A DNA stretch of 63,611 nucleotides. Source: Candidatus Bathyarchaeia archaeon (GTDB taxonomy: Archaea > Thermoproteota > Bathyarchaeia > Bathyarchaeales > DTEX01). The notes beneath the pieces are model-generated. The model had not been told where the DNA came from, ran no database searches, and was given only the letters and a program-made list of their open reading frames with translations. The translations under genes and the position numbers were made by a program. Positions within the stretch are counted from its first letter, which is position 1. Each line of letters starts with the position of its first letter. This document shows positions 1 to 63,611 of this stretch, piece after piece. The stretch covers positions 1-63,611 of the forward strand of contig JAWAXL010000002.1 of assembly GCA_038820405.1 (NCBI GenBank), given 5' to 3'.

Positions 1-1
1 A

Positions 2-1642
2 CGTAGACCTTTAATAATAGTTGAAAACGGTGTACCTAAACTAAAGAAGGAGCTTGTTGAGAAAATAATCTCTGGGGAGTGGACTTGGAGCGACTTAATC
101 AAGAATGGTATAATTGAATATCTGGATGCTGAAGAAGAGGAGAATGCCTACATAGCGCTTTATCTCAAGGATTTAACTCTAAAGCATACCCACCTTGAAT
201 TAACACCTTACGCTATTCTTGGGATATGTGCCTCGCTAATACCTTATGCGGAACATAATCAATCCCCACGTAACTCCTATGAATCAGCTATGGCGAAACA
301 AGCCCTAGGAGTCTACACATCAAACTTCCCATTAAGGGTTGACTCAAGGGCCCACATACTTCACTACCCGCAGAAACCTCTTGTTAAGACGAAACCAATA
401 GAGATAATAGGCTATGATTTGCGTCCCTCTGGGCAGAATTGTGTTGTAGCTGTCCTCTCATATGAAGGATATAATATGGAGGACGCGATAATCATCAATA
501 AGGCTTCAATAGAGCGAGGTTTATTCCGCTCAACTTTTTACAGGCTTTATGAAGCTGAATGCCGCCAGTATCTTGGAGGATTAAGAGATAAGCTGGTCAT
601 ACCAGAGCCTGGGACTAGGGGTTACCGGGGTGAACAGTATTATCGCTTCCTTGAACCTGATGGAATAGTTAGTCTCGAAGCTGAGGTCTTTGGCGGAGAT
701 ATATTGGTGGGCAGGACAAGTCCTCCAAGATTTCTAGAAGAATATAAGGAGTTTGAGGTTTATGGTCCAACAATGAGGGACTCGTCTATTGAAATGAGAC
801 CATCTGAGAAAGGAGTCGTTGATGCAGTATTTATAACCGAAACTAATGAGGGGAATAAACTGGTGAAAGTTAGGGTCAGAGATGAACGTATACCGGAGAT
901 AGGCGATAAATTTGCCTCGAGGCATGGGCAGAAGGGCGTTATAGGAACGGTTGTTCCCCAGGAGGATATGCCCTTCTCAGTAGATGGAATAGTTCCAGAT
1001 ATAATAATTAACCCTCACACTATTCCCTCAAGGATGACGATAGGTCAATTTTTAGAGTCCATGGCAGGTAAAATAGCTGCCCTTAGAGGAGAATTTGTGG
1101 ATGGAACACCATTTTTAGAGGAGAGGAGGGGTGAGATTTTAAAACGCATGCTAACTAATCTAGGCCTTAGTTATACTGGGCGTGAGGTCTTATATAATGG
1201 TGTAACCGGAGAGAAATATGTTGCGGACATATTTATTGGAATTGTTTATTATCAGAAGCTGCATCACATGGTTGCCGATAAAATACATGCGAGAGCTAGG
1301 GGCCAGATTCAGATGCTAACTAGACAGCCCACCGAAGGGCGGGCTAGGGGTGGTGGTCTCCGCTTTGGAGAGATGGAGAGGGACTGTTTAATCGGGCATG
1401 GAGCCGCATTGCTCCTCCAAGATAGGCTTCTTGAGGAGTCAGATAAATATGTGCTTTATGTCTGTGAGAATTGTGGTTTAATAGCCTACTATGATGCAAG
1501 ACAGCGGAAACATATGTGCCACCTATGTGGTGATAAATCTAAAGTCTCCCAAGTAATAGTCTCCTACGCATTTAAGCTCCTTCTCCAGGAGCTAATGAGC
1601 TTATGTATCGCGCCAAGACTTAAGTTAAAGGAGAGGACGTAA
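2..1642 (+). CDS. rpoB: DNA-directed RNA polymerase subunit B, C-terminal part (5' end outside window)
   Basis: The frame is open from pos 2 (RRPLIIVENGVPKL...AEHNQSPRNSYESAMAKQALGVY) into the listed ORF. Motifs GDKFASRHGQKGV and GLRFGEMERDCLIGHGAA, plus a C-terminal zinc ribbon CENCG...CHLCG. rpoA follows 1 nt later. Confidence 0.95.
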   Translation, partial: RRPLIIVENGVPKLKKELVEKIISGEWTWSDLIKNGIIEYLDAEEEENAYIALYLKDLTLKHTHLELTPYAILGICASLIPYAEHNQSPRNSYESAMAKQALGVYTSNFPLRVDSRAHILHYPQKPLVKTKPIEIIGYDLRPSGQNCVVAVLSYEGYNMEDAIIINKASIERGLFRSTFYRLYEAECRQYLGGLRDKLVIPEPGTRGYRGEQYYRFLEPDGIVSLEAEVFGGDILVGRTSPPRFLEEYKEFEVYGPTMRDSSIEMRPSEKGVVDAVFITETNEGNKLVKVRVRDERIPEIGDKFASRHGQKGVIGTVVPQEDMPFSVDGIVPDIIINPHTIPSRMTIGQFLESMAGKIAALRGEFVDGTPFLEERRGEILKRMLTNLGLSYTGREVLYNGVTGEKYVADIFIGIVYYQKLHHMVADKIHARARGQIQMLTRQPTEGRARGGGLRFGEMERDCLIGHGAALLLQDRLLEESDKYVLYVCENCGLIAYYDARQRKHMCHLCGDKSKVSQVIVSYAFKLLLQELMSLCIAPRLKLKERT

Positions 1643-1643
1643 A

Positions 1644-4600
1644 ATGGCGTTAATTGAAGAAACATATAAAGTAGTAGACCATATTAAGTTCGGTATTCTC
1701 TCACCCCAAGAAATTAGGAGAATGTCTGTTGTAGAGATTCAGACGGCTGATACATATGATGAAGATGGGGCAGCTATCCCCTCCGGTCTCATGGATAACC
1801 GCCTAGGTGTACTAGAACCCGGACAAAGATGTAAAACGTGTGGAAACACATCATTTGATTGCCCAGGACATTTCGGACGTATAGAGCTTGCTGTTCCAGT
1901 AATCCATGTAGAATTTGCCGAGATAATTTATAACCTCCTACAAGTAATCTGCAGGAACTGTGGGCGCCTTCTGCTCCCAGAAAAAACGATGAAACTTTTA
2001 AGGGCTAGGATAGAGAAGCTCAAGAAGATGCTTGGGAATGTACCCTCCTCGTTCTACAATGGGGTTTTTGAAGAGGCTAAAAAGAATCTGGAGTGCTCGT
2101 GGTGCGGCGCAAAGCAGTATAAGATAGAATTCACTAAACCTACAATTTTCCATGAGTACACAGAGGAGGGAGGATCACAGCGTTTAAGCGCGAGTATGAT
2201 AAGGGAGAGGTTTGAGAGAGTTACAGACGAGGACCTCGAGCTACTAGGTTTTGATACCAAATATGCTCGCCCAGAATGGATGATTGTACAGGTACTTCCA
2301 GTCCCGCCAGTATATGTAAGACCATCAATAACCCTTGAGTCAGGGATAAGATCAGAGGATGATCTAACGCATAAACTTGTGGACATAATAAGAATAAACC
2401 AAAGGTTAAAGGAGAACATTGAGGCTGGCGCGCCCACGCTAATAATACAGGATCTATCCGAACTTTTGGAGTACCATGTTACAACATATTTTGATAATGA
2501 GGCCTCAGGTATACCGCCCTCAAGGCATAGATCTGGAAGGGCTCTTAAGACATTATCTCAGCGCTTGAAGGGAAAGGAGGGTAGATTTAGAGGCAATCTC
2601 TCTGGCAAGAGAGTAGACTTCTCAGCGCGTACGGTTATTAGTCCAGACTCAAACTTAAACATAAACGAGGTTGGCGTTCCAATGCTAATTGCTATGAGAT
2701 TAACCGTTCCGGAGAAGGTTACTGTATGGAACATTGAGAGACTTAAACAGGCGGTAAGGAACGGTCCGAATGTTTATCCTGGAGCGCAGTATATTATTAG
2801 GCCTGATGGAAAGCGTATTAGGCTTGAATTTGTTAGTGATAGAGAGAAGATTGCAGAGGCGCTTGAGACAGGCTTTATTGTTGAGAGACATCTTCAGGAC
2901 GGAGACATAGTTATATTTAATAGACAACCATCCCTCCATAGAATGTCCATTATGGCTCATTACGTTAAGGTACTTCCAGGTAAGACCTTTAGGCTCCATC
3001 TATGCGTCTGCCCACCATATAATGCTGACTTTGATGGGGATGAGATGAATCTTCATGTGCCGCAGAGCGAGGAGGCACAGACAGAAGCCCGTCTGCTGAT
3101 GCAAGTCCAAGACCATATACTTTCCCCGAGGTTTGGCGGACCAATAATAGGTGCGATAAGAGACTTTATAACGGCAGCCTTCCTCTTAACGCGCAAATCA
3201 ACACTCCTAAGTAAGAAAGAAGTATGCGAACTCTTGGCAGCCGCTGGCTACGATGGTCCGTTGCCTGAGCCAGCGGTTAAAGAGCCTAAACCTCTTTGGA
3301 CTGGAAAGCAAATATTCAGTCTTTTCCTTCCTAAGGACTTTAATTATGCTCTAAAAACAAGTGTTTGTAGAAATTGTGAGGTTTGTTTAAAGGATGAATG
3401 TCCATATGATGCTTACGTCATCATTAAAAATGGTGTTCTGATTAAGGGTGTTATCGATAAGAATTCTATTGGAGCCGAGAAGTCCGAGAGCATTCTTCAT
3501 AGAATAATAAAGGATTATGGAACTGAAGCTGGCGGAGAATTTCTTAATCGGCTGTGTCGTCTCCTTAATAGGTTCATAACCATGCGGGGCTTCACATATT
3601 CACTTGATGAGCTCGACTTATCATCCGAGGCTAAGAAGAAAATACGCCAAATAATAAGAAGCTCAGAAAAGAAGATAGAGTCGTTGGTCAAGGCGTTATG
3701 TGAGGGAACCCTTGAGAGACTTCCAGGTCAAACCCTTGAGGACTCTTTTGAGTTATATGTTATGAACGAACTTGCTGAGACAAGAGAAAGAGCTGGAAAA
3801 GTTGCAGAGGAAGACCTTAGTATAGAGAACTCTGGCATCATTATGACAAAGACGGGTGCTAGAGGAACGACTCTGAATATAGGTCAAATGACCGCCATGC
3901 TTGGGCAGCAGTCTATTAGGGGAAAGCGCATCATACGTGGATATATGGAGAGAGCTTTACCGCACTTCGAGCTTAAGGATCCATCACCAAAGGCTAGGGG
4001 CTTCGTATACTCCTCCTATAGGGATGGTTTAGACCCAATAGAATTTTTCTTTCACGCAATGGGTGGACGTGAGGGGCTCGTAGATACTGCGGTGAGAACC
4101 CAGCAGAGCGGCTATATGCAGAGGAGGCTAATCAATGCCCTTGAATACCTACGGGTTGAGTACGATGGAACCGTAAGAAATCCACTTGGTGAAATAATTC
4201 AGTTTATATATGGTGAGGATGGTGTAGATCCATCTAAGAGTGATCATGGGAAGGCTGTCAACGTTGGCAGATTGATTGAGCAGGTTAAGCTAATGGTAGA
4301 AGCAGGAACACCGGCTTCGAGAGAATATATTGAGGAACAGGTGAATACTGTCAGAAATGAGATTACACCACTACTCGCACATGAGCTCATAGAAGGTCTC
4401 TCGACCTCTAGCTTAAGTAAGGATGGTGTAGATTTAGCCATTAAGCTGGCTGTAGAACGATATAAGAGGGCGTTAGCTGAGCCTGGTGAAGCCGTTGGTG
4501 TGGTGGCCGCTCAATCTATTGGTGAACCCAGCACGCAGATGACCCTCAGAACATTCCACTATGCTGGCGTTAGAGAGCAAAATGTAACTTTAGGTTTGCC

Positions 4601-5477
4601 ACGCCTAATTGAAATTGTTGATGCTAGGAGGGAACCATCAACGCCAATAATGACCATATATCTCGATGAGGAGCATAAAAAGAGTCGGGAGAAGGCAATG
4701 GAGGTTGCTCAGCATATCCTACATACAACTATTGAAGATATTTTGGATGAGGCTTATATAGATCCAGAATCTGGTAGTATTATAATAAGGCTAAATGAGC
4801 GTAGCATGAATGAGCGCGGCATAACTATGGAATACTTAGCTAAGACAATTAATATTCCAAACTGCTCAGTAAGTTTTGAGGAAAATATGATGATTATTGA
4901 GCCTAAGAAAAAAATAGACATTAAAAAGCTGTTAACTAGGGTCATGTTTTTCCATGTGAAGGGTATACCCGGAATAAAGAGGGTCTATATTACAAAAATG
5001 AATGATGAATGGCTCATAAGAACTGATGGATCTAAGCTGTCTAAGGTTCTTGAGATTTTTGGAGTTGACCCGACAAGGACCGTGACAAATAATATCCATG
5101 AAATAGAGAAGACTTTAGGTATAGAGGCTGCTAGAAATGCAATAATTGAAGAGTCCATAAGCGTTTTGCAGGAGCAAGGATTGGACGTTGATATTAGACA
5201 TATAATGCTCGTAGCTGATGTAATGACCGTGACTGGCGTGGTTAGACAGATAGGTCGTCATGGTGTTAGTGGTGAGAAGCCAAGTGTTTTAGCCAAGGCA
5301 GCCTTTGAGATAACTGTTCCAAATATTATTGAGGCTGCCATTAGAGGTGAGATTGATCCACTTAAAGGTGTGACCGAAAATGTTATTATTGGACAAATAA
5401 TACCAGTCGGCACGGGAATAGTAGACATCTATATGACCGCTCCCTCAGCAACTGAGGTGATCGAAAAAATTGAGTAG
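1644..5477 (+). CDS. rpoA: DNA-directed RNA polymerase largest subunit, unsplit (A' and A'' parts in one ORF)
   Basis: Single 1277-aa ORF. It carries Zn sites CKTCGN..CPGHFG, the catalytic NADFDGDEMNLH and the A''-type segment AEPGEAVGVVAAQSIGEPSTQMTLRTFHYAGV in one frame. No stop occurs near the usual A'/A'' split (about nt 4250-4450). Confidence 0.95.
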   Translation: MALIEETYKVVDHIKFGILSPQEIRRMSVVEIQTADTYDEDGAAIPSGLMDNRLGVLEPGQRCKTCGNTSFDCPGHFGRIELAVPVIHVEFAEIIYNLLQVICRNCGRLLLPEKTMKLLRARIEKLKKMLGNVPSSFYNGVFEEAKKNLECSWCGAKQYKIEFTKPTIFHEYTEEGGSQRLSASMIRERFERVTDEDLELLGFDTKYARPEWMIVQVLPVPPVYVRPSITLESGIRSEDDLTHKLVDIIRINQRLKENIEAGAPTLIIQDLSELLEYHVTTYFDNEASGIPPSRHRSGRALKTLSQRLKGKEGRFRGNLSGKRVDFSARTVISPDSNLNINEVGVPMLIAMRLTVPEKVTVWNIERLKQAVRNGPNVYPGAQYIIRPDGKRIRLEFVSDREKIAEALETGFIVERHLQDGDIVIFNRQPSLHRMSIMAHYVKVLPGKTFRLHLCVCPPYNADFDGDEMNLHVPQSEEAQTEARLLMQVQDHILSPRFGGPIIGAIRDFITAAFLLTRKSTLLSKKEVCELLAAAGYDGPLPEPAVKEPKPLWTGKQIFSLFLPKDFNYALKTSVCRNCEVCLKDECPYDAYVIIKNGVLIKGVIDKNSIGAEKSESILHRIIKDYGTEAGGEFLNRLCRLLNRFITMRGFTYSLDELDLSSEAKKKIRQIIRSSEKKIESLVKALCEGTLERLPGQTLEDSFELYVMNELAETRERAGKVAEEDLSIENSGIIMTKTGARGTTLNIGQMTAMLGQQSIRGKRIIRGYMERALPHFELKDPSPKARGFVYSSYRDGLDPIEFFFHAMGGREGLVDTAVRTQQSGYMQRRLINALEYLRVEYDGTVRNPLGEIIQFIYGEDGVDPSKSDHGKAVNVGRLIEQVKLMVEAGTPASREYIEEQVNTVRNEITPLLAHELIEGLSTSSLSKDGVDLAIKLAVERYKRALAEPGEAVGVVAAQSIGEPSTQMTLRTFHYAGVREQNVTLGLPRLIEIVDARREPSTPIMTIYLDEEHKKSREKAMEVAQHILHTTIEDILDEAYIDPESGSIIIRLNERSMNERGITMEYLAKTINIPNCSVSFEENMMIIEPKKKIDIKKLLTRVMFFHVKGIPGIKRVYITKMNDEWLIRTDGSKLSKVLEIFGVDPTRTVTNNIHEIEKTLGIEAARNAIIEESISVLQEQGLDVDIRHIMLVADVMTVTGVVRQIGRHGVSGEKPSVLAKAAFEITVPNIIEAAIRGEIDPLKGVTENVIIGQIIPVGTGIVDIYMTAPSATEVIEKIE

Positions 5478-5793
5478 ATTTAGTAAGGGTGAGATTGATA
5501 AAGCCTTAAGTATAGCTGTTAGAAGTGGAAAGGTTTTATTTGGCTCTAATACCGCTATAAAAAGCGCCTTGTCCGGCAGGGCAAAAATGATTATTTTATC
5601 CTCCAACTGCCCAAAAAATATACGTGAGAAAATAGAATACTACTGCAAGTTATCTAATATTCCACTACTCATATATCCTGGTTTCAGCCTAGATTTAGGC
5701 TCTGCCTGTGGAAAACCTTTTGCCGTCTCCGTTCTCACTATAAGAGATCCAGGAGACTCTAATATACTTGAGTTTGGTGGTGGAAATGTCTAA
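5470..5793 (+). CDS. rpl30e: 50S ribosomal protein L30e
   Basis: KALSIAVRSGKVLFGSNTAIKSALSGRAKMIILSSNCP...GKPFAVSVLTI is typical L30e. TTG is the only available start and overlaps the rpoA stop. Canonical position after rpoA. Confidence 0.85.
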   Translation: MSRFSKGEIDKALSIAVRSGKVLFGSNTAIKSALSGRAKMIILSSNCPKNIREKIEYYCKLSNIPLLIYPGFSLDLGSACGKPFAVSVLTIRDPGDSNILEFGGGNV

Positions 5794-6223
5794 GGGCATT
5801 CGCTTAACTAATGAGGAGCTAGAGTATATACGTCTCTTTGAAAGCATAACCGGGACGATGGCTAGGGACTGCATAATAGACAGTAAATTCGAAAGGATTA
5901 TCTTTGTGATTAAGGAGGGTGAGATTGGAATGGCGGTGGGTAAGGGCGGAAAGAATATAGCTCTACTTGAAAAGATTACTGGAAAAAAGTATGAGATCGT
6001 AGAATTCTCCGATGATCCAGTGCGGTTTCTAAAGAACGTCCTGAAACCAGCTAATGTTAAGGAGGTCCGGGTGACTAAAAAGCCCAATGGAAATATGATA
6101 GCGGTTATCTCAGTAGATAATAAGGATAAGGGAATCGCTATAGGAAAAAATGGACGAAACGCTGAGAAAGCAAGGATCCTCGCAAAACGTTACTTCAATA
6201 TAGATAGCGTCTTGATAATTTGA
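5786..6223 (+). CDS. nusA: Archaeal NusA-like transcription termination/antitermination protein (two KH domains)
   Basis: KH-like segments GMAVGKGGKNIALLEKITGKK and IAIGKNGRNAEKARILAKRYF. I prefer the ATG at 5786, which overlaps the rpl30e stop, over the TTG at 5768 in the track. Conserved rpl30e-nusA-rps12 order. Confidence 0.85.
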   Translation: MSKGIRLTNEELEYIRLFESITGTMARDCIIDSKFERIIFVIKEGEIGMAVGKGGKNIALLEKITGKKYEIVEFSDDPVRFLKNVLKPANVKEVRVTKKPNGNMIAVISVDNKDKGIAIGKNGRNAEKARILAKRYFNIDSVLII

Positions 6224-6283
6224 GGCGAAAAATTTATAATTATGGAGGTTTCGGCAAATTTTAGAGGTGTGAGGTAAGAGAGC

Positions 6284-6721
6284 ATGGCCAAGAAGGCTAG
6301 AGGAGAGTTCGCCGCAAGGAAACTTAGGTTGAGAAGAAAAAAGTTTCGCTGGAAGAATAGATACTATAAAAGACGTATGCTTATGCTAGACATAAAGGCG
6401 GATCCCCTTGAAGGCGCCCCAATGGCTCGTGGGATAGTTTTAGAGAAGGTTGGCAGGGAGAGCAAGCAGCCAAATAGCGCTATACGAAAATGTGTTAGAG
6501 TCCAGTTAATAAAAAATGGGAAAGTTGTAACAGCCTTCCTACCGGGCGATGGTGCATTAAATGTCGTTGATGAGCATGATGAGGTTATTATTGCGGGGAT
6601 AGGTGGTTCAAGAGGACGCTCAATGGGAGATATACCAGGGGTTAGATGGAAGGTAGTTACAGTCAATGGAATAGCACTGCAGGATCTCATCACTGGTAAG
6701 AAAGAGAAGCCTAGACGTTAA
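6284..6721 (+). CDS. rps12: 30S ribosomal protein S12 (uS12)
   Basis: [42 protein letters not shown]...[19 protein letters not shown], a full-length uS12 signature. Confidence 0.95.
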
Positions 6722-6726
6722 ATCAG

Positions 6727-7194
6727 TCAAGAACTAATTTGTGTAGCCTCCAAAAGAGCCTTTATAATTTCTTCCTTCTCACAATTATCTTCGTATTCTA
6801 TTGGAAAATGTCTCTTCAGAGATGGTATTAAAAAATGCAATATTCTGTATTCATTGTCATCCCAGATCTCCATCAATCCCTTTCTCACCATTAAAAGCGA
6901 TCTCTCCTTTATGACGCCATACAATCCATCAAAGTTTTCGATTGCTTTGGACAAATATATTTCATCTCTAACCCTTAATGTGTATATGTCGAATCCTTTC
7001 TTAGAGATCATTTTCTTCACGAATCTGAAAATGCGGTCTACATCTGTTTTTATATCCGTTATTAGTCCATAATTACTCTCGCTCTTCAAGAAACTCTTTA
7101 AAAGAGTTTCAATAAGCTTATTTGTGCCAATACTTTCCTCAAACTCACCTTTAACTCTCTTTCTTAATGATTTTCTCTCTTGTGATTGCATCAA
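6727..7194 (-). CDS. Hypothetical protein (155 aa, no recognisable family)
   Basis: Clean ORF convergent on rps12, predicted mostly helical and charged. I recognise no motif. It sits where rps7 is normally found. Confidence 0.45.
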   Translation of the reverse strand: MMQSQERKSLRKRVKGEFEESIGTNKLIETLLKSFLKSESNYGLITDIKTDVDRIFRFVKKMISKKGFDIYTLRVRDEIYLSKAIENFDGLYGVIKERSLLMVRKGLMEIWDDNEYRILHFLIPSLKRHFPIEYEDNCEKEEIIKALLEATQISS

Positions 7195-7477
7195 AATCGC
7201 TCTACTGGGATGACTTCCCCTAACCCTATTCTCTCCTTCATCGGTAAAAATTTAACAATGTAATGTTCGTTGAAGTCATATGATATATTAAAGTGCTCTG
7301 CAATTAAAATGGATCTAATAAGCGGGCCTCTCCGACATATCTCCAATTATTCTTTTGCTTTGTGGGACATTATGTACCGCCTGCATCAATGGGCGCTATC
7401 AGAAACCAGTACAATTATGATTAAGTTTAAAGCGCTTATCAACAAATATAATTTAAATAATGATTATTTAGTTTTAT

Positions 7478-7543
7478 TTGGGATGATGTGGGAAGAGTCA
7501 AGGGACTAGTAAGCCGATGACCGTGAGTTACTCATCTGACCAA
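7478..7543 (+). ncRNA. Weak candidate C/D box sRNA
   Basis: Terminal stem UUGG(7478-81)/CCAA(7540-43), C box AUGAUGU (7483-89) and D box CUGA (7536-39), compatible with a K-turn. Internal CCGAUGA (7514-20) could be C' and GGGA (7502-05) a degenerate D'. The C'-D spacer is 15 nt, not the canonical 12. Confidence 0.3.
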
Positions 7544-7590
7544 TCTTCCTCTCAAGAAGATTTAAATTATAACAATGATTAATGATTTTC

Positions 7591-8502
7591 CTATGGACTA
7601 ATTATGCGGTCAACGATGATTTCTGGTTTAAAGATTTCTATGTCATTATATTTTTGCCCAGTTCCCAAAAATAATATTGGTTTCTTAGTCACATATGCTA
7701 TTGATATTGCTGCCCCACCTTTTGCATCAGCATCCATCTTAGTGAGTATTGAACCAGTTATGTTAACATATTTACTAAACTCCTCGGCCTGCATGACAGC
7801 ATCGTTTCCCGTAAGGGCGTCGCCAACAAATATCACCATATCTGGCTTGATAACGCGCACTATTTTCTCTATTTCAGCCATGAGATTCTTATTAGTTTGC
7901 ATCCTTCCAGCAGTATCCACAAGGACGACATTTATCCCCTTAACCCTTGCATATTGGACAGCATCATAAGCTACTGATGCAGGATCCGAACCATATTTAT
8001 GCTTTATCATCGGAACACCCAATCTTTTTGCATGCTGTTCAAGCTGTTCTATTGAACCAGCCCTAAAAGTATCACTACAGGCTAATAGAACCGTATAGCC
8101 TCTTTTAAGCAGCAGATTTGCTATTTTAGCTATTGTAGTTGTTTTTCCAGTCCCATTTATTCCAACAAAAACGATTATACATGGCTCCCTTAGGATACGC
8201 TTTCTCTCAACAATATCAAATATATCCATTTCATATCGCGTCTTAAGTACTTCTAAGAGCGTCTCCCTCAAATTCTCTTTAACTATTCTATGCTTATCCT
8301 CAAACCTACTAACCTTTAGCCCAGAAAGTCTTTTTTCTATTTCACTACATATGTGCTCTGCGACGATGAGAGCAACGTCGTTCTCTATTAATGCAAGTTT
8401 TAGATTCCAGATAATATCCCGAAGATACTCTGGCTTAATTTCAACCATAGAAACTTTTTCTATAAGTCCGCTTAGCACCTCACGTAATTTCTCAAACATC
8501 AC
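7591..8502 (-). CDS. ftsY: Signal recognition particle receptor FtsY
   Basis: SRP-GTPase motifs GINGTGKTTTIAKIA, DTAGR and TKMD, with an N-terminal helical domain. Conserved pfdA-ftsY adjacency. Confidence 0.92.
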   Translation of the reverse strand: MMFEKLREVLSGLIEKVSMVEIKPEYLRDIIWNLKLALIENDVALIVAEHICSEIEKRLSGLKVSRFEDKHRIVKENLRETLLEVLKTRYEMDIFDIVERKRILREPCIIVFVGINGTGKTTTIAKIANLLLKRGYTVLLACSDTFRAGSIEQLEQHAKRLGVPMIKHKYGSDPASVAYDAVQYARVKGINVVLVDTAGRMQTNKNLMAEIEKIVRVIKPDMVIFVGDALTGNDAVMQAEEFSKYVNITGSILTKMDADAKGGAAISIAYVTKKPILFLGTGQKYNDIEIFKPEIIVDRIISP

Positions 8503-8945
8503 TTCTTCATCTCTGCCCCTCTAATTGCAGAAGTTAACTCTCGTAGCCTATTTTGTCCTTCCTGCATCTTTGCTAAAACTTGGCTTAATTGTTGCTCTAA
8601 TGCTACTCTAGCTTTATTTAGTTCAGATATTCTGTTTTCTATATCTTCTTTTGCCTCCTTAATTGATTTCTCAATGGCGGCTCCCGCCCCTATTCCATAT
8701 ACAACCTTGTCCGTGTCCTCAAGCCTCGCTTTGATATATGATCCACCGCCTATTGGAACAAAAATGTGATCAGAACTCTTTTTCTCGATTCCTTCAAGTG
8801 CCATGCTGGCTAAGTTAAGCTCAACTAATGCAGTATTAATAAGATTTAACCTAGCCTGTATCTGCCCAGCTGCGCCTTCAAGAATCCTAAGCTCGATTAT
8901 TAACCGTCTAACTTCTTCCTCAGTATCTCTGGCTCCTGCTGACAT
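8499..8945 (-). CDS. pfdA: Prefoldin alpha subunit
   Basis: 148 aa with coiled coil / central beta region (IFVPIGGGSYIKARL) / coiled coil. Conserved position between rplX and ftsY. Confidence 0.85.
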   Translation of the reverse strand: MSAGARDTEEEVRRLIIELRILEGAAGQIQARLNLINTALVELNLASMALEGIEKKSSDHIFVPIGGGSYIKARLEDTDKVVYGIGAGAAIEKSIKEAKEDIENRISELNKARVALEQQLSQVLAKMQEGQNRLRELTSAIRGAEMKK

Positions 8946-8984
8946 AAAAGGGGCACGCTCTAAAAAATTATTGAGACCTAAGGC

Positions 8985-9179
8985 TTATATTATTTCCTCA
9001 ATCCTCGTGATTTTTATGTGAAAACGCTTAACCTTATGCTTGCTCCCAATCAGCTTATAGATTTCCTCTAAAGCATGCTCTGGCTTCAATGCCCTAATCT
9101 TCTTTTTAAACTCTGTTTTTAGATTTGGCTTTATTATCTTTCCGGTCACCATATAAATCTTAACTTCACTCATTTTCAC
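8985..9179 (-). CDS. rplX: 50S ribosomal protein LX (L18Ae/eL20 family)
   Basis: KIYMVTGKIIKPN...FKKKIRALKPEHALEEIYKLIGSKHKVKRFHIKI is typical LX. Conserved eif6-rplX-pfdA order. Confidence 0.8.
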   Translation of the reverse strand: MKMSEVKIYMVTGKIIKPNLKTEFKKKIRALKPEHALEEIYKLIGSKHKVKRFHIKITRIEEII

Positions 9180-9852
9180 TAACCACCTTAAGTGCTTGAC
9201 CTATTATGACTAGTTCTGGACCAGTTGTTAATGAGCCTGCAACCGCAACCCGACTATTTCCTACCAGACCCATTCCTATATAAGGTATTCCACAATTAAC
9301 TGTGCCAACACTAACTTGAACTTTTAGTACCTCACTTAAAAGTTTTTCTTCATTTGGCTTAAGTAATGGGTGTGCTAAAACACCCTTATTTGTTGAGATC
9401 GCTAATGATCCAACGTATGGTAGTTCAGCTATTTCTCCCTGCACGACTTCAACACCTAATGTGTCAGATATAATTTTAATTTCACTCCTCTTGAGTCGAG
9501 GATCAGCGATTGCTCCATAGTCATTTGCTAAGATAAGGTTTCCGAAGGCGGTTTTCCTACTTTCCTCTATAACGGTTATGTTGATATCTCTCCTAAAAGC
9601 TTTTAGCGCCGCAAATTCCTCATCCTCCACAAAGCGTGGTAAAATAATACCATGAGAATTAGCGCATATAAGTGAGCCCACGAGCACAGACCCACCTATA
9701 TTAACTCTTGCAACGGGTAACTTAAACCAATTTTCAATTTTCTTTATTACATTCTCCGGAAATTGCCTCGGTACAATTACAACTTTCTCTGTTACTCGCA
9801 TGAAAACTCCTATGCTTGTACTGCCGAATGCATCTAAGAGGAAGATCGGCAT
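9166..9852 (-). CDS. eif6: Translation initiation factor 6 (aIF6)
   Basis: 228 aa with the pentein-repeat pattern (FGSTSIGVFMRVTEKVVIVP, IGGSVLVGSLICANSHGIILP, GIPYIGMGLVGNS). Conserved neighbourhood. Confidence 0.9.
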   Translation of the reverse strand: MPIFLLDAFGSTSIGVFMRVTEKVVIVPRQFPENVIKKIENWFKLPVARVNIGGSVLVGSLICANSHGIILPRFVEDEEFAALKAFRRDINITVIEESRKTAFGNLILANDYGAIADPRLKRSEIKIISDTLGVEVVQGEIAELPYVGSLAISTNKGVLAHPLLKPNEEKLLSEVLKVQVSVGTVNCGIPYIGMGLVGNSRVAVAGSLTTGPELVIIGQALKVVSENE

Positions 9853-9860
9853 ATTATTCT

Positions 9861-10145
9861 CTATTCTCCATCAGCCAAATGGACTGTTACAAATCCTTCT
9901 TTATCTTTTGTGACCTTCACTCTTATCTTACGTGGGGGCTTCTGAATTCCCCTACTCCAAATCTTCTCATTAACATCATTTGATATCCTTATTGAGTCCT
10001 CTTCAATCTTCATATGTCTCTTTATAAAAGCTCTAAGGAGATATATAGCCCTTGGGGCTCTTTTTGTTCTAGATCTTATCCAAGCTTTTCCAAGTGGAAC
10101 TGTATAAATGCGCTCTTCCACAGCTTCTCCTTTCTCTGTACTCAT
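9861..10145 (-). CDS. rpl31e: 50S ribosomal protein L31e
   Basis: ERIYTVPLGKAW..RTKRAPRAIYLLRAFIKRHMK...NEKIWSRGIQKPPRKIRVKV. Confidence 0.92.
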   Translation of the reverse strand: MSTEKGEAVEERIYTVPLGKAWIRSRTKRAPRAIYLLRAFIKRHMKIEEDSIRISNDVNEKIWSRGIQKPPRKIRVKVTKDKEGFVTVHLADGE

Positions 10146-10155
10146 GCAATCACCT

Positions 10156-10308
10156 TTAAGGCTTTATTTTGGTTCTTCTCCAATGTCTCTTAGGTAACCT
10201 TCTAATTTTACGTAAAGTCTTTACTATAACCCACGATGGTATCGACCTATTCTCCTTCTCAGCACTTATTAACCTAAGCTTCTTGGCCAATGGTTTATAT
10301 CTTGCCAC
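10156..10308 (-). CDS. rpl39e: 50S ribosomal protein L39e (50 aa, GTG start; absent from the supplied ORF track)
   Basis: Hand translation of the minus strand gives (M)[49 protein letters not shown]. It lies exactly between the PDCD5-like gene and rpl31e, as in other archaea. Confidence 0.85.
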
Positions 10309-10310
10309 AA

Positions 10311-10649
10311 TTAAATCCTCCTTATCTGAATATCCCTTTTACTGGATTGTACTCTCCTCAAAATCTCTTTTAATTGGTCGTCGTCTATGGGAATTTGGAG
10401 GAGCCCGCGCTCTACGAGTTGTATTAGTTGCGTCTCTAGTTGAGCGGCGAACTCGGGCTTAACCATCCTGAGGTTCGCTAATCTTTGTCTAGCCTCTGCG
10501 GTCAATATCCTTCTAAGTATGGCCTGCCTTTGCATTTCAGCCCTTTTTTGTGCCTCAATAGCCTCTTGTTCCTGAAGGAGCCTCTGCTGTAACTCCATAA
10601 GTTTTCGTCTTCTTATTTCCTCAAGTTCCATATCATCGCTTACGCTCAT
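10311..10649 (-). CDS. PDCD5/TFAR19-family DNA-binding protein
   Basis: [15 protein letters not shown]...[33 protein letters not shown] pattern. Conserved position next to rps19e. Confidence 0.85.
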
Positions 10650-10664
10650 CAGTGCACACCCCTA

Positions 10665-11135
10665 TCAATATTTACTTAGCGCCGGAATAGCCTTTTCAAG
10701 ATCTTTCTTAATATCTGTTGATAGAGAATCCAGTAGCTTTCTCCCCTCTTGGGTCACTACTCTACCCTTACCCTTAATTGTTTGGATCAACCCAGCTTTC
10801 TCGAGCTGTTGAAGTGCCTTTCTAATTATTGCGCCACTTCCTTTCGCGGAGTGTTTTGGTCTAGAACCTCTATTCTTCCTACCACCGTATTCGGCTCTTA
10901 AGCGCTCTACGCCAATAGGCCCAAGAATATAGATCTTCCTGAGGAGGGAGGCACACCTAATGTACCACCAGTCTGGGTTCTGGGGTTCACGTTCAGCATG
11001 TGCTCCGGTTTTCACATAAGATGCCCATTTCAGCGGTTCTACAGCGTCAACATTATCCTTTAGATACTTGGCTAACTTCTCAATTAATATTAGTGCAGGC
11101 ACATCAAATGGCGTAGGCACTCTTATTCCCCTCAA
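10665..11135 (-). CDS. rps19e: 30S ribosomal protein S19e
   Basis: VPALILIEKLAKYLK...PDWWYIRCASLLRKIYILGPIGVERLRAEYGGRKNRGSRP.H...SGAIIRKALQQLEKAGL. Confidence 0.92.
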   Translation of the reverse strand: MRGIRVPTPFDVPALILIEKLAKYLKDNVDAVEPLKWASYVKTGAHAEREPQNPDWWYIRCASLLRKIYILGPIGVERLRAEYGGRKNRGSRPKHSAKGSGAIIRKALQQLEKAGLIQTIKGKGRVVTQEGRKLLDSLSTDIKKDLEKAIPALSKY

Positions 11136-11241
11136 TAATTCTCTTTCACTAATTTGAAATCTATCTTAAATACTTATTTACTATTCTCTCCAATACTAAT
11201 TTAAAGCCTATCCTTCATTCTAATTTACTAATTTTTTAGGC

Positions 11242-11484
11242 TTATAGAGCGTAGATGTGTCCTATTTCTAAATTATCTTTGAGCCGTTTTAGAGGCCGCT
11301 TCCTGCGCAATCTCTTCTGCGCTACTTTCTATTAAAGCTGATCTTAAGATCCTAACCTTAACTTTCTTTTTACCTCAAGTTGCTTTGATATTTCCTTTAT
11401 TTGCGCCTCATTAACTCCCTTCTTTCCTATTTTAATAGTCGCCTTTATACGTCCACCTCCCTTTCTGGCAGAGTCTTTTTTCAT
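11242..11484 (-). pseudogene. YhbY/CRM-domain RNA-binding protein gene interrupted by two frameshifts
   Basis: Frame 0 reads MKKDSARKGGGRIKATIKIGKKGVNEAQIKEISKQLEVK.. and stops at 11344. The expected continuation KKVKVRILRSALIESSAEEIAQEAASKTAQ is in another frame, and the tail KDNLEIGHIYAL* is back in frame 0. The first shift sits in an A5 run. The ATGA start overlaps the rnp4 stop. Confidence 0.6.
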
Positions 11485-11825
11485 TCGCCCCGCCTCCTTA
11501 ATGGCCTCCTCATATGTTTCCCACAATATAAACACGTAATGACTATATGTGGCTCCCTTCTATGCTGCAGGCGCACTCGTGAACTTACGCCAGGGAAAAT
11601 AAAACGCTTACAATGTCTGCATATGAGCACTTTCTTCTCCCTTGGTATGCGAACCCTAGTACGCATAGATATTTTCCTTGCAATTTCAATATATCTCTGA
11701 GATAAATCAGGCCTCTTGCTAAGCATCTTAATTGCAAGGTCGAATAAACGCTCAATTCGGCTTAAAGCTATCTCCTTAATTTTTGCTTTGCTTGTCAAAC
11801 TATTACCCCAGGTTATCCCCTTCAA
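11481..11825 (-). CDS. rnp4: RNase P protein component 4 (Rpp21 family)
   Basis: IALSRIERLFDLA... followed by zinc ribbon CRHCKRFIFPG...ITCLYCGKHMRRP. Confidence 0.88.
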   Translation of the reverse strand: MKGITWGNSLTSKAKIKEIALSRIERLFDLAIKMLSKRPDLSQRYIEIARKISMRTRVRIPREKKVLICRHCKRFIFPGVSSRVRLQHRREPHIVITCLYCGKHMRRPLRRRGE

Positions 11826-12078
11826 GAAGCTTATAGATATTTTTAAGGGCTATAATCCAGCTTAAATAGGAGTTTATGGAAGCTCTTAGGGCAGTTGTAT
11901 CCTTTGCCTCAAAAGTTAATATAAGATATTCATCATTTCTTAGAACATTAACTTTAGTCCGGTACCTTAATACAACTCTGGTTTCAGGTTGAATTGCCTT
12001 ATAGGTAACCTCAGCCTCTTTCTTACAAGGATACCTTATGTGTATGGTAGCATGTGCTCCTCTGATCATACATCCCAC
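11803..12078 (-). CDS. pcc1: KEOPS complex subunit Pcc1
   Basis: LILTFEAKDTTALRASINSYLSWIIALKNIYKLLE matches the Pcc1/CTAG hallmark (A.D..ALRA..NSYLRWI). Confidence 0.8.
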   Translation of the reverse strand: MGCMIRGAHATIHIRYPCKKEAEVTYKAIQPETRVVLRYRTKVNVLRNDEYLILTFEAKDTTALRASINSYLSWIIALKNIYKLLEGDNLG

Positions 12079-12623
12079 ACAACATGTAATATTCTAATGC
12101 GAGGGCCAATCTCTATCCTACTTGGCAGGCGAAAGAATGATAGAGTTGCCCATGAGTCCTTACCAGCGCTTATAACCATATATGCATCATATCCCAGAGC
12201 TTCAGATCCCCTTTCAAGTATTGGTATTTCAAAGAATTCTGAAAGAGCTCTCCTAAACTCCTCTATTTCCAATTTTTCTCCATCATCCCTATCTATAAAT
12301 AAGAGCTTGATTTTATTTTTGATCCATTCTGGCGGTATATTAAATTCTCTCCGCAGCTTCACCCCAGAGGTATATAGGCGAGGTGGGCACTCTTTAAACC
12401 CCTCATCAGTTATCCTAAAAAGCCTTATCCTTCCGGGCCCACCTCTCCACCTATCAACCACAATAAACTTATCAGAATCCATTTGAACAGCCTTTTCTGC
12501 AACCTCAATCAAACCCATTTTTCCACGGTTAACTTTAATAAGCCCTGGTATTGAGCGAGCTAAATCATTACATAAACTTCTAACCCTTCTTGTGGGTCTA
12601 TGAGAAGTTGTTATTAGTATCAT
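12066..12623 (-). CDS. Brix-domain (Imp4 superfamily) ribosome biogenesis protein
   Basis: N-terminus MILITTSHRPTRRVRSLCNDLARSIPG is typical of archaeal Brix proteins. Conserved position in the exosome superoperon. Confidence 0.8.
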   Translation of the reverse strand: MILITTSHRPTRRVRSLCNDLARSIPGLIKVNRGKMGLIEVAEKAVQMDSDKFIVVDRWRGGPGRIRLFRITDEGFKECPPRLYTSGVKLRREFNIPPEWIKNKIKLLFIDRDDGEKLEIEEFRRALSEFFEIPILERGSEALGYDAYMVISAGKDSWATLSFFRLPSRIEIGPRIRILHVVWDV

Positions 12624-12642
12624 TAGAGATACGGAAACCTTT

Positions 12643-12894
12643 TTAAGTACTTCTTGCGGTTTGTTCAGCCGTCACACCAATCTTTGTTATAGGAATATAT
12701 GCGCCGCCAGCGAACCTAAGTCCACATTTTTTACATACCCATATGCCAACGCTCTCCCTCTGTACAGTTCTAAACCCGCATTGCGGGCAAGTGTGTCTCT
12801 TCTTTTCTTCAGTAACTATACTAACCCAGCGTTTCCTAACAGATACTCCATACTTTGCACCAAATCCCCTAGCTGGACTAACCTTCTTAACCAA
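12643..12894 (-). CDS. rpl37ae: 50S ribosomal protein L37Ae (eL43)
   Basis: GAKYGVSVRKRW...HTCPQCGFRTVQRESVGIWVCKKCGLRFAGGAY zinc ribbon. Confidence 0.93.
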   Translation of the reverse strand: MVKKVSPARGFGAKYGVSVRKRWVSIVTEEKKRHTCPQCGFRTVQRESVGIWVCKKCGLRFAGGAYIPITKIGVTAEQTARST

Positions 12895-13690
12895 GATTTC
12901 CCACCACTAGCTTTCTTAGTTCTCTAGCTCTCTCCCTAGCTATATCAACTGTCTCTAAAATCTGTTGTGGTGTCAAGGCTCCCTGCCCACCCTTTTGTAT
13001 GGCGCATATTTTATCGTCCTTGTCAATAGTTATTGTTAGCCGTGCACTCATAACCTCCTCTTCCTCAAGCCATGGATCGACTATCATTTTATCGCCTACA
13101 TTCGCAAATGTTACTGCAACTGGATAATTCCTTATCGGTAAGAGCATATACTCTGAAGTCTTCTTAACCTCATTGTTTTCAACTATGTAAACTGGTATCT
13201 TAGCACCTATTAGGGATGCTAATGATGCTAATGCAGAGGCATCTATTAGGTTGCCATCATGATTTAGGATATATATGTCTATAAATATGACGTAGACTTT
13301 CTTTCCAGGAATCAAGCAGAGTTTTTCTAGTTCAATCGTCTGCGACTCACGTATCCCCCTATCAACAATTCTAGCAAGCTCGATGGCATCCTCATTCGGC
13401 GGCCCGGGCTCAAATTCCGGGGAGGCTAATGGCACAAACTCCGAGTTAACTGTGAAAGAGCCCTCATTGGGTCTATCGGGAAATGGTTCTCCAATCTCAA
13501 CTTTTACTCCAGTAATAACCTCTGTCTTTCCAAGCAGGACTCTCGCTGAGCCCTCAGCCCGCTCGATCATCCCTTTTTCTATTTTTATTGGACGATACTC
13601 TGTGAGCCCTCTGCCGTCGAGTCTCTTTCCTGAGGCTATCATCTGATATATTTGTCTCTGCCTTATTCGGGATGCGATGATTGAAGACAT
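12887..13690 (-). CDS. rrp42: Exosome complex component Rrp42 (RNase PH-like, non-catalytic)
   Basis: [36 protein letters not shown]; RNase PH fold, downstream of rrp41. Confidence 0.9.
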
Positions 13691-14379
13691 GACTCAACCT
13701 CCTCCTTTATAGTCACGTACTTAGCTTTTAAGGCCTCCTTCTGCAGTTTATATATCTGCTTACACCCCTCCAACGCGAGGTTAAGAGCCTGCTTAAATTC
13801 CTCAACGGTTAAGCTTCCATCCATCTGTAAAAGTGATATTAAGCCTAGGTTAGGCATATATGCTACTGGCATGTCACTCTCGCCCTCCTTATCTTCCATG
13901 TCATTTAGGTCTAGGACAAGAACTCCATCAACTTTACCAACCGAGCATGCAACTACGAGATCCCTCATAGGTATTCCAGCATCAGCCAATGCAAGTGCCG
14001 CAGCCGTTGTGCCAGCACACCTAGTTCCACCATCAGCCTGCAAAACCTCGATGAACACGTCTATGGCGGTTCTAGGAAATTTCTCCAAGAAGACCGCTGG
14101 TTCAAGAGCCTCCCTTATAACCTTAGAGAGTTCTATTTCACGTCTTGTTGGAGCCGGGGGCTTTCGTTCCTCAACCGAGAATGGCGCCATATGATATCTA
14201 CATCTTAGAATGGCCCTATCTGGGAGCGCTAGGTGTCGTGGATGAAGCTCCCTTGGACCATAAACCGCCACCAAGATCTTATTCTTTCCCTGTTCAATAT
14301 AGGCTGATCCATCAGCGTTACTTAATACGCCGACTTCCATCTTTATTGGTCTAAGCTCATTTGGTCTTCGTCCATCCAC
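13663..14379 (-). CDS. rrp41: Exosome complex exonuclease Rrp41 (RNase PH-like)
   Basis: [48 protein letters not shown]...[22 protein letters not shown]. The conserved N-terminal residues [12 protein letters not shown] are encoded in-frame upstream of the called GTG but have no start codon (see finding). Confidence 0.9.
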
Positions 14380-14417
14380 TCTTAAGCCATTCTCATTAAT
14401 AAGTCTAATTTTTTCAC

Positions 14418-15110
14418 CTATGCTTTAACCCCCTTCTCCCTTCTAATCATCTCAACTATTCTATCAGTTAGCCCGGAAGTATGCGCCTCCTGGCATATCT
14501 TCTCAATTGCTAATATGGCAAGTTTCTCGTGTTCCGGCGTAGGTCCGGAAATCAATATTATCCCATTCTGTCCAACAGTTATCTTACACTCGGTTTCTCT
14601 CTTAAGAAGATTTATCATTGAAGCCCTTCTACCAATTATTCTTGGTATTTTTGCCGGGGACGTTCTTAATATTTGTCCATGAGCTATTTTTCCAAGACCA
14701 GGCTCGCGTATTGTGAGTAGCGGATCCATAGTTCTATCGAATGCTATGACCTTCGCTAAAATTAGATCCCCCGCATCTAAGAAACTTGTTAAATCATCTT
14801 TTTGTTGCCTGAAAGGCTTATTTATAGCATCTATAACCCTTAGGAGGGCCTTATAGGGGGAATTTATATCAACTGTCCATCCATTAACGCTTACATCTTC
14901 TATTCTTCCGATGACCTGATCTCCAGGAGATGGGATATAGACCGAGTTTAAAGCAATAACATGGACTGTTTTACCCTGATACTCAACGAGCCCTAATCTA
15001 CTTGCATAAATCTTATTGCTAATTTTATGGACGTTATTTCCAGCTATATAATCACCATCAGCCAATAATTCCCCGGGAGTTACAATCTGCCTATTTTCAA
15101 AGTAGAGCAT
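14418..15110 (-). CDS. rrp4: Exosome complex RNA-binding protein Rrp4 (S1 + KH)
   Basis: S1 segment [29 protein letters not shown] and KH segment [17 protein letters not shown]. Confidence 0.9.
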
Positions 15111-15170
15111 GGTGAAGGACCTCCAGGACGCCTTTTGTATCCTTTATTTTATTCCTTTCCTTAAGATATT

Positions 15171-15860
15171 CTATTTTAGGATCTTAGCTTCGATGCTTCC
15201 ACGGGTCATTTCACCCATTTTTTCTAGGAAGGAACCATAAAGTCCCGCTGGCATCTCCAAAACTACTGATAATGATCCATCAGTTAACCAATTTTCACTC
15301 TTTATTGTGCCGAAAGGCTTAAGTGTTTTATAGACTTTACCCGCATATTCTGGTGGTATTTTAACAGCAACGGAGACCTTCTCAACACTTATTGGTAAGA
15401 TTGTCCGAATAGCTTTGATGGCCTCATTAGCTTGCTCCTCCACACCCTTAAATGGATCTACTGAGAAGCCAGCTTGCTCAAGAGCCTGCTCTATGCGTGT
15501 TGGTGGATGCGGAAGCTTGGTTCTCGGATTAACGGCATTTCGTGATATAAAGTCAATTATTTGCTTACGCTTCTCTTCGGTTAACTGCCTTCTCTGTTGG
15601 GCCGTCAGCTGCAATACTCCCTTCTTGAGTATGATCTTCGCTATCTCTATGGGATCAGTTGTTCCAAAAGCCTCCTTAAGCTTCTTCTCAGGAACTCTTA
15701 AACCTTTATTTGCATCAATAAATATTTCATCAATTACCAATACATCGGATATTGAAATAGACTTACTGCTACGAAAGGCAAACGCTGGATCTGGTTTCAC
15801 AAGTATCTCGAAGTTTTCTCCACCTATATTTATGCGTGCAATAGTATAGTTTCGGTTCAT
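15171..15860 (-). CDS. sdo1: SBDS-family ribosome maturation protein
   Basis: ARINIGGENFEILVKPD...; 229 aa; conserved position between psmA and rrp4. Confidence 0.85.
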   Translation of the reverse strand: MNRNYTIARINIGGENFEILVKPDPAFAFRSSKSISISDVLVIDEIFIDANKGLRVPEKKLKEAFGTTDPIEIAKIILKKGVLQLTAQQRRQLTEEKRKQIIDFISRNAVNPRTKLPHPPTRIEQALEQAGFSVDPFKGVEEQANEAIKAIRTILPISVEKVSVAVKIPPEYAGKVYKTLKPFGTIKSENWLTDGSLSVVLEMPAGLYGSFLEKMGEMTRGSIEAKILK

Positions 15861-16594
15861 TGCCCCTCGCTACCCATTGCTTCCTTCATATATTTCTCTA
15901 CTTCCTCATCTGTTAGGAGCCTAAACTTCCTTGTCAATATTGGCACAATAGCTATTCTAATTCTAGGCTGCTCCCCTCTAGCTTGCATAGACTTGACTAA
16001 ACATTTAACGCTCAGTTTTATGGCTTCTTCAAGGCTCATGTTATCGCGGTATTCGTCCCTAAGCATGCTCTCAGCAGTCTCGCGTCCTATTCCTATGGCA
16101 ATAGCCTTGTAGGCCCTATATGTCCCGCTGGGATCCGTCGTGAATAGCTGACAACCACCTTTATCCACACCAGCAAAAATTATTGAAACGCCGAAGGGTC
16201 TAACACCACCATGCTGTGTATACATTTGCTTTATGTCACCTATTCTCTTGGCAATCATCTCTATATCCACTGGCTCATCATACATTAGCCTAACTGTCTG
16301 AGCAAATACTCTAGCCTCGTCGATTAATACGCGGGCATCTGAACTCAGCCCAACTACGGCGGCTCCAACATGCTCGTCAACCTCATATATTTTTTGGGTG
16401 AACCTTGGGTTCTGTAGCCTCGACTCAATCTTCTCCTCAGCTCCTATTACAACTCCCTCTGGACATAGTATTCCAATTACTGTAGAACCTCTATAGACCG
16501 TTTCTAAAGCATATTCTACTTGAAAAAGACGCCCATCTGGAGAAAATACAGTAATAGCTCTATCATACGCTCCTGGAACGGCGAATACGGACAC
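15857..16594 (-). CDS. psmA: Proteasome alpha subunit
   Basis: YDRAITVFSPDGRLFQVEYA signature plus an Ntn-fold body. Confidence 0.95.
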   Translation of the reverse strand: MSVFAVPGAYDRAITVFSPDGRLFQVEYALETVYRGSTVIGILCPEGVVIGAEEKIESRLQNPRFTQKIYEVDEHVGAAVVGLSSDARVLIDEARVFAQTVRLMYDEPVDIEMIAKRIGDIKQMYTQHGGVRPFGVSIIFAGVDKGGCQLFTTDPSGTYRAYKAIAIGIGRETAESMLRDEYRDNMSLEEAIKLSVKCLVKSMQARGEQPRIRIAIVPILTRKFRLLTDEEVEKYMKEAMGSEGQ

Positions 16595-16680
16595 TTCTAT
16601 AACCCTCTCCCTTAACTTTCTATATTCCTTTCCCTTTGAGAATAGGGAGACAGACTAAAAAATCTTTCGTAATAGCTCCA

Positions 16681-16941
16681 TTATATACTTTTACCTTTTA
16701 CAGCTCCGATAGCTTTTTCCGCTGTAGCTATACAGTTTAAGAAGTCATCTATAGTTGACAAGAAGGACGCCAGGTTTTCCCCATGATATCTCATTATCGT
16801 AATGATCTTTTTGTCTAATGATCGTGTATTTACAGTTAATCTTGCTGGACACGTGATGTTATCTGGTGAGACGCCATTTGAGATTGCCAACGCCTCTTCT
16901 GCGCTATCATATACTAAGGTTATTTCAGCATCAGCCTCCAT
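16681..16941 (-). CDS. Pcc1-family paralog (possible Pcc2-type KEOPS subunit)
   Basis: AEITLVYDSAEEALAISNGVSPDN...KKIITIMRYHGENLASFLSTIDDFLNCIATAEKAI has the same beta-beta-beta-alpha layout and C-terminal helix pattern as Pcc1, but is divergent. Confidence 0.45.
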   Translation of the reverse strand: MEADAEITLVYDSAEEALAISNGVSPDNITCPARLTVNTRSLDKKIITIMRYHGENLASFLSTIDDFLNCIATAEKAIGAVKGKSI

Positions 16942-18391
16942 TCTTCTTCCCCATTAAACATTCTTTTACAAGCAAATTAACATATTTTAGAAACTGCATC
17001 TTCTGTTCATATGGTATTTGCGCCCCAGCCGCAATATCATGACCGCCACCTATACCAGAGCATTTTTCGGCAGCAATCCGTATTATTTCTCCGAGATTTA
17101 TTCCCATTTTAACAAGCGAATCTGTTGCTCGCGCAGATATTTTAGTAGCTTTTTCTTTCGCCATGTATGAATAAGCTATTATAGGTTTATTCGGATTGGG
17201 TAAATTTGTTGATATAATCGTAGATATTGTGCTTATTGTCTTTTCATCTACATCCTTTTCTCCATGCAAGACATAAACGTATTCCCATTCCTCAATACGA
17301 TCTGGATTTTCGTTGAGCCAGGCAAGATACCTGCTGACCATCTGTCTATACTCGTCTAGTATTCTTAAAGATTCGTTATAGGCTTTCTTTCTATCCCCCA
17401 TGCACACTGCCACGCCAAGGCTTGGCATACCCATCCTTCCAGTTGCATTCAGGAGAAGAGCAAACTCTCTGGCGTCTCTAAGGGGAGTCCATGGTTCTTC
17501 TCTTATAATGGTGTAAACCGTACCAATCAGACTCATTGCGATATCGCTCTTAAATCCCTTCGAGATCAAGTAGTCATGTAACGCTGAAAAAAGCTTACGT
17601 TTCTCTTCTTGAGATAAATCCCTTAAAGCACGCCACCTCTCATTCTTCTTAAGCTCGATATTGAGACTACTCAAAAAAGCTAGGCATTTATCCTCCTCAC
17701 CACTTATTCCAGGAATATATGGGTTTGTGAGATAGGATAGCGCCTTATGTATAGGCCGAGTCTCTCTACCAAAGAGAAGCAGATCTTTTTCAACGCTTAA
17801 AAATCCAGCCTCGATAGAGTCCTTAACAATAATGTCGTTAAGTCCACCAAGTCTTTTCTCCTCATATTTATCCTGTAAGTCACCTAAAGCTCCTACAACA
17901 GCCAAGTACGCTAAATCAACGTTATTTTTATCCATGGACTTAGCCACAAGATACGAGATCCCAGCCGAGCTTATACTTTTGGCACCATCTACCCCAAAGA
18001 GATGTGGATTAACATGAAAGAAGTTTTCTCTTGGTCTCCCAATTGGCTGATGATGATCAAGTATCACTATACACTTTTTCTCAAGCTTAGCGCCTAATAT
18101 ATCAAGGTACCCGCTTCCCATATCAATAAAGATGGGTAATACATTTTCTTCAGCGTATAGAGAGACTTCCTCAGCAACTCTCTCCTCCATCCACCTCTCT
18201 ATCCTAACGGAGAAAATTGCTCCAGCCCTCAAGAGAGCCTTAGCCAGTATTCCTGCGGCAGATATACCATCAGCATCCAGATGCGAAATTAATAATATCC
18301 TCTTTCCTTTAGCGATGTTATTTAGAATTTCATCTGAAGCCCTATTTGTTTCCTCTACAAACTCGCTTGCTCGATCCCTATCCCCCATCAT
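16931..18391 (-). CDS. recJ: RecJ/Cdc45-like DHH-family nuclease (GAN-type)
   Basis: DHH motifs LISHLDADGISAAG, DMGSG, LDHH and a C-terminal GGGHDIAAGAQ. Conserved adjacency to rps15. Confidence 0.8.
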   Translation of the reverse strand: MMGDRDRASEFVEETNRASDEILNNIAKGKRILLISHLDADGISAAGILAKALLRAGAIFSVRIERWMEERVAEEVSLYAEENVLPIFIDMGSGYLDILGAKLEKKCIVILDHHQPIGRPRENFFHVNPHLFGVDGAKSISSAGISYLVAKSMDKNNVDLAYLAVVGALGDLQDKYEEKRLGGLNDIIVKDSIEAGFLSVEKDLLLFGRETRPIHKALSYLTNPYIPGISGEEDKCLAFLSSLNIELKKNERWRALRDLSQEEKRKLFSALHDYLISKGFKSDIAMSLIGTVYTIIREEPWTPLRDAREFALLLNATGRMGMPSLGVAVCMGDRKKAYNESLRILDEYRQMVSRYLAWLNENPDRIEEWEYVYVLHGEKDVDEKTISTISTIISTNLPNPNKPIIAYSYMAKEKATKISARATDSLVKMGINLGEIIRIAAEKCSGIGGGHDIAAGAQIPYEQKMQFLKYVNLLVKECLMGKKNGG

Positions 18392-18400
18392 AAACCCCGT

Positions 18401-18841
18401 TTAACCTATAGAAGAAACTAGCGTCTTATATTCCCAGTTTGGCGGTAAAATACCTTTTTCTTTATAATATTCGGTTAAGCGATGTATCCTAGACTCCACA
18501 AGCTGTAGAGCCCTCTTGTTATGCGTGTCCTTTCTGTGCTTATGTAAGTGCGCTACTATTTTTATAGCCTTTTTAATGAGATTATCTAGGTCTTCCGGTA
18601 TCCTAGGCGCTAAATTATTCTCTCTCAATATCTTGAGTATTCCTTTACCAACTATTGGTTTAACAAGCGGAATACCATATTGATCCCGTAATATAACGCC
18701 TATCTTGCTCGATGGATTACCCTCCCTAGCAAGTTTAACAATTAGGGCTATAACCTCCTCAGGTGTATACTTACACCAGCTCGGCACCCTCTTCCCGACG
18801 GGTCTAGTTGAATGAGAGCGTCCCTTCTCCTTCTTAGGCAC
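18401..18841 (-). CDS. rps15: 30S ribosomal protein S15 (uS15/S13e)
   Basis: VPSWCKYTPEEV..LIVKLAREGNPSSKIGVILRDQYGIP...HLHKHRKDTHNKRALQLVESRIHRL. Confidence 0.93.
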   Translation of the reverse strand: MPKKEKGRSHSTRPVGKRVPSWCKYTPEEVIALIVKLAREGNPSSKIGVILRDQYGIPLVKPIVGKGILKILRENNLAPRIPEDLDNLIKKAIKIVAHLHKHRKDTHNKRALQLVESRIHRLTEYYKEKGILPPNWEYKTLVSSIG

Positions 18842-18944
18842 TACGGATCCTCCAGCAAGTTTCTAAAAATCAGAGAATGCAAATATATTTAAAAGCTTTA
18901 CTTTTTATGTAGAGGGCTACATTTCTAATTAGAGTTGGTCAATA

Positions 18945-19448
18945 ATGTGGGATAAAATAATAAGCTATTTAGGTAGTTATCCTGAAAGGCTTAATGTTGC
19001 AAAAGTGTTAATTAAGTATGGTTTAAGTGTAAGGAATGGAAAAATCTATTGTGGTGACATAATTATACCGGTAGTTAGGATAAGTAAGGTTGCTAATGTT
19101 GATAGAAGGACGGTTATCCAAACCATAAAAATGATTGAAAGTAACCCGGAATTAAAGATTATCTTCAGTAATATAAGCCCAGCGGGTTCCTCACTTCGTG
19201 AGGTGGCAAAATATTTGAACTTTGGAGTTATCGAGATTGCCCCAACGGACGCTAGGATGCCAGGTATATTGGCTGCGGCAGCCTCTATAATAGCCCAGAA
19301 GAATATAAGTATAAGGCAGGCGATAGTTGATGATCCTGAGTTAACACCAGAGCCGAAATTAACGCTAATAACTGAAACAAAAGTTCCAGGCGAGATAATA
19401 CTTGATCTCCTCAAAATAAGGGGAGTTCAAAAGGTTTCAGTTTATTAG
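18945..19448 (+). CDS. Predicted regulator with C-terminal ACT domain (COG2150-like)
   Basis: N-terminal wHTH-like segment (RISKVANVDRRTVIQTIKMIE) plus a C-terminal ACT-like fold (GVIEIAPTDARMPGILAAAASIIAQKNISIRQAIV). Confidence 0.6.
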   Translation: MWDKIISYLGSYPERLNVAKVLIKYGLSVRNGKIYCGDIIIPVVRISKVANVDRRTVIQTIKMIESNPELKIIFSNISPAGSSLREVAKYLNFGVIEIAPTDARMPGILAAAASIIAQKNISIRQAIVDDPELTPEPKLTLITETKVPGEIILDLLKIRGVQKVSVY

Positions 19449-19487
19449 GAGCATAGTTGACAAGCTGGTAAAACGCATGTTTAATTA

Positions 19488-20192
19488 TTGTGGATTGCTT
19501 CATCATCTTTTCTGATTGCCTTCTCAGGAGCCATCGTCCCCGGACCCGTCTTCGCGCTAGTTCTCTTAAGTTCCCTTGATGAGGGGAAGATAACAGGTCC
19601 CCTAATAGTTCTAGGACATCTTCTGGCAGAGGGCGCAATAATAGTGGCAACTTTTATGGGTTTTCATAGCATCTTGCAATTTAATGAAGTTAGGACATGA
19701 GCATAACAGGTATACCTGTTACAGGAGAAAACTTGCAATTTAATAAAGTTTAGGACTGCAATTGGTTACGTTGGTGGAATAATACTAATGCTTACGGGCT
19801 TAAAATTAATTCTTAATATAAAGAGGATTAAGTTTAAAATTACTTCAGATTAAATGGCGGGGTCAAATCGGGGAGGTCGCTTCCATATAAATTGATCTTC
19901 CTAGGTCTTTTAGCCAGCGTCTCAAACCACCACTTCTTTTTATGGTGGCTAGCGATAGGTCTCACCTTAATGGCTAATTCTATCCTTATGGCTGGACTGT
20001 TAGGCTTTGTTTCCTTTTTAATTGGGCATGCTGCCGCAGACCTTATTTGGTTCAGCTTCATCAGCTTCTCCGTACATGAGGGAAAAAGAATCCTAAATGA
20101 AAAATCTCTTAATATAATTCTTCTTGGGAGTTTCCATTTTCATAATACTCTTCGCAATATACTTAATTTTATTAACATCTTACGCGTGCTAA
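19488..20192 (+). pseudogene. LysE/RhtB-type amino-acid exporter gene, disrupted at three points
   Basis: N-terminus FLIAFSGAIVPGPVFALVLL is LysE-like. A 60-nt in-frame block (19698-19757) carries two stops. A frameshift sits at an A4 run near 19836-19839. A second frameshift near 20123-20130 precedes the TM tail VSIFIILFAIYLILLTSYAC*. The repaired length is about 215 aa. Confidence 0.7.
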
Positions 20193-20314
20193 CGCTAATA
20201 CCCTTGGCCAATATAAGCATAGGAGGCCCAGCAAAATGCTTTTACTCTATCCTCTCCTAAATTATTCTTTTAAGGTAATCTATAGAACTTTATAGGAGCG
20301 ATCTGGGAATCACC

Positions 20315-23221
20315 TTGAGCGTTGTGGACCAGAGTATTCAAAGTGTAAATAGAGAAAGGAACGCGTTTGATTTGCTAGTCCGCCCTATACGTAAACTTAT
20401 TGAGGAGAAGGGCTTTAAGACACCGACAGAGTCTCAAGAAAAGGTTATACCAAGGATACTTGAGGGGAGGAATGTTCTCTTAATATCGCCGACTGCTAGT
20501 GGGAAAACGGAGGCTGCCATCCTCCCAGTTCTAAACATGCTCATCCAAATGCCGAAAAGGGAGCCAGGAATAAAAGTCCTATATATTACGCCGCTGAGAG
20601 CCCTGAATAGGGACATGCTGGAGCGTCTTGAGTGGTGGTGTAGTAAACTGGATATTAAACTGGCAGTTAGACACGGCGACACGGATGCGAATGAGCGTTC
20701 AAGACAGGCTAGAAGCCCCCCTGACATGTTGATAACGACTCCCGAAACGCTTCAATCAATATTGGCTGGCCGGGTTATGCGCCGTCACCTCAAGTCGGTA
20801 CGTTGGGTGATCGTTGACGAAGTTCATGAACTGGCTGATAGTAAGCGTGGGACTCAGCTCTCATTAGCCCTTGAGAGGCTTAGAGTTATATCTGGTAGAG
20901 ACTTCCAAGTAATTGGTCTCTCGGCAACAATAGGTACACCGGAGAAGGTTGCCCAATTCCTAGTCGGAAATGATAGACCAATAGAAGTTGTCAGAGTCCC
21001 AGTGGCCAGATTAATGAGGATTCGGATCCTTTATCCTAAACCTGAACCACAAGATTATGAGTTAGCCTCGAAGTTATTTACGCATCCAGAGGTTGCTGCG
21101 AGACTTAGAATAATGCGCCAGCTAATAGAGAAATATAATTCAACTCTCCTCTTCACAAATACTAGAACTATCTCCGAGATTCTGGCGAGTAGATTTAAGA
21201 TATGGGATGTGAACTTTCCCATATCAATTCATCATGGCTCCTTGGCTAAACCCTCCAGAATTGCCGCTGAGAGGGGATTAAAGGAGGGGGAGCTGCGGGG
21301 TTTAGTCTGCACTAGTAGTCTGGAGCTCGGCTTAGATGTTGGTAGAATAGACCTCGTTATACAGTACATGAGCCCACGCCAAGTTACCAGGTTGATACAG
21401 CGGGTAGGTAGGAGTGGACATAGAGTTGGTCATATGGCTAATGGCGTAATCATAACTATGGACCCAGATGATACGTTGGAGGCGATGGTTATAGGGAGAA
21501 GAGCTTATGTTGAGGATCTTGAACCAGTAGACATACCAGAGAAGCCATTCGATGTGCTAACCCATCAGATAGCTGCCCTACTACTCGAAAACAAGCGTAT
21601 AACCGTTAAGGAAATATTGGAAACTTATAAGAGAGCCTATCCCTACAGGGACCTAACTATTGATGATATAAACCGTGTCTTAGAATACATGCATAATAGG
21701 TTCCCAAGACTCGCTTGGGTTTCGTTTGATGATGGTGTAGTTCTCAAGCCACGTAATCCCAAGGCCCTCTTCGAATACTTTTTTGAGAATATCTCAATGA
21801 TACCGGACGAGAAGCATTATTTAGTGATAGATAAGGAGACTGATACAGCTATAGGGCTCTTAGACGAGGCATTTGTCGCCGAATATGGTAAACCTGGAGT
21901 TAAATTTGTTATCCGCGGCAGCCCATGGAAAATAGTAAGCATTGAAGGTGATAAAATTTGCGTAAAGCCTGTTGAAGATCCAACTGGTGCCATTCCGAGC
22001 TGGGTTGGTGAAGAGATACCCGTTCCATTTGAGGTTGCACAAGAAGTAGGCTCAATAAGGGCGTTTGTGGAAGAGAAAATTAAAGCTGGTTTTAGCCCAG
22101 ATGATATAGCTAAGGAGCTCTCCAAAATATACCCCGCAGATGAGAAAACGGTTCTTGATGCGATCTCTGAGACAGTTGAGCATGTAAAGATGGGTTATCC
22201 TGCCCCAACAGATAAGCGTATAATCGTTGAGGAATGGGAAGACTTTATAATATTACACTGCAACTTCGGCTCTCTAACAAATAGGGCTCTCGCACAGTTT
22301 TTGGGCCACATGCTTTCTGAAATAACCGGCTACTTAGCGGTAGTTCAACACGATCCCTACAGGATATTCATCCAAACTGTAGAGAGGATTAAGCCAGAAG
22401 TTGTCATCAAGATCCTTTACGACCAGAAAGATTATAGTGAGGAGAAGATAAGGGAACTTCTTATGAAAGCCACCGTCAAAACTGGCATATTTAAGAGGCG
22501 TCTAATTCACGTTGCTAGGAGGCTAGGTGCAATACATAAGGATGTGAATTTTGAAAGCATAAGCCTAAGAAACCTAGTTAAGAGCTTTGAGGAAACAGTA
22601 ATCTACGATGAAGCTCTAAGAGAGGTTTTTACAAAAGATCTTGATCTTGTGAATTTAATTAACGTTTTTAAGATGATAAAGCACGGTGATATAAAGGTCG
22701 TTTACATCAAGACTGGCGGCGAGCTTACTCCCATTGCTCGTCTAGGGATGGAGCGTATAAGTATGAAAACCGATCTTATACCACCGGATAAAATGCGGAG
22801 AATATTGATAGAGTCCGTTAAGGTTAGGCTTTTGAGTGAGGCTCGAACCTTCATCTGTACAGAATGCTGGGATTACCTTGAAATTATAACTCTACAGGAT
22901 CTGCCCAGTAGACCATTATGCCCAAGGTGCGGGTCGCCGAGGCTAGGTATACTTGAGGTCGAGGAGGAGGATGCATATCCACTTATAGAGAAAAAATATG
23001 AAAAATTGACCAAAAGTGAGGAGCTTCTTAAGGAGAGGGCTGTTGAGACAGCGGAGCTCATTGCAAGGTACGGTAAAGCCGCAGCTATAGCTCTCTCAGA
23101 TAAGAGGCTTAGAATAAGCAATGTGAAAGAAATATTGGCTGAGGAGAGTTCCCTTACAGACAGATTCTTTGAAATGATAATTGAGGCTGAGCGGGAAGCG
23201 CTTAAAAGAAGGTTCTGGTAA
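20315..23221 (+). CDS. lhr: Lhr-type large superfamily-2 helicase
   Basis: Walker A SPTASGKTEA, DEVH box VIVDEVHE, LSATIG, QRVGRSGH, and a C-terminal zinc ribbon CTECWDY...CPRCGSP. 968 aa. Confidence 0.85.
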   Translation: MSVVDQSIQSVNRERNAFDLLVRPIRKLIEEKGFKTPTESQEKVIPRILEGRNVLLISPTASGKTEAAILPVLNMLIQMPKREPGIKVLYITPLRALNRDMLERLEWWCSKLDIKLAVRHGDTDANERSRQARSPPDMLITTPETLQSILAGRVMRRHLKSVRWVIVDEVHELADSKRGTQLSLALERLRVISGRDFQVIGLSATIGTPEKVAQFLVGNDRPIEVVRVPVARLMRIRILYPKPEPQDYELASKLFTHPEVAARLRIMRQLIEKYNSTLLFTNTRTISEILASRFKIWDVNFPISIHHGSLAKPSRIAAERGLKEGELRGLVCTSSLELGLDVGRIDLVIQYMSPRQVTRLIQRVGRSGHRVGHMANGVIITMDPDDTLEAMVIGRRAYVEDLEPVDIPEKPFDVLTHQIAALLLENKRITVKEILETYKRAYPYRDLTIDDINRVLEYMHNRFPRLAWVSFDDGVVLKPRNPKALFEYFFENISMIPDEKHYLVIDKETDTAIGLLDEAFVAEYGKPGVKFVIRGSPWKIVSIEGDKICVKPVEDPTGAIPSWVGEEIPVPFEVAQEVGSIRAFVEEKIKAGFSPDDIAKELSKIYPADEKTVLDAISETVEHVKMGYPAPTDKRIIVEEWEDFIILHCNFGSLTNRALAQFLGHMLSEITGYLAVVQHDPYRIFIQTVERIKPEVVIKILYDQKDYSEEKIRELLMKATVKTGIFKRRLIHVARRLGAIHKDVNFESISLRNLVKSFEETVIYDEALREVFTKDLDLVNLINVFKMIKHGDIKVVYIKTGGELTPIARLGMERISMKTDLIPPDKMRRILIESVKVRLLSEARTFICTECWDYLEIITLQDLPSRPLCPRCGSPRLGILEVEEEDAYPLIEKKYEKLTKSEELLKERAVETAELIARYGKAAAIALSDKRLRISNVKEILAEESSLTDRFFEMIIEAEREALKRRFW

Positions 23222-23293
23222 CCTTATTAATGCGTAAGATAAAAATATGGCTTTTAACACTTAAGTGAGAATTAGAAGTGGAGAGTGGACTAA

Positions 23294-23767
23294 TTGTTTA
23301 TAGCTCCATTTGTAGCCTCTCCAGAACCAGTTATACGCAGACTTTTACAAATGGCTGATCTTAAGCCAGGTGAGGTTTTTGTTGATTTAGGTGCTGGTGA
23401 TGGTAGACCAGTAATAATTGCTGCTAAAGAATTTGGGGCTTATGCTATCGGTATAGAGCTTAGAGAGGATTTGGTTAAGCAAGCTATGAAAAAGGTGATT
23501 GAATTAGGTTTACAGGATAGGGTCAAAATAATTCACGGCGATATATTTGGTGTTGACATAAGTATGGCGGATGTTGTCTACCTCTACTTAACTACAAGCG
23601 CAAATGAGAAGGTCAGACCTAAACTTGAGAATGAGCTTAAGAAGGGTGCAAGGGTTGTTTCACACGATTATGAGATAATGGGTTGGAAACCAATTAGAGT
23701 TGAGCGTTTCTGCGAAAATTCTTATCTGGGCTTTCCTACACATACATTATATCTTTACAAGAGATAA
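23294..23767 (+). CDS. Class I SAM-dependent methyltransferase
   Basis: Motif I VFVDLGAGDGRPVIIAA, then the acidic loop IGIELRED and HGDIF. Confidence 0.7.
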   Translation: MFIAPFVASPEPVIRRLLQMADLKPGEVFVDLGAGDGRPVIIAAKEFGAYAIGIELREDLVKQAMKKVIELGLQDRVKIIHGDIFGVDISMADVVYLYLTTSANEKVRPKLENELKKGARVVSHDYEIMGWKPIRVERFCENSYLGFPTHTLYLYKR

Positions 23768-23915
23768 AAATTGAAAAATTATTGTTCTTCTTCCATAATT
23801 CTATTTTTAATTCCTAAATCAGAAATGCTTAGTTTTTCTGTTTAGGTTCTCGGGATTAATGTTTATTAGGGAGCATTTTTCTTAGGTATTTCGAAAGGGA
23901 AATAGGGAATCATAT

Positions 23916-24446
23916 ATGACCTTTATCCCATGGAGATATGTGAAGACTTGGCATTGCAATGGATGCGGATTATGCTGTAAGGAGTTTGAAGTAGTCTTAA
24001 CCTTTAATGAATGGTTAAATATAACAAAAATTTACGGTGTGGGCGTAACAAAAGCAGAGTTAAATAAGCTTTACCTGGGTAAGAGATCTGATGGTTCATG
24101 CATCTTTCTGTACCCTGGTTTAAATGGAAAATGGTTATGTGGACTACAACATATTAAACCATTAGCATGTAAACTCTGGCCCTTTAAGGTTCTCAGTAAA
24201 CCTAAGTACGGTCATCCCTCTGAGGCGCTGTTCGAGTACTTAGACCAAAAATTCTATGTATATGTAGATCCATTCTGTATAGGCATACACTGGGGTGAAC
24301 CGACTACGGAGCTAATCTATAAAATAATACCGGAGTTTATAGAGATAGCGCTCGGTTTCAGAAAGAACCAATTCTACTCAACGATGATGATTAAACCAGC
24401 GTTCTTCTCGGTTAAGATAAGAAATAATTATTGTAAACTAATTTAG
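23916..24446 (+). CDS. YkgJ-family cysteine-cluster protein (CxxCxxCC)
   Basis: WHCNGCGLCCKEFEV matches the UPF0153/YkgJ Zn/Fe-chelating motif. Confidence 0.65.
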   Translation: MTFIPWRYVKTWHCNGCGLCCKEFEVVLTFNEWLNITKIYGVGVTKAELNKLYLGKRSDGSCIFLYPGLNGKWLCGLQHIKPLACKLWPFKVLSKPKYGHPSEALFEYLDQKFYVYVDPFCIGIHWGEPTTELIYKIIPEFIEIALGFRKNQFYSTMMIKPAFFSVKIRNNYCKLI

Positions 24447-24586
24447 TCAAGTCCTATGAAAATTTAGTTCTCCTTGTTGAGAATTGTGCATACACTCAAG
24501 GTTAACGGTGCAGTTTTGGCTGAAAAATTACCTTAAGTTTTGGTAAAAGCCTTTTATATTTTTATCAGAGAATATTAGTTGGGTGG

Positions 24587-24805
24587 ATGTGCCAGATGAC
24601 GGAGGAAAAGAAACTCAAAATATCAGTAGACTTTGGTTCTTCCCTCAAATTTTGGTTCGCCTTTTTCGTGGTGCAGGTAATAGCAATGCTAATCGCGATG
24701 GCCGTACTTATAGGAATTCTAGGCTTAATTATACATATGCTCCCAGGGATGCCCCCACTAACAATCTTTATAGTGTTCGCTCAGAGCATCTTAGGCATAT
24801 TCTAG
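24587..24805 (+). CDS. Small hypothetical membrane protein
   Basis: Two hydrophobic helices (FWFAFFVVQVIAMLIAMAVLIGILGLII; PPLTIFIVFAQSILGIF). No homolog recognised. It competes with an overlapping 88-aa ORF in another frame. Confidence 0.35.
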   Translation: MCQMTEEKKLKISVDFGSSLKFWFAFFVVQVIAMLIAMAVLIGILGLIIHMLPGMPPLTIFIVFAQSILGIF

Positions 24806-24938
24806 TACATAATTCCTTTTTCTTTAGTATAAGTTGGACTCGCGAATAAAAATTCATTGAAAATTAAAAATAGTTATGTGGGAGAACACAAAACTTTATA
24901 ACAAAAACTTCCCAAAAATATTATTGAGTAGGGGAGTG

Positions 24939-25055
24939 GGGCCGGTCGTCTAGCATGGTTAGGACGTCTGCCTGACAGATAAAATCCGGGAGGCGCAGAA
25001 AAACCCGCTAAAAGGTTCTGTAAGGTCGCCGGTTCAAGTCCGGCCCGGCCCACCA
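24939..25055 (+). tRNA. tRNA-Val (anticodon GAC) with two BHB introns and genomically encoded CCA
   Basis: Acceptor GGGCCGG/CCGGCCC, discriminator A and CCA. D arm GUCU-AGCAUGGUUA-GGAC. Anticodon stem UCUGC(24967-71)/GCAGA(24995-99). T arm GCCGG-UUCAAGU-CCGGC. The 117 nt reduce to 78 nt after removing 24977-24992 and 25001-25023. Confidence 0.85.
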
Positions 25056-25057
25056 CC

Positions 25058-25062
25058 TTTTT
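25058..25062 (+). terminator. Oligo-T tract immediately after the tRNA 3' end
   Basis: A TTTTT run starts 3 nt after the encoded CCA. Archaeal RNAP terminates at oligo-T. Confidence 0.4.
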
Positions 25063-25439
25063 GGTTCAAGTCAAGTAGTTAGTTGCCAAAACATATAAGT
25101 ACAACGTTATCTTTTAAGATGTCTTGGGACGTCGTTGCCACATATATTTCTCTGACTGGTTCAGCGATATGTTCAATTCGGTCTTTAAATAACATTGATC
25201 CTAAGGGCACTCGTAGGGATTACTAAGTTGTTTATAGACTTGTTAATAGAGGAGCGTTGGGTGATCATGACCCAGGCATGGATCAGTACTCAAAGAATAT
25301 TCTCTAAAAGGCTCTCTCATTAACATTCTATATCAAGGTGTCAGATGTAGGGTCTATTCGGCGCTAAAGACCGGGCTCATAGTTAAAAAATGCACTTCAC
25401 CTCATCAAAAATATAGAGGCATGCGGCTTAATTAGCTCC

Positions 25440-25994
25440 CTAAAGACTATGGATTTGTTTTAGATCTTTAGCTAGCATCTCTGCGTTTGATGTAAGATAA
25501 CGGTGTATGTTTACAATAACCTCTAGGTCTTGGACTATTACATCTATGATGAGACAGGTTCTCCAGATACGTTCATCCTGGTTCTTTTTTAGGCTATCAG
25601 AATATGCTTTTAATAAACCTGATGCGAAATATATTATATCTGCGATTTCTTTCAGCTTAGAAGATAACCAAGAGATCTCACACTCTCTGTTAGAAACTAA
25701 CTCATTAACGATCTTTTTAAGGGAATTTCTAAAGTCTTCCAGCATCTTAATTGATAATTTATCAATTTTCCTTTGCACCTCCCTCTCATCCAGCTTTACT
25801 CCAGCCCCCTCAAGAGCTATCTTAAGATGCTCAATTATAATGTTAATTCTTTTAATCGCGAGCGTCAAATGAAACCTTAACCCCTCATTTGCTTTGCTTG
25901 CAGCGTCCTTAAGGGCATCCAGCATATCAATCATAATCCAGTAAAAGGCATGGAGAATCTGAAATATAGAGAAAGCTAAATCATGCTTGACCAA
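25440..25994 (-). CDS. Hypothetical all-helical protein (184 aa)
   Basis: Clean ORF with heptad-like helical sequence. No motif recognised. It lies downstream of a tRNA, after 385 nt of non-coding DNA. Confidence 0.45.
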   Translation of the reverse strand: MVKHDLAFSIFQILHAFYWIMIDMLDALKDAASKANEGLRFHLTLAIKRINIIIEHLKIALEGAGVKLDEREVQRKIDKLSIKMLEDFRNSLKKIVNELVSNRECEISWLSSKLKEIADIIYFASGLLKAYSDSLKKNQDERIWRTCLIIDVIVQDLEVIVNIHRYLTSNAEMLAKDLKQIHSL

Positions 25995-26142
25995 CTCTGA
26001 TCCCTCTATATATATAAAAAATAAGTTTCTCAGAAGAAATATTTTTAATTTAATGATCTGTAGCTAGCCTTTTATTGCTTGGGCAATTATTTAGGGAACT
26101 CGTAAGAATTATTAAAAAGATTTATTAATAAAGTTTTTAGGT

Positions 26143-26565
26143 GTGAAGATGCGAGGTAAAGATAGTATTATACGTTTTAGCGTCTCACTTCCCCCATCTA
26201 TTGTTAAAGAGTTTGACGATGTTTGGAGAAGCATGGGTTACGAGAGCCGCTCTAAGGCAGTTCATGATGCTATCCAGTCATTTATAAGTGAGCTTAAGTG
26301 GACATTTTCGGGTGCCGAACATGTAGCTGGCGCCATCCTTATCTGCTATTACCTAGATAAACCAGATATAGTAGAGAAAATTATGAGTTTACAACACAAG
26401 TTCATGGATATTATAATCTCAACAACGCATGTACACTTGAAAGAAGATATTTGCCTAGAGATAATCGCAGTTAATGGAGAGACCAGCGAAATAAAAAAGC
26501 TAGCGGAAGAAATAATGACTAAAAAAGGTGTTAAGCAGGTCAAAGTCGCAGTAATTTCTCCATAA
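26143..26565 (+). CDS. nikR: NikR-family nickel-responsive regulator (RHH + ACT-like metal-binding domain)
   Basis: RHH N-terminus IRFSVSLPPSIVKEFDD...SRSKAVHDAIQSFI. C-domain TTHVHLKEDICLEIIAVNGETSEIKKLAEEIMTKKGV matches the NikR H.H....C.E pattern. Confidence 0.8.
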   Translation: MKMRGKDSIIRFSVSLPPSIVKEFDDVWRSMGYESRSKAVHDAIQSFISELKWTFSGAEHVAGAILICYYLDKPDIVEKIMSLQHKFMDIIISTTHVHLKEDICLEIIAVNGETSEIKKLAEEIMTKKGVKQVKVAVISP

Positions 26566-26620
26566 ATCATTTAATTTATATGGTCCCTGTTGATAGCATT
26601 AGCGATATATTTAAGTATTA

Positions 26621-26653
26621 TTAATCGTAAAAATATTTACGATTAATCGTAAA
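26621..26653. promoter_or_regulatory. Operator-like palindrome upstream of dtxR-feoAB
   Basis: TTAATCGTAAA (26621-31), AATA spacer, TTTACGATTAA (26636-46) form perfect 11-bp inverted arms. A third direct copy TTAATCGTAAA lies at 26643-53. The site ends 15 nt before the ATG at 26669. An AT-rich TATA-like stretch lies at 26606-20. Confidence 0.6.
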
Positions 26654-26668
26654 TAGGTTTAAATTAGA

Positions 26669-27325
26669 ATGGAAATGTCTAGTGTTATAGAGGAGTATCT
26701 TGAAGCAATTTATAGACTTCAGGAGCGCCATGAGGTTGCCAGGACAGGCGATTTAGTTGAAAAACTAAAGGTCTCCCCTGGAACAATAACAAATACTATT
26801 GAGAGACTTGAGAGAATGCTCCTTGTTGTTCACGAACCGTATAGGGGTGTACAATTAACTGAAAAGGGACGGAAAATAGCCTTAAGCGTTCTTAGGAAAC
26901 ATAGGCTTTTAGAGAAACTTCTATTTGATATTCTAGGGATTGAGTGGTGCAGTGTTCATGAGCACGCCTGTAATCTCGAGCACTGGATAAATGAGCATAT
27001 TGCCAGAAGAATTGAATATGTTCTAGGTTCTCCAAAGAAATGTCCTCATGGAAATCCCATCCCCTCGGAGGACAACAAAATATTTGAGGAGTGTGAAAAG
27101 ATGCTTGCTGAAATCAACCTTGGCGAAAAAGTAGTGGTCTCAAGAATACTTGAGGAGGAGCCTGCTACACTAAGATACCTTGAGGAGATCAGAGTAAAGC
27201 CTGAAAGCCTCATAGAAGTTATTGAAAAGCGCCTACTAAACGATTTAATGATTGTCAGAGTGAATGATAAAGTTCATGCACTAGACCGTAAAATTGCCTC
27301 ACTTATAATGGTTAAAGAAACTTAG
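26669..27325 (+). CDS. DtxR/IdeR/MntR-family metal-dependent repressor with C-terminal FeoA/SH3-like domain
   Basis: IEEYLEAIYRL.E....ARTGDLVEKLKVSPGTITNTIERLE...LTEKGRKIALSVLRKHRLLEKLL...HE.ACNLEH...CPHGNPIP. Confidence 0.88.
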   Translation: MEMSSVIEEYLEAIYRLQERHEVARTGDLVEKLKVSPGTITNTIERLERMLLVVHEPYRGVQLTEKGRKIALSVLRKHRLLEKLLFDILGIEWCSVHEHACNLEHWINEHIARRIEYVLGSPKKCPHGNPIPSEDNKIFEECEKMLAEINLGEKVVVSRILEEEPATLRYLEEIRVKPESLIEVIEKRLLNDLMIVRVNDKVHALDRKIASLIMVKET

Positions 27326-27339
27326 CAGATTAATTCTAG

Positions 27340-27606
27340 GTGATCTGCTTGGAGGTCCCGCTGACCGAGTTGAGGGAAGGTGATACCGGAGTAATCACTA
27401 AAATAGTGGTTGGTTTAGGTCATGGATGGTGCTGGGCTCATGGAATTAGAAAAAGACTTGCAGACATGGGATTGACGCCAGGGACTAAGGTCACCGTTAT
27501 TAGATCTGCCCCACTTAATGGGCCAGTTGAGATTTATGTTAGGGGCTATAAGCTCGCCATCAGTAGAGAGGTCGCTGAAAGGATCTTTGTGGAGGTTCAG
27601 AGATGA
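27340..27606 (+). CDS. feoA: Ferrous iron transport protein A
   Basis: LTELREGDTGVITKI...RLADMGLTPGTKVTVIRSAPLNGPVEIYVRGYKLAISREVAERIFV. GTG start. Confidence 0.85.
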   Translation: MICLEVPLTELREGDTGVITKIVVGLGHGWCWAHGIRKRLADMGLTPGTKVTVIRSAPLNGPVEIYVRGYKLAISREVAERIFVEVQR

Positions 27607-29547
27607 ATGGAGAAGAGGATCAAGGTTGCGTTAGCTGGGAATGCAAATGTTGGGAAGTCGGTGATATTTAATCAATTGACTGGCATCCACCAGCATATTG
27701 GCAACTGGCCTGGAAAGACTGTTGAAAAAGCTGAGGGAACCCTCCATTTTAAGGGCTATATAATTGACATAATTGATTTACCAGGAATATATTCACTATC
27801 AACTTTTTCACTAGAGGAACTAATCTCTAGAGAATATATAGTCAGCGAGAAACCGGATGCTGTGATAAACGTTATTAATGCATCCGTCCTAGAGAGGAAC
27901 CTTTTCTTCACACTCCAGCTAATGGAGCTTAAGACACCATTGATTATAGCCCTTAATCAGATAGATGTTAGTGAAAGAAAAGGGATAAAGATAGATTATA
28001 AGAGACTTGAAGAGATATTGGGAGTACCGGTTGTTCCAACGATCGCCATTAGAGGCAAAGGTATACATGAACTATTATGTGCTATAATTGAGGGTTTTGA
28101 GGGAGACTTTAGGAAACCAAATCCCATAAGATACGGTAGCGAGATCGAGACAAGAATACAGAAGTTAGAAGAGGCTTTGAGGGGCGCCGATTTAAAATAT
28201 CCACTTAGATGGGCTGCTATAAAGATTCTTGAGGGTGATGAGGAAGTTATAAAAGAAGTTAGGAGAGTGAGACCTGAGGCTCTAACATTAGCTGAGAAAC
28301 TAGCTAGAGAAATTGAGGAGATACATGGTCACCCCTGTCCAACAGTGATTGCCTCAGAGCGATATGATATTGCTGGAAAAATTGCTAGAGAGGTTCAGCA
28401 GATTCTACCAGCCATAAAAGTTCCGTTAAGTGATAGGATAGATAGTCTGACGACACATAAAATATATGGTTATATTGTGATGGCCGGAATACTCCTAACA
28501 ATTTTCTATACAATTTTTAGCTTCGGCAGTCTTCTCTCAGATCTTCTTACTAGAATATTTTCTAGCTATGAGGTGATTTTCGAAACAATTTTTGAATCAG
28601 GGTTATTAAAAGATCTGATTTGGGGCGGACTCTTAGAGGGAATTATATCAACAATAACGATAGCATTACCATATATAATTCCGTTTTATCTAATACTTTA
28701 CACCTTAGAGGATTCCGGTTATCTTACCCGAATAGCCTTTCTAATGGATGTATTCATGCATAAAATTGGATTACACGGCAAAGCCTTTATCCCTTTGATA
28801 CTCGGCTATGGATGCAATGTGCCAGCATGCTTAGGCTGCAGAATAATGGAGACCAAAAGGGAAAGGCTCATAGCGGGCTTCGTAGCCACGCTGATTCCAT
28901 GCACAGCACGCACTATTGTGATACTTGGGCTAGTTGGGAGATACCTTGGGATAGGATGGGCCCTATCCTTATATATAATAGATTTGGCTATCGTGTTACT
29001 CTTAGGTAAAATAGCATTTAAAGTTCTTCCGGGGGAAGCGATGGCACTTATAATGGAGATGCCGGAATATAAGGTACCGCACTTGAAGACTGTCGTCAAA
29101 CAAACATGGTTTAGGTTAAAGGAGTTCTTAGAAATAGCCTTACCCCTAATAGTTGTTAGTGGTTTAGTGATTGAGGCGATGAAATCCTTTGGCGTATTAC
29201 CTATTTTATCAGAAGCAATAAGCCCAATAATCGTAGCCTGGCTCGGATTGCCTGAAGTAGTTGGTGTATTGCTAATATTTGGCGTCTTAAGGAAAGAGCT
29301 CACTCTAGTGTTACTTGCAGATCTACTTGGCACAGAAAACATTCCTAGGTATTTTACATCGCTCCAAATGTTCACATTCTCACTAGTTATAATGCTTTAT
29401 GTGCCTTGCATTGCAACTATAGCTGCGTGCGTTAAAGAGTTTGGTTGGAGGAGGGCAATAATAATAGCAGTTATTGAAATCTCATTCGCAATTCTTATAG
29501 GAGGTCTAACCTCCAGGATTTTCGCAATGCTGAAGATGCTCGGATAA
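27607..29547 (+). CDS. feoB: Ferrous iron transport protein B
   Basis: G domain [20 protein letters not shown] and NQID, followed by a polytopic membrane domain. 646 aa. Confidence 0.95.
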
Positions 29548-29634
29548 ATTCATGAAAAGTCCCATTTAAATCTTAATTCTTAGAGATATCGTTGTTAAAC
29601 CGCGGTACGGGTATGGGGAGCCAAATATGGCGCC

Positions 29635-30750
29635 CTAAATTAGCCTAGGTACTGTCTTCTGCATGGTTAGCGCCCATATTCTACATGTCCCCTCTATCCC
29701 AACCATACATGAACCTATTGGTCTTTGCGGCGTACAGGTTTTCATAAACAATGAGCATTCTATGGGCTTTATCTTTCCTATTATGACTAGGTGGCACTGA
29801 CATCCCGGTGGAATATCCCTTCCTCCTTCGACCCTAATGCTGTATCTCTCATGAGCATCATATTTTAGATATTCTTCCCTAAGCGCAAATGTTGAACCTG
29901 GTATTCTGCCAAGCCCACGCCAATTTCCACTAACAATCTTGAAGGCCCTTTTCATTAACTCCTTAGCTTTAATGTTACCCTCCCACCTCACAGCCCGCCT
30001 ATACTCATTCACTAGGGATGCTGTGCGGTTTTTAATCTGCTTTAAAGCCGCACATATTGCAAGTAGAACATCTATTGGCTCGAACCCAGCCACAACCGTT
30101 GGCATCCGATAAACCTTTGGGAATACCTCATATGGTTCTAAGCCTATAATTGTACTTACATGCCCGGGTGCTATGAAGGCATCTATATACAGGTCACCTA
30201 TCCCCAGCATAAGCTCCATGGCTGGCGGGATAAGCCTATGGGATATTAGGAAACTAAGATTCTCTGGAGGCTTCTTGAGTATTTCATAGGCTGTTGATGG
30301 CGCAGTCGTCTCAAAACCTATTGCAAAGAAGACGAAATCTTTATTTGGTTCTTTTTCAGCTATCCTTACAGCATCCATAACACTATAAACTATACGGACA
30401 TCCGCACCTTTAGCCTTAGCATCAATTGGGGACAGCTGCGAGCCCGAAACCCTAGCGACATCACCAAAACATAGAAGCGTAGACCCACCTAACGCTATCT
30501 TGATTGCTTCATCCACCTCAGAGGCTGGCACAATGCATACTGGACAGCCTGGTCCAGCTATGACGTCAACGTTACCAGGCAATAAACTCCTTATGCCATA
30601 ATGTGATATAGTCCATTCATGCGTTCCACATATATGGCAGATCTTTATGATCTCATTTTTAGGCGTGATCTCATGTATTTTTTCAATTATTCTCTTGGCG
30701 AGAATTGGATCTCTAAAGCCCTTCCAGAACATCTTCTCGCTCCTCTTCAA
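29635..30750 (-). CDS. hypD: [NiFe]-hydrogenase maturation protein HypD
   Basis: CHICGTHEW, GPGCPVC, GFETTAPS and PGHVS motifs. Overlaps the hypC stop. Confidence 0.93.
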   Translation of the reverse strand: MKRSEKMFWKGFRDPILAKRIIEKIHEITPKNEIIKICHICGTHEWTISHYGIRSLLPGNVDVIAGPGCPVCIVPASEVDEAIKIALGGSTLLCFGDVARVSGSQLSPIDAKAKGADVRIVYSVMDAVRIAEKEPNKDFVFFAIGFETTAPSTAYEILKKPPENLSFLISHRLIPPAMELMLGIGDLYIDAFIAPGHVSTIIGLEPYEVFPKVYRMPTVVAGFEPIDVLLAICAALKQIKNRTASLVNEYRRAVRWEGNIKAKELMKRAFKIVSGNWRGLGRIPGSTFALREEYLKYDAHERYSIRVEGGRDIPPGCQCHLVIIGKIKPIECSLFMKTCTPQRPIGSCMVGIEGTCRIWALTMQKTVPRLI

Positions 30751-30958
30751 CCTCTAAAATCTCTCTCCATAATCTTAGAGTCTCCTCGGCCTCCTCCTTA
30801 TCCAAGACCTGTATCGCATAACCAGCATGAACAAGAACATAGTCGCCAACCTTAGCATCAACTAGCGAAACATTTGCCTCCCTGATTACGCCGCCAAAAT
30901 CAACTTTAGCTAAATCTCCGTTTACCTCAATAATCCTCGCGGGAACAGCTAGACACAT
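30713..30958 (-). CDS. hypC: [NiFe]-hydrogenase maturation protein HypC
   Basis: N-terminal MCLAVPARIIEV with the essential Cys2. OB-fold size (81 aa). Confidence 0.92.
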   Translation of the reverse strand: MCLAVPARIIEVNGDLAKVDFGGVIREANVSLVDAKVGDYVLVHAGYAIQVLDKEEAEETLRLWREILEVEEEREDVLEGL

Positions 30959-31028
30959 CTTCTAATCTCCTCAAGATACGAGGACCAGAAATAAATATTT
31001 TTCTAAGATTTAAGAAGTTTTAATTTTT

Positions 31029-33311
31029 TCATCGCTGGAAGAACGCTGCTATAGTTACTTGCCCAAGGGATAAGCCACCATCCCCAGGAGGTACCGCTTC
31101 ATGAACAAAGAAGTTTAGTCCATTATTCTCAACAACCCCGCGCATCATCCCGGCGATTATCTGATTGCATGCGACTCCCCCTGTAAAGCCTACATTCTTT
31201 ATATTATGCTCTACTGCCAGGTTAATGGCTAACTGAGCTAATCCTATAGCTAAATAGGAATGAACAGAGTAGGCTAAATCCCTATTAGGATAATTGTTTC
31301 TCTTCTCAAATAGTGAGACTATCATCTCGGTTGTGTTTAGTTCTGTGCCGCTGATCTGCGGCTTAAGATCAATTGCATTTCTTCCGTGAGTTGCCGCCGA
31401 CTCAAGCTTCATTGCCGGCTCTCCCTCATATGTCCTCTCATAGCATATACCCAAGATTGCTGAGGCTGCATCCAAGACTCTACCACAGCTTGTGGTTTTC
31501 ATCTTTACTCCACCCTTCCTAAGATACGACAGTATTATTTGTGCCTCTCTGGCACCATGAGGTAGGTGGGAGCTATTCTTCATGAGCCAATCTCCTATAT
31601 TTATGCGCTTAGAAAGTATGCCAGCCGCCATCCTAAGCGGATACTTTGTGGCCATATCGCCCCCAAGAAGCGGCTGCTCTTCTAAATGACCTAAGCGTTT
31701 AAATTCTGGCGGATCTAATGAGCCAAGTATTATCTCCCCGCCCCACGCACCCCCATCCTCACCATATCCATAGCCGTCACAACATATGGCTATAATCTCA
31801 TTTAAGCCATGTTCAGCCATTAGGGCTGCCACGTGAGCATAGTGGTGCTGGACTTGGAGTATCTGCCAACCATACTCCTCTGAGAGTCTCTTAGCCAACA
31901 TCGTCGTAGCGAACTTTGGATGCAGATCACATGTAACTACCTCAACATTACAGTTTGTTAAGCGTATCAGTCTTTTAGATGCGGATTCGAGGAACTCTAA
32001 GGTTTCAAGGTTCTCAACATCTCCTATATGCTGTGATAAAAAGGCTTTGCCGCCAATTATGATGCACGCAGTGTTATTCTCTTCGCCTCCAAGCCCAAGT
32101 GCGCAACGCCTGGCCCTAAACTTCAGCCTGATTGGTTCCGGTGCATATCCTCTTGACCTTCTTATAAAGACAAATTTGTCATCATGTAGGCGTAGAACTG
32201 AATCATCACATCTATGAGCTATCCGCCTATTATGCAGCAAAAAATAATCTACTAGACCACGTAATCTTCTAAACGCCTCGCTATCATCCTTAACTATTGG
32301 CTGGTTTGGGGGATTGGCGCTGGTCATAACGAGGGCTGGGTCTGAAATCTGGTCAAAGAGCATGTAATGTAATCCAGAGTATGGGAGCATAACGCCAATA
32401 TTGTGTAGGCCAGGAGAAATAAGCTCAGACAAATAATAATTTTCGCTTTTCTTTAGTAGAACTATTGGTCGTGCATATGATTTTAAAACTGCCTCCTCCC
32501 TTGGGCTAACTTCAGCGAAAGTTTTCACAGCTTCTAGGCTCTTAGCCATTATTGCAAAGGGCTTCTGCTCTCTATGCTTAGCCATCCTTAACCTTTTAAG
32601 CGGTTCATCAAGGAGCGCTGAGGCAGCTATATGGAAACCTCCATAACCCTTCACCGCAACAATATATCCCTCTGAAACGATCTTTCCAGCCTCCCTAATT
32701 GAATCTGCGCACTCAACTCTTACACCATCAGCGTCCACCAGGTACGCCTTTGGACCACATCTTGGACATGCAACCGTTTGCGCATGAAATCTTCTGTTAA
32801 GTGGATCCACATATTCTGATCTGCAGAAGTCACACATCTGAAAGTCTCGCATCGTAGTATTCTCCCTATCATATGGAACATCTTCAATTATTGTATATCT
32901 TGGTCCGCAATTCACGCATGTTATAAAGAAATAATTGTATCTTGGGTTAGAGGGGTCGCGCATCTCCATAAGGCATTCTTCGCATATGGCTATGTCTGAG
33001 GGTATGATTGAACCAGATAGCTCTGACTCATCAGAGCTCTTGGATATCTCAAAACCCTTATAATCTTCTTCAGTCCCCTCAACCGACGTTGTTATAATTT
33101 CATGTATTCTGGCATGCGGAGGTTTCTTCTCGACAAGATCTCTCAGAAAACTCTTTATATTTTCATCTTCGCCATCAACAACTATCTCTACACATGAGTC
33201 TCCTCTATTCTTAACATAGCCTTTTAAGTGATTCTTGATGGAAATCCTATATATGAATGGGCGAAAGCCAACTCCTTGAACTATGCCCGAAACAATTATT
33301 TTTAAACGCAT
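31029..33311 (-). CDS. hypF: Carbamoyltransferase HypF
   Basis: Acylphosphatase VQGVGFRPF, four CxxC zinc-finger pairs (CEECLMEM, CVNCGPRY, CDFCRSEY, CPRCGPK), and YrdC-like plus Kae1-like domains. 760 aa. Confidence 0.95.
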   Translation of the reverse strand: MRLKIIVSGIVQGVGFRPFIYRISIKNHLKGYVKNRGDSCVEIVVDGEDENIKSFLRDLVEKKPPHARIHEIITTSVEGTEEDYKGFEISKSSDESELSGSIIPSDIAICEECLMEMRDPSNPRYNYFFITCVNCGPRYTIIEDVPYDRENTTMRDFQMCDFCRSEYVDPLNRRFHAQTVACPRCGPKAYLVDADGVRVECADSIREAGKIVSEGYIVAVKGYGGFHIAASALLDEPLKRLRMAKHREQKPFAIMAKSLEAVKTFAEVSPREEAVLKSYARPIVLLKKSENYYLSELISPGLHNIGVMLPYSGLHYMLFDQISDPALVMTSANPPNQPIVKDDSEAFRRLRGLVDYFLLHNRRIAHRCDDSVLRLHDDKFVFIRRSRGYAPEPIRLKFRARRCALGLGGEENNTACIIIGGKAFLSQHIGDVENLETLEFLESASKRLIRLTNCNVEVVTCDLHPKFATTMLAKRLSEEYGWQILQVQHHYAHVAALMAEHGLNEIIAICCDGYGYGEDGGAWGGEIILGSLDPPEFKRLGHLEEQPLLGGDMATKYPLRMAAGILSKRINIGDWLMKNSSHLPHGAREAQIILSYLRKGGVKMKTTSCGRVLDAASAILGICYERTYEGEPAMKLESAATHGRNAIDLKPQISGTELNTTEMIVSLFEKRNNYPNRDLAYSVHSYLAIGLAQLAINLAVEHNIKNVGFTGGVACNQIIAGMMRGVVENNGLNFFVHEAVPPGDGGLSLGQVTIAAFFQR

Positions 33312-33334
33312 AGCTTAAATTCTCTATCATTCTT

Positions 33335-34222
33335 TTAGGTGCTTAAAATCTTCTTTAGGATTTTTGTGGGCTTCACGCGTAGTTCCTCAAAGCCTATTTC
33401 CTCCGGATTCATCCCCATTGCTAAGCCGAGAAGCTGTGTGTAATGTAATACTGGAATGTCATATTTTTCGCCAAACATCCTCTCAGCCCGCAATTGATTC
33501 GCATCATACATTATATGGCAGCCTGGACAAATAGTTATTAATGCATCTGCGCCAGCCTCCTTAACATGTACGAGTTTCTCTCTAACTAGGGATAGTGATA
33601 TTTTTTCATCTAAAGCGGCTACTGTTGAACCACAGCACTCAGTCTCCCCTAGGTACTCGACAGACTTTGCCCCAGTAGCACTAATTAGCATTTTCAGAGC
33701 TCTCGGATTTTCAGGATCCTCAAATCCAATATATTTCCTCGGCCTTGAGAGATGACAACCACTATGCCCAGCGACCCTAAGATTCTTAAGCGGTCTGGTG
33801 ATTGCTCTCCTAATATTGTCAATGCCAATATCCTCAATCATAACTTGTGATATATGCTTAACTTCCGTGCCTTCCTTAAACTCTAGGCCAGTCTTTCTCA
33901 TATGATCGTTAATCTCCTCCCTAAGCGCCTTATTCTCTTTAAGAGCCCTTCTAGTCTTCTTTAATGTACCAGCGCAGCCGGGACAGAGGGCCAAAATATT
34001 TAAGCCAGTCTGCTCCGCCACAGCAAGGTTTCTCGCGGAAAGGATGAGCATTATCTCGTGGCTTAATGGTTCAAGTGGGAGACCACAACAATTGAATTCC
34101 GGCATCTCAACTAATTCCACACCAAGCTTATCTAAGACTTTCCTAGCAGATATCTCGTAAGAAGAAAGCCTATATGGGATAACGCAACCCAAATAAACTA
34201 GGTATTTTTTGCTCATACCCAT
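33335..34222 (-). CDS. HdrB-like protein with two CCG domains (copy 1)
   Basis: First repeat LGCVIPY...FNCCGLP...LCPGCAG. Second repeat HSGCHLSRP...ECCGST...ICPGCHIMY. Start overlaps the HdrC-like stop by 10 nt. Confidence 0.85.
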   Translation of the reverse strand: MGMSKKYLVYLGCVIPYRLSSYEISARKVLDKLGVELVEMPEFNCCGLPLEPLSHEIMLILSARNLAVAEQTGLNILALCPGCAGTLKKTRRALKENKALREEINDHMRKTGLEFKEGTEVKHISQVMIEDIGIDNIRRAITRPLKNLRVAGHSGCHLSRPRKYIGFEDPENPRALKMLISATGAKSVEYLGETECCGSTVAALDEKISLSLVREKLVHVKEAGADALITICPGCHIMYDANQLRAERMFGEKYDIPVLHYTQLLGLAMGMNPEEIGFEELRVKPTKILKKILST

Positions 34223-34764
34223 ACATCAGTCTCCCCATGTTTCTCATAAGCTCCCTTAAGGAATTTCTCAACACCTATGCCTTCAAGGGACTTATTTAAG
34301 CTCTCAATATTAGCTTTCGGCAGCGGTGGGAGGTTAAGAGTCCCCCGCCTCTTAATCCTCGATTCAGGAATTTCATATACATAACCGGTCTTAATCAAGT
34401 TGCCTAAAAGGACTTTAAAGACTTCAGGTATCCGCCCCTCCATCACAGCCATGTTTTTCAGGATTCTTATTATACTTGCAACTTCAATACCTTGAGGGCA
34501 TCTGTCGGTGCAAGTGAAGCATGAGGCACAGAGCCATATAAAGCCGCTGCTTAAAACTTTTTCCTTTAGCCCCAACTGAGCCATCCTGATGATCTTTCGT
34601 GGTCTATATTCATCACTAAACCTTGCAATGGGGCAGTCAGATGTACATGTTCCACATTGGAAGCATTGCAGAAGCTTTTCTCCACCTGGCATCTTAACGA
34701 CTTCATACTTAAACTTTGGATCTATCCTAGATACTAATACATCTTTCCCGACCACTTCAGACAA
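34213..34764 (-). CDS. HdrC-like 2x[4Fe-4S] protein
   Basis: CFQCGTCTSDCP and CASCFTCTDRCP with HdrC-like spacing. TTG start 7 nt after GGAGG. Confidence 0.8.
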   Translation of the reverse strand: MSEVVGKDVLVSRIDPKFKYEVVKMPGGEKLLQCFQCGTCTSDCPIARFSDEYRPRKIIRMAQLGLKEKVLSSGFIWLCASCFTCTDRCPQGIEVASIIRILKNMAVMEGRIPEVFKVLLGNLIKTGYVYEIPESRIKRRGTLNLPPLPKANIESLNKSLEGIGVEKFLKGAYEKHGETDVWV

Positions 34765-34858
34765 TTTTAGTCCTCCTTAAATATGGAACTTCTCAACATT
34801 TATCTTAATTAAAGAAAAAGAGAGGGTGGAATAAAAATATGCCTATTTTTTCAACATG

Positions 34859-35764
34859 CTAAAGTCTTCTAATCTTCTCTGAGAGACTTGTGAGAAGACT
34901 CTTTGCCCTCCTTATATTATCTATTTTCCTCCTACAATTTATGCACACTTTCATTGCACTTGATATATTGTCACTAAAGACTTTGTATGCTGGAATCTTC
35001 TCCTCAACAACGCGCTTTAACGCCCAATTTATCTGCTTCTCTGGGAAAAATGTCCCACCACATATAGCGCAGGTAAGCAGATCAACATCATTCTCTACTC
35101 TAGTGGTTTGCGGGTCATTTGTTAATAAGTGGTATGTTCCAGTAAGCTTTATTGCCTGCGTTGGGCACTCATCCTGACAGAAGGCACAGAATGTACAGTG
35201 GGAATATTTGACCCTAATAATCCTCTTTTCAGGTCCATCAATAACATCTATCGCATCCCCCGTGCAGATTTGGGAGCATGCACCACATCCAATACATTTC
35301 TCCTTATCGATTTCATGTCTCCCACGGAAGCCCTCAGGAGTTTTCCAGAAATCCTCCTTCTCCTCACTCTTCACACCAAGTATGTCGGCAACGGCTTTAA
35401 TAATGGCTTGTGGGCGGGGCGGGCATCCAGGAATATAATAGTTAACTGGCACAAGTTTATTTGGTGGGCCAACTATTGGGTAACCTTTCTCGAAGATATT
35501 CGCTGTTATTGAACAGTTCCCCACGGCAATTACTATTTTAGGCGGGTTTATTTTCTCATAGACCTCTAGTAGGAAATCCTTACCTTTAACTGTCCCGGCA
35601 CCACTTAAGATTAGAACATTTGCCTTCTCTGTTTCCTCGACAACTTCAACCCCTAAGTTAGCAAGCCCATATCTCGGGGCAAGACACTCTAGGATCTCAA
35701 CATCGCAGGCGTTGCAGCCAGCGGAGAGGAAACGGTAAACGGAAATCTTAGCCACATAAATCAC
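34859..35764 (-). CDS. [NiFe]-hydrogenase small subunit (NuoB/EchC-like) fused to a 2x[4Fe-4S] ferredoxin domain and a C-terminal four-Cys tail
   Basis: NuoB-type cluster ligands GCNACDVE, GNCS and PGCPPRP. Then CIGCGACSQIC and CTFCAFCQDECP. Then CAICGG...CINCRRK. Confidence 0.85.
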   Translation of the reverse strand: MIYVAKISVYRFLSAGCNACDVEILECLAPRYGLANLGVEVVEETEKANVLILSGAGTVKGKDFLLEVYEKINPPKIVIAVGNCSITANIFEKGYPIVGPPNKLVPVNYYIPGCPPRPQAIIKAVADILGVKSEEKEDFWKTPEGFRGRHEIDKEKCIGCGACSQICTGDAIDVIDGPEKRIIRVKYSHCTFCAFCQDECPTQAIKLTGTYHLLTNDPQTTRVENDVDLLTCAICGGTFFPEKQINWALKRVVEEKIPAYKVFSDNISSAMKVCINCRRKIDNIRRAKSLLTSLSEKIRRL

Positions 35765-35782
35765 CTCCCAACTACTTTAGGG

Positions 35783-36901
35783 CTATAACCCTCTCCTCTT
35801 CCCAGTCTTAACATCAACAACCGTAACGCGGTCAGTGCAAGCGAAGCATGGATCTATGCTTTCTATCACCGCCCTAGCGTTCTTAAGAATCTCCCCCTTG
35901 AGCATTGCGAGTATAGCAAAATTGTTAGCATATGAGGGAGTTCGGACCTTAACTCTCTCAGGAATATTGGTTCCATTAGACCTAATATAGTAGATCAGCT
36001 CACCACGCGGGGCCTCTGTTCTACCAATTTCCTCGCCAACTCTAGGCTCACCTGGCTTCACGGCGATATCTCCCGGTGGGAGATTATCTAGAGATTGCTC
36101 AATGATCTTCATGCTCTCATACGTCTCCCTAGCCCTGACGAGACTTTTTGCGCGGAGGTCTCCATCCCTCTCGACTATAACCTCCCAATCGAGCTTATCA
36201 TAGGCTGCATATGGGTCATCCTTTCTTACGTCGCTGGCTACTCCAGAAGCCCTTAACACCGGACCTACGGCGCCGACTTCTATAGCCTTGTTCCTTGGTA
36301 GAACTCCCACCCCTTTAGTCTTCTTAGTGAAGAGTCCATTGTCATCTAAGAGCGACATAATATAGTCTGAGAGGGGTTTAAGGGTTCCCAGGACCTTTCG
36401 TATCTTCTTAGCCTTTTCTGAAGTAATATCCCTGCGCACGCCCCCAATAGTGTTTATAGTGTAGTTGATTCTATTCCCAGTTAAATATTCGAGTAGATCC
36501 TGAATTATCTCCCTCTCGCCCATTATTTTAGCAAATACTTCGTGCTCATGTAGAGTGTGAGCCAGTATACTGAACCATAGATAGTGGCTGTGCAGGCGCT
36601 CAAGCTCCATATATATACATCTTAGATACTTAGCTCTCTCTGGAACCTCTATGCCCATTAACCCCTCAACGGTCTGAACATAGCATAGTGTGTGTATCCC
36701 ACTACATATACCACATATTCTCTCAGCTAAGGCTATATTTTGCATATAGGTCCTTGTGGTGAAGAGCTTCTCTATGCCCCTATGCATGTATCCAAGCTCC
36801 ATCTTAGCATCAATTATTCTATCTCCCTCAACCAGGAGCTCAAAACGCTCGGGCTCAACTAGCTGCGGGCGATATGGGCCAATATAAACCTTCTCAGGCA
36901 T
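35783..36901 (-). CDS. [NiFe]-hydrogenase large subunit, group 4 (Ech/Mbh/FHL-like)
   Basis: N-terminal Ni-ligand motif RICGICSGIH and C-terminal DPCFACTDR, followed by a 14-aa extension (VTVVDVKTGKRRGL) of the kind removed by a HycI-type protease. 372 aa, NuoD-like body. Confidence 0.9.
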   Translation of the reverse strand: MPEKVYIGPYRPQLVEPERFELLVEGDRIIDAKMELGYMHRGIEKLFTTRTYMQNIALAERICGICSGIHTLCYVQTVEGLMGIEVPERAKYLRCIYMELERLHSHYLWFSILAHTLHEHEVFAKIMGEREIIQDLLEYLTGNRINYTINTIGGVRRDITSEKAKKIRKVLGTLKPLSDYIMSLLDDNGLFTKKTKGVGVLPRNKAIEVGAVGPVLRASGVASDVRKDDPYAAYDKLDWEVIVERDGDLRAKSLVRARETYESMKIIEQSLDNLPPGDIAVKPGEPRVGEEIGRTEAPRGELIYYIRSNGTNIPERVKVRTPSYANNFAILAMLKGEILKNARAVIESIDPCFACTDRVTVVDVKTGKRRGL

Positions 36902-36904
36902 AAA

Positions 36905-37789
36905 TTACACCCCCAACCTCTTAACTAATTGTGGAACGGGACTCCTATGGAATTCTATGAGCAGCTCCTTAGATGGAACGCCAAATGACAAGGCTAGTAG
37001 CTCCATGAGATTTAGACATGGAACATTGAACTGGATTCTATGCGACTTCAGCATCACTTGGCCGAGCTCAAATTGTATTATACATGCTGGGCAAGCTGTG
37101 ACTACGGCATCCGCGCCAGCGCTAGTAATCTTACTGAGCTTTCTGGCCAACCTCTCCTTAAGTGAGAATTCCTCATCTGCCTGCATACTCGGGTATCCGC
37201 AGCACATACGCTCAAGACCGTAATCCACTATCTGGGCCCCTGTCCATTCAACTATTTCTCTCATCATATGTGGTTTTCGCATTATGTCAGTGCTTTTATA
37301 CTCACGGTGGAGGTGGCAGCCATAATGTAATGCGACACGGATATTCAGCGGCTTAATTACTGAACCCTTAATCTTAGCTAAGCCGACATCCTCATGGAGA
37401 ACCTCAATAACATGCTTAACATCTATCTTACCCTTATATTCCTTGCCATACTTCCTAATAACCTCATTGACTTTACTCCTTTTCTCCGCATCGTGCTTAA
37501 GAATCTCATTTGCCTCGGCCAGAGTTTCGTAGCAGCCGTTACATAAGATCATCATGTCTAGGTCTAGTTCCTCAGCCAATGTTAAGTTCCTCGCAGATAT
37601 TATAAGCGCAGCATCCTCGTTAACTAGGCGGGATATTACAGGTTCAGGACAACAGGAGTATCCTAGTAAATCAACAGCCTCTATGTTAAGCCTCTTGAAA
37701 ACCTTCCTCGTGGCTACCTCAATGTTGGGTAAGCGCATTGGGATCTGGCAGCCGAGGAAGAGGACATATTTAACCATGTCCATCACCAC
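36905..37789 (-). CDS. HdrB-like protein with two CCG domains (copy 2), embedded between NuoC-like and large subunit genes
   Basis: First repeat LGCQIPM...YSCCPEP...LCNGCYETL. Second repeat HYGCHLHRE...MCCGYP...ACPACIIQF. The start codon shares 1 nt with the upstream stop (TAATG). Confidence 0.85.
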   Translation of the reverse strand: MVMDMVKYVLFLGCQIPMRLPNIEVATRKVFKRLNIEAVDLLGYSCCPEPVISRLVNEDAALIISARNLTLAEELDLDMMILCNGCYETLAEANEILKHDAEKRSKVNEVIRKYGKEYKGKIDVKHVIEVLHEDVGLAKIKGSVIKPLNIRVALHYGCHLHREYKSTDIMRKPHMMREIVEWTGAQIVDYGLERMCCGYPSMQADEEFSLKERLARKLSKITSAGADAVVTACPACIIQFELGQVMLKSHRIQFNVPCLNLMELLALSFGVPSKELLIEFHRSPVPQLVKRLGV

Positions 37790-38472
37790 TACTTATACCT
37801 GAGCTTCTTCTTCCCCCAATCAAATCCGATTCTCTCACTCATACCAGAAGCTTTGATGACGTCATGATATTCTCCTAGAATCTTCTCATCCGTGAATGGG
37901 AAGGGTGCGGATTTCAATAAACCAATCTCCTCACGCTTCTTCTGAACAAAGGCTGATATCGGGGCCACACAACCACTAGATATCAAGGCCTCGACGACGG
38001 GTCTAGCCTTTGATGGTAAAATACCCTCAAAGGGTCTCTTTAGCGGCCTTTTATCTTCAGGCCAATCCTTAATTAGCACTAGGCCAGCCGGCTCTGGTTC
38101 TGGGTGATTGATAAGTTTGATCCCAAATAGGTCTGAGATCTCCCTCTCAATGAAATTTGCGGCTGGAACAAGATCTGCTATTGAGTCAAGTATAGGTTCC
38201 TCTTTCGGCCTTAAACTTCTGAGAGTTAGGATAATACCATTGATGTGAAAGTGGTATAGATATTCCATGTCTAAGCCATTGTCTATCGCGGAGAGCGTTA
38301 TGAAGCGTATATCCATATACTTATCCACTAGGGTTTTTATAGCCTTTCTAACGGCTGCTGGCTTAACCTCAGCGAATATTCTCCTCTCACGCTGTCTATA
38401 AAGCTTTATTAAATCGTCCCCTAAAACCTCCCTCAAGTAATTCATTATTCTAGATTCTATCGGCAAAACCAT
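37789..38472 (-). CDS. NuoC/EchD-like 30-kDa subunit
   Basis: FITLSAIDNG.DMEYLYHF...LVPAANFIEREISDLFGIKL is typical of NuoC-family hydrogenase subunits. Confidence 0.8.
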   Translation of the reverse strand: MVLPIESRIMNYLREVLGDDLIKLYRQRERRIFAEVKPAAVRKAIKTLVDKYMDIRFITLSAIDNGLDMEYLYHFHINGIILTLRSLRPKEEPILDSIADLVPAANFIEREISDLFGIKLINHPEPEPAGLVLIKDWPEDKRPLKRPFEGILPSKARPVVEALISSGCVAPISAFVQKKREEIGLLKSAPFPFTDEKILGEYHDVIKASGMSERIGFDWGKKKLRYK

Positions 38473-38475
38473 ATG

Positions 38476-38961
38476 CTACACCTCAAGATACCGTTTTTTA
38501 TTAAACTCCCAAGCCTCCTTCCTTAAGGTAACCCTAATTGCTTGAGGGGAGCAGAATTTCGCACACTTGGGGTCACCGTCACAGAAGTTGCATTTTATGG
38601 TGATACGTCGTTCAGGGTTAAACCATGGGGCCGATAATGGGCAGGTAACGGTACACGTCTTGCATCCAATGCACCTCAGCGGGTTTATCTTCACTAGACC
38701 CGTTACCTCATCTTTCACGGCCGCCTCATTTGGGCATACCGCGACACATAAGGGCTCGTCGCAATGCTGGCAGTAGATCGCCTCAAATTCTCCAGTCTTC
38801 TCATCAAATATTATTCGTAAGTTTACCTTCTCTAAGCCAATCTCCCTGAAGTGCTGATAGGAACAAGCGATCTGGCAAAAGAGACAACCAGTACATTTGG
38901 TAGGATCATATAGAAGAACTTTTTGTTCAGATGTGCTGGCTTTCATGGGCTCTTTCCTCAA
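38476..38961 (-). CDS. HycB/HydN-like polyferredoxin (four Cys clusters)
   Basis: CTGCLFCQIACS, CQHCDEPLCVAVCP, CIGCKTCTVTCP and CNFCDGDPKCAKFCSP. Confidence 0.85.
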   Translation of the reverse strand: MRKEPMKASTSEQKVLLYDPTKCTGCLFCQIACSYQHFREIGLEKVNLRIIFDEKTGEFEAIYCQHCDEPLCVAVCPNEAAVKDEVTGLVKINPLRCIGCKTCTVTCPLSAPWFNPERRITIKCNFCDGDPKCAKFCSPQAIRVTLRKEAWEFNKKRYLEV

Positions 38962-39046
38962 TTCTTTAATTTTAAATCATATATACTTTAAGTTTGAGGT
39001 ATTTTAGGTTTTCCTTAAGATCTGAAAGAGTTAACTTTTTAATCAT

Positions 39047-39568
39047 GTGTCCATAAAAATTCGATTGATGTTGATCGAAAATGAGCTTAAATCTTGGCTG
39101 AGTGGGTATCAAAAACTCATTATTCTTGGAGTCGGCAATCCTCTTAGAGGAGACGATTCCTTGGGATTGGCAATCTTAAAGAGAATAAGGAGGAAGGTTC
39201 CAGAAAATACTAAGATAATATATGGTGGCATAGCCCCAGAAAATTTTATTAGTAAAATGAAAATGTTTAAGCCGTCGCATGTCCTTATAATTGACGCAGC
39301 CCTCTTCGGCGGAGAACCTGGTGAGGCTAGGCTTATTTTATCTGAGCAGATACCTGATATTACCGTATCCACACATGCCATACCACTTAACCTACTGGCA
39401 TGGTTAATTCAAAAGGAAACTAATGCAAAAATTGCTTTACTGGGAATCGAACCGAAAAATCTTGGTTTAGGGGAGGGAGTTAGTCGAGAGGTTAGAGAGG
39501 CTATTGAGAAGTGCGCCAGAATGTTAATAGATGTAATAAATGGAGGCCGAAACATGACTGTAATTTAA
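39047..39568 (+). CDS. hycI: Hydrogenase maturation endopeptidase (HycI-type)
   Basis: ILGVGNPLRGDDSLGLAI plus a downstream D/H metal ligand pattern (IIDAALFG, STHAIPL). Divergent from the hydrogenase operon. The start is uncertain: GTG at 39047 or ATG at 39068. Confidence 0.85.
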   Translation: MSIKIRLMLIENELKSWLSGYQKLIILGVGNPLRGDDSLGLAILKRIRRKVPENTKIIYGGIAPENFISKMKMFKPSHVLIIDAALFGGEPGEARLILSEQIPDITVSTHAIPLNLLAWLIQKETNAKIALLGIEPKNLGLGEGVSREVREAIEKCARMLIDVINGGRNMTVI

Positions 39569-40356
39569 ACAAAATGCATTAATTCAGTAAGGCTTGGCAT
39601 ATGGATGAAAAAGCACACATATAGGGAAAGAATAAGTATCATAACTGAGATTAAAATGAAAAGATAATCTTTCATGCCAATTTTAAGTGAGTATAAGTTT
39701 GTACGCTTTTTTGATGCACCCCAAGCTCTGGACTCCATGGCCTCAGCAAGCTCCATGCTCCTTCTTATAGCGCTGACTATGAGTGGTATCAAGATTGGTA
39801 TATAATTCCTTGTTCTTTTTATGAAGTTTCCCTGCTCAAGTTCTAATCCGCGTGCCTTCTGAGCATCCATTATTGTCTGCGCCTCCTCAGCCAAAACTGG
39901 GACGAAGCGGATAGCTGTCGTGAACGCGAAGCAGAACGTGTATGGGACTCCCATCTGCTCTAGGGATAAACCGAGCATGTCTGGGGAGGTGGTTGCAAAA
40001 AATATTGAGAAGGACTCAATTAAGATAAGGAATCTAAGAGTCATAGCTAGAGAATGTTCTATAATTGGTGCCAAGGATGGATAACCGCCGTAAAAGTGTA
40101 GTGAAACAGTATTTGCGATAAAAATTATTGCCGCGAAGAATATTGAGCCCCTCATTAGACGTATCCATTCTCTCTTAATCCTAGCTATTATGACCAGTGG
40201 CATCTGAGAGAAGAATAGTATTAGGAGCGGCATCAACCGAACGAATAACACTGCTATAGCAAAGAAGACGCACACGTATAAAAACTTGGCTCTTGGGTCG
40301 ATCCTATGTATTGGCGAAGAAATATTCCTAAACCTTAAGCCCTCAAATATGCTCAT
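39565..40356 (-). CDS. ecfT: ECF transporter transmembrane (T) component, CbiQ/EcfT family
   Basis: Polytopic, with the conserved cytoplasmic helices containing DAQKARGLEL. Stop overlaps the hycI stop region. Coupled to two ECF ATPases. Confidence 0.82.
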   Translation of the reverse strand: MSIFEGLRFRNISSPIHRIDPRAKFLYVCVFFAIAVLFVRLMPLLILFFSQMPLVIIARIKREWIRLMRGSIFFAAIIFIANTVSLHFYGGYPSLAPIIEHSLAMTLRFLILIESFSIFFATTSPDMLGLSLEQMGVPYTFCFAFTTAIRFVPVLAEEAQTIMDAQKARGLELEQGNFIKRTRNYIPILIPLIVSAIRRSMELAEAMESRAWGASKKRTNLYSLKIGMKDYLFILISVMILILSLYVCFFIHMPSLTELMHFV

Positions 40357-41180
40357 TACACAACCCTGCCGCGAAACCTCTCGATAATTAAACGCTTAGC
40401 TTCGTATACCCCTAGAACTTTTCTTGGGAAGCCTAGATCATTGAGTCTCATGAATACTTGTGTTATCTCAGGCGGTATTAGGGATGCTTCCTTCATTAAG
40501 GCTGGGTCGGTAAGAGCCTCCCTAGCATCTCCGTCAGCGATTATCCTACCACTAGCCATAAGGATTATCCTCGGCTCACACTCAGCGACAAACTCTATAT
40601 CATGTGTCACCACTATTACAGTCTTGCCCTGCTGGTTCAGATGGGCTATAAAGTGCCGGAGTTTTTCCTTCTGGTATGCATCCTGCCCTATAGTTGGCTC
40701 ATCAAGTATCAGTATTTTTGGGTCCCATGCTAATACTGATGCTAAGGCAACTCTCTTCCTCCCCCCACCACTAAGCATGAATGGTGAAGTTTTACGATAT
40801 TGCGTTAAATCTAGGAGGTTGAGCGCCCAATCAACCCTCTCCTTGATTGTCTCTTCGTTAAAACCAAAGTTCTTCAGAGCAAAGGCAATTTCCTCCTCAA
40901 CTGTTTCGCTAAATAGTTGGTGATCTGGATTCTGAAAGACGAAACCTACTTTTCTGGCAAGCTGGGCTACACTAACGCTCCTCGTATCGACACCATCTAC
41001 CAACACTCTTCCTTTAGTTGGCTTTAGTAAACCAATAAAGTGCTTAACTAGTGTAGTTTTGCCCGCTCCGTTCTGCCCCATTATTGCGACAAACTCTCCA
41101 TCAGCTATTTCAACTGATACTCCCCTAAGGGCCTCGACGCCACTAGGATATATAAAGTAAACATCCTCAGCCTCTATCAA
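40356..41180 (-). CDS. ecfA: ECF transporter ATPase component
   Basis: Walker A GQNGAGKTTL, signature LSGGGRKRVALA, Walker B ILILDEPT. Confidence 0.9.
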   Translation of the reverse strand: MIEAEDVYFIYPSGVEALRGVSVEIADGEFVAIMGQNGAGKTTLVKHFIGLLKPTKGRVLVDGVDTRSVSVAQLARKVGFVFQNPDHQLFSETVEEEIAFALKNFGFNEETIKERVDWALNLLDLTQYRKTSPFMLSGGGRKRVALASVLAWDPKILILDEPTIGQDAYQKEKLRHFIAHLNQQGKTVIVVTHDIEFVAECEPRIILMASGRIIADGDAREALTDPALMKEASLIPPEITQVFMRLNDLGFPRKVLGVYEAKRLIIERFRGRVV

Positions 41181-42021
41181 GTTTAAGCACCTCCATAATC
41201 AGTTCAGAGGTCTCATCGGGGCTTAGTGGAACTTTGCCGAGTTCAACTCCATCCTCCCTTAATGCATGATAGAGCCTAATAACCTTCGGTATCCCAACGC
41301 CAACTAACCTAATTCTATCATCTAAAAAGACTTTTTTCGGCTCATCATCTATGATGATGCGACCTCGATCCATAATAATGATACGACTGGCATATTTAAC
41401 GGCTAGATCTAATCTATGCTCAACAAGTATTACCGTCTTTCCCAGCTCCAAATTCAGCTGATGGATAGTTTCTAGGATATTTCTGGCGCTTAATGGATCG
41501 AGGAATGATGTGGGCTCATCTAGTACAATGATCTCGGGCTGCATTGCGAGGACTGACGCTATGGCCACCCTCTGCTGCTGCCCACCAGAAAGCTCAAATG
41601 GAGCCTTATCCCTTAAATTATATATTCCAGTAACCTTTAATGCCCATTCAACTCTCCTTCGAATCTCGTCTCTAGGAAGGCCGAGATTTTCCAGCCCAAA
41701 GGCCACATCCTTCTCCACTGTTAGGGCGAACAGCTGGTTCTCTGGGTTCTGAAAGACTAAACCAACGTGCTTTGCAAGCTCGTAAATGGGATGCTCCGTC
41801 GTTTTTAATCCGACGACTATTACCTCGCCCTTAAGCCTACCACCATAGAAGTGTGGTATAAGTCCATTAAAGCATCTACAAAGCGTAGTCTTCCCGCACC
41901 CACTAGGACCAGTAAGAAGGACGAACTCCCTTCTTTCAATCGCCAAATTTATATCCTCAATCGCCGTCTTCTCGGAGTTTGGGTATATATATGATAGGTT
42001 TCTTGCCTCAAGGATTGTCAA
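41167..42021 (-). CDS. ecfA: ECF transporter ATPase component
   Basis: Walker A GPSGCGKTTL, signature LSGGQQQRVAIA, Walker B IIVLDEPT. Confidence 0.9.
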   Translation of the reverse strand: MTILEARNLSYIYPNSEKTAIEDINLAIERREFVLLTGPSGCGKTTLCRCFNGLIPHFYGGRLKGEVIVVGLKTTEHPIYELAKHVGLVFQNPENQLFALTVEKDVAFGLENLGLPRDEIRRRVEWALKVTGIYNLRDKAPFELSGGQQQRVAIASVLAMQPEIIVLDEPTSFLDPLSARNILETIHQLNLELGKTVILVEHRLDLAVKYASRIIIMDRGRIIIDDEPKKVFLDDRIRLVGVGIPKVIRLYHALREDGVELGKVPLSPDETSELIMEVLKLDRG

Positions 42022-42158
42022 AGTATAGTTGCACCTTAACTATCTTTCACCAAGCATATTTAAAGAAAACTATGGTAATTTAAACTCTTGTATAAAGACT
42101 ATTAACTATTTATATATAGTAATGATATGGAAAACAATTTTAAGTTTTCTCGCCCTAT

Positions 42159-43169
42159 ATGATTGATGGTTGTTCCCCTTTGAGGATCAAATGGGAGAAT
42201 GGAATATCCATAGAGTATGAGGAAAGCAAGGTAGTTTTTGACTTCCAGTCTAGGGTCCTGAATTGTAGGGCTTCGTTTGTAACCCACGCGCACGCAGATC
42301 ACGCGTACTCCTTTAGGCTTAGACAGATACCAGTATTCTCATCTGAGGAAACTATGAAGCTGATCTCGGCACATGGTGTTAAGGCTAATAGGTGGCAGCC
42401 CCTAGCCATAAACAGGAGGGTGAAGATAGACGATATAGAAGTGGTGCCCCATTCGTCAGGCCACATCCTTGGCTCATATGAGTTTGAAGTGCACATGCCT
42501 GATGGAATAGTCCTATTTACAGGTGACCTTAACACTAGAGAGGAGAGGCTCATAAAGCCAGCTGAACCAGTAAAGTGTGATATACTTATTATTGAGGCGA
42601 CATACGGATCACCCGAGTTTATTTTTCCATCAGATAAAGATGTTACAGAAGATATGATTAGATGGGCAGAAGAAGTGTTAAGCAAGGGTAAGATTCCAGC
42701 ATTTCAGGCAGACGCTATTGGAAACTCTCAGGAGGTAATAAGAATCTTTAATGAGAATACTGGTATACCAGTTATATCCCACTGGAAAGTTTCAATGGTT
42801 AATAAGATTTACGGGAGCTATGGACTTAGGATAGACTATATTGATATTAATTCTAAGGAGGCTTCTGAACTCATCTCTAAAACAGACGCTGTAATCGTTG
42901 CCCCAAAGGAACCAAGTTTATTCTCAAATGACAGATTTGCACTGGCAGTAGTTTCAGGGTGGGCTATAAAATTTAAACGTAGATCTTTTCCCCTAAGTGA
43001 CCATGCAGACTTCCCAAGCCTGCTAGAATTCATCAAAGAATGTAGCCCAAAGCTAGTCTTAACATACCATGGCGGAGAACATAATAAAATTCTAGCCAGG
43101 TATATTGAGAAAAAGATGGGGGTAAGGTCCTACCCAATCAACCTAATACCGACAAACTTCTCGATCTAA
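42159..43169 (+). CDS. MBL-fold / beta-CASP-like hydrolase (probable nuclease)
   Basis: Metallo-beta-lactamase motif THAHADHAYS, later SGH and GD, C-terminal SDHAD. The size (336 aa) resembles short beta-CASP exonucleases. Confidence 0.6.
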   Translation: MIDGCSPLRIKWENGISIEYEESKVVFDFQSRVLNCRASFVTHAHADHAYSFRLRQIPVFSSEETMKLISAHGVKANRWQPLAINRRVKIDDIEVVPHSSGHILGSYEFEVHMPDGIVLFTGDLNTREERLIKPAEPVKCDILIIEATYGSPEFIFPSDKDVTEDMIRWAEEVLSKGKIPAFQADAIGNSQEVIRIFNENTGIPVISHWKVSMVNKIYGSYGLRIDYIDINSKEASELISKTDAVIVAPKEPSLFSNDRFALAVVSGWAIKFKRRSFPLSDHADFPSLLEFIKECSPKLVLTYHGGEHNKILARYIEKKMGVRSYPINLIPTNFSI

Positions 43170-44193
43170 GCCATTTTTTAACGACCAGAACAATAGATAC
43201 CGCTAAAATCAACATGGTCAATGGGGTTGCAGCCATAAACTCTGGGATAATTAGGCCGCTGAAGGTTAATGAGAGCTTATTAACTGATGTTGGGTCATTT
43301 GCGAAGCTAAATTGTGCCATTAATTGCACGGGTGGTTGAGGTGGGGTGGGATTGACAAGCCAGCCCCTCATCTGCGTCGGTGGGCTCACGAGGCCTGGCT
43401 CCGAGGATACATAGGAGACAGTATCGTTGGAGAGAACAATGAACTGAACTGTTGATACAAACCAACCCCCATACGAAGCATATTCTGATGGTGCAAGCGA
43501 ATCCACATTGAGCAGCTCTAGGATATCTATTTTATGTGGTCCCATACCGGTTGGTACGCTGGTGGAATAGCCTACTGTCATATAGTAGATCCATTCAAAG
43601 CCGCCGCTCTCCTTGCCAGCGCTAACCTTAACAATAGCTTCCATCTTACTGCTCATGGGGAGAAATGTTAATGTAAAGCCGCCTAAGTCTGGGGCCAAGC
43701 ATCTCTCCATAAGCCAGCTTAGATATCCAGTTAGATCGCTCTTCCCAGGCCCAGTATATGACACGTAAACATAGGTATCTTCGGTTTCGGTGGAGTTATA
43801 TGTGAATGTGAAGCCCATATTAAAGGCAGTTTCTATGGAGCCCTTAACGGCATCCGCAAGCGACCTTGCGGTCGCGGCATCGGTATTATTGAAGCCAATA
43901 ACTAATCCTGAAGCCTCCCTAGAAAATCCGACTACAATTAGGACGGCGTCGGTTAATTCGCCTCTGCTCATATCTACTCCTGGTGGAAAGTGCACAAGTG
44001 AGACGTCTGCTGAATATATTGTGCTAAATATCGTGAGTTCAGCTGTTGTACAATTTACTGTGACTGAAATGCTCTCCGCAAAGGATGGACCCTCCTCATT
44101 AACAGCATTAACCACCGGTATATCTGTTCTATAGGTCAGAAAAACGCTCAAGAAAACCAAGAATATCAATATTAAAGTCTTATGTTTTCTCAT
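43138..44193 (-). CDS. Secreted/surface protein with PEF-CTERM-type archaeosortase sorting signal
   Basis: Start moved to MRKHKTLILIFLVFLSVFL (signal peptide). Several N-x-S/T sequons (NCT, NNT, NST, NDT) and a Pro-rich linker PTPPQPP. The C-terminus is IIPEF + TM (MAATPLTMLILAVSIVLVV) + KKWLRSRS. Confidence 0.75.
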   Translation of the reverse strand: MRKHKTLILIFLVFLSVFLTYRTDIPVVNAVNEEGPSFAESISVTVNCTTAELTIFSTIYSADVSLVHFPPGVDMSRGELTDAVLIVVGFSREASGLVIGFNNTDAATARSLADAVKGSIETAFNMGFTFTYNSTETEDTYVYVSYTGPGKSDLTGYLSWLMERCLAPDLGGFTLTFLPMSSKMEAIVKVSAGKESGGFEWIYYMTVGYSTSVPTGMGPHKIDILELLNVDSLAPSEYASYGGWFVSTVQFIVLSNDTVSYVSSEPGLVSPPTQMRGWLVNPTPPQPPVQLMAQFSFANDPTSVNKLSLTFSGLIIPEFMAATPLTMLILAVSIVLVVKKWLRSRSLSVLG

Positions 44194-44230
44194 ATCAAGT
44201 CTCACCACGTAGGAGACTATACCATCTTTT

Positions 44231-45262
44231 TTATTTATAAGACTTTCCAAAAATGGCATCCTTGGATTTTCTTTTACTCCATAGGGATTGTGCAGCAATT
44301 ATTACTAGTTGATAGGCTAAAATCCACATTACCGAGAATAATGGCCCATAATAATCGTGGAAGCGCTGAACCTCTGGAGAAGTAACACCATGCTTAGTAG
44401 CTATAGTAAAGACCATGACTATTCTAAGGGCATTGATAATATATGTTATTACGGCCCCTATCAAAAAATATAGTATTTTCAGCCTACGTGGAAGCGTGCT
44501 GTCACTTAAAAATAGAGCAGTTATAACTGAATATAATATGAGGCCTTCCACGCCTGAGCATGGCCAGGTTATGCCAAATGTGGCCTCACCCTTATCGCTC
44601 CAAACCTTTAAGGCAGTCGCTCCATAAATTTGTCCCCTCAACTCAACATTATAGCCAATTAATGAGAGGATGCTGGATGCGAGTATGGAGGTGGCTGGAA
44701 CGAGCATCTGAAATAGCGTAAATTCACCAAATGGATAAAGGTTATCTATGATGAAGATTATGCCTATAGCCCATAAAAGAGAGATTGGAGGCGCAAGATA
44801 TCTTAGACCCCTTCTTCCATAAGCCAAGATCACTATTAGTAAGAAGAGAGACGCTAAGATAATATATTCTATAGTGAGGGGCATGCTCTCCGCCCATACA
44901 CTCATCCCATAATGCTTAGGAAAAACATTCATAATCTCCCTATTAAGCCCAGAGAAAGATGCGATCACTACATATATAGTAGGCAAAAGAGTGACTACAA
45001 TTAATGCTGAAAAGCGCTTAGACTTCAATGAATGAACCTTCACATCAATCTTCTCCCAATTCAATATAAACTCAAGAAAAACCAACCATAGAAAGAAAAT
45101 ATAATATGCTCTCCCTTTCCATGTTACCTCATAGGATTCTAGATATAAAAAATAAAGCGTTATGAGGGAAACTGTGGAGGAGAGAATAAAGGAAATTTTC
45201 ACTAAATTTGAGAGCCGCATGAGAGCCGAGATTCTATCCCTTAATCTGCAACTCAGTCCCAA
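44231..45262 (-). CDS. Archaeosortase (exosortase/archaeosortase family transpeptidase)
   Basis: Polytopic membrane protein with family hallmarks: catalytic ITWPCSGVEGL, INALRIVMVF (Arg) and FHDYYGPLF (His). It lies immediately upstream of the PEF-CTERM protein. Confidence 0.8.
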   Translation of the reverse strand: MGLSCRLRDRISALMRLSNLVKISFILSSTVSLITLYFLYLESYEVTWKGRAYYIFFLWLVFLEFILNWEKIDVKVHSLKSKRFSALIVVTLLPTIYVVIASFSGLNREIMNVFPKHYGMSVWAESMPLTIEYIILASLFLLIVILAYGRRGLRYLAPPISLLWAIGIIFIIDNLYPFGEFTLFQMLVPATSILASSILSLIGYNVELRGQIYGATALKVWSDKGEATFGITWPCSGVEGLILYSVITALFLSDSTLPRRLKILYFLIGAVITYIINALRIVMVFTIATKHGVTSPEVQRFHDYYGPLFSVMWILAYQLVIIAAQSLWSKRKSKDAIFGKSYK

Positions 45263-45426
45263 TTAAACTCTACCTCACACCATCAAATACATAAACCAAC
45301 TCATAATTTTTCACTTAGACAAATATGAGAATAGGAGAGGGGAGAGGCTAGGTCTAGAAAACAGTCCTATAATCCAATAATTAAGCAATAAGCACAGGTA
45401 ACTCTAACAACATGGATTATAATACC

Positions 45427-46443
45427 TTATGCCTGTATCTGGCGCTGAGAACATTTAAGCTTCTTCCTCAATATCCTAGCAGCAAATTTAAAGGCAGTTT
45501 CAAGGTCCCCCCTACCATTAACTCCCGCTGATGTTGTGTGTCCACCACCCATACCCTGCAGAAGCTGGCCTAGTGGGGCTGCTATGTCCTTGCCGAGATG
45601 TATGCTAGTTTTATTATAGAACTCATTACTTGACCTCATGCTAATCAGCAACTCGCCCTTATCTTCAGAGCCAACTATGGCGACATCGGCGCCAACGTCT
45701 ATAAGAGCCCTAGCTGCCGATGCCTGGAAGGATCCAACGCGGGAGAACGCTATGATCCAGCCATATATTCTCATGGTCTCAATCCTCTTACAGGCCTTAA
45801 GTCTAGCTATACGCTCTGAGACGTCCATAGGCACCGTTAGGATTTGTATATTCTCTTGAACGTCTATACCTAGATCCACAATTTCAGAGATAACTTTAAA
45901 TGTGGATGACCTAGCTAATGTGAAGTGCCTAGTATCAAAAGCTATTCCTAAAAGTAGGGCCTCGGCTACATCCTTTGATGGTTTAACATCAGCTTCCTTA
46001 AACAATTCATAAATTATTTCACAAGTGGCTGAGGAGTTCTCCCTACATATATATAATGTCATGATTCTCTCTGTCTCTAGGTGAGGTGCATGGTGGTCGA
46101 TCATGATTATCGGCGCTGATGTCTCACATATATGCTCGCCCCACTCACCTAATTGGCGCAGGGTATTGGTATCCAACACAAATATGACATCGAATGCCTT
46201 GAAGTCCGGCTCCTCATGGGTAACTTCCATTGGGAACCTCTCTAATATAATCTTTGAAATTTTACTCACGCTCTCTGGAACTGCCACGACAATCTCTATG
46301 CCTGGTTTAAATATACTTAATAGATTAGAGAGAGTATATGATGAGCATACCGCATCTGGGTCGGCATTTTTATGACATAAAATAAGAATATGCCTCGCAT
46401 TTCTCTCATTGAGAATACTCATTATTTCTCTAAATGGCTTCAT
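45427..46443 (-). CDS. DHH/DHHA1 phosphoesterase (NrnA-like)
   Basis: ILCHKNADPDAVCS, VLDTN, IMIDHH and GGGHTTSAG motifs. Confidence 0.8.
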   Translation of the reverse strand: MKPFREIMSILNERNARHILILCHKNADPDAVCSSYTLSNLLSIFKPGIEIVVAVPESVSKISKIILERFPMEVTHEEPDFKAFDVIFVLDTNTLRQLGEWGEHICETSAPIIMIDHHAPHLETERIMTLYICRENSSATCEIIYELFKEADVKPSKDVAEALLLGIAFDTRHFTLARSSTFKVISEIVDLGIDVQENIQILTVPMDVSERIARLKACKRIETMRIYGWIIAFSRVGSFQASAARALIDVGADVAIVGSEDKGELLISMRSSNEFYNKTSIHLGKDIAAPLGQLLQGMGGGHTTSAGVNGRGDLETAFKFAARILRKKLKCSQRQIQA

Positions 46444-46766
46444 TTAACTCCTCCTGGAGCCTCTTGGCATCTAATTTTCCTAAGATATTTTTCGATGACC
46501 TCGAAGGCAGCTTTAACAGAACCATCCGCTATCTCTTGGATGTTTAATTTTTTATATAGAGGAGAGAGCTCTATCTCAACTTCAACATTTACATTTAATG
46601 TATCAAGTCCCTCTAGATAAACAGAGATAAACAAAACTGAAACGTACTCCCTCTTAACCCTAGAAAAAATGTATCTTCTCACAGCTTCCTCGGCAGCTTC
46701 ACAGATCCCCTCTAACTCCTCATAAGTTAAGGAGGAAAGTGGCCGCTCGCTCAAGTTAAGCACCAC
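46440..46766 (-). CDS. Conserved small archaeal protein of unknown function
   Basis: 108 aa, translationally coupled (overlap) to the DHH gene and placed just downstream of pfdB. No motif assigned with confidence. Confidence 0.45.
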   Translation of the reverse strand: MVLNLSERPLSSLTYEELEGICEAAEEAVRRYIFSRVKREYVSVLFISVYLEGLDTLNVNVEVEIELSPLYKKLNIQEIADGSVKAAFEVIEKYLRKIRCQEAPGGVK

Positions 46767-46783
46767 GGTCGATGGGCTTAAGT

Positions 46784-47140
46784 TTACGTAGCCGGGCGTA
46801 AGTCCTTTTGAATCTTCTCTTGAAGCTCCTTTATCTGACCTCTTAATCTTTCTTCCTGTTTAGTTAGGACGGATACCCTCATTGTAGCCAGCTCTTTTCT
46901 CTCAGTAAGCTCGCTGGTGACCTTAGCCTTATCTGTCCTAATTAACAATGAGCCGATAGACTTGTAGACCACGACGTCATCCGGCGCCTTATCAAGCTCG
47001 CTGAGTGCTCTATCAATCTCGAGGATCTCTAGGTCGAGCTGCTGCTTCTGCGCTAAAATAGTCTGAAGGGTTTCCTGGAGCTGCTGTAGCCTAAGGAGCC
47101 TTTCTTGAACTGCTGGCGGTAGCTGAGCTTCTCCACTCAT
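46784..47140 (-). CDS. pfdB: Prefoldin beta subunit
   Basis: 118 aa: coiled coil (LPPAVQERLLRLQQLQETLQ), beta hairpins (VYKSIGSLLIRTDK), coiled coil. Confidence 0.88.
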   Translation of the reverse strand: MSGEAQLPPAVQERLLRLQQLQETLQTILAQKQQLDLEILEIDRALSELDKAPDDVVVYKSIGSLLIRTDKAKVTSELTERKELATMRVSVLTKQEERLRGQIKELQEKIQKDLRPAT

Positions 47141-47222
47141 ATATTTCTCATCACCACTACCAATTATTAATCAAGATTTAATATCTTAAGGATGATCCAA
47201 TTAAAGGTTTCCAAAAAGGTAG

Positions 47223-48572
47223 TTAAGAGTGCTTACTCAAAAACTCCTCCGGCCATATTATTTTGGGACCTCCAACCCACTTCTTCTCTAAACCATATCG
47301 CGATAGTGGTTTTGTGAGGTGTCTTTCGGATCTAGGCGGCGCAATATATATGCCTGGCTTAATATCCCTCTCAACTTTAACGGCCATCTTCGTGAGCTTT
47401 GGTCCATGAAAGCCGCACTTATAGCATTCGAATCCCTTTCCCTTGCCCATGGACTTCATTCTCTTGCCGCAGACTGGGCAGAGCGGGTTATTAAGGATCA
47501 TCTTCTCAGTAAGGCAGAGAATCTCAATCTTCTCAACATTTATTGTCATGGGATTCCCCTTTGAAGGAGGTCGGACACCACCATAAACCCTAATTAAATC
47601 ATCCTCAATTAATTTACTGGCTATTTTCCTAAGGTTTCCTCCCTGCTCATATACTGCGCAATCTACTGCCCCAGTATCATCCTTTATTCGAAATATGACG
47701 TGGCCTCCGGGGATAATTTTTGGAGCGCCATTAACCTTTCCTTGGACAATTACTGGATGATATGACTTAATATCCTTTATTGAGGGGATCATTCTTAGGT
47801 GAGAGTCTGTCCCATGGTTTGTTCTGAAGATGACCCAGCGTTCTATTGGTTCATATACACGAACCATCCTATGCGCCATTTTAACCGCCTCTGGACTTTC
47901 TCCCCTAATGCCATAAAGTACTGGATCAGGTCCCCTAGGCGTTATCAATATTCTGCCAGTTTCGGGATCAACGTTATTGAACGTTAAGTTACCCATTCTC
48001 TTATCCATCTCTATAACAGACAACTCATTAATCCTTCTAAGAGTACCCCAATTCTCCCTCCTCCTATAGGCTATTAGCTCGAAAGTATGGTCTCCCTCGA
48101 GTGTCTCGCCTATAGCGGCCAATCCGCCAATTATGCCACGTCCAGTCTTATAGCCGATGGCTTCGGCACCAAACATTTTAATTAATTTAAGCGCACTCTT
48201 CATACTCACGATTCCCTGAATAGCCTCCTTAGCGAAGTCCCTAATCTCCTGCGGAACCTCACCCCTTAAAAAGACTACTCCTGGATCAGCCCCCTCATAA
48301 TCAAGGTCAGAGTTCTCCTCGATATTTTCGATAACTGCCTCCCTTACATCCTCATAAATGTGATCTTCACATAGGACTCTTATACATAATGCACCGTTTC
48401 CGCGAGTTTTCCAGGGAATGTTTGGATTTAACCTAATTATATTTGGGTAATCGATGAACTGAACACCGATTTTAGTTAGCCTTTCAATTATAAGCGCTGC
48501 AACATAAGTTGTGCATCCCATCCTAGGCGAGTCAGTGTCATCAAAACCTATATGTAGCGCCAAGGCGCTCAT
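47223..48572 (-). CDS. tiaS: tRNA(Ile2) 2-agmatinylcytidine synthetase TiaS
   Basis: N-terminus HIGFDDTDSPRMGCTTYVAALI, a central OB-like region, and a C-terminal zinc ribbon CPVCGKRM...CYKCG. Confidence 0.85.
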   Translation of the reverse strand: MSALALHIGFDDTDSPRMGCTTYVAALIIERLTKIGVQFIDYPNIIRLNPNIPWKTRGNGALCIRVLCEDHIYEDVREAVIENIEENSDLDYEGADPGVVFLRGEVPQEIRDFAKEAIQGIVSMKSALKLIKMFGAEAIGYKTGRGIIGGLAAIGETLEGDHTFELIAYRRRENWGTLRRINELSVIEMDKRMGNLTFNNVDPETGRILITPRGPDPVLYGIRGESPEAVKMAHRMVRVYEPIERWVIFRTNHGTDSHLRMIPSIKDIKSYHPVIVQGKVNGAPKIIPGGHVIFRIKDDTGAVDCAVYEQGGNLRKIASKLIEDDLIRVYGGVRPPSKGNPMTINVEKIEILCLTEKMILNNPLCPVCGKRMKSMGKGKGFECYKCGFHGPKLTKMAVKVERDIKPGIYIAPPRSERHLTKPLSRYGLEKKWVGGPKIIWPEEFLSKHS

Positions 48573-48985
48573 CTAGGAAATGACCCTCTAAGAGACACCT
48601 TTTTAAAGATAACTCTAGAGAATAACGTGAATACTGTGAGGATGGTTGCTATTAACGCCAGCATATACTCTCCAATACCCAACGCTAAACCTATCGCCGC
48701 TGTTACCCATAGGCTAGCCGCAGTTGTTATTCCAACGATTCTCTCCCTCTCAGCGAGTATTGTCCCAGCGCCAATAAAGCCGATCCCCGCAACAATACCA
48801 GCAGCTATTCTAGCAGGATCAAAGCTAAATTTAATCGAAATTAGAGTAAATAGGCATGATCCTAGGCAGACAAGTATATGGGTTCTTAATCCAGCCGGCT
48901 TATGAGACATCTCCCTCTCAAATCCAATAAGCAATCCCATAATCATAGCCAAAATCAAGCGGAAGATTTCCTCTGAGGGAATCAT
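48569..48985 (-). CDS. mgtC: MgtC/SapB-family membrane protein
   Basis: LLIGFEREMSHKPAGLRTHILVCLGSCLF is the MgtC hallmark. Four TM helices. Confidence 0.85.
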   Translation of the reverse strand: MIPSEEIFRLILAMIMGLLIGFEREMSHKPAGLRTHILVCLGSCLFTLISIKFSFDPARIAAGIVAGIGFIGAGTILAERERIVGITTAASLWVTAAIGLALGIGEYMLALIATILTVFTLFSRVIFKKVSLRGSFPR

Positions 48986-49071
48986 ACCTGATCAATAATT
49001 CTTACTGTTAGAAATACTTAGTGGTTTATCCAGTGATAATGTTAATATATCTTTGATCCCATGAAGAATAA

Positions 49072-49137
49072 TTTTGCCGGATGAAGAGAAGGCATTTAGT
49101 TGATGGGTGATAGATCAGAGTTAAACTGACGGCAAAA
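49072..49137 (+). ncRNA. Candidate C/D box sRNA (2'-O-methylation guide)
   Basis: 8-bp terminal stem UUUUGCCG/CGGCAAAA. C box AUGAAGA (49081-87), 12-nt guide, D' UUGA (49100-03), 3-nt loop, C' GUGAUAG (49107-13), 12-nt guide (AUCAGAGUUAAA), D box CUGA (49126-29). This is the canonical symmetric C-12-D'-3-C'-12-D layout, in an intergenic region. Confidence 0.6.
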
Positions 49138-49161
49138 CAAATTTTGTCTACTTTTATTGGT

Positions 49162-49407
49162 CTATTCTCTCTTCATTTCCTCAATAACTATCATCGTTAA
49201 TGTTGATCTAACCTTATTTATCCTACGAATCTTCCATGTAACTATATCTTTAAGCTTCTCCATCGTGTCAGCCTTAACCTTAGCAATTATATCATAAACC
49301 CCGTAAACGCTGTAAGCCTCCTCGATACCCTCAACCCTTTTAAGCTCATTTAAAACTTCTCCCTCTGAACCAATCTCCGAATTTATTAAAACAAACGCCA
49401 CTGGCAT
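49162..49407 (-). CDS. Stand-alone Lrp/AsnC ligand-binding (RAM) domain protein
   Basis: AFVLINSEIGSEGEVLNELKRVEGIEEAYSVYGVYDIIAKVKADTMEKLKDIV. 81 aa with no HTH. Confidence 0.8.
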   Translation of the reverse strand: MPVAFVLINSEIGSEGEVLNELKRVEGIEEAYSVYGVYDIIAKVKADTMEKLKDIVTWKIRRINKVRSTLTMIVIEEMKRE

Positions 49408-49470
49408 TTACTCTCCCTCAACATACATTTTAAATTTATAATATTAAAATCTTTCTTACATTTCAGATAA

Positions 49471-51027
49471 ATGGGGGTGCCCATGATCACATTAGATGAG
49501 GAGGTCATAACAACTAAGGAGATGCGCGCCTTAGATATAAATGCTGAATACTTCGGAATATCTAGGCTCCAGCTCATGGAAAATGCCGGAAGAAGCATTG
49601 CTGAAGAAGTGGCATCACGCTTCAAACAAACTAACACTAAGATTGCGGTCTTCTGTGGTCTTGGTGGGAATGGAGGGGATGGTTTTGTTGCAGCTAGACA
49701 CTTAATCTGCATGGGATTCGATGTTGAGATTATACTTGCTGGTAGAGCATCCGACATAAGCAATGAGGAGGCGAGAAGGAACTGGGAGGCCTTAAATAGC
49801 CTTCGTAGCTCGGTTAAAAAAACTGAGATCTACGATTCATTAGTTATCCCAGATGTTAAAGCAGACGTCATAATAGATGCACTTCTAGGGATAGGTCTGA
49901 AGAGACCGCCGCGCCCGCCAATATCCCATCTTATAAATAAGATCAATGAGATGAATTCTTATCGGATAGCAGTTGATGTTCCAAGCGGGATAAACTCAGA
50001 TACAGGTGAGGCTCTTGGGGAAGCCGTCAAAGCTCACTTAACAATAACTTTTCATAAGGCTAAGCCAGGGTTATTGAGGGCCAAGGAATATGTGGGCGAG
50101 CTGGTTGTCAAGTCAATCGGGATTCCAGAGGAGATAGAAAACTTTGCCGGACCCGGAGACGTCCTGGCGGTTATGGGGCCTAGACCCTTGGAATCCCATA
50201 AAGGAGACTTTGGTAGGCTCCTTGTAATTGGTGGCAGCGAAACCTTCAGTGGAGCGCCAACTTTAACAGCACTGGCGGCATTGAGAACCGGCGTAGACCT
50301 AGTTTATATAGCCGCCCCACGAGAGACCGCATATGCTATCTCATCAATCTCACCAGATCTCATAACGATTAAGCTTGAGGGCGATCACCTAAGTATGAGG
50401 AATCTATCGATGATAAGAGGTCACATGGATAGGGTTACAGCCATAGTTATAGGACCTGGTCTGGGTCTTCATAAGGAGACGCAGGAGGCTGTTAGAAATA
50501 TAATAGGGGAAGCTGAGGGCAGAGGTATTCCAATCCTATTGGATGCGGATGGACTTAAGGCATTTGCAGCCTTTAAGTATAGTCTTAAAACGCCAGCTGT
50601 TCTGACTCCCCACTCTGGCGAGTATGCTATTTTGACTGGGGAGAGGCTTCCAGATCCAGATAAACTTATGGAGAAAGCAGAACATATAAGGAGACATGCC
50701 AGACATCTTAACGCCACCATCCTCTTAAAATCGCATGTAGATATAATCTCAGATGGTAAGAAAATAAAATTCAATTTTACCGGGAACCCTGGCATGACTG
50801 TTGGTGGCACGGGTGATGTTCTTTCCGGAATAGTTGGGGCTCTCTTAGCTCAAGGTATCAGTCCTTTTGAGGCGGCGGTTGCAGGGGCTTTCATCAATGG
50901 CGCTGCTGGAGATTTCGTTGAGGCTGAGAGAGGATATCACATGGTTGCGTCAGATCTAATTGAATGGATCCCTAAGGTAATGAATGATCCTATGAGCCAC
51001 ATTAAGCTGAGATGCAGAGTATATTAG
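49471..51027 (+). CDS. nnr: Bifunctional NAD(P)H-hydrate repair enzyme (epimerase + ADP-dependent dehydratase)
   Basis: YjeF_N segment CGLGGNGGDGFVAARHL. C-terminal kinase-like segment GGSETFSGAPTL...GGTGDVLSG. Confidence 0.9.
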   Translation: MGVPMITLDEEVITTKEMRALDINAEYFGISRLQLMENAGRSIAEEVASRFKQTNTKIAVFCGLGGNGGDGFVAARHLICMGFDVEIILAGRASDISNEEARRNWEALNSLRSSVKKTEIYDSLVIPDVKADVIIDALLGIGLKRPPRPPISHLINKINEMNSYRIAVDVPSGINSDTGEALGEAVKAHLTITFHKAKPGLLRAKEYVGELVVKSIGIPEEIENFAGPGDVLAVMGPRPLESHKGDFGRLLVIGGSETFSGAPTLTALAALRTGVDLVYIAAPRETAYAISSISPDLITIKLEGDHLSMRNLSMIRGHMDRVTAIVIGPGLGLHKETQEAVRNIIGEAEGRGIPILLDADGLKAFAAFKYSLKTPAVLTPHSGEYAILTGERLPDPDKLMEKAEHIRRHARHLNATILLKSHVDIISDGKKIKFNFTGNPGMTVGGTGDVLSGIVGALLAQGISPFEAAVAGAFINGAAGDFVEAERGYHMVASDLIEWIPKVMNDPMSHIKLRCRVY

Positions 51028-51042
51028 TTCCAGAGTGAGGGC

Positions 51043-51864
51043 GTGATGGAAATTAATCTTTTGCTCCCAATATCACTTTTTATGATGACCGCTCTCCCAG
51101 TTCTGATATATAAAGGGGTTGCAGAGAAGTCTAAGAAAATCTTTGAGAATAAAAAGATTAGTGTGCTCGAAGCAATATTTATTGTTGCTTTCATAGGACT
51201 TCTTGTAATAATAATCAACTTTATCCCAAGCTATGCCATTCAAATATTATTTATTACAGCTCTATCCTACAATCTCTTCATCTTCACACATCTATTTTCG
51301 AGAAGAGTAGTGGTGTCAATTGTTCCACCCATAATATTTACAGCGTCTTTCCTAATTCTAAATTTCTTACTAATGGAGAATATTCTAGCGGTTATTCTGA
51401 TAACAGATATTTTTTCAGTAACATTTGCGATTATCGCGGTCACCCTTATAAGCCCATTATTCTCATGGAGGGTAATGATTATCTTCGCATCCTTATTAGC
51501 CATAATGGACTTTATTCACGTTTTTATTACAGGTAGCATGGTTGAGGCTGCTGGCAAAGTGGTGAGCCTTAGTTTACCCCTTATACTTCTACTTCCCAGC
51601 ATCTCCTCTTTAAAGAAGTTGACGATACTTGGTTTAGGTGATATATTTCTATCAGGGCTTCTTTCAACTCACGTAGCATCCAGATATAATTCTAAAGCAG
51701 GCCTTCTTACAGCATTTTCGATAAGCATCGTCTTTCTTATATATGATGTAATAGCATCAAACTTTATACTTCATCTTAGAGCTTTCCCAGCAACTATATT
51801 AGTCCTGTCAGGTTTCCTTATGGGAATGAGCCCATATATCTTCAAAAAGAGGAAGAGAACTTAG
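51043..51864 (+). CDS. Presenilin/signal-peptide-peptidase-like GxGD intramembrane aspartyl protease
   Basis: Polytopic, with LLAIMDFIHVF (first Asp), ILGLGDIFLSGL (GxGD) and FPAT (PAL-like) in the expected order and spacing. Confidence 0.55.
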   Translation: MMEINLLLPISLFMMTALPVLIYKGVAEKSKKIFENKKISVLEAIFIVAFIGLLVIIINFIPSYAIQILFITALSYNLFIFTHLFSRRVVVSIVPPIIFTASFLILNFLLMENILAVILITDIFSVTFAIIAVTLISPLFSWRVMIIFASLLAIMDFIHVFITGSMVEAAGKVVSLSLPLILLLPSISSLKKLTILGLGDIFLSGLLSTHVASRYNSKAGLLTAFSISIVFLIYDVIASNFILHLRAFPATILVLSGFLMGMSPYIFKKRKRT

Positions 51865-53063
51865 ATCCTTTTTTCTTCTATAAAGGCCTTTATTCTTCTT
51901 AAGCCTTCCTTTATTGTTTCCTCGGAGACGGCGTAAGATAATCTTAGGTGCTCACCCTCGCCCTCATTTTTATGCCCAAAATGTATATCTGATAAAGCGG
52001 CTACACCAGCCTCATAGAGCAGCATCTTTCTGAATTCTTCTGAGCTTTTTGCACCTACAATTTTACATGTTTCAGTAACATTTGGCCAAACATAGAAAGC
52101 TCCTCTAGGCTTAATGCATTTAATGCCTTCAATAGAGTTTAAACCATTGATTATGAGGTCCCTTCGCATTTTAAAGCGCTCGATCATCTTTTTCGAGTCA
52201 TCCTGCGGTCCAGTTAGAGCTGTTAAGGCGGCATATTGATTTGGATGTGGGGCGCATGATTCCGTGTTTGTTACCCATCTGGCTAGATATGGTGCAAGTT
52301 TTGGATTAGCCGCAAATCCTATTCTCCAGCCAGTCATAGCATAAGTCTTTGAAACTCCATCAACAATTATTGTTCTTTCCTGCATCCCATCTATCGATGC
52401 TATGCTGAAAAAATCCCCATCGTAAACCATTCTAGAGTAAACTTCATCTGAGTAAATCCATAGATTATCATGCTTCTTAACTATCTCAGCTATTTGCTCA
52501 AGGTTATCCTTGTCTAAAACCCCGCCAGTAGGATTATGGGGCGAATTCAGTATAATAAGTCTCATTCTCTCATTGATTAATTTTTCAAGGTACTCGACAT
52601 CTATGCTAAAGTTTTTGCTCTCAAGTATCGGTAAGGGAACCGGCACTGCACCATAAGCCCTTATAAGGGACTCATATATGGGGAAGCCTGGATTCGGATA
52701 TATAACTTCATGCCCAACTCCCGGATCTGTGAGTGTTAATATTGCATATCCAATGAACGGCTTAGCACCACAAGCCACCACAACCCAGTCTGGCTTAACA
52801 TCTATGTTTCTAGTCTTAGAGAAGTATTGAGCAATAGCTTCTCTAAGTTCCGGTATCCCCTGGGAAGGCGTATACCCGGTCTTGCCAGCCTTTATAGCCT
52901 TAATCGCCCCCTCTTTTATATACTCTGGTGTGTCAAAGTCCGGCTGCCCAATACAGAAGTTCATTATTCTCTTGCCCTTACGAGTAAGTTCTTCAACTTC
53001 TTTAAGAATATCAAAAGCAGTTTCTGTTCCAAGGTGCTTAGTTCTTTCTGAGATTTGCAGCAT
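51861..53063 (-). CDS. Class I pyridoxal-phosphate-dependent aminotransferase (aspartate aminotransferase-like)
   Basis: NSPHNPTGGV, SDEVY, and VSKTYAMTGWRIG (PLP lysine). Confidence 0.88.
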   Translation of the reverse strand: MLQISERTKHLGTETAFDILKEVEELTRKGKRIMNFCIGQPDFDTPEYIKEGAIKAIKAGKTGYTPSQGIPELREAIAQYFSKTRNIDVKPDWVVVACGAKPFIGYAILTLTDPGVGHEVIYPNPGFPIYESLIRAYGAVPVPLPILESKNFSIDVEYLEKLINERMRLIILNSPHNPTGGVLDKDNLEQIAEIVKKHDNLWIYSDEVYSRMVYDGDFFSIASIDGMQERTIIVDGVSKTYAMTGWRIGFAANPKLAPYLARWVTNTESCAPHPNQYAALTALTGPQDDSKKMIERFKMRRDLIINGLNSIEGIKCIKPRGAFYVWPNVTETCKIVGAKSSEEFRKMLLYEAGVAALSDIHFGHKNEGEGEHLRLSYAVSEETIKEGLRRIKAFIEEKRI

Positions 53064-53194
53064 ATTAACCCCCTAAATATTTATGGAAATCCTCCGAAAA
53101 ATCAAGTTAGTATGGATCTTATTCATAAGCCTTTCTCTTTTTTAATCAAATTTATTTAGGCTTACGTCTTTAGACTCTGTTAGAGGGTGCTGCC

Positions 53195-53479
53195 ATGTTG
53201 AGGGCGGAGCATAAGGCTGAAGGGGGTAAACTTATAAAAGTTCAGATGAACGTAGAGAATAATCGAATAAGTTTCATAAAAATTACTGGTGATTTCTTCA
53301 TGCACCCGGAAGAAATGATTGAGGAGCTTGAGAAAATTCTGGTGGGATGTGTAGTGGATGAGAAAGCTGTCGCGGAGACAATAAGGCGATTTATAGAGGA
53401 AAGGGAAGTAACCTTATTGGGGGCATCCCCTGAGGACTTTGCCAAGTGTATAGTTAGGGCTGGTGGTAGTCATGTCTGA
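53195..53479 (+). CDS. lplB: Lipoate-protein ligase C-terminal domain protein (LplB-type)
   Basis: GGKLIKVQMNVENNRISFIKITGDFFMHPEE is the LplA C-terminal accessory domain pattern. It overlaps the start of lplA. Confidence 0.75.
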   Translation: MLRAEHKAEGGKLIKVQMNVENNRISFIKITGDFFMHPEEMIEELEKILVGCVVDEKAVAETIRRFIEEREVTLLGASPEDFAKCIVRAGGSHV

Positions 53480-54242
53480 GGTGTGGAGACTTCTTGACAC
53501 CGGTCTAAGAGATGCATATTATAATATGGCGTTAGATGAGGCAATAGCTATAGCTAGATCTAGGAAACTTGTGCCGAACACAATACGCTTCTTTAGATGG
53601 GAACCATCAGCCGTTTCTATAGGGTATTTTCAGAGCATGGAAGAAGAAGTGGACATAGAGGCGTGTAATAGGCTAGGCATAAATTATGTTAGAAGGAGGA
53701 CTGGTGGAGGAGCCGTCTACCATGACAGGGATGGGGAGCTAACATACAGTATCATCATAGATGAGGAACACCAGCTTATATCAAAAGACCTACAGAGAAC
53801 ATACGAGGTCTTATGCTCCGGGTTAGTTAGGGGACTGAGGATTCTAGGCGTTCCGGCAGAGTTTAGTCCCATAAATGACATAGTTGTCATAGGGAAGAAG
53901 ATTTCTGGAAATGCCCAAACGAGAAGTATGGGTGTCGTACATCAACATGGCACAATACTACGTGATGTAAACCCAAAGCTTATGTTTACTGTATTAAAAG
54001 TTCCAAGCGAAAAAATTAGAGATAAATTGATAAAGTCCGCGGAAGAAAGAGTTACATCAATAAACAAGTATCTTAGGAGAGAAGTAAGTTTCGACCAGCT
54101 GAAAAAGGCTTTAATAGTAGGGTTCGAGGAAGCCTTTAATATCAAGTTAGTCCCTGGGGAAGTTATTGAATTTGAAGAGAAACACGCCATAAAACTCAGA
54201 AATGAGAAATATTCAACAAGGGAATGGAACTTTAAGAGATAA
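53463..54242 (+). CDS. lplA: Lipoate-protein ligase A catalytic domain
   Basis: RRRTGGGAVYHD and GKKISGNAQ (lysine of the lipoyl-AMP site). Confidence 0.88.
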   Translation: MVVMSEVWRLLDTGLRDAYYNMALDEAIAIARSRKLVPNTIRFFRWEPSAVSIGYFQSMEEEVDIEACNRLGINYVRRRTGGGAVYHDRDGELTYSIIIDEEHQLISKDLQRTYEVLCSGLVRGLRILGVPAEFSPINDIVVIGKKISGNAQTRSMGVVHQHGTILRDVNPKLMFTVLKVPSEKIRDKLIKSAEERVTSINKYLRREVSFDQLKKALIVGFEEAFNIKLVPGEVIEFEEKHAIKLRNEKYSTREWNFKR

Positions 54243-54405
54243 TTTACCCCCTAAAATCTAGACGAATCTTAATATCTTTCCTCTTTCTTAGACCATTTTT
54301 CCTTATTTCAACAATACCGTCTCTACCCATAAAAGTTTTAATTTAATTTGAAGGTCTCTAATATTTTAAGTTTTTAGGTAATAATTTAAAGAAGGGGGAT
54401 TCAAT

Positions 54406-55453
54406 ATGATAAAATTTGAAAAATTGTTAAGCAAGCCAAAATATTGAACCCTTTGAAGAATTTTGAAGAAGACATCATAACTTTTGAATATAGACTGGAT
54501 CCCTTAACTGGCCGTAACACTACAGTCATAAGAAGGAATATTTAAATATATAAGTAGATTTCTGGTTTCAGACTGGAATCTTGTTAATATAATTGCCGAG
54601 AGGACAAAATCTACATGTCCCTTTTGTCCCGACAATATTAAGACAAAGACACCCATGTTTCTCAAAGACTTCATTCCGGAGGGACGCATATTTTTAATGA
54701 TACCGTCGTAATTCCAGACTTGTTAGGGCACGCAGAGCAGAGTGTTTTAGTAATTTTAACAAAAGAGCACTACTTAAAACTTAAAGATTTTACGCCTGAA
54801 ATATTCTTTAGAGGTTTTAAAGGCGGAGTGGAATATCTGAAAAGACTGAGCCAAAAGGCTCCTTCAACTCGTTTTCCAGCCTTTATAATTAATTATTTGC
54901 CACCAGCTGGCTCTTCCATTTTTCATCCCCATATGCAAGTGTTGGTTAGAGACAGACCTTTTTACTTGGCGGAACTTCTTTTGGAGAAAAGCAAAGCCTA
55001 TTATGAAATTAATCACGCAAATTACTGGCAAGATTTAATAGAGAAAGAGAAAAGTGATGTAAGATATCTCTTTGAATTAATAGTGTGGAGTGGCTTGTTC
55101 CCTTCGCTCCCTTGCGAGGCTTAAATGAAGTCCAAGCCATAGTTAAAGGGAAATCAAGTCTCCTAGAATTAAGTGATGAAGAGTGGCTTGGTCTTGCAAA
55201 GGGTCTAGTAAGGATACTGCATTTCTATCATAAAGAGGGGTATGCATGTTTTAATGTTATTATTGTTTCAGGGCCATTGAATGAACATTTAGAGTATTTT
55301 AATGTAAACTTGAGAATAATTAGTAGAGTGGGAGTACAATCTTTAAGCTTTACAGATGCATGGGCAGTTCCATATCTTCTTTGGGATGGTGAAGCTATTG
55401 AAGAACCAGAAAAATTCGCAGAGAAGCTAAAAACCTTTTTAAAGAAGAGATAG
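54406..55453 (+). pseudogene. GalT-like (HIT superfamily, HxHxQ) nucleotidyltransferase gene with at least four reading-frame disruptions
   Basis: Fragments in three frames: MIKFEKL.., then ILNPLKNFEEDIITFEYRLDPLTGRNTTVIRRNI*, then KYISRF..STCPFCPDNIK..EGRIF.., then NDTVVIPDLLGHAEQSVLVILTKEHY...SSIFHPHMQVLV.., then VEWLVPFAPLRGLNEVQAIVKG.... Stops at 54445, 54543 and 54709; frame change near 55085. Confidence 0.7.
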
Positions 55454-55484
55454 AATCTTCTAGTTAGTTTGAGGTGCTATGAAC

Positions 55485-56138
55485 CTATTTATTACTGTTT
55501 AAACCCTTAATTATTTCAAGAATTTCTCTGACAATTACATCTGGTGGAATCATAAGGTCTTTGCAGTAGATGTCTCTTAGAATGCCCCTCTCTCTATAAT
55601 ATTTTATCAATGGTTCCGTATTTGTCCTGTAAACTTTTAGGCGCTCTCTTATAACCTCTGGTTTATCATCATCTCTTTGATAGAGTTCTCCGCCACATAC
55701 ATCACATATTTCATCTATCTTTGGCTTCAGAGTAAGTCGATTATATATCGCCCCGCACTGCTTACATATCAATCTATTGGAAAGACGCTGAACTATAATT
55801 TCATCTGGAACAACAAGATTTATAACTAAATCAACTTTGAAATTTTCTTCAAGGAATTTTGCTTGGCTAATAGTTCTTGGAAAACCGTCTAATATAAAGC
55901 CTCTTTTGGCATCGGTTTTTTGAAGCCTCTTAAGTAAAAGATCTATAATTGTTTCATCTGGAACTAATTCCCCCCTCTCAACATACTGCTTAATGATCAG
56001 CCCAATCTCTGTTCGCTCCCTTATTTCTTCACGCACTAGGTCGCCAGTAGATATGTGTGGCACACCAAGTGCACTCATGAGTCTAGAGGCATACGTTCCC
56101 TTACCAGAACCAGGAGGACCAAATATTATTATCCTCAT
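55485..56138 (-). CDS. adk: Adenylate kinase, long (bacterial/eukaryal-type) form with zinc lid
   Basis: P-loop GPPGSGKGT, lid CKQCGAIY...CDVCGGEL, and LYQRDDD. Confidence 0.9.
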   Translation of the reverse strand: MRIIIFGPPGSGKGTYASRLMSALGVPHISTGDLVREEIRERTEIGLIIKQYVERGELVPDETIIDLLLKRLQKTDAKRGFILDGFPRTISQAKFLEENFKVDLVINLVVPDEIIVQRLSNRLICKQCGAIYNRLTLKPKIDEICDVCGGELYQRDDDKPEVIRERLKVYRTNTEPLIKYYRERGILRDIYCKDLMIPPDVIVREILEIIKGLNSNK

Positions 56139-56281
56139 ATGGTCACCGTCTCTAAAGGATTATTGAATTATATTAAGTTTAAGTTATTTATATCATTATT
56201 CTGTTAATTTGGATATGTTATATCAGAAAGCTTATCATAAATGCATAAATATCTGACTTAAATATTTTAGTTGGGATAAAG

Positions 56282-56545
56282 ATGGCTAGGATATCTCAGA
56301 GGGACTCCCAAAAAATATTCAAGGCCGCAGTAGTCCTTTTACGTAATACGACGTGGAAGTGTGGTAGGATCGAGCGACTTATAATTGAATACCTCCAAAA
56401 TCGACTCAGAAAATATGGAATAGCACATTCCTCTGTGAACGAAATAGTTCAGCATCTTAACTTTAACAGGAAGCAGAAGAATGAGCTGTTCAATGCGCTC
56501 AAGAGACTAGAAAAAAGGCATATAATAGAAATCAAAGGAATATAA
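56282..56545 (+). CDS. Small hypothetical protein, winged-helix-like
   Basis: IIEYLQNRLRKYGIAHSSVNEIVQHLN...LFNALKRLEKRHIIEIKG resembles a wHTH. No family assigned. Confidence 0.4.
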   Translation: MARISQRDSQKIFKAAVVLLRNTTWKCGRIERLIIEYLQNRLRKYGIAHSSVNEIVQHLNFNRKQKNELFNALKRLEKRHIIEIKGI

Positions 56546-56621
56546 TTTTCTTCTTCCCAATTTTTAATTTCTTAACTAGCATCTATAATATGTTGGTAGA
56601 AGAAAAGCGTGTGGTGCCGTT

Positions 56622-57542
56622 ATGGACATTGGTAATGAAAAGTTTATAGCAGTAGCTTCTTCTGAGGGAGTAACCGTATATTGTCCGAGGGAGGGCAGGT
56701 TCTCCTTCTTCAACAGCCCATACCCAGCGCATAAAGCCCACGCAGCCATAGACATATACCCAAATAGAAACTATGGTTCAATAGCACCATCTCCAGTATA
56801 CGGAGAGGTCAAAGAGATTCGAAAAGTTGCCTGTCCAGAGAAAAGTAACTTTAAAAGCTCAGATTATGACTATGTCATCCTGATACAGAGCCAAGAAAAT
56901 CCGAAAAGGTGGATTAAAATATTACATTTGGAGCCGCATGTGAGGGTAAGTGATACCATTAATGTTGGAGACGAGTTGGGGATTCTTTTAAGATCTGGCT
57001 TCTTTGATTACTGGACTGATCCACATATTCATGTCGAAATAAGAGACCCACACGATCCAATCCGAGCTAGAGGTGGATTTAAACTAGAGAGACTCTTCCT
57101 TAATCTTAACAAAGAAAATGGTATGATGGAAGAACTACGTGGTATAATTATTAGGTTACAAACGGAGTATGCTCTGATGCTTTTGGATGAAGATTTAAGG
57201 TTTGGAGTACCTGTTAAAGTATGTGGAAGAATGGGGCTAATCGATGGGGGCATTCCACACTATGGTTTCTTCGGAGTTCACGTAAACCATGAAAATAAAG
57301 TTCAACCAGGCAGTCTGGTTGAACTCTGCAATATAAAAATTGGTATTATTGAGCAGGTTTACCCTGATGCATATATTGCACGGTGCCTTAAAAATATCTT
57401 TAGAGTGAAGAATGAGCCAGTAAAGATATCATTTTATCTCTATTCATCAAAGCCTTTAGTAAAAATCATCCTAAATAAGCCTGATAAACCAAAATTAGAG
57501 GAATTTGAGGAAGTTTCAGTAACAATTCTTGGTCAGCAATAG
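56622..57542 (+). CDS. M23/LytM-like metallopeptidase-domain protein, no signal peptide
   Basis: HxxxD (HAAID) followed by ILHLEPHVRVSDTINVGDELG...DPHIHVEIRD (HxH) in the M23 order. The C-terminal ~150 aa are unassigned. Confidence 0.5.
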   Translation: MDIGNEKFIAVASSEGVTVYCPREGRFSFFNSPYPAHKAHAAIDIYPNRNYGSIAPSPVYGEVKEIRKVACPEKSNFKSSDYDYVILIQSQENPKRWIKILHLEPHVRVSDTINVGDELGILLRSGFFDYWTDPHIHVEIRDPHDPIRARGGFKLERLFLNLNKENGMMEELRGIIIRLQTEYALMLLDEDLRFGVPVKVCGRMGLIDGGIPHYGFFGVHVNHENKVQPGSLVELCNIKIGIIEQVYPDAYIARCLKNIFRVKNEPVKISFYLYSSKPLVKIILNKPDKPKLEEFEEVSVTILGQQ

Positions 57543-57628
57543 TAGCGATATATATAGTAATTAATTTTTATTGACCAAAAGATATTTTACTTGATGTATA
57601 CTCTATTTAAATGGTTGAAGGTAAGATT

Positions 57629-57838
57629 ATGCCCTACTGTCCAGAATGTGGAGGCGAGATGCTTTATAGTAGTCAACTGAGGCAGTACATATGTAAAAGC
57701 TGTGGTCTCTCATTAACTTTACAGGAAATAATTGAACTTAGAGAAAAATTGAGGAGAAACCAAGAGATTGAGGAGGACGAGAGGAAAAGATTTAGGAAAG
57801 AGTATTTGCAATGGTGGCTCTCAAAGAAAAGTAATTAA
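57629..57838 (+). CDS. Zinc-ribbon protein with charged C-terminal helix
   Basis: MPYCPECGGEM...YICKSCGLSL followed by a lysine/glutamate-rich helix. The ATG at 57629 is preferred to the upstream start. Confidence 0.5.
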   Translation: MPYCPECGGEMLYSSQLRQYICKSCGLSLTLQEIIELREKLRRNQEIEEDERKRFRKEYLQWWLSKKSN

Positions 57839-57840
57839 AT

Positions 57841-58719
57841 CTATATACCTTCATCATATTTTTCTGTATCATCTTTTGGATAGGAGCCTAAAATCTTAAC
57901 GAAAAGAGCATTAGCCTTCAATCCTTCAAGCGCCTCAATACACCTAGCTTCAGTTCTATGCCCCTCAAAATCTAGATAGAAATTGTACTCCCACGGCCTC
58001 TGCCTAGTTGGTCTTGACTCTATTTTAGTTAAGTTTATCCCTCTTAACGCAAACTCCCCCAAAGCCCTATAAAGTGCCCCTGGAACATGTTTAGTTGAAA
58101 AAATTATTGATGTTTTATCGTTTCCAGTCGGCGGAACATCAAAAGTCGATAGAACAAAAAACCTTGTGTAATTATTTTTGTTATCGGCTATATCCTTCGC
58201 GAGGATGTTCATGCCATAGATTTCTGCGCATCTTTCACTTGCTATTGCGGCAGCATCAAGCATCTTACGTTCTTTAATCATCTTAACGCTTCCAGCAGTA
58301 TCATAAGTGGAGATCAGCTCACATCCAAGCTTCTCAAGGAAGTTTCTGCATTGTCCAAGCGCCTGTGGATGTGAGAAAATAACTCTAATAGAGTTTAAGT
58401 TAACATCAGGATTGGCTATTAAACAATGAACTATTCTTAAAATCACCTCTCCACAAACTTTAACATCATGTTCAAGGAATAGATCATAAACTTGTGTTAC
58501 ACTACCCTCAAGAGAATTTTCCACCGGGACAACACCAAATTCTGTTTTGCCACTCTCGACGCACATAAATACATCAGAGAAACGCTTACATGGAACCAGA
58601 TAAACATTCCATCCAAAGAACTTATAAATGGCACTCTCACTATAAGCTCCTATCTCCCCTTGAAAGGCTACCTTAACAGGTTCCCTAAGATTTTTAATCA
58701 AATTAATGCGCATACTCAT
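57841..58719 (-). CDS. pheA: Prephenate dehydratase (PDT + ACT domains)
   Basis: VAFQGEIGAYSE...VPVENSLEGSV...TRF, then C-terminal ACT (TSIIFSTKHVPGALYRALGEFALRGINLTKIESRP). Confidence 0.9.
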   Translation of the reverse strand: MSMRINLIKNLREPVKVAFQGEIGAYSESAIYKFFGWNVYLVPCKRFSDVFMCVESGKTEFGVVPVENSLEGSVTQVYDLFLEHDVKVCGEVILRIVHCLIANPDVNLNSIRVIFSHPQALGQCRNFLEKLGCELISTYDTAGSVKMIKERKMLDAAAIASERCAEIYGMNILAKDIADNKNNYTRFFVLSTFDVPPTGNDKTSIIFSTKHVPGALYRALGEFALRGINLTKIESRPTRQRPWEYNFYLDFEGHRTEARCIEALEGLKANALFVKILGSYPKDDTEKYDEGI

Positions 58720-58894
58720 TACTTCGCCTCAATTATGTAGCAAACCCAAAAGAATAAAAGTTTATGACAATATAAGCATTTTTAATTACGTGAAAGTTAA
58801 CCATGCAACTTAAGAAGATTTTATACTAAAAAGATTTAAATCGATCTTAATCTATGTCTATTTAGTCTAGATAAAGTATAATGAGGAACGCGTA

Positions 58895-59395
58895 TTGGCT
58901 TATAAATATATGGGTAAGGTCTGGAGAAAGCCATATGAGTCTTATATAGCTGAGATTATGCGCCAAAGAGTTATTGGGTGGCGTAGAGAACTATCCATAA
59001 TTAGAATTGAAAAGCCGACGAGGATCGATAGGGCTAGAAGGCTTGGTTATAAGGATAAGCCTGGATTTATTGTTGTGCGTGTTAGAGTTAAGAAGAGCGG
59101 TTTCAGAAAAGAAAGACCAGTCTCAGGTAGGAGACCTAAAGCTATGGGTGTAACAAAATACAAGTTGTCTAAAAGTCTAAGATTGATAGCTGAGGAAAGG
59201 GCCGCCAGAAAATTCCCAAATCTTGAGGTCCTAAACTCTTATTGGGTTTGGGAGGATGGACGTTATAAATGGTTTGAGGTAATAATGGTTGACAGAAGAC
59301 TCCAGCCAGATGTCCCGCTTGGAAAGGGTAGGGGCAGGGTTTTCAGAGGATTAACAAGCACTGGAAGGAGAGTCCGTGGCTTACTTGCCAAATAA
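58895..59395 (+). CDS. rpl15e: 50S ribosomal protein L15e
   Basis: AYKYMGKVWRKP...RIEKPTRIDRARRLGYKDKPGFIVVRVRVKKSGFRKERP. TTG start in the track; an ATG lies 5 codons downstream. Confidence 0.92.
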   Translation: MAYKYMGKVWRKPYESYIAEIMRQRVIGWRRELSIIRIEKPTRIDRARRLGYKDKPGFIVVRVRVKKSGFRKERPVSGRRPKAMGVTKYKLSKSLRLIAEERAARKFPNLEVLNSYWVWEDGRYKWFEVIMVDRRLQPDVPLGKGRGRVFRGLTSTGRRVRGLLAK

Positions 59396-59413
59396 AACAA
59401 AAGCTCAATAATC

Positions 59414-59971
59414 TTAGGGGAGAAATACTGCGGCGGCTATAACTGTTGTCCAAAGACCATCCTTATGTCCTTCAGCTGATTGGCATATATGCGTTGTTTT
59501 AAAGATCTTGCCACTGGCTTTATACACTTTCTTTCTCTCATCCCAAGCTTTCTCAGGATCAAACTCTATTCCAAGGCTCGTGGCAAGCATGGTTGCAGCA
59601 AGATCCTCAGCATACTCACCAGCCCTTTTTGCGGTCTCTCCAAAGGAATGATGTTCAGATAGATAACCATATCCATTATCTTTTGGTATAGCTAATCCGA
59701 TTGCCGCTGCGATCAGACGGTTTGGTTCATTAGTTTCATTTTTTGCCATAACTACATAAGTTATCTGGCCAGGCTTTAAGAGATTGAGCCCTTCTTCCCT
59801 TGAGATTATCTTACAGCCTGGCGGGAATATACTTGATATACAAACTAAATTGCATTTTTCTATTCCAGCGTCCCTTAATGCTAGCTCATAAGATATTAAC
59901 TTGTCCTTATGCACTCCAACACCCTTCGTAAAGAACATTTTTGTTGGGATTATGCTCATCTTTGCGATCAT
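59414..59971 (-). CDS. pdaD: Pyruvoyl-dependent arginine decarboxylase
   Basis: [43 protein letters not shown] (self-cleavage ISS motif). 185 aa. Confidence 0.88.
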
Positions 59972-60133
59972 GAAACATTGAAATAATCTTCACCTTTAAA
60001 CTTTTCTAACAAAAATGCTAAATAAAAAATGCCGCCAATCTAGAAAATAAATAAAAATTAGCCTTTTTCAAAGATAAGCTTACAAAAAGTTTAAAATCCT
60101 TTGTTCTTACTATTAGTGTAATATTTTGGGGAT

Positions 60134-60358
60134 ATGAAAAGAATAATGAATGCAAAAATTACCGCAATGATTTACAGTAAGGGTAAAAGGCGTGCTGGCA
60201 AAGGCTTCAGCATAGAAGAACTTAAAGTAGTCAATTTAACTCCTGAAAAAGCATTAAAACTTAGGATACCAATCGATAGAAGAAGAAAGACTAGATATGA
60301 AGAGAATATAAAGACTTTAAAGAGATATCTTTCAAATAGAGATGGCGATAAAACTTAA
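60134..60358 (+). CDS. rpl13e: 50S ribosomal protein L13e
   Basis: KGKRRAGKGFSIEELKVVNLTPEKALKLRIPIDRRRKTRYEENIKTLKRYL. The family is restricted to some (mostly cren/TACK) archaea. Confidence 0.75.
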   Translation: MKRIMNAKITAMIYSKGKRRAGKGFSIEELKVVNLTPEKALKLRIPIDRRRKTRYEENIKTLKRYLSNRDGDKT

Positions 60359-60398
60359 AGTGATAAAAATATGAGAAATTAATATAGAGGATTGCAGA

Positions 60399-60839
60399 AT
60401 GGAGTGCAGGATAGCATATATAGACTTAAGCTTTTTCGCGCATGCAACAGAAGATCAAGAAAAAGTTCTTACAGCCGCCAAAAACTTATTCCCGCAAAGC
60501 TACGTGGATAAAGTATCATTTAGCAGGAGTAAGCTTACTGGTGAGTATGGTAATCCAATAATCTTTTTTAAAGCCCAGATAAGGGAGCCGGAGATGGTTG
60601 AGTCACTGCTACTCAATATATCAGCAAATCTCCCGCTCATTGATAAGGAGGATATTAGTAAACACTTAGATTTACATTTAGACGGAGGTAGCCTCTATCT
60701 TAGACTTGATAAACAGGAAGCTTACAGAGGAAGATTTAAGCTTTGCAGAGCTGATCCAATAAGAATACATGTAAAATTTAAAATGTCAAAGATTGAAGAG
60801 ATTAAAGAGGCTTGTCAGGCAATAGGGCTTATTCCATGA
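60399..60839 (+). CDS. DUF54/COG1325 RNA-binding protein (predicted exosome-associated subunit)
   Basis: IAYIDLSFFAHATEDQEKVL N-terminus is typical of the family. ATGA overlap with rnp3. Conserved position upstream of the RNase P subunits. Confidence 0.65.
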   Translation: MECRIAYIDLSFFAHATEDQEKVLTAAKNLFPQSYVDKVSFSRSKLTGEYGNPIIFFKAQIREPEMVESLLLNISANLPLIDKEDISKHLDLHLDGGSLYLRLDKQEAYRGRFKLCRADPIRIHVKFKMSKIEEIKEACQAIGLIP

Positions 60840-61564
60840 GGAAAGTATTCGTCGATCTACATTTACGTCCAAATTTAGAGCAAATAGACGATTCAAAGTA
60901 TCTAATAGAGAGAGCAAATGCACTTGGTTATAATGTTATTGGAATATCCCTCCCAATAGGCGGAGGTGAAGAAACCATTAAAACCTTACGAAGAGAGTTT
61001 CCCCATATAGATTTAGTCGCGAGGGTAAATTTATCACCAAAAAATACGAGAGAATTATTAAAGCTCTTGAACAAGACTAGATGGAGGTTTGAGGTTATAG
61101 CCGTAGAATGCACTACTAAAGAAGTTACAATGCAGGCTGCGAAGGATTGGAGGGTTGATCTACTTACACTTACATCATATGATCCCACAGAACATTTCTT
61201 CGGGATTTCTGAGGCTAAGCTTGCTTCTGAGAAGAACGCTGCTTTAGAGATTAATATGTCTATATTGCTTTATTCGAAAGGTCAGATTAGAATCAACCTT
61301 TTCAAAGTTTTGCGAAGAAGCATCTTGACAGCTAAAAAATATGATGTGCCAATAGTAATTTCAAGTGGGGCAAGCAAACCCTCTATGATTAGGAGGCCTG
61401 AAGACTATGCTTTCCTAGCTTATCTCATTGACTTAGATCTTCATAACGCTAAAAAGGCTCTCTCAGAAAACCCGAGGGCAATAGTTGAGCGGAATAGAAG
61501 GAAGCTAAGCGGTAATTATGTATGTCCAGGGGTTTATATCGTAAGGAGGGGTGAGAACTGCTAA
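60836..61564 (+). CDS. rnp3: RNase P protein component 3 (Rpp30 family)
   Basis: MRKVFVDLHLRP... TIM-barrel/PHP-like, with ...VISSGA... The start is set at the ATG overlapping the upstream stop. Confidence 0.85.
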   Translation: MRKVFVDLHLRPNLEQIDDSKYLIERANALGYNVIGISLPIGGGEETIKTLRREFPHIDLVARVNLSPKNTRELLKLLNKTRWRFEVIAVECTTKEVTMQAAKDWRVDLLTLTSYDPTEHFFGISEAKLASEKNAALEINMSILLYSKGQIRINLFKVLRRSILTAKKYDVPIVISSGASKPSMIRRPEDYAFLAYLIDLDLHNAKKALSENPRAIVERNRRKLSGNYVCPGVYIVRRGENC

Positions 61565-61587
61565 CAAGGGCTAGGCGCCGGTACATA

Positions 61588-61896
61588 TTGGTTAAGATTG
61601 ATTCTGAGAAAATTCCATGCAAAAAAGACTTTGAGCACACGTTATGGTATAATATTATTAGATTATTTGGCGAGTATGGCGCCAGCCTAGCAGATTTATC
61701 CCTCATTGAATACAATCAAGAGATAGGTTATGCCATAATTCGTTGTTCTCACATAGCGCTTCCAATGGTTCGAGCGACTATAGCGGCGATTACAAAGATT
61801 AATAATAAAGAGACAGTAGTTCACACCATCTCAGCTTCAGGAACATTAAAGGCGCTGAAAAAAAGGATAATAATTTTTGGGAGCAAAGAGAAATAA
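61588..61896 (+). CDS. rnp2: RNase P protein component 2 (Pop5 family)
   Basis: LWYNIIRLFGEYGASLADLSLIEYN...GYAIIRCSHIALPMVRATIA. The conserved upstream residues RRRYILV are in frame, but the only start is TTG at 61588, so the start is uncertain. Confidence 0.8.
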   Translation: MVKIDSEKIPCKKDFEHTLWYNIIRLFGEYGASLADLSLIEYNQEIGYAIIRCSHIALPMVRATIAAITKINNKETVVHTISASGTLKALKKRIIIFGSKEK

Positions 61897-61951
61897 ACTT
61901 ACCCTCTTATGTTTTTACGTAATTAAAGCACATTTAATTGGTGATGATAGA

Positions 61952-62647
61952 ATGAAAAAATTTCAGGTAATTAATAAGGAGATCGTAAGGGAATTCATGT
62001 TGCTTTATGTTCTCGCGAAGATGGGTGCGCATCATGAACCAGTAAAGATTTCTACAACAAAATTTTCTAAGAAAACTGGTTTATCCCAACAAAGCATATC
62101 TAGATATCTAATAGCCCTTGAGAAAAAGGGATTTATACACCGTATAATAAGTAGAGATGGAAGCCTAATTAGGATCTCCAAAGCTGGAGAAAACCTTCTT
62201 AGAAACGTTTATCTTGACTTGAGCACAATTTTTGCAGGTAAACCACGCTCCATAACAATTAAGGGAGAAGTTTTCAGCGGGCTTGGTGAGGGCGCATACT
62301 ATATATCGCAAGAAGGGTATAAAAAACAATTTATAGAAAAGTTGGGTTTTGATCCTTATCCTGGAACATTAAACCTTAAGATATCTAATGGAAAAGGTTT
62401 AATGTTAAGGACTATATTAGATGTGCATCTAGGAATAAATATTAAAGGTTTTAGGAATAAAAATAGAACATTTGGCTCTGTAAAATGCTTTTTGGCTACG
62501 ATTAATGACTATGAAAGGGGTGCCGTGGTCCTTGCGGAGAGAAGTCACTATAGCGAAGATGTATTAGAAATTATAGCGCCAGTGTGTCTTAGGGAAAAAT
62601 TAGGATTAAAAGACGGGGACGAGGTTAAAGTAGAGATCTTTATTTAA
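61952..62647 (+). CDS. ribK: wHTH-fused CTP-dependent riboflavin kinase (RbkR-type)
   Basis: N-terminal wHTH (TGLSQQSISRYLIALEKKGFI) plus archaeal RibK core GEVFSGLGEGAYYIS...LGFDPYPGTLNL. The start is set at the ATG at 61952. Confidence 0.8.
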   Translation: MKKFQVINKEIVREFMLLYVLAKMGAHHEPVKISTTKFSKKTGLSQQSISRYLIALEKKGFIHRIISRDGSLIRISKAGENLLRNVYLDLSTIFAGKPRSITIKGEVFSGLGEGAYYISQEGYKKQFIEKLGFDPYPGTLNLKISNGKGLMLRTILDVHLGINIKGFRNKNRTFGSVKCFLATINDYERGAVVLAERSHYSEDVLEIIAPVCLREKLGLKDGDEVKVEIFI

Positions 62648-62669
62648 TGTGGGTAAAAATTTAAAATTC

Positions 62670-62906
62670 TCATCTTTTAACTAATTGTACAAGACGTTTA
62701 CCTTTGGTTAAGGATGACACTAGAATTAGACCAGCTATCTCCATTTTCATCAATACTTTATTCAATTCATTAAAGCTAATATCCCTATATCCAGAGGTAC
62801 TCTTTAGCATCTCAAGAAGCTCCACATCCACTATAGAACCCTTCTTCTCAAGAATTTCAAGTATAATTATATGAAGAGGTTGGACCCTCCACATTTTCGT
62901 CGCCAT
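62670..62906 (-). CDS. Small hypothetical winged-helix-like protein
   Basis: IIILEILEKKGSIVDVELLEMLK...LNKVLMKMEIAGLILVS. No family assigned. Confidence 0.4.
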   Translation of the reverse strand: MATKMWRVQPLHIIILEILEKKGSIVDVELLEMLKSTSGYRDISFNELNKVLMKMEIAGLILVSSLTKGKRLVQLVKR

Positions 62907-62930
62907 TTTTCACCTAACCACGTGGCACTC

Positions 62931-63611
<681 letters not shown>

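Follow-up and report, generated by a model that had tools for sequence, protein, structure and literature searches.

We identify a five-gene cassette for a group-4-type [NiFe] hydrogenase with an embedded HdrB in the stretch of DNA analysed here, which we call the window (63.6 kb of a hot-spring-type Bathyarchaeia genome; local absences reported below refer to these 63.6 kb). As judged from sequence, the conserved unit comprises a HycB-like ferredoxin, a NuoC-like subunit, HdrB, the group-4 large subunit and a small subunit fusing NuoB- and HycF-type domains, and it is assigned to a soluble branch of the HdrB-associated group 4 hydrogenases, a family known from genome predictions. On balance, and with modest confidence, we favour the view that the cassette would encode a cytoplasmic five-subunit H2:disulfide oxidoreductase that neither pumps ions nor performs flavin-based bifurcation.

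The original prediction placed seven minus-strand genes in a row, and the ORF list reproduces each of them with its coordinates and cofactor motifs. Recomputed junctions, in gene order, are +3, -1, +3, +18, +94, -10 (the hdrC/hdrB1 overlap) and +23 nt, matching the small overlaps and gaps and the 94-nt gap seen before, and the Pfam and NCBIfam searches then suggested return Fer4_11, Complex1_30kDa, two CCG domains, Complex1_49kDa with NiFeSe_Hases, and Oxidored_q6. None of the seven products is polytopic, as had been claimed: the highest 19-aa hydropathy mean is 1.62, a borderline value, in the C-terminal extension of the NuoC-like subunit. Searches of the window by tblastn and Pfam found no gene for NuoH, NuoL, HdrA, MvhD, Mvh, TusA, DsrE or GcvH.

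Features of the hydrogenase region and its neighbours (positions in the window)
Feature	Position	Strand	Details
hypD	29635-30750	-	ORF list; [NiFe] maturation
hypC	30713-30958	-	ORF list; [NiFe] maturation
hypF	31029-33311	-	ORF list; [NiFe] maturation
Second HdrB-like protein (HdrB1)	33335..34222	-	295 aa; CCG x2, all ten CCG Cys
HdrC-like 2x[4Fe-4S] protein	34213..34764	-	183 aa; Fer4_8/Fer4_17
Intergenic gap	34765..34858	-	94 nt, read from sequence
Fused small subunit	34859..35764	-	301 aa; Oxidored_q6 + 2x[4Fe-4S] (HycF/NuoI-like)
Group-4-type [NiFe] large subunit	35783..36901	-	372 aa (homologues 375 aa); Pfam Complex1_49kDa + NiFeSe_Hases
Embedded HdrB-like subunit (HdrB2)	36905..37789	-	294 aa; CCG x2
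NuoC-like subunit	37789..38472	-	227 aa; Pfam Complex1_30kDa
HycB/HydN-like ferredoxin subunit	38476..38961	-	161 aa; first gene of cassette; Pfam Fer4_11, NCBIfam HybA/DmsB/HydN-type
HycI-type C-terminal maturation endopeptidase	39047..39568	+	divergent from cassette

The comparison set comprised 77 metagenomic loci and about 15 Bathyarchaeia and Hadarchaeia genome loci, and because over 90 independent loci show the arrangement, it lies far beyond chance. Related genomes, where recurrence of the gene order was to be sought, keep the five-gene order in Bathyarchaeia loci L001-L008 and L085-L089, and Hadarchaeia loci L009 and L030 keep it without the ferredoxin gene. The gene after HdrB encodes the large subunit in 73/73 metagenomic loci, and invariably in the genome loci as well, bearing out the claim that the CCG-domain gene is embedded in the hydrogenase operon; in the metagenomic set NuoC precedes HdrB in 67/73, the ferredoxin precedes NuoC in 52/55, and the small subunit follows the large one in 56 of 59 assessable cases, 54 of those 56 having the fused form (at least 260 aa). 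The claimed lack of membrane subunits also held: no NuoH/NuoL-like gene occurs in or beside the operon in any of the 77 metagenomic and about 15 genome loci.

Cofactor ligands are conserved along the cassette. RICGICSGIH (residue 61) and DPCFACTDR (residue 350) of the large subunit hold the predicted Ni-Fe ligands C63, C66, C352 and C355, cysteines that are invariant in homologues, and a 14-aa C-terminal tail past DPCFACTDR is available for HycI cleavage; among solved structures the subunit is closest to MbhL (6CFW, E=5e-74) and HycE (7Z0S). The small subunit joins an N-terminal NuoB/MbhJ/HycG domain, with proximal-cluster ligands C17, C20, C84 and C114, to a HycF/NuoI-like 2x[4Fe-4S] domain plus CxxC...CxxC, and the 16 cysteines of the ferredoxin make up four [4Fe-4S] motifs. 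Maturation genes lie close by: HycI scores above its cut-off (TIGR00142, 134.7 versus 119.1 bits) and is also divergent in L085, L086, L088 and L089, hypF, hypC and hypD recur with HypF, HypC and HypD Pfam domains in the syntenic loci L085 and L091, and NikR and FeoB genes adjoin the cassette together with hycI and hypFCD.

The embedded HdrB2 carries a pair of CCG motifs, each for a non-cubane [4Fe-4S] cluster, and aligns over nearly its full length with HdrB of solved Hdr complexes (E=3e-71); its ten cysteines are invariant in the embedded HdrBs of Bathyarchaeia, Hadarchaeia and Asgard. Its best NCBIfam model is HdrB (TIGR03288, 277 bits). Since both HdrB2 and HdrB1 score under the 345-bit HdrB equivalog cut-off, the substrate need not be CoM-S-S-CoB, and most Bathyarchaeia are not known for CoM or CoB synthesis. 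Secondary NCBIfam matches to the MFR anchor SdhE (123-150 bits) would fit an alternative raised earlier, that the CCG proteins are SdhE-like peripheral membrane or quinone-interacting modules and not disulfide reductases. We now regard this as very improbable: scores against the HdrB models are roughly double, the SdhE matches lie far under the 500-bit cut-off, both CCG proteins match solved HdrB from end to end with all ten cluster cysteines in place, and no SdhA, SdhB or SdhF gene is found near the cassette.

Membrane-free large subunits, that of the window included, are monophyletic in 98/100 bootstraps of neighbour-joining trees built without Drh, Ehd or HydDB reference sequences, and they stand apart from the membrane-bound HdrB-linked enzymes. 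The N-terminal NuoB motif WARKKSPWI is absent from membrane-free NuoB domains, including the window's small subunit, and kept in membrane-bound forms. The NuoC-like subunit carries a C-terminal extension of ~70 aa (ending in GFDWGKKKLRYK) that is common to soluble and membrane-bound HdrB-linked NuoC, whereas Mbh-type NuoC is without it, making the extension a candidate dock for HdrB. It also holds the sole borderline hydrophobic stretch found (residues 158-176), a point against a fully soluble enzyme. The five proteins might nevertheless make up the peripheral part of a membrane complex that draws its NuoH- and antiporter-like subunits from genes at another site, perhaps those of an Fpo-like or Mbh-type complex. 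Fpo-like/Hfo complexes are common in Bathyarchaeia, Hadarchaeales L009 has an Mbh-type cluster with NuoL/NuoH ~2 kb upstream of its soluble cassette, and the visible share of the genome is 63.6 kb. We consider this improbable given the lack of these genes in or beside the operon across the comparison set, the fusion of NuoB and HycF domains, the lost NuoB motif, and the fact that the soluble forms make up an old, well-supported clade and not scattered losses.

The claim of a seven-gene unit survives for the five-gene cassette only: the trailing hdrC-hdrB1 pair is missing from most orthologous clusters, and gene-order comparison identifies it as a separate, lineage-specific accessory neighbour. 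The 94-nt gap contains oligo-T tracts followed by a TATA-like box (TTTAATTAAGATAAAT), GGAGG and the TTG start of hdrC, and is probably the boundary of two transcription units; such a boundary agrees with the indels seen in L090 and L091, where hycI/hdrC-hdrB-hypF is present and the cassette absent. HdrB1 is just 36% identical to HdrB2, and the HdrC-like protein scores 113 bits against TIGR03290, under the 160-bit cut-off. Orthologues of the pair end a GcvH-like-HdrA-MvhD-HdrA-MvhD-HdrC-HdrB(-MvhG-MvhA) cluster that often adjoins the cassette. The reported absence of an HdrA or Mvh partner is thus true of the window but not elsewhere, and by these homologies the pair is evolutionarily part of the HdrA/MvhD-type Hdr system of these archaea. 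It probably acts on the same thiol pool as the cassette.

These neighbourhoods raise the possibility that the hydrogenase serves as the input module of a flavin-based bifurcating Hdr supercomplex, docked via MvhD/FlpD-like adaptors, in an MvhAG-like role, to HdrA proteins whose genes lie close by or at a distance, with the embedded HdrB and HdrC-HdrB1 as two disulfide-reducing ends. Immediately downstream of the cassette in L001, L088, L089, L113, L119 and L163, and on both sides of it in L125, is a GcvH-like-HdrA-FlpD-HdrA(1006 aa)-FlpD-HdrC cluster; the HdrC of the window shares 62% identity with the one closing such an HdrA/MvhD cluster in L088, and hdrC-hdrB1 directly abuts the cassette in the window's lineage. 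We nonetheless think this unlikely: HdrA or FlpD occurs in just 7/77 metagenomic loci (many contigs being short) and nowhere in the window, unrelated genes flank the cassette in L086 and L087, and in L092 the HdrB1 orthologue sits inside a full Mvh-Hdr-GcvH-like cluster that has its own group 3 MvhG/MvhA and protease.

With HdrB embedded, membrane subunits absent, a distinct clade and the NuoB motif lost, a soluble path from H2 to HdrB without flavin is the most economical reading. Under this reading the cassette would form a group 4 (Mbh/FHL-type) peripheral arm with HdrB permanently integrated and no membrane arm, HdrB taking the place that formate dehydrogenase has on the FHL arm and the extended NuoC C-terminus perhaps anchoring it. 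The Ni-Fe site would split H2; the NuoB domain would receive the electrons at its proximal [4Fe-4S] cluster, and from there they would run along the two clusters of HycF type and the four of the ferredoxin to the two non-cubane HdrB clusters, where some disulfide or persulfide would be reduced. The four-cluster ferredoxin also gives the arm a second port for electrons, with ferredoxin or an HdrA complex as a possible partner. Gene content, cofactor ligands, conservation, the lack of membrane partners and the separate clade are read from sequence; that the subunits form a complex, and by which path, in which direction and to which substrate electrons run, we infer. Driving the reduction of a high-potential disulfide with H2 is wasteful of energy when uncoupled, so direction or partner may differ.

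One such variant, which we judge rather unlikely, is a mainly H2-evolving, non-energy-conserving redox valve that at low ambient H2 takes electrons from reduced ferredoxin via the HycB-like subunit or from a low-potential dithiol via HdrB. Mbh and FHL, the closest solved relatives, evolve H2, and in FHL a HycB-like four-cluster ferredoxin is the electron entry wire. A lipoylatable GcvH-like gene lies directly upstream in the divergent relatives L167, L168 and L170, and lipoamide, at ~ -290 mV, comes close in potential to the H2 couple when H2 is low. However, GcvH-like neighbours in the window's own clade have an RHH-like N-terminus and no lipoyl-lysine, the window has no GcvH-like gene, for most known disulfide couples the oxidation of thiols with release of H2 is unfavourable, and sequence fixes no direction.

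The soluble H2:disulfide oxidoreductase that we favour has counterparts in several known systems. The peripheral arms of E. coli formate hydrogenlyase (HycB-HycF-HycG-HycE, 7Z0S) and P. furiosus Mbh (6CFW) supply sequence counterparts of its large subunit, NuoB-type small subunit, HycF-type 2x[4Fe-4S] domain and HycB-type four-cluster ferredoxin, and share HycI-type maturation; unlike them, the cassette has no HycC/HycD or MbhM/MbhH membrane subunits, would use HdrB as substrate module in place of FdhF or free ferredoxin, and fuses the counterparts of HycG and HycF of FHL in a single polypeptide. MvhADG-HdrABC of methanogens (5ODC, 8RVU) likewise couples the oxidation of H2 to an active site on HdrB, but through a group 3c and not a group 4 hydrogenase module, and related Bathyarchaeia encode a full HdrA/MvhD/HdrCB/MvhGA cluster of that kind (L092). 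As the cassette has no HdrA flavoprotein, MvhD or HdrC, it has no predicted site for flavin-based bifurcation.

The original prediction took the architecture to be unnamed, but HdrB-associated group 4 hydrogenases (Drh, Ehd, Ehe, Asgard 4l/4q) have already been described from genomes. Drh, the 'disulfide-reducing hydrogenase' (Ech-Hdr-like) of Methanocellales, was proposed from genome prediction to reduce a disulfide directly with H2 (Lyu & Lu 2015 via PMC6046458, PMC9723716); it shares with the window a group-4-type [NiFe] cluster, an embedded hdrB and no antiporter-like subunit, but is described as membrane-associated, with a drhB gene that is EchB/NuoH-type by naming. In L173, a Drh-like cluster from Bathyarchaeota, NuoH is retained and NuoI and NuoB are encoded separately, whereas the window's cassette lacks NuoH, joins NuoB to HycF and has a large subunit of a different clade; Methanocella Drh is compared here from its published descriptions. 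A second group of relatives takes in Ehd of Methanomethylicia, Ehe of Culexarchaeia, 'Ehd-like', Ehg and the Asgard group 4l/4q MBH-like complexes with their peripheral Hdr domain (PMC9723716; PMC12700198; bioRxiv 10.1101/2024.07.04.601786); H2:heterodisulfide activity has been proposed, from genomes, for Drh, Ehd and Ehe. The core order Fd-(NuoL)-NuoC-HdrB-large subunit is common to the membrane-bound intermediates L010, L174 and L173, and the Ehd/Ehe/Asgard 4l/4q type (L010, L174) shares with the window this order, the NuoC C-terminal extension and all ten HdrB cysteines; it differs in having NuoH and one or two antiporter-like subunits, with predicted ion pumping, and large subunits that are 48-51% identical to the window's and form a separate clade. 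What is new here is the membrane-free form: all named HdrB-associated group 4 relatives keep at least one NuoH-like subunit.

We recovered the minus-strand hydrogenase string from the ORF list with exactly the predicted coordinates for its seven genes, with the hyp genes and hycI placed as predicted, and with the predicted junctions (+3, −1, +3, +18, +94, −10 and +23 nt along the string). Pfam and NCBIfam upheld every domain call, and none of the seven products is polytopic. The large subunit carries RICGICSGIH (residue 61) and DPCFACTDR (residue 350), the latter followed by a 14-residue tail, in agreement with the L1 (C[GS][ILV]C[AGNS]xxH) and L2 ([DE][PL]Cx[AGST]Cx[DE][RL]) motifs of NuoD-like group 4 subunits (PMC7886697); its best solved relatives are MbhL (6CFW) and HycE (7Z0S). 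The small subunit, whose N-terminal portion resembles the solved MbhJ/HycG and whose C-terminal portion resembles HycF/MbhN, contains four NuoB-type cysteines, two ferredoxin motifs and an extra CxxC...CxxC pair. Like group 4 enzymes, the cassette combines a NuoC-like protein and NuoI/HycF-like parts with a NuoB-type small subunit that has one proximal [4Fe-4S] site. By content the window is archaeal (RNA polymerase, exosome, proteasome and ribosomal protein genes), and the nearest relatives of its large subunit come from Bathyarchaeia MAGs, at up to 94% identity.

HdrB2, the CCG protein embedded in the cassette, matches the HdrB of methanogen Hdr complexes (E=3e-71) and aligns with HdrB of 8RVU/5ODC. 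Both HdrB2 (C14, 46, 47, 83, 86, 158, 196, 197, 233, 236) and HdrB1, the second CCG protein, encoded with HdrC behind the cassette (C13, 45, 46, 80, 83, 156, 196, 197, 232, 235), have the two CCG motifs, ten cysteines in all, that ligate two non-cubane [4Fe-4S] clusters. The best model for both is HdrB TIGR03288 (276.6 and 277.6 bits), under its 345-bit equivalog cut-off, and HdrC reaches 113.3 bits with TIGR03290, under the 160-bit cut-off; these proteins are therefore family members that are not assignable to the CoM-S-S-CoB-specific equivalog. An SdhE-like role for the CCG proteins, offered earlier as an alternative, is highly improbable: the SdhE-type model NF042965 does register both proteins, but at 123-150 bits, about half the HdrB score, against a cut-off of 500 bits, and the window holds no SdhA/SdhB/SdhF-type genes.

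Coordinates of the hydrogenase-linked genes in the window and of features at comparison loci from other genomes and metagenome contigs
Locus	Feature	Position	Strand or orientation	Details
Window	Ferredoxin (HycB-like)	38476-38961	-	161 aa; 16 Cys, four cluster motifs
Window	NuoC-like	37789-38472	-	227 aa; Complex1_30kDa
Window	HdrB2 (CCG protein)	36905-37789	-	294 aa
Window	Large subunit	35783-36901	-	372 aa
Window	Small subunit	34859-35764	-	301 aa; Oxidored_q6 + Fer4 dicluster
Window	HdrC-like	34213-34764	-	183 aa
Window	HdrB1 (second CCG protein)	33335-34222	-	295 aa
Window	hypF, hypC, hypD			downstream of HdrB1 gene
Window	hycI	39047-39568	divergent from cassette	passes curated HycI cut-off
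L090	hycI, hdrC-hdrB-hypF without cassette	8849-13216	hycI divergent	Bathyarchaeia
L091	hycI, hdrC-hdrB-hypF without cassette	8773-13306	hycI divergent	Bathyarchaeia
L001	RHH-GCV_H fusion	14349-14942		
L003	RHH-GCV_H fusion	18848-19441		
L088	RHH-GCV_H fusion	14106-14708		
L089	RHH-GCV_H fusion	14520-15122		
L092	RHH-GCV_H fusion	2805-3413		
L167	Lysine-keeping GcvH-like	6746	divergent from cassette	141 aa; directly upstream of cassette
L168	Lysine-keeping GcvH-like	8280	divergent from cassette	directly upstream of cassette
L170	Lysine-keeping GcvH-like	5414	divergent from cassette	directly upstream of cassette
L129	Lysine-keeping GcvH-like	1300	divergent from cassette	directly upstream of cassette
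L131	Lysine-keeping GcvH-like	794	divergent from cassette	directly upstream of cassette

The order ferredoxin, NuoC, HdrB, large subunit and fused small subunit is repeated in Bathyarchaeia (L001-L008, L085-L089) without adjacent membrane genes, and two Hadarchaeia genomes (L009, L030) carry NuoC, HdrB, large subunit and fused small subunit. Seeding a metagenome scan with HdrB of the embedded type brought up 77 loci that could be called; their HdrB proteins share 50-85% identity with that of the window. HdrB was followed by the large subunit in all 73 of 73 loci and preceded by NuoC in 67 of 73; the ferredoxin lay before NuoC in 52 of 55, and the small subunit came next after the large subunit in 56 of 59, 54 of these 56 being fused proteins of about 300 aa. 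NuoH-, NuoL- or NuoN-like genes occurred in 0 of the 77 metagenomic loci and in none of the roughly 15 loci taken from genomes within the same clade, and the 63.6-kb window likewise lacks the NuoH-like and NuoL/Mrp membrane subunits that group 4 clusters encode with their catalytic genes. The embedding of hdrB inside the hydrogenase operon and the missing membrane arm, both read initially from the window, thus prove to be conserved traits of a large family and not a quirk of one contig. Recurrence extends to five genes; the seven-gene string first described is narrower in range, the hdrC-hdrB1 pair standing directly behind the cassette only in close relatives of the window (L007, L008, L085, L093-L095, L098). 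The functional unit is five genes, not seven.

In the Hadarchaeales locus L009 (253-10759) the membrane-free cassette is preceded, some 2 kb upstream, by an Mbh-type membrane-bound cluster (NuoL-like, NuoC, large subunit, NuoH, NuoI); both share a strand, and minus-strand genes stand between them. An NC10 bacterium (L011:7164-12753) encodes a large subunit about 50% identical to that of the window with a Fer4_11 ferredoxin and no membrane genes nearby; HdrB was not detected at this locus, where high-GC ORF calls are unreliable.

The trailing hdrC-hdrB1 pair is a separate module. HdrB1 and HdrB2 share only 36% identity, and the 94-nt gap before hdrC contains oligo-T tracts followed by a TATA-like box and GGAGG, as read from the sequence. 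In two Bathyarchaeia loci whose HdrB1 orthologues are 77% (L090) and 73% (L091) identical, hycI stands divergent from hdrC-hdrB-hypF with no hydrogenase structural genes between, so the cassette behaves as an insertion/deletion unit, one whose gain or loss seems to have taken place exactly at the hycI/hdrC point. At L092 (HdrB1 orthologue 65%), HdrC-HdrB instead belongs to a cluster of PhoU-like, DUF2061, GcvH-like, HdrA, FlpD/MvhD, HdrA (1007 aa), FlpD, HdrC and HdrB genes that continues with MvhG-like, group 3 large subunit and protease genes. HdrA/FlpD clusters of this kind adjoin the cassette in L001, L088, L089, L113, L119, L125 and L163, and the HdrC of L088 is 62% identical to that of the window. 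HdrA, the flavoprotein and bifurcation site, and MvhD, which accompany orthologous HdrCB in L088, L089 and L092, are absent from the 63.6-kb window, as is Mvh. The predicted lack of an HdrA or Mvh partner therefore holds within the window, but it is a local statement only, given the clusters beside orthologous HdrCB or beside the cassette in relatives. These clusters lend some weight to a reading in which the cassette is the input module of an HdrA/MvhD bifurcating supercomplex; with HdrA and MvhD missing from the window, we regard this as unlikely, if still the foremost of the alternatives.

The architecture had not been recognised as a named hydrogenase class, a view that needs correcting, as it belongs to a named, uncharacterised family comprising Drh, Ehd, Ehe, Ehg and Asgard group 4l/4q, HdrB-associated group 4 hydrogenases named from genomes. 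In secondary accounts, from which the Drh and Ehd compositions are taken, Drh of Methanocellales (a 'disulfide-reducing hydrogenase', Ech-Hdr-like) has a drhB gene and no antiporter and is called membrane-associated; Ehd (Methanomethylicia), Ehe (Culexarchaeia) and Ehg (Nezhaarchaeia) are all described there as membrane-bound, as is an 'Ehd-like' clade that includes Bathyarchaeia sequences. Asgard group 4l/4q are MBH-like complexes with a peripheral Hdr domain. Qi et al. (2021) noted that 'fpo-like' operons of Bathyarchaeia from hot springs, which always had fpoB, D, H and L, can include an hdrB2. In a search of open-access text no paper turned up that describes the membrane-free clade in its own right.

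Among our comparison loci, Asgard L010 and Thermoprotei L174 have the order Fd-NuoL-NuoC-HdrB-LSU-NuoH-NuoI-NuoB (LSU, large subunit), L010 with further membrane genes, and Bathyarchaeota L173 has a Drh-like Fd-NuoC-HdrB-LSU-NuoH-NuoI-NuoB cluster plus a second cluster with an antiporter. The two HdrB-linked membrane-bound group 4 clusters of L173 (1-12098; GCA_018396415.1) belong to one genome and are arranged divergently; in the antiporter cluster, the large subunit is a NuoC-NuoD fusion and hdrB is flanked by two small unknown ORFs. Ehd, Ehe and Asgard 4l/4q place hdrB between the nuoC-like and large-subunit genes, as do the window, L010, L173 and L174, but they possess an ion-translocating module (antiporter-like plus NuoH) that the clade of the window lacks; L010, L173 and L174 contain PF00361 and PF00146, which are absent from that clade. 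Drh shares the absence of an antiporter with the window cassette and differs in its NuoH-type subunit (drhB, EchB-like by name only; NuoH in the Drh-like L173 cluster). A C-terminal NuoC extension of about 70 aa occurs in all HdrB-linked clusters and is absent from Mbh-type NuoC; together with the shared gene order, it argues for common descent of the cassette with the membrane-bound HdrB-linked enzymes.

An initial neighbour-joining tree was ambiguous. After curation of taxa, a bootstrapped tree of 29 large subunits (374 columns, 100 replicates) recovered the membrane-free HdrB-linked sequences of Bathyarchaeia, Hadarchaeia and unassigned metagenome contigs as monophyletic in 98 of 100 replicates and the membrane-bound HdrB-linked sequences in 75 of 100; their joint clade appeared in only 3 of 100, in a taxon set without authentic Ehd, Ehe, HydDB reference or Methanocella sequences. 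The large subunit of the window shares 74-78% identity with other members from Bathyarchaeia, 43-47% with those from Hadarchaeia, 44-51% with membrane-bound HdrB-linked (Ehd/Drh-like) and 43-49% with ordinary Mbh-type subunits, and in an exhaustive search of 50%-identity representatives its nearest outside representative lay at 55%. Membrane-bound HdrB-linked NuoB proteins carry an N-terminal WARKKSPWI segment before the first cluster cysteine; the soluble clade lacks it, with the first cluster cysteine at residue 13-17. The corresponding region of NuoB touches NuoH in complex I-type enzymes. Loss of this segment and the NuoB-HycF fusion fit a true loss of membrane docking. Docking onto membrane subunits encoded elsewhere in the genome is given a low probability.

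The best supported reading, to which we give somewhat better than even weight, is that the cassette product is a cytoplasmic H2:disulfide oxidoreductase. Electrons from the Ni-Fe site would first reach the NuoB cluster, then cross the two HycF-type clusters to the four-cluster HycB-like ferredoxin, and end at the non-cubane clusters of HdrB, which would sit where FdhF sits on the FHL arm and may be held on the hydrogenase arm by the NuoC extension. The reaction would proceed without ion pumping and without flavin. The parts, their ligands, their conservation, the maturation genes and the lack of membrane partners are observed, while assembly into a complex, the route and direction of electrons and the substrate are inferred. 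The soluble HdrB-wired hydrogenase proposed at the outset stands, strengthened by the membrane-gene counts and the bootstrap support of the clade, once its gene unit, its partners and its naming are corrected. That the enzyme is instead an H2-evolving redox valve we rate as improbable, a shade below the bifurcating supercomplex.

A GcvH-like gene is the commonest neighbour of the cassette (22 of 77 metagenomic loci). In the clade of the window, ETWMF takes the place of the lipoyl-lysine motif ESVKA in these proteins, and their N-terminus is RHH-like (…GRYRSISEFVSEAIRLRLEE…). At L001, L003, L088, L089 and L092 they are RHH-GCV_H fusions some 200 aa long, encoded next to a divergent AbrB/PhoU-like gene, with the hydrogenase cassette on one side and an HdrA/MvhD cluster on the other. 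Loss of the lipoyl-lysine and the RHH-like N-terminus indicate that they are probably regulators, and the fusions may derive from H-proteins. The lysine at the lipoylation position is kept only at five divergent loci of the membrane-free clade, as LESMKAVSD or LESQKAVSD in L167, L168 and L170 and LESGKW in L129 and L131, and the canonical ES-x-KA-x-SD motif is confined to deep-branching loci, so a link between hydrogenase and lipoyl carrier may be ancestral but does not apply to the window. A lipoyl-carrier partner for the window enzyme was rejected, as the lysine is lost in its clade and the window has no GcvH-like gene. The window does encode a split lipoate-protein ligase (53195-54242, plus strand; Lip_prot_lig_C of 94 aa, then an LplA/B catalytic domain of 259 aa) about 14 kb from the hydrogenase, with no lipoyl-acceptor gene seen in the window.

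Sulfur-relay genes (TusA-YeeE(Sulf_transp)-DsrE-DsrE-DsrH) occur in about 5 of 77 loci (L001, L006, L122, L138, L163); they directly adjoin the cassette at L001:4611-6941 and, in L006/L122 and L138, downstream of the small subunit, at times immediately after it on the same strand. As a clue to a persulfide substrate they were rejected: they are confined to a single Bathyarchaeia sub-lineage, too narrow a basis for a general rule. The window has no TusA or DsrE genes.

The genes flanking the cluster (NikR, a DtxR/FeoA regulator, FeoB, hypDCF, hycI and a CbiQ/CbiO2 transporter) together form a metal-supply (Ni/Fe) and maturation island. NikR, the DtxR-FeoA fusion regulator and FeoB (26143-29547) lie on one side of the hyp and hydrogenase genes, and CbiQ with two CbiO-type ATPases (39565-42021) on the other, with no CbiM or CbiN component in view in the window. 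Further along (43138-45262, minus strand), the gene for a membrane protein of the exosortase/archaeosortase family (343 aa) overlaps the end of one for a 386-aa protein that has no Pfam match and is hydrophobic in its N- and C-terminal segments, a possible sortase substrate.

By definition, group 4 [NiFe] hydrogenases are bound to the membrane and translocate ions, and they are treated as complex I ancestors. A well-supported clade that shed the whole membrane arm and hard-wired HdrB on the peripheral arm bears on both that definition and complex I ancestry: it would show that the peripheral arm of complex I and Mbh can work by itself, as a soluble redox unit in its own right, and would add a path from H2 to a disulfide without bifurcation or membrane. 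We suggest tentatively, at less than even confidence, that the membrane-free enzymes are a distinct, ancient and unrecognised soluble group 4 subgroup, widespread in Bathyarchaeia and Hadarchaeia, in which H2 is coupled directly to a thiol/disulfide or protein-persulfide carrier that is not methanogenic, maybe originally a lipoylated GcvH/LbpA-like protein still encoded upstream in deep branches. If so, some of the most abundant archaea of sediments would have in them a major redox link between H2 and thiols. The cassette is abundant (more than 120 clusters at 90% identity share at least 72% identity with the large subunit of the window, and it spans Bathyarchaeia and Hadarchaeia) and so could matter for how H2 and thiols or sulfur are cycled in hot springs and sediments. 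Being smaller than Ehd or Drh, soluble and probably easier to work with, it offers a target for work on the function of HdrB-linked hydrogenases and on the disulfide that archaea without methanogenesis pair with their numerous Hdr homologues.
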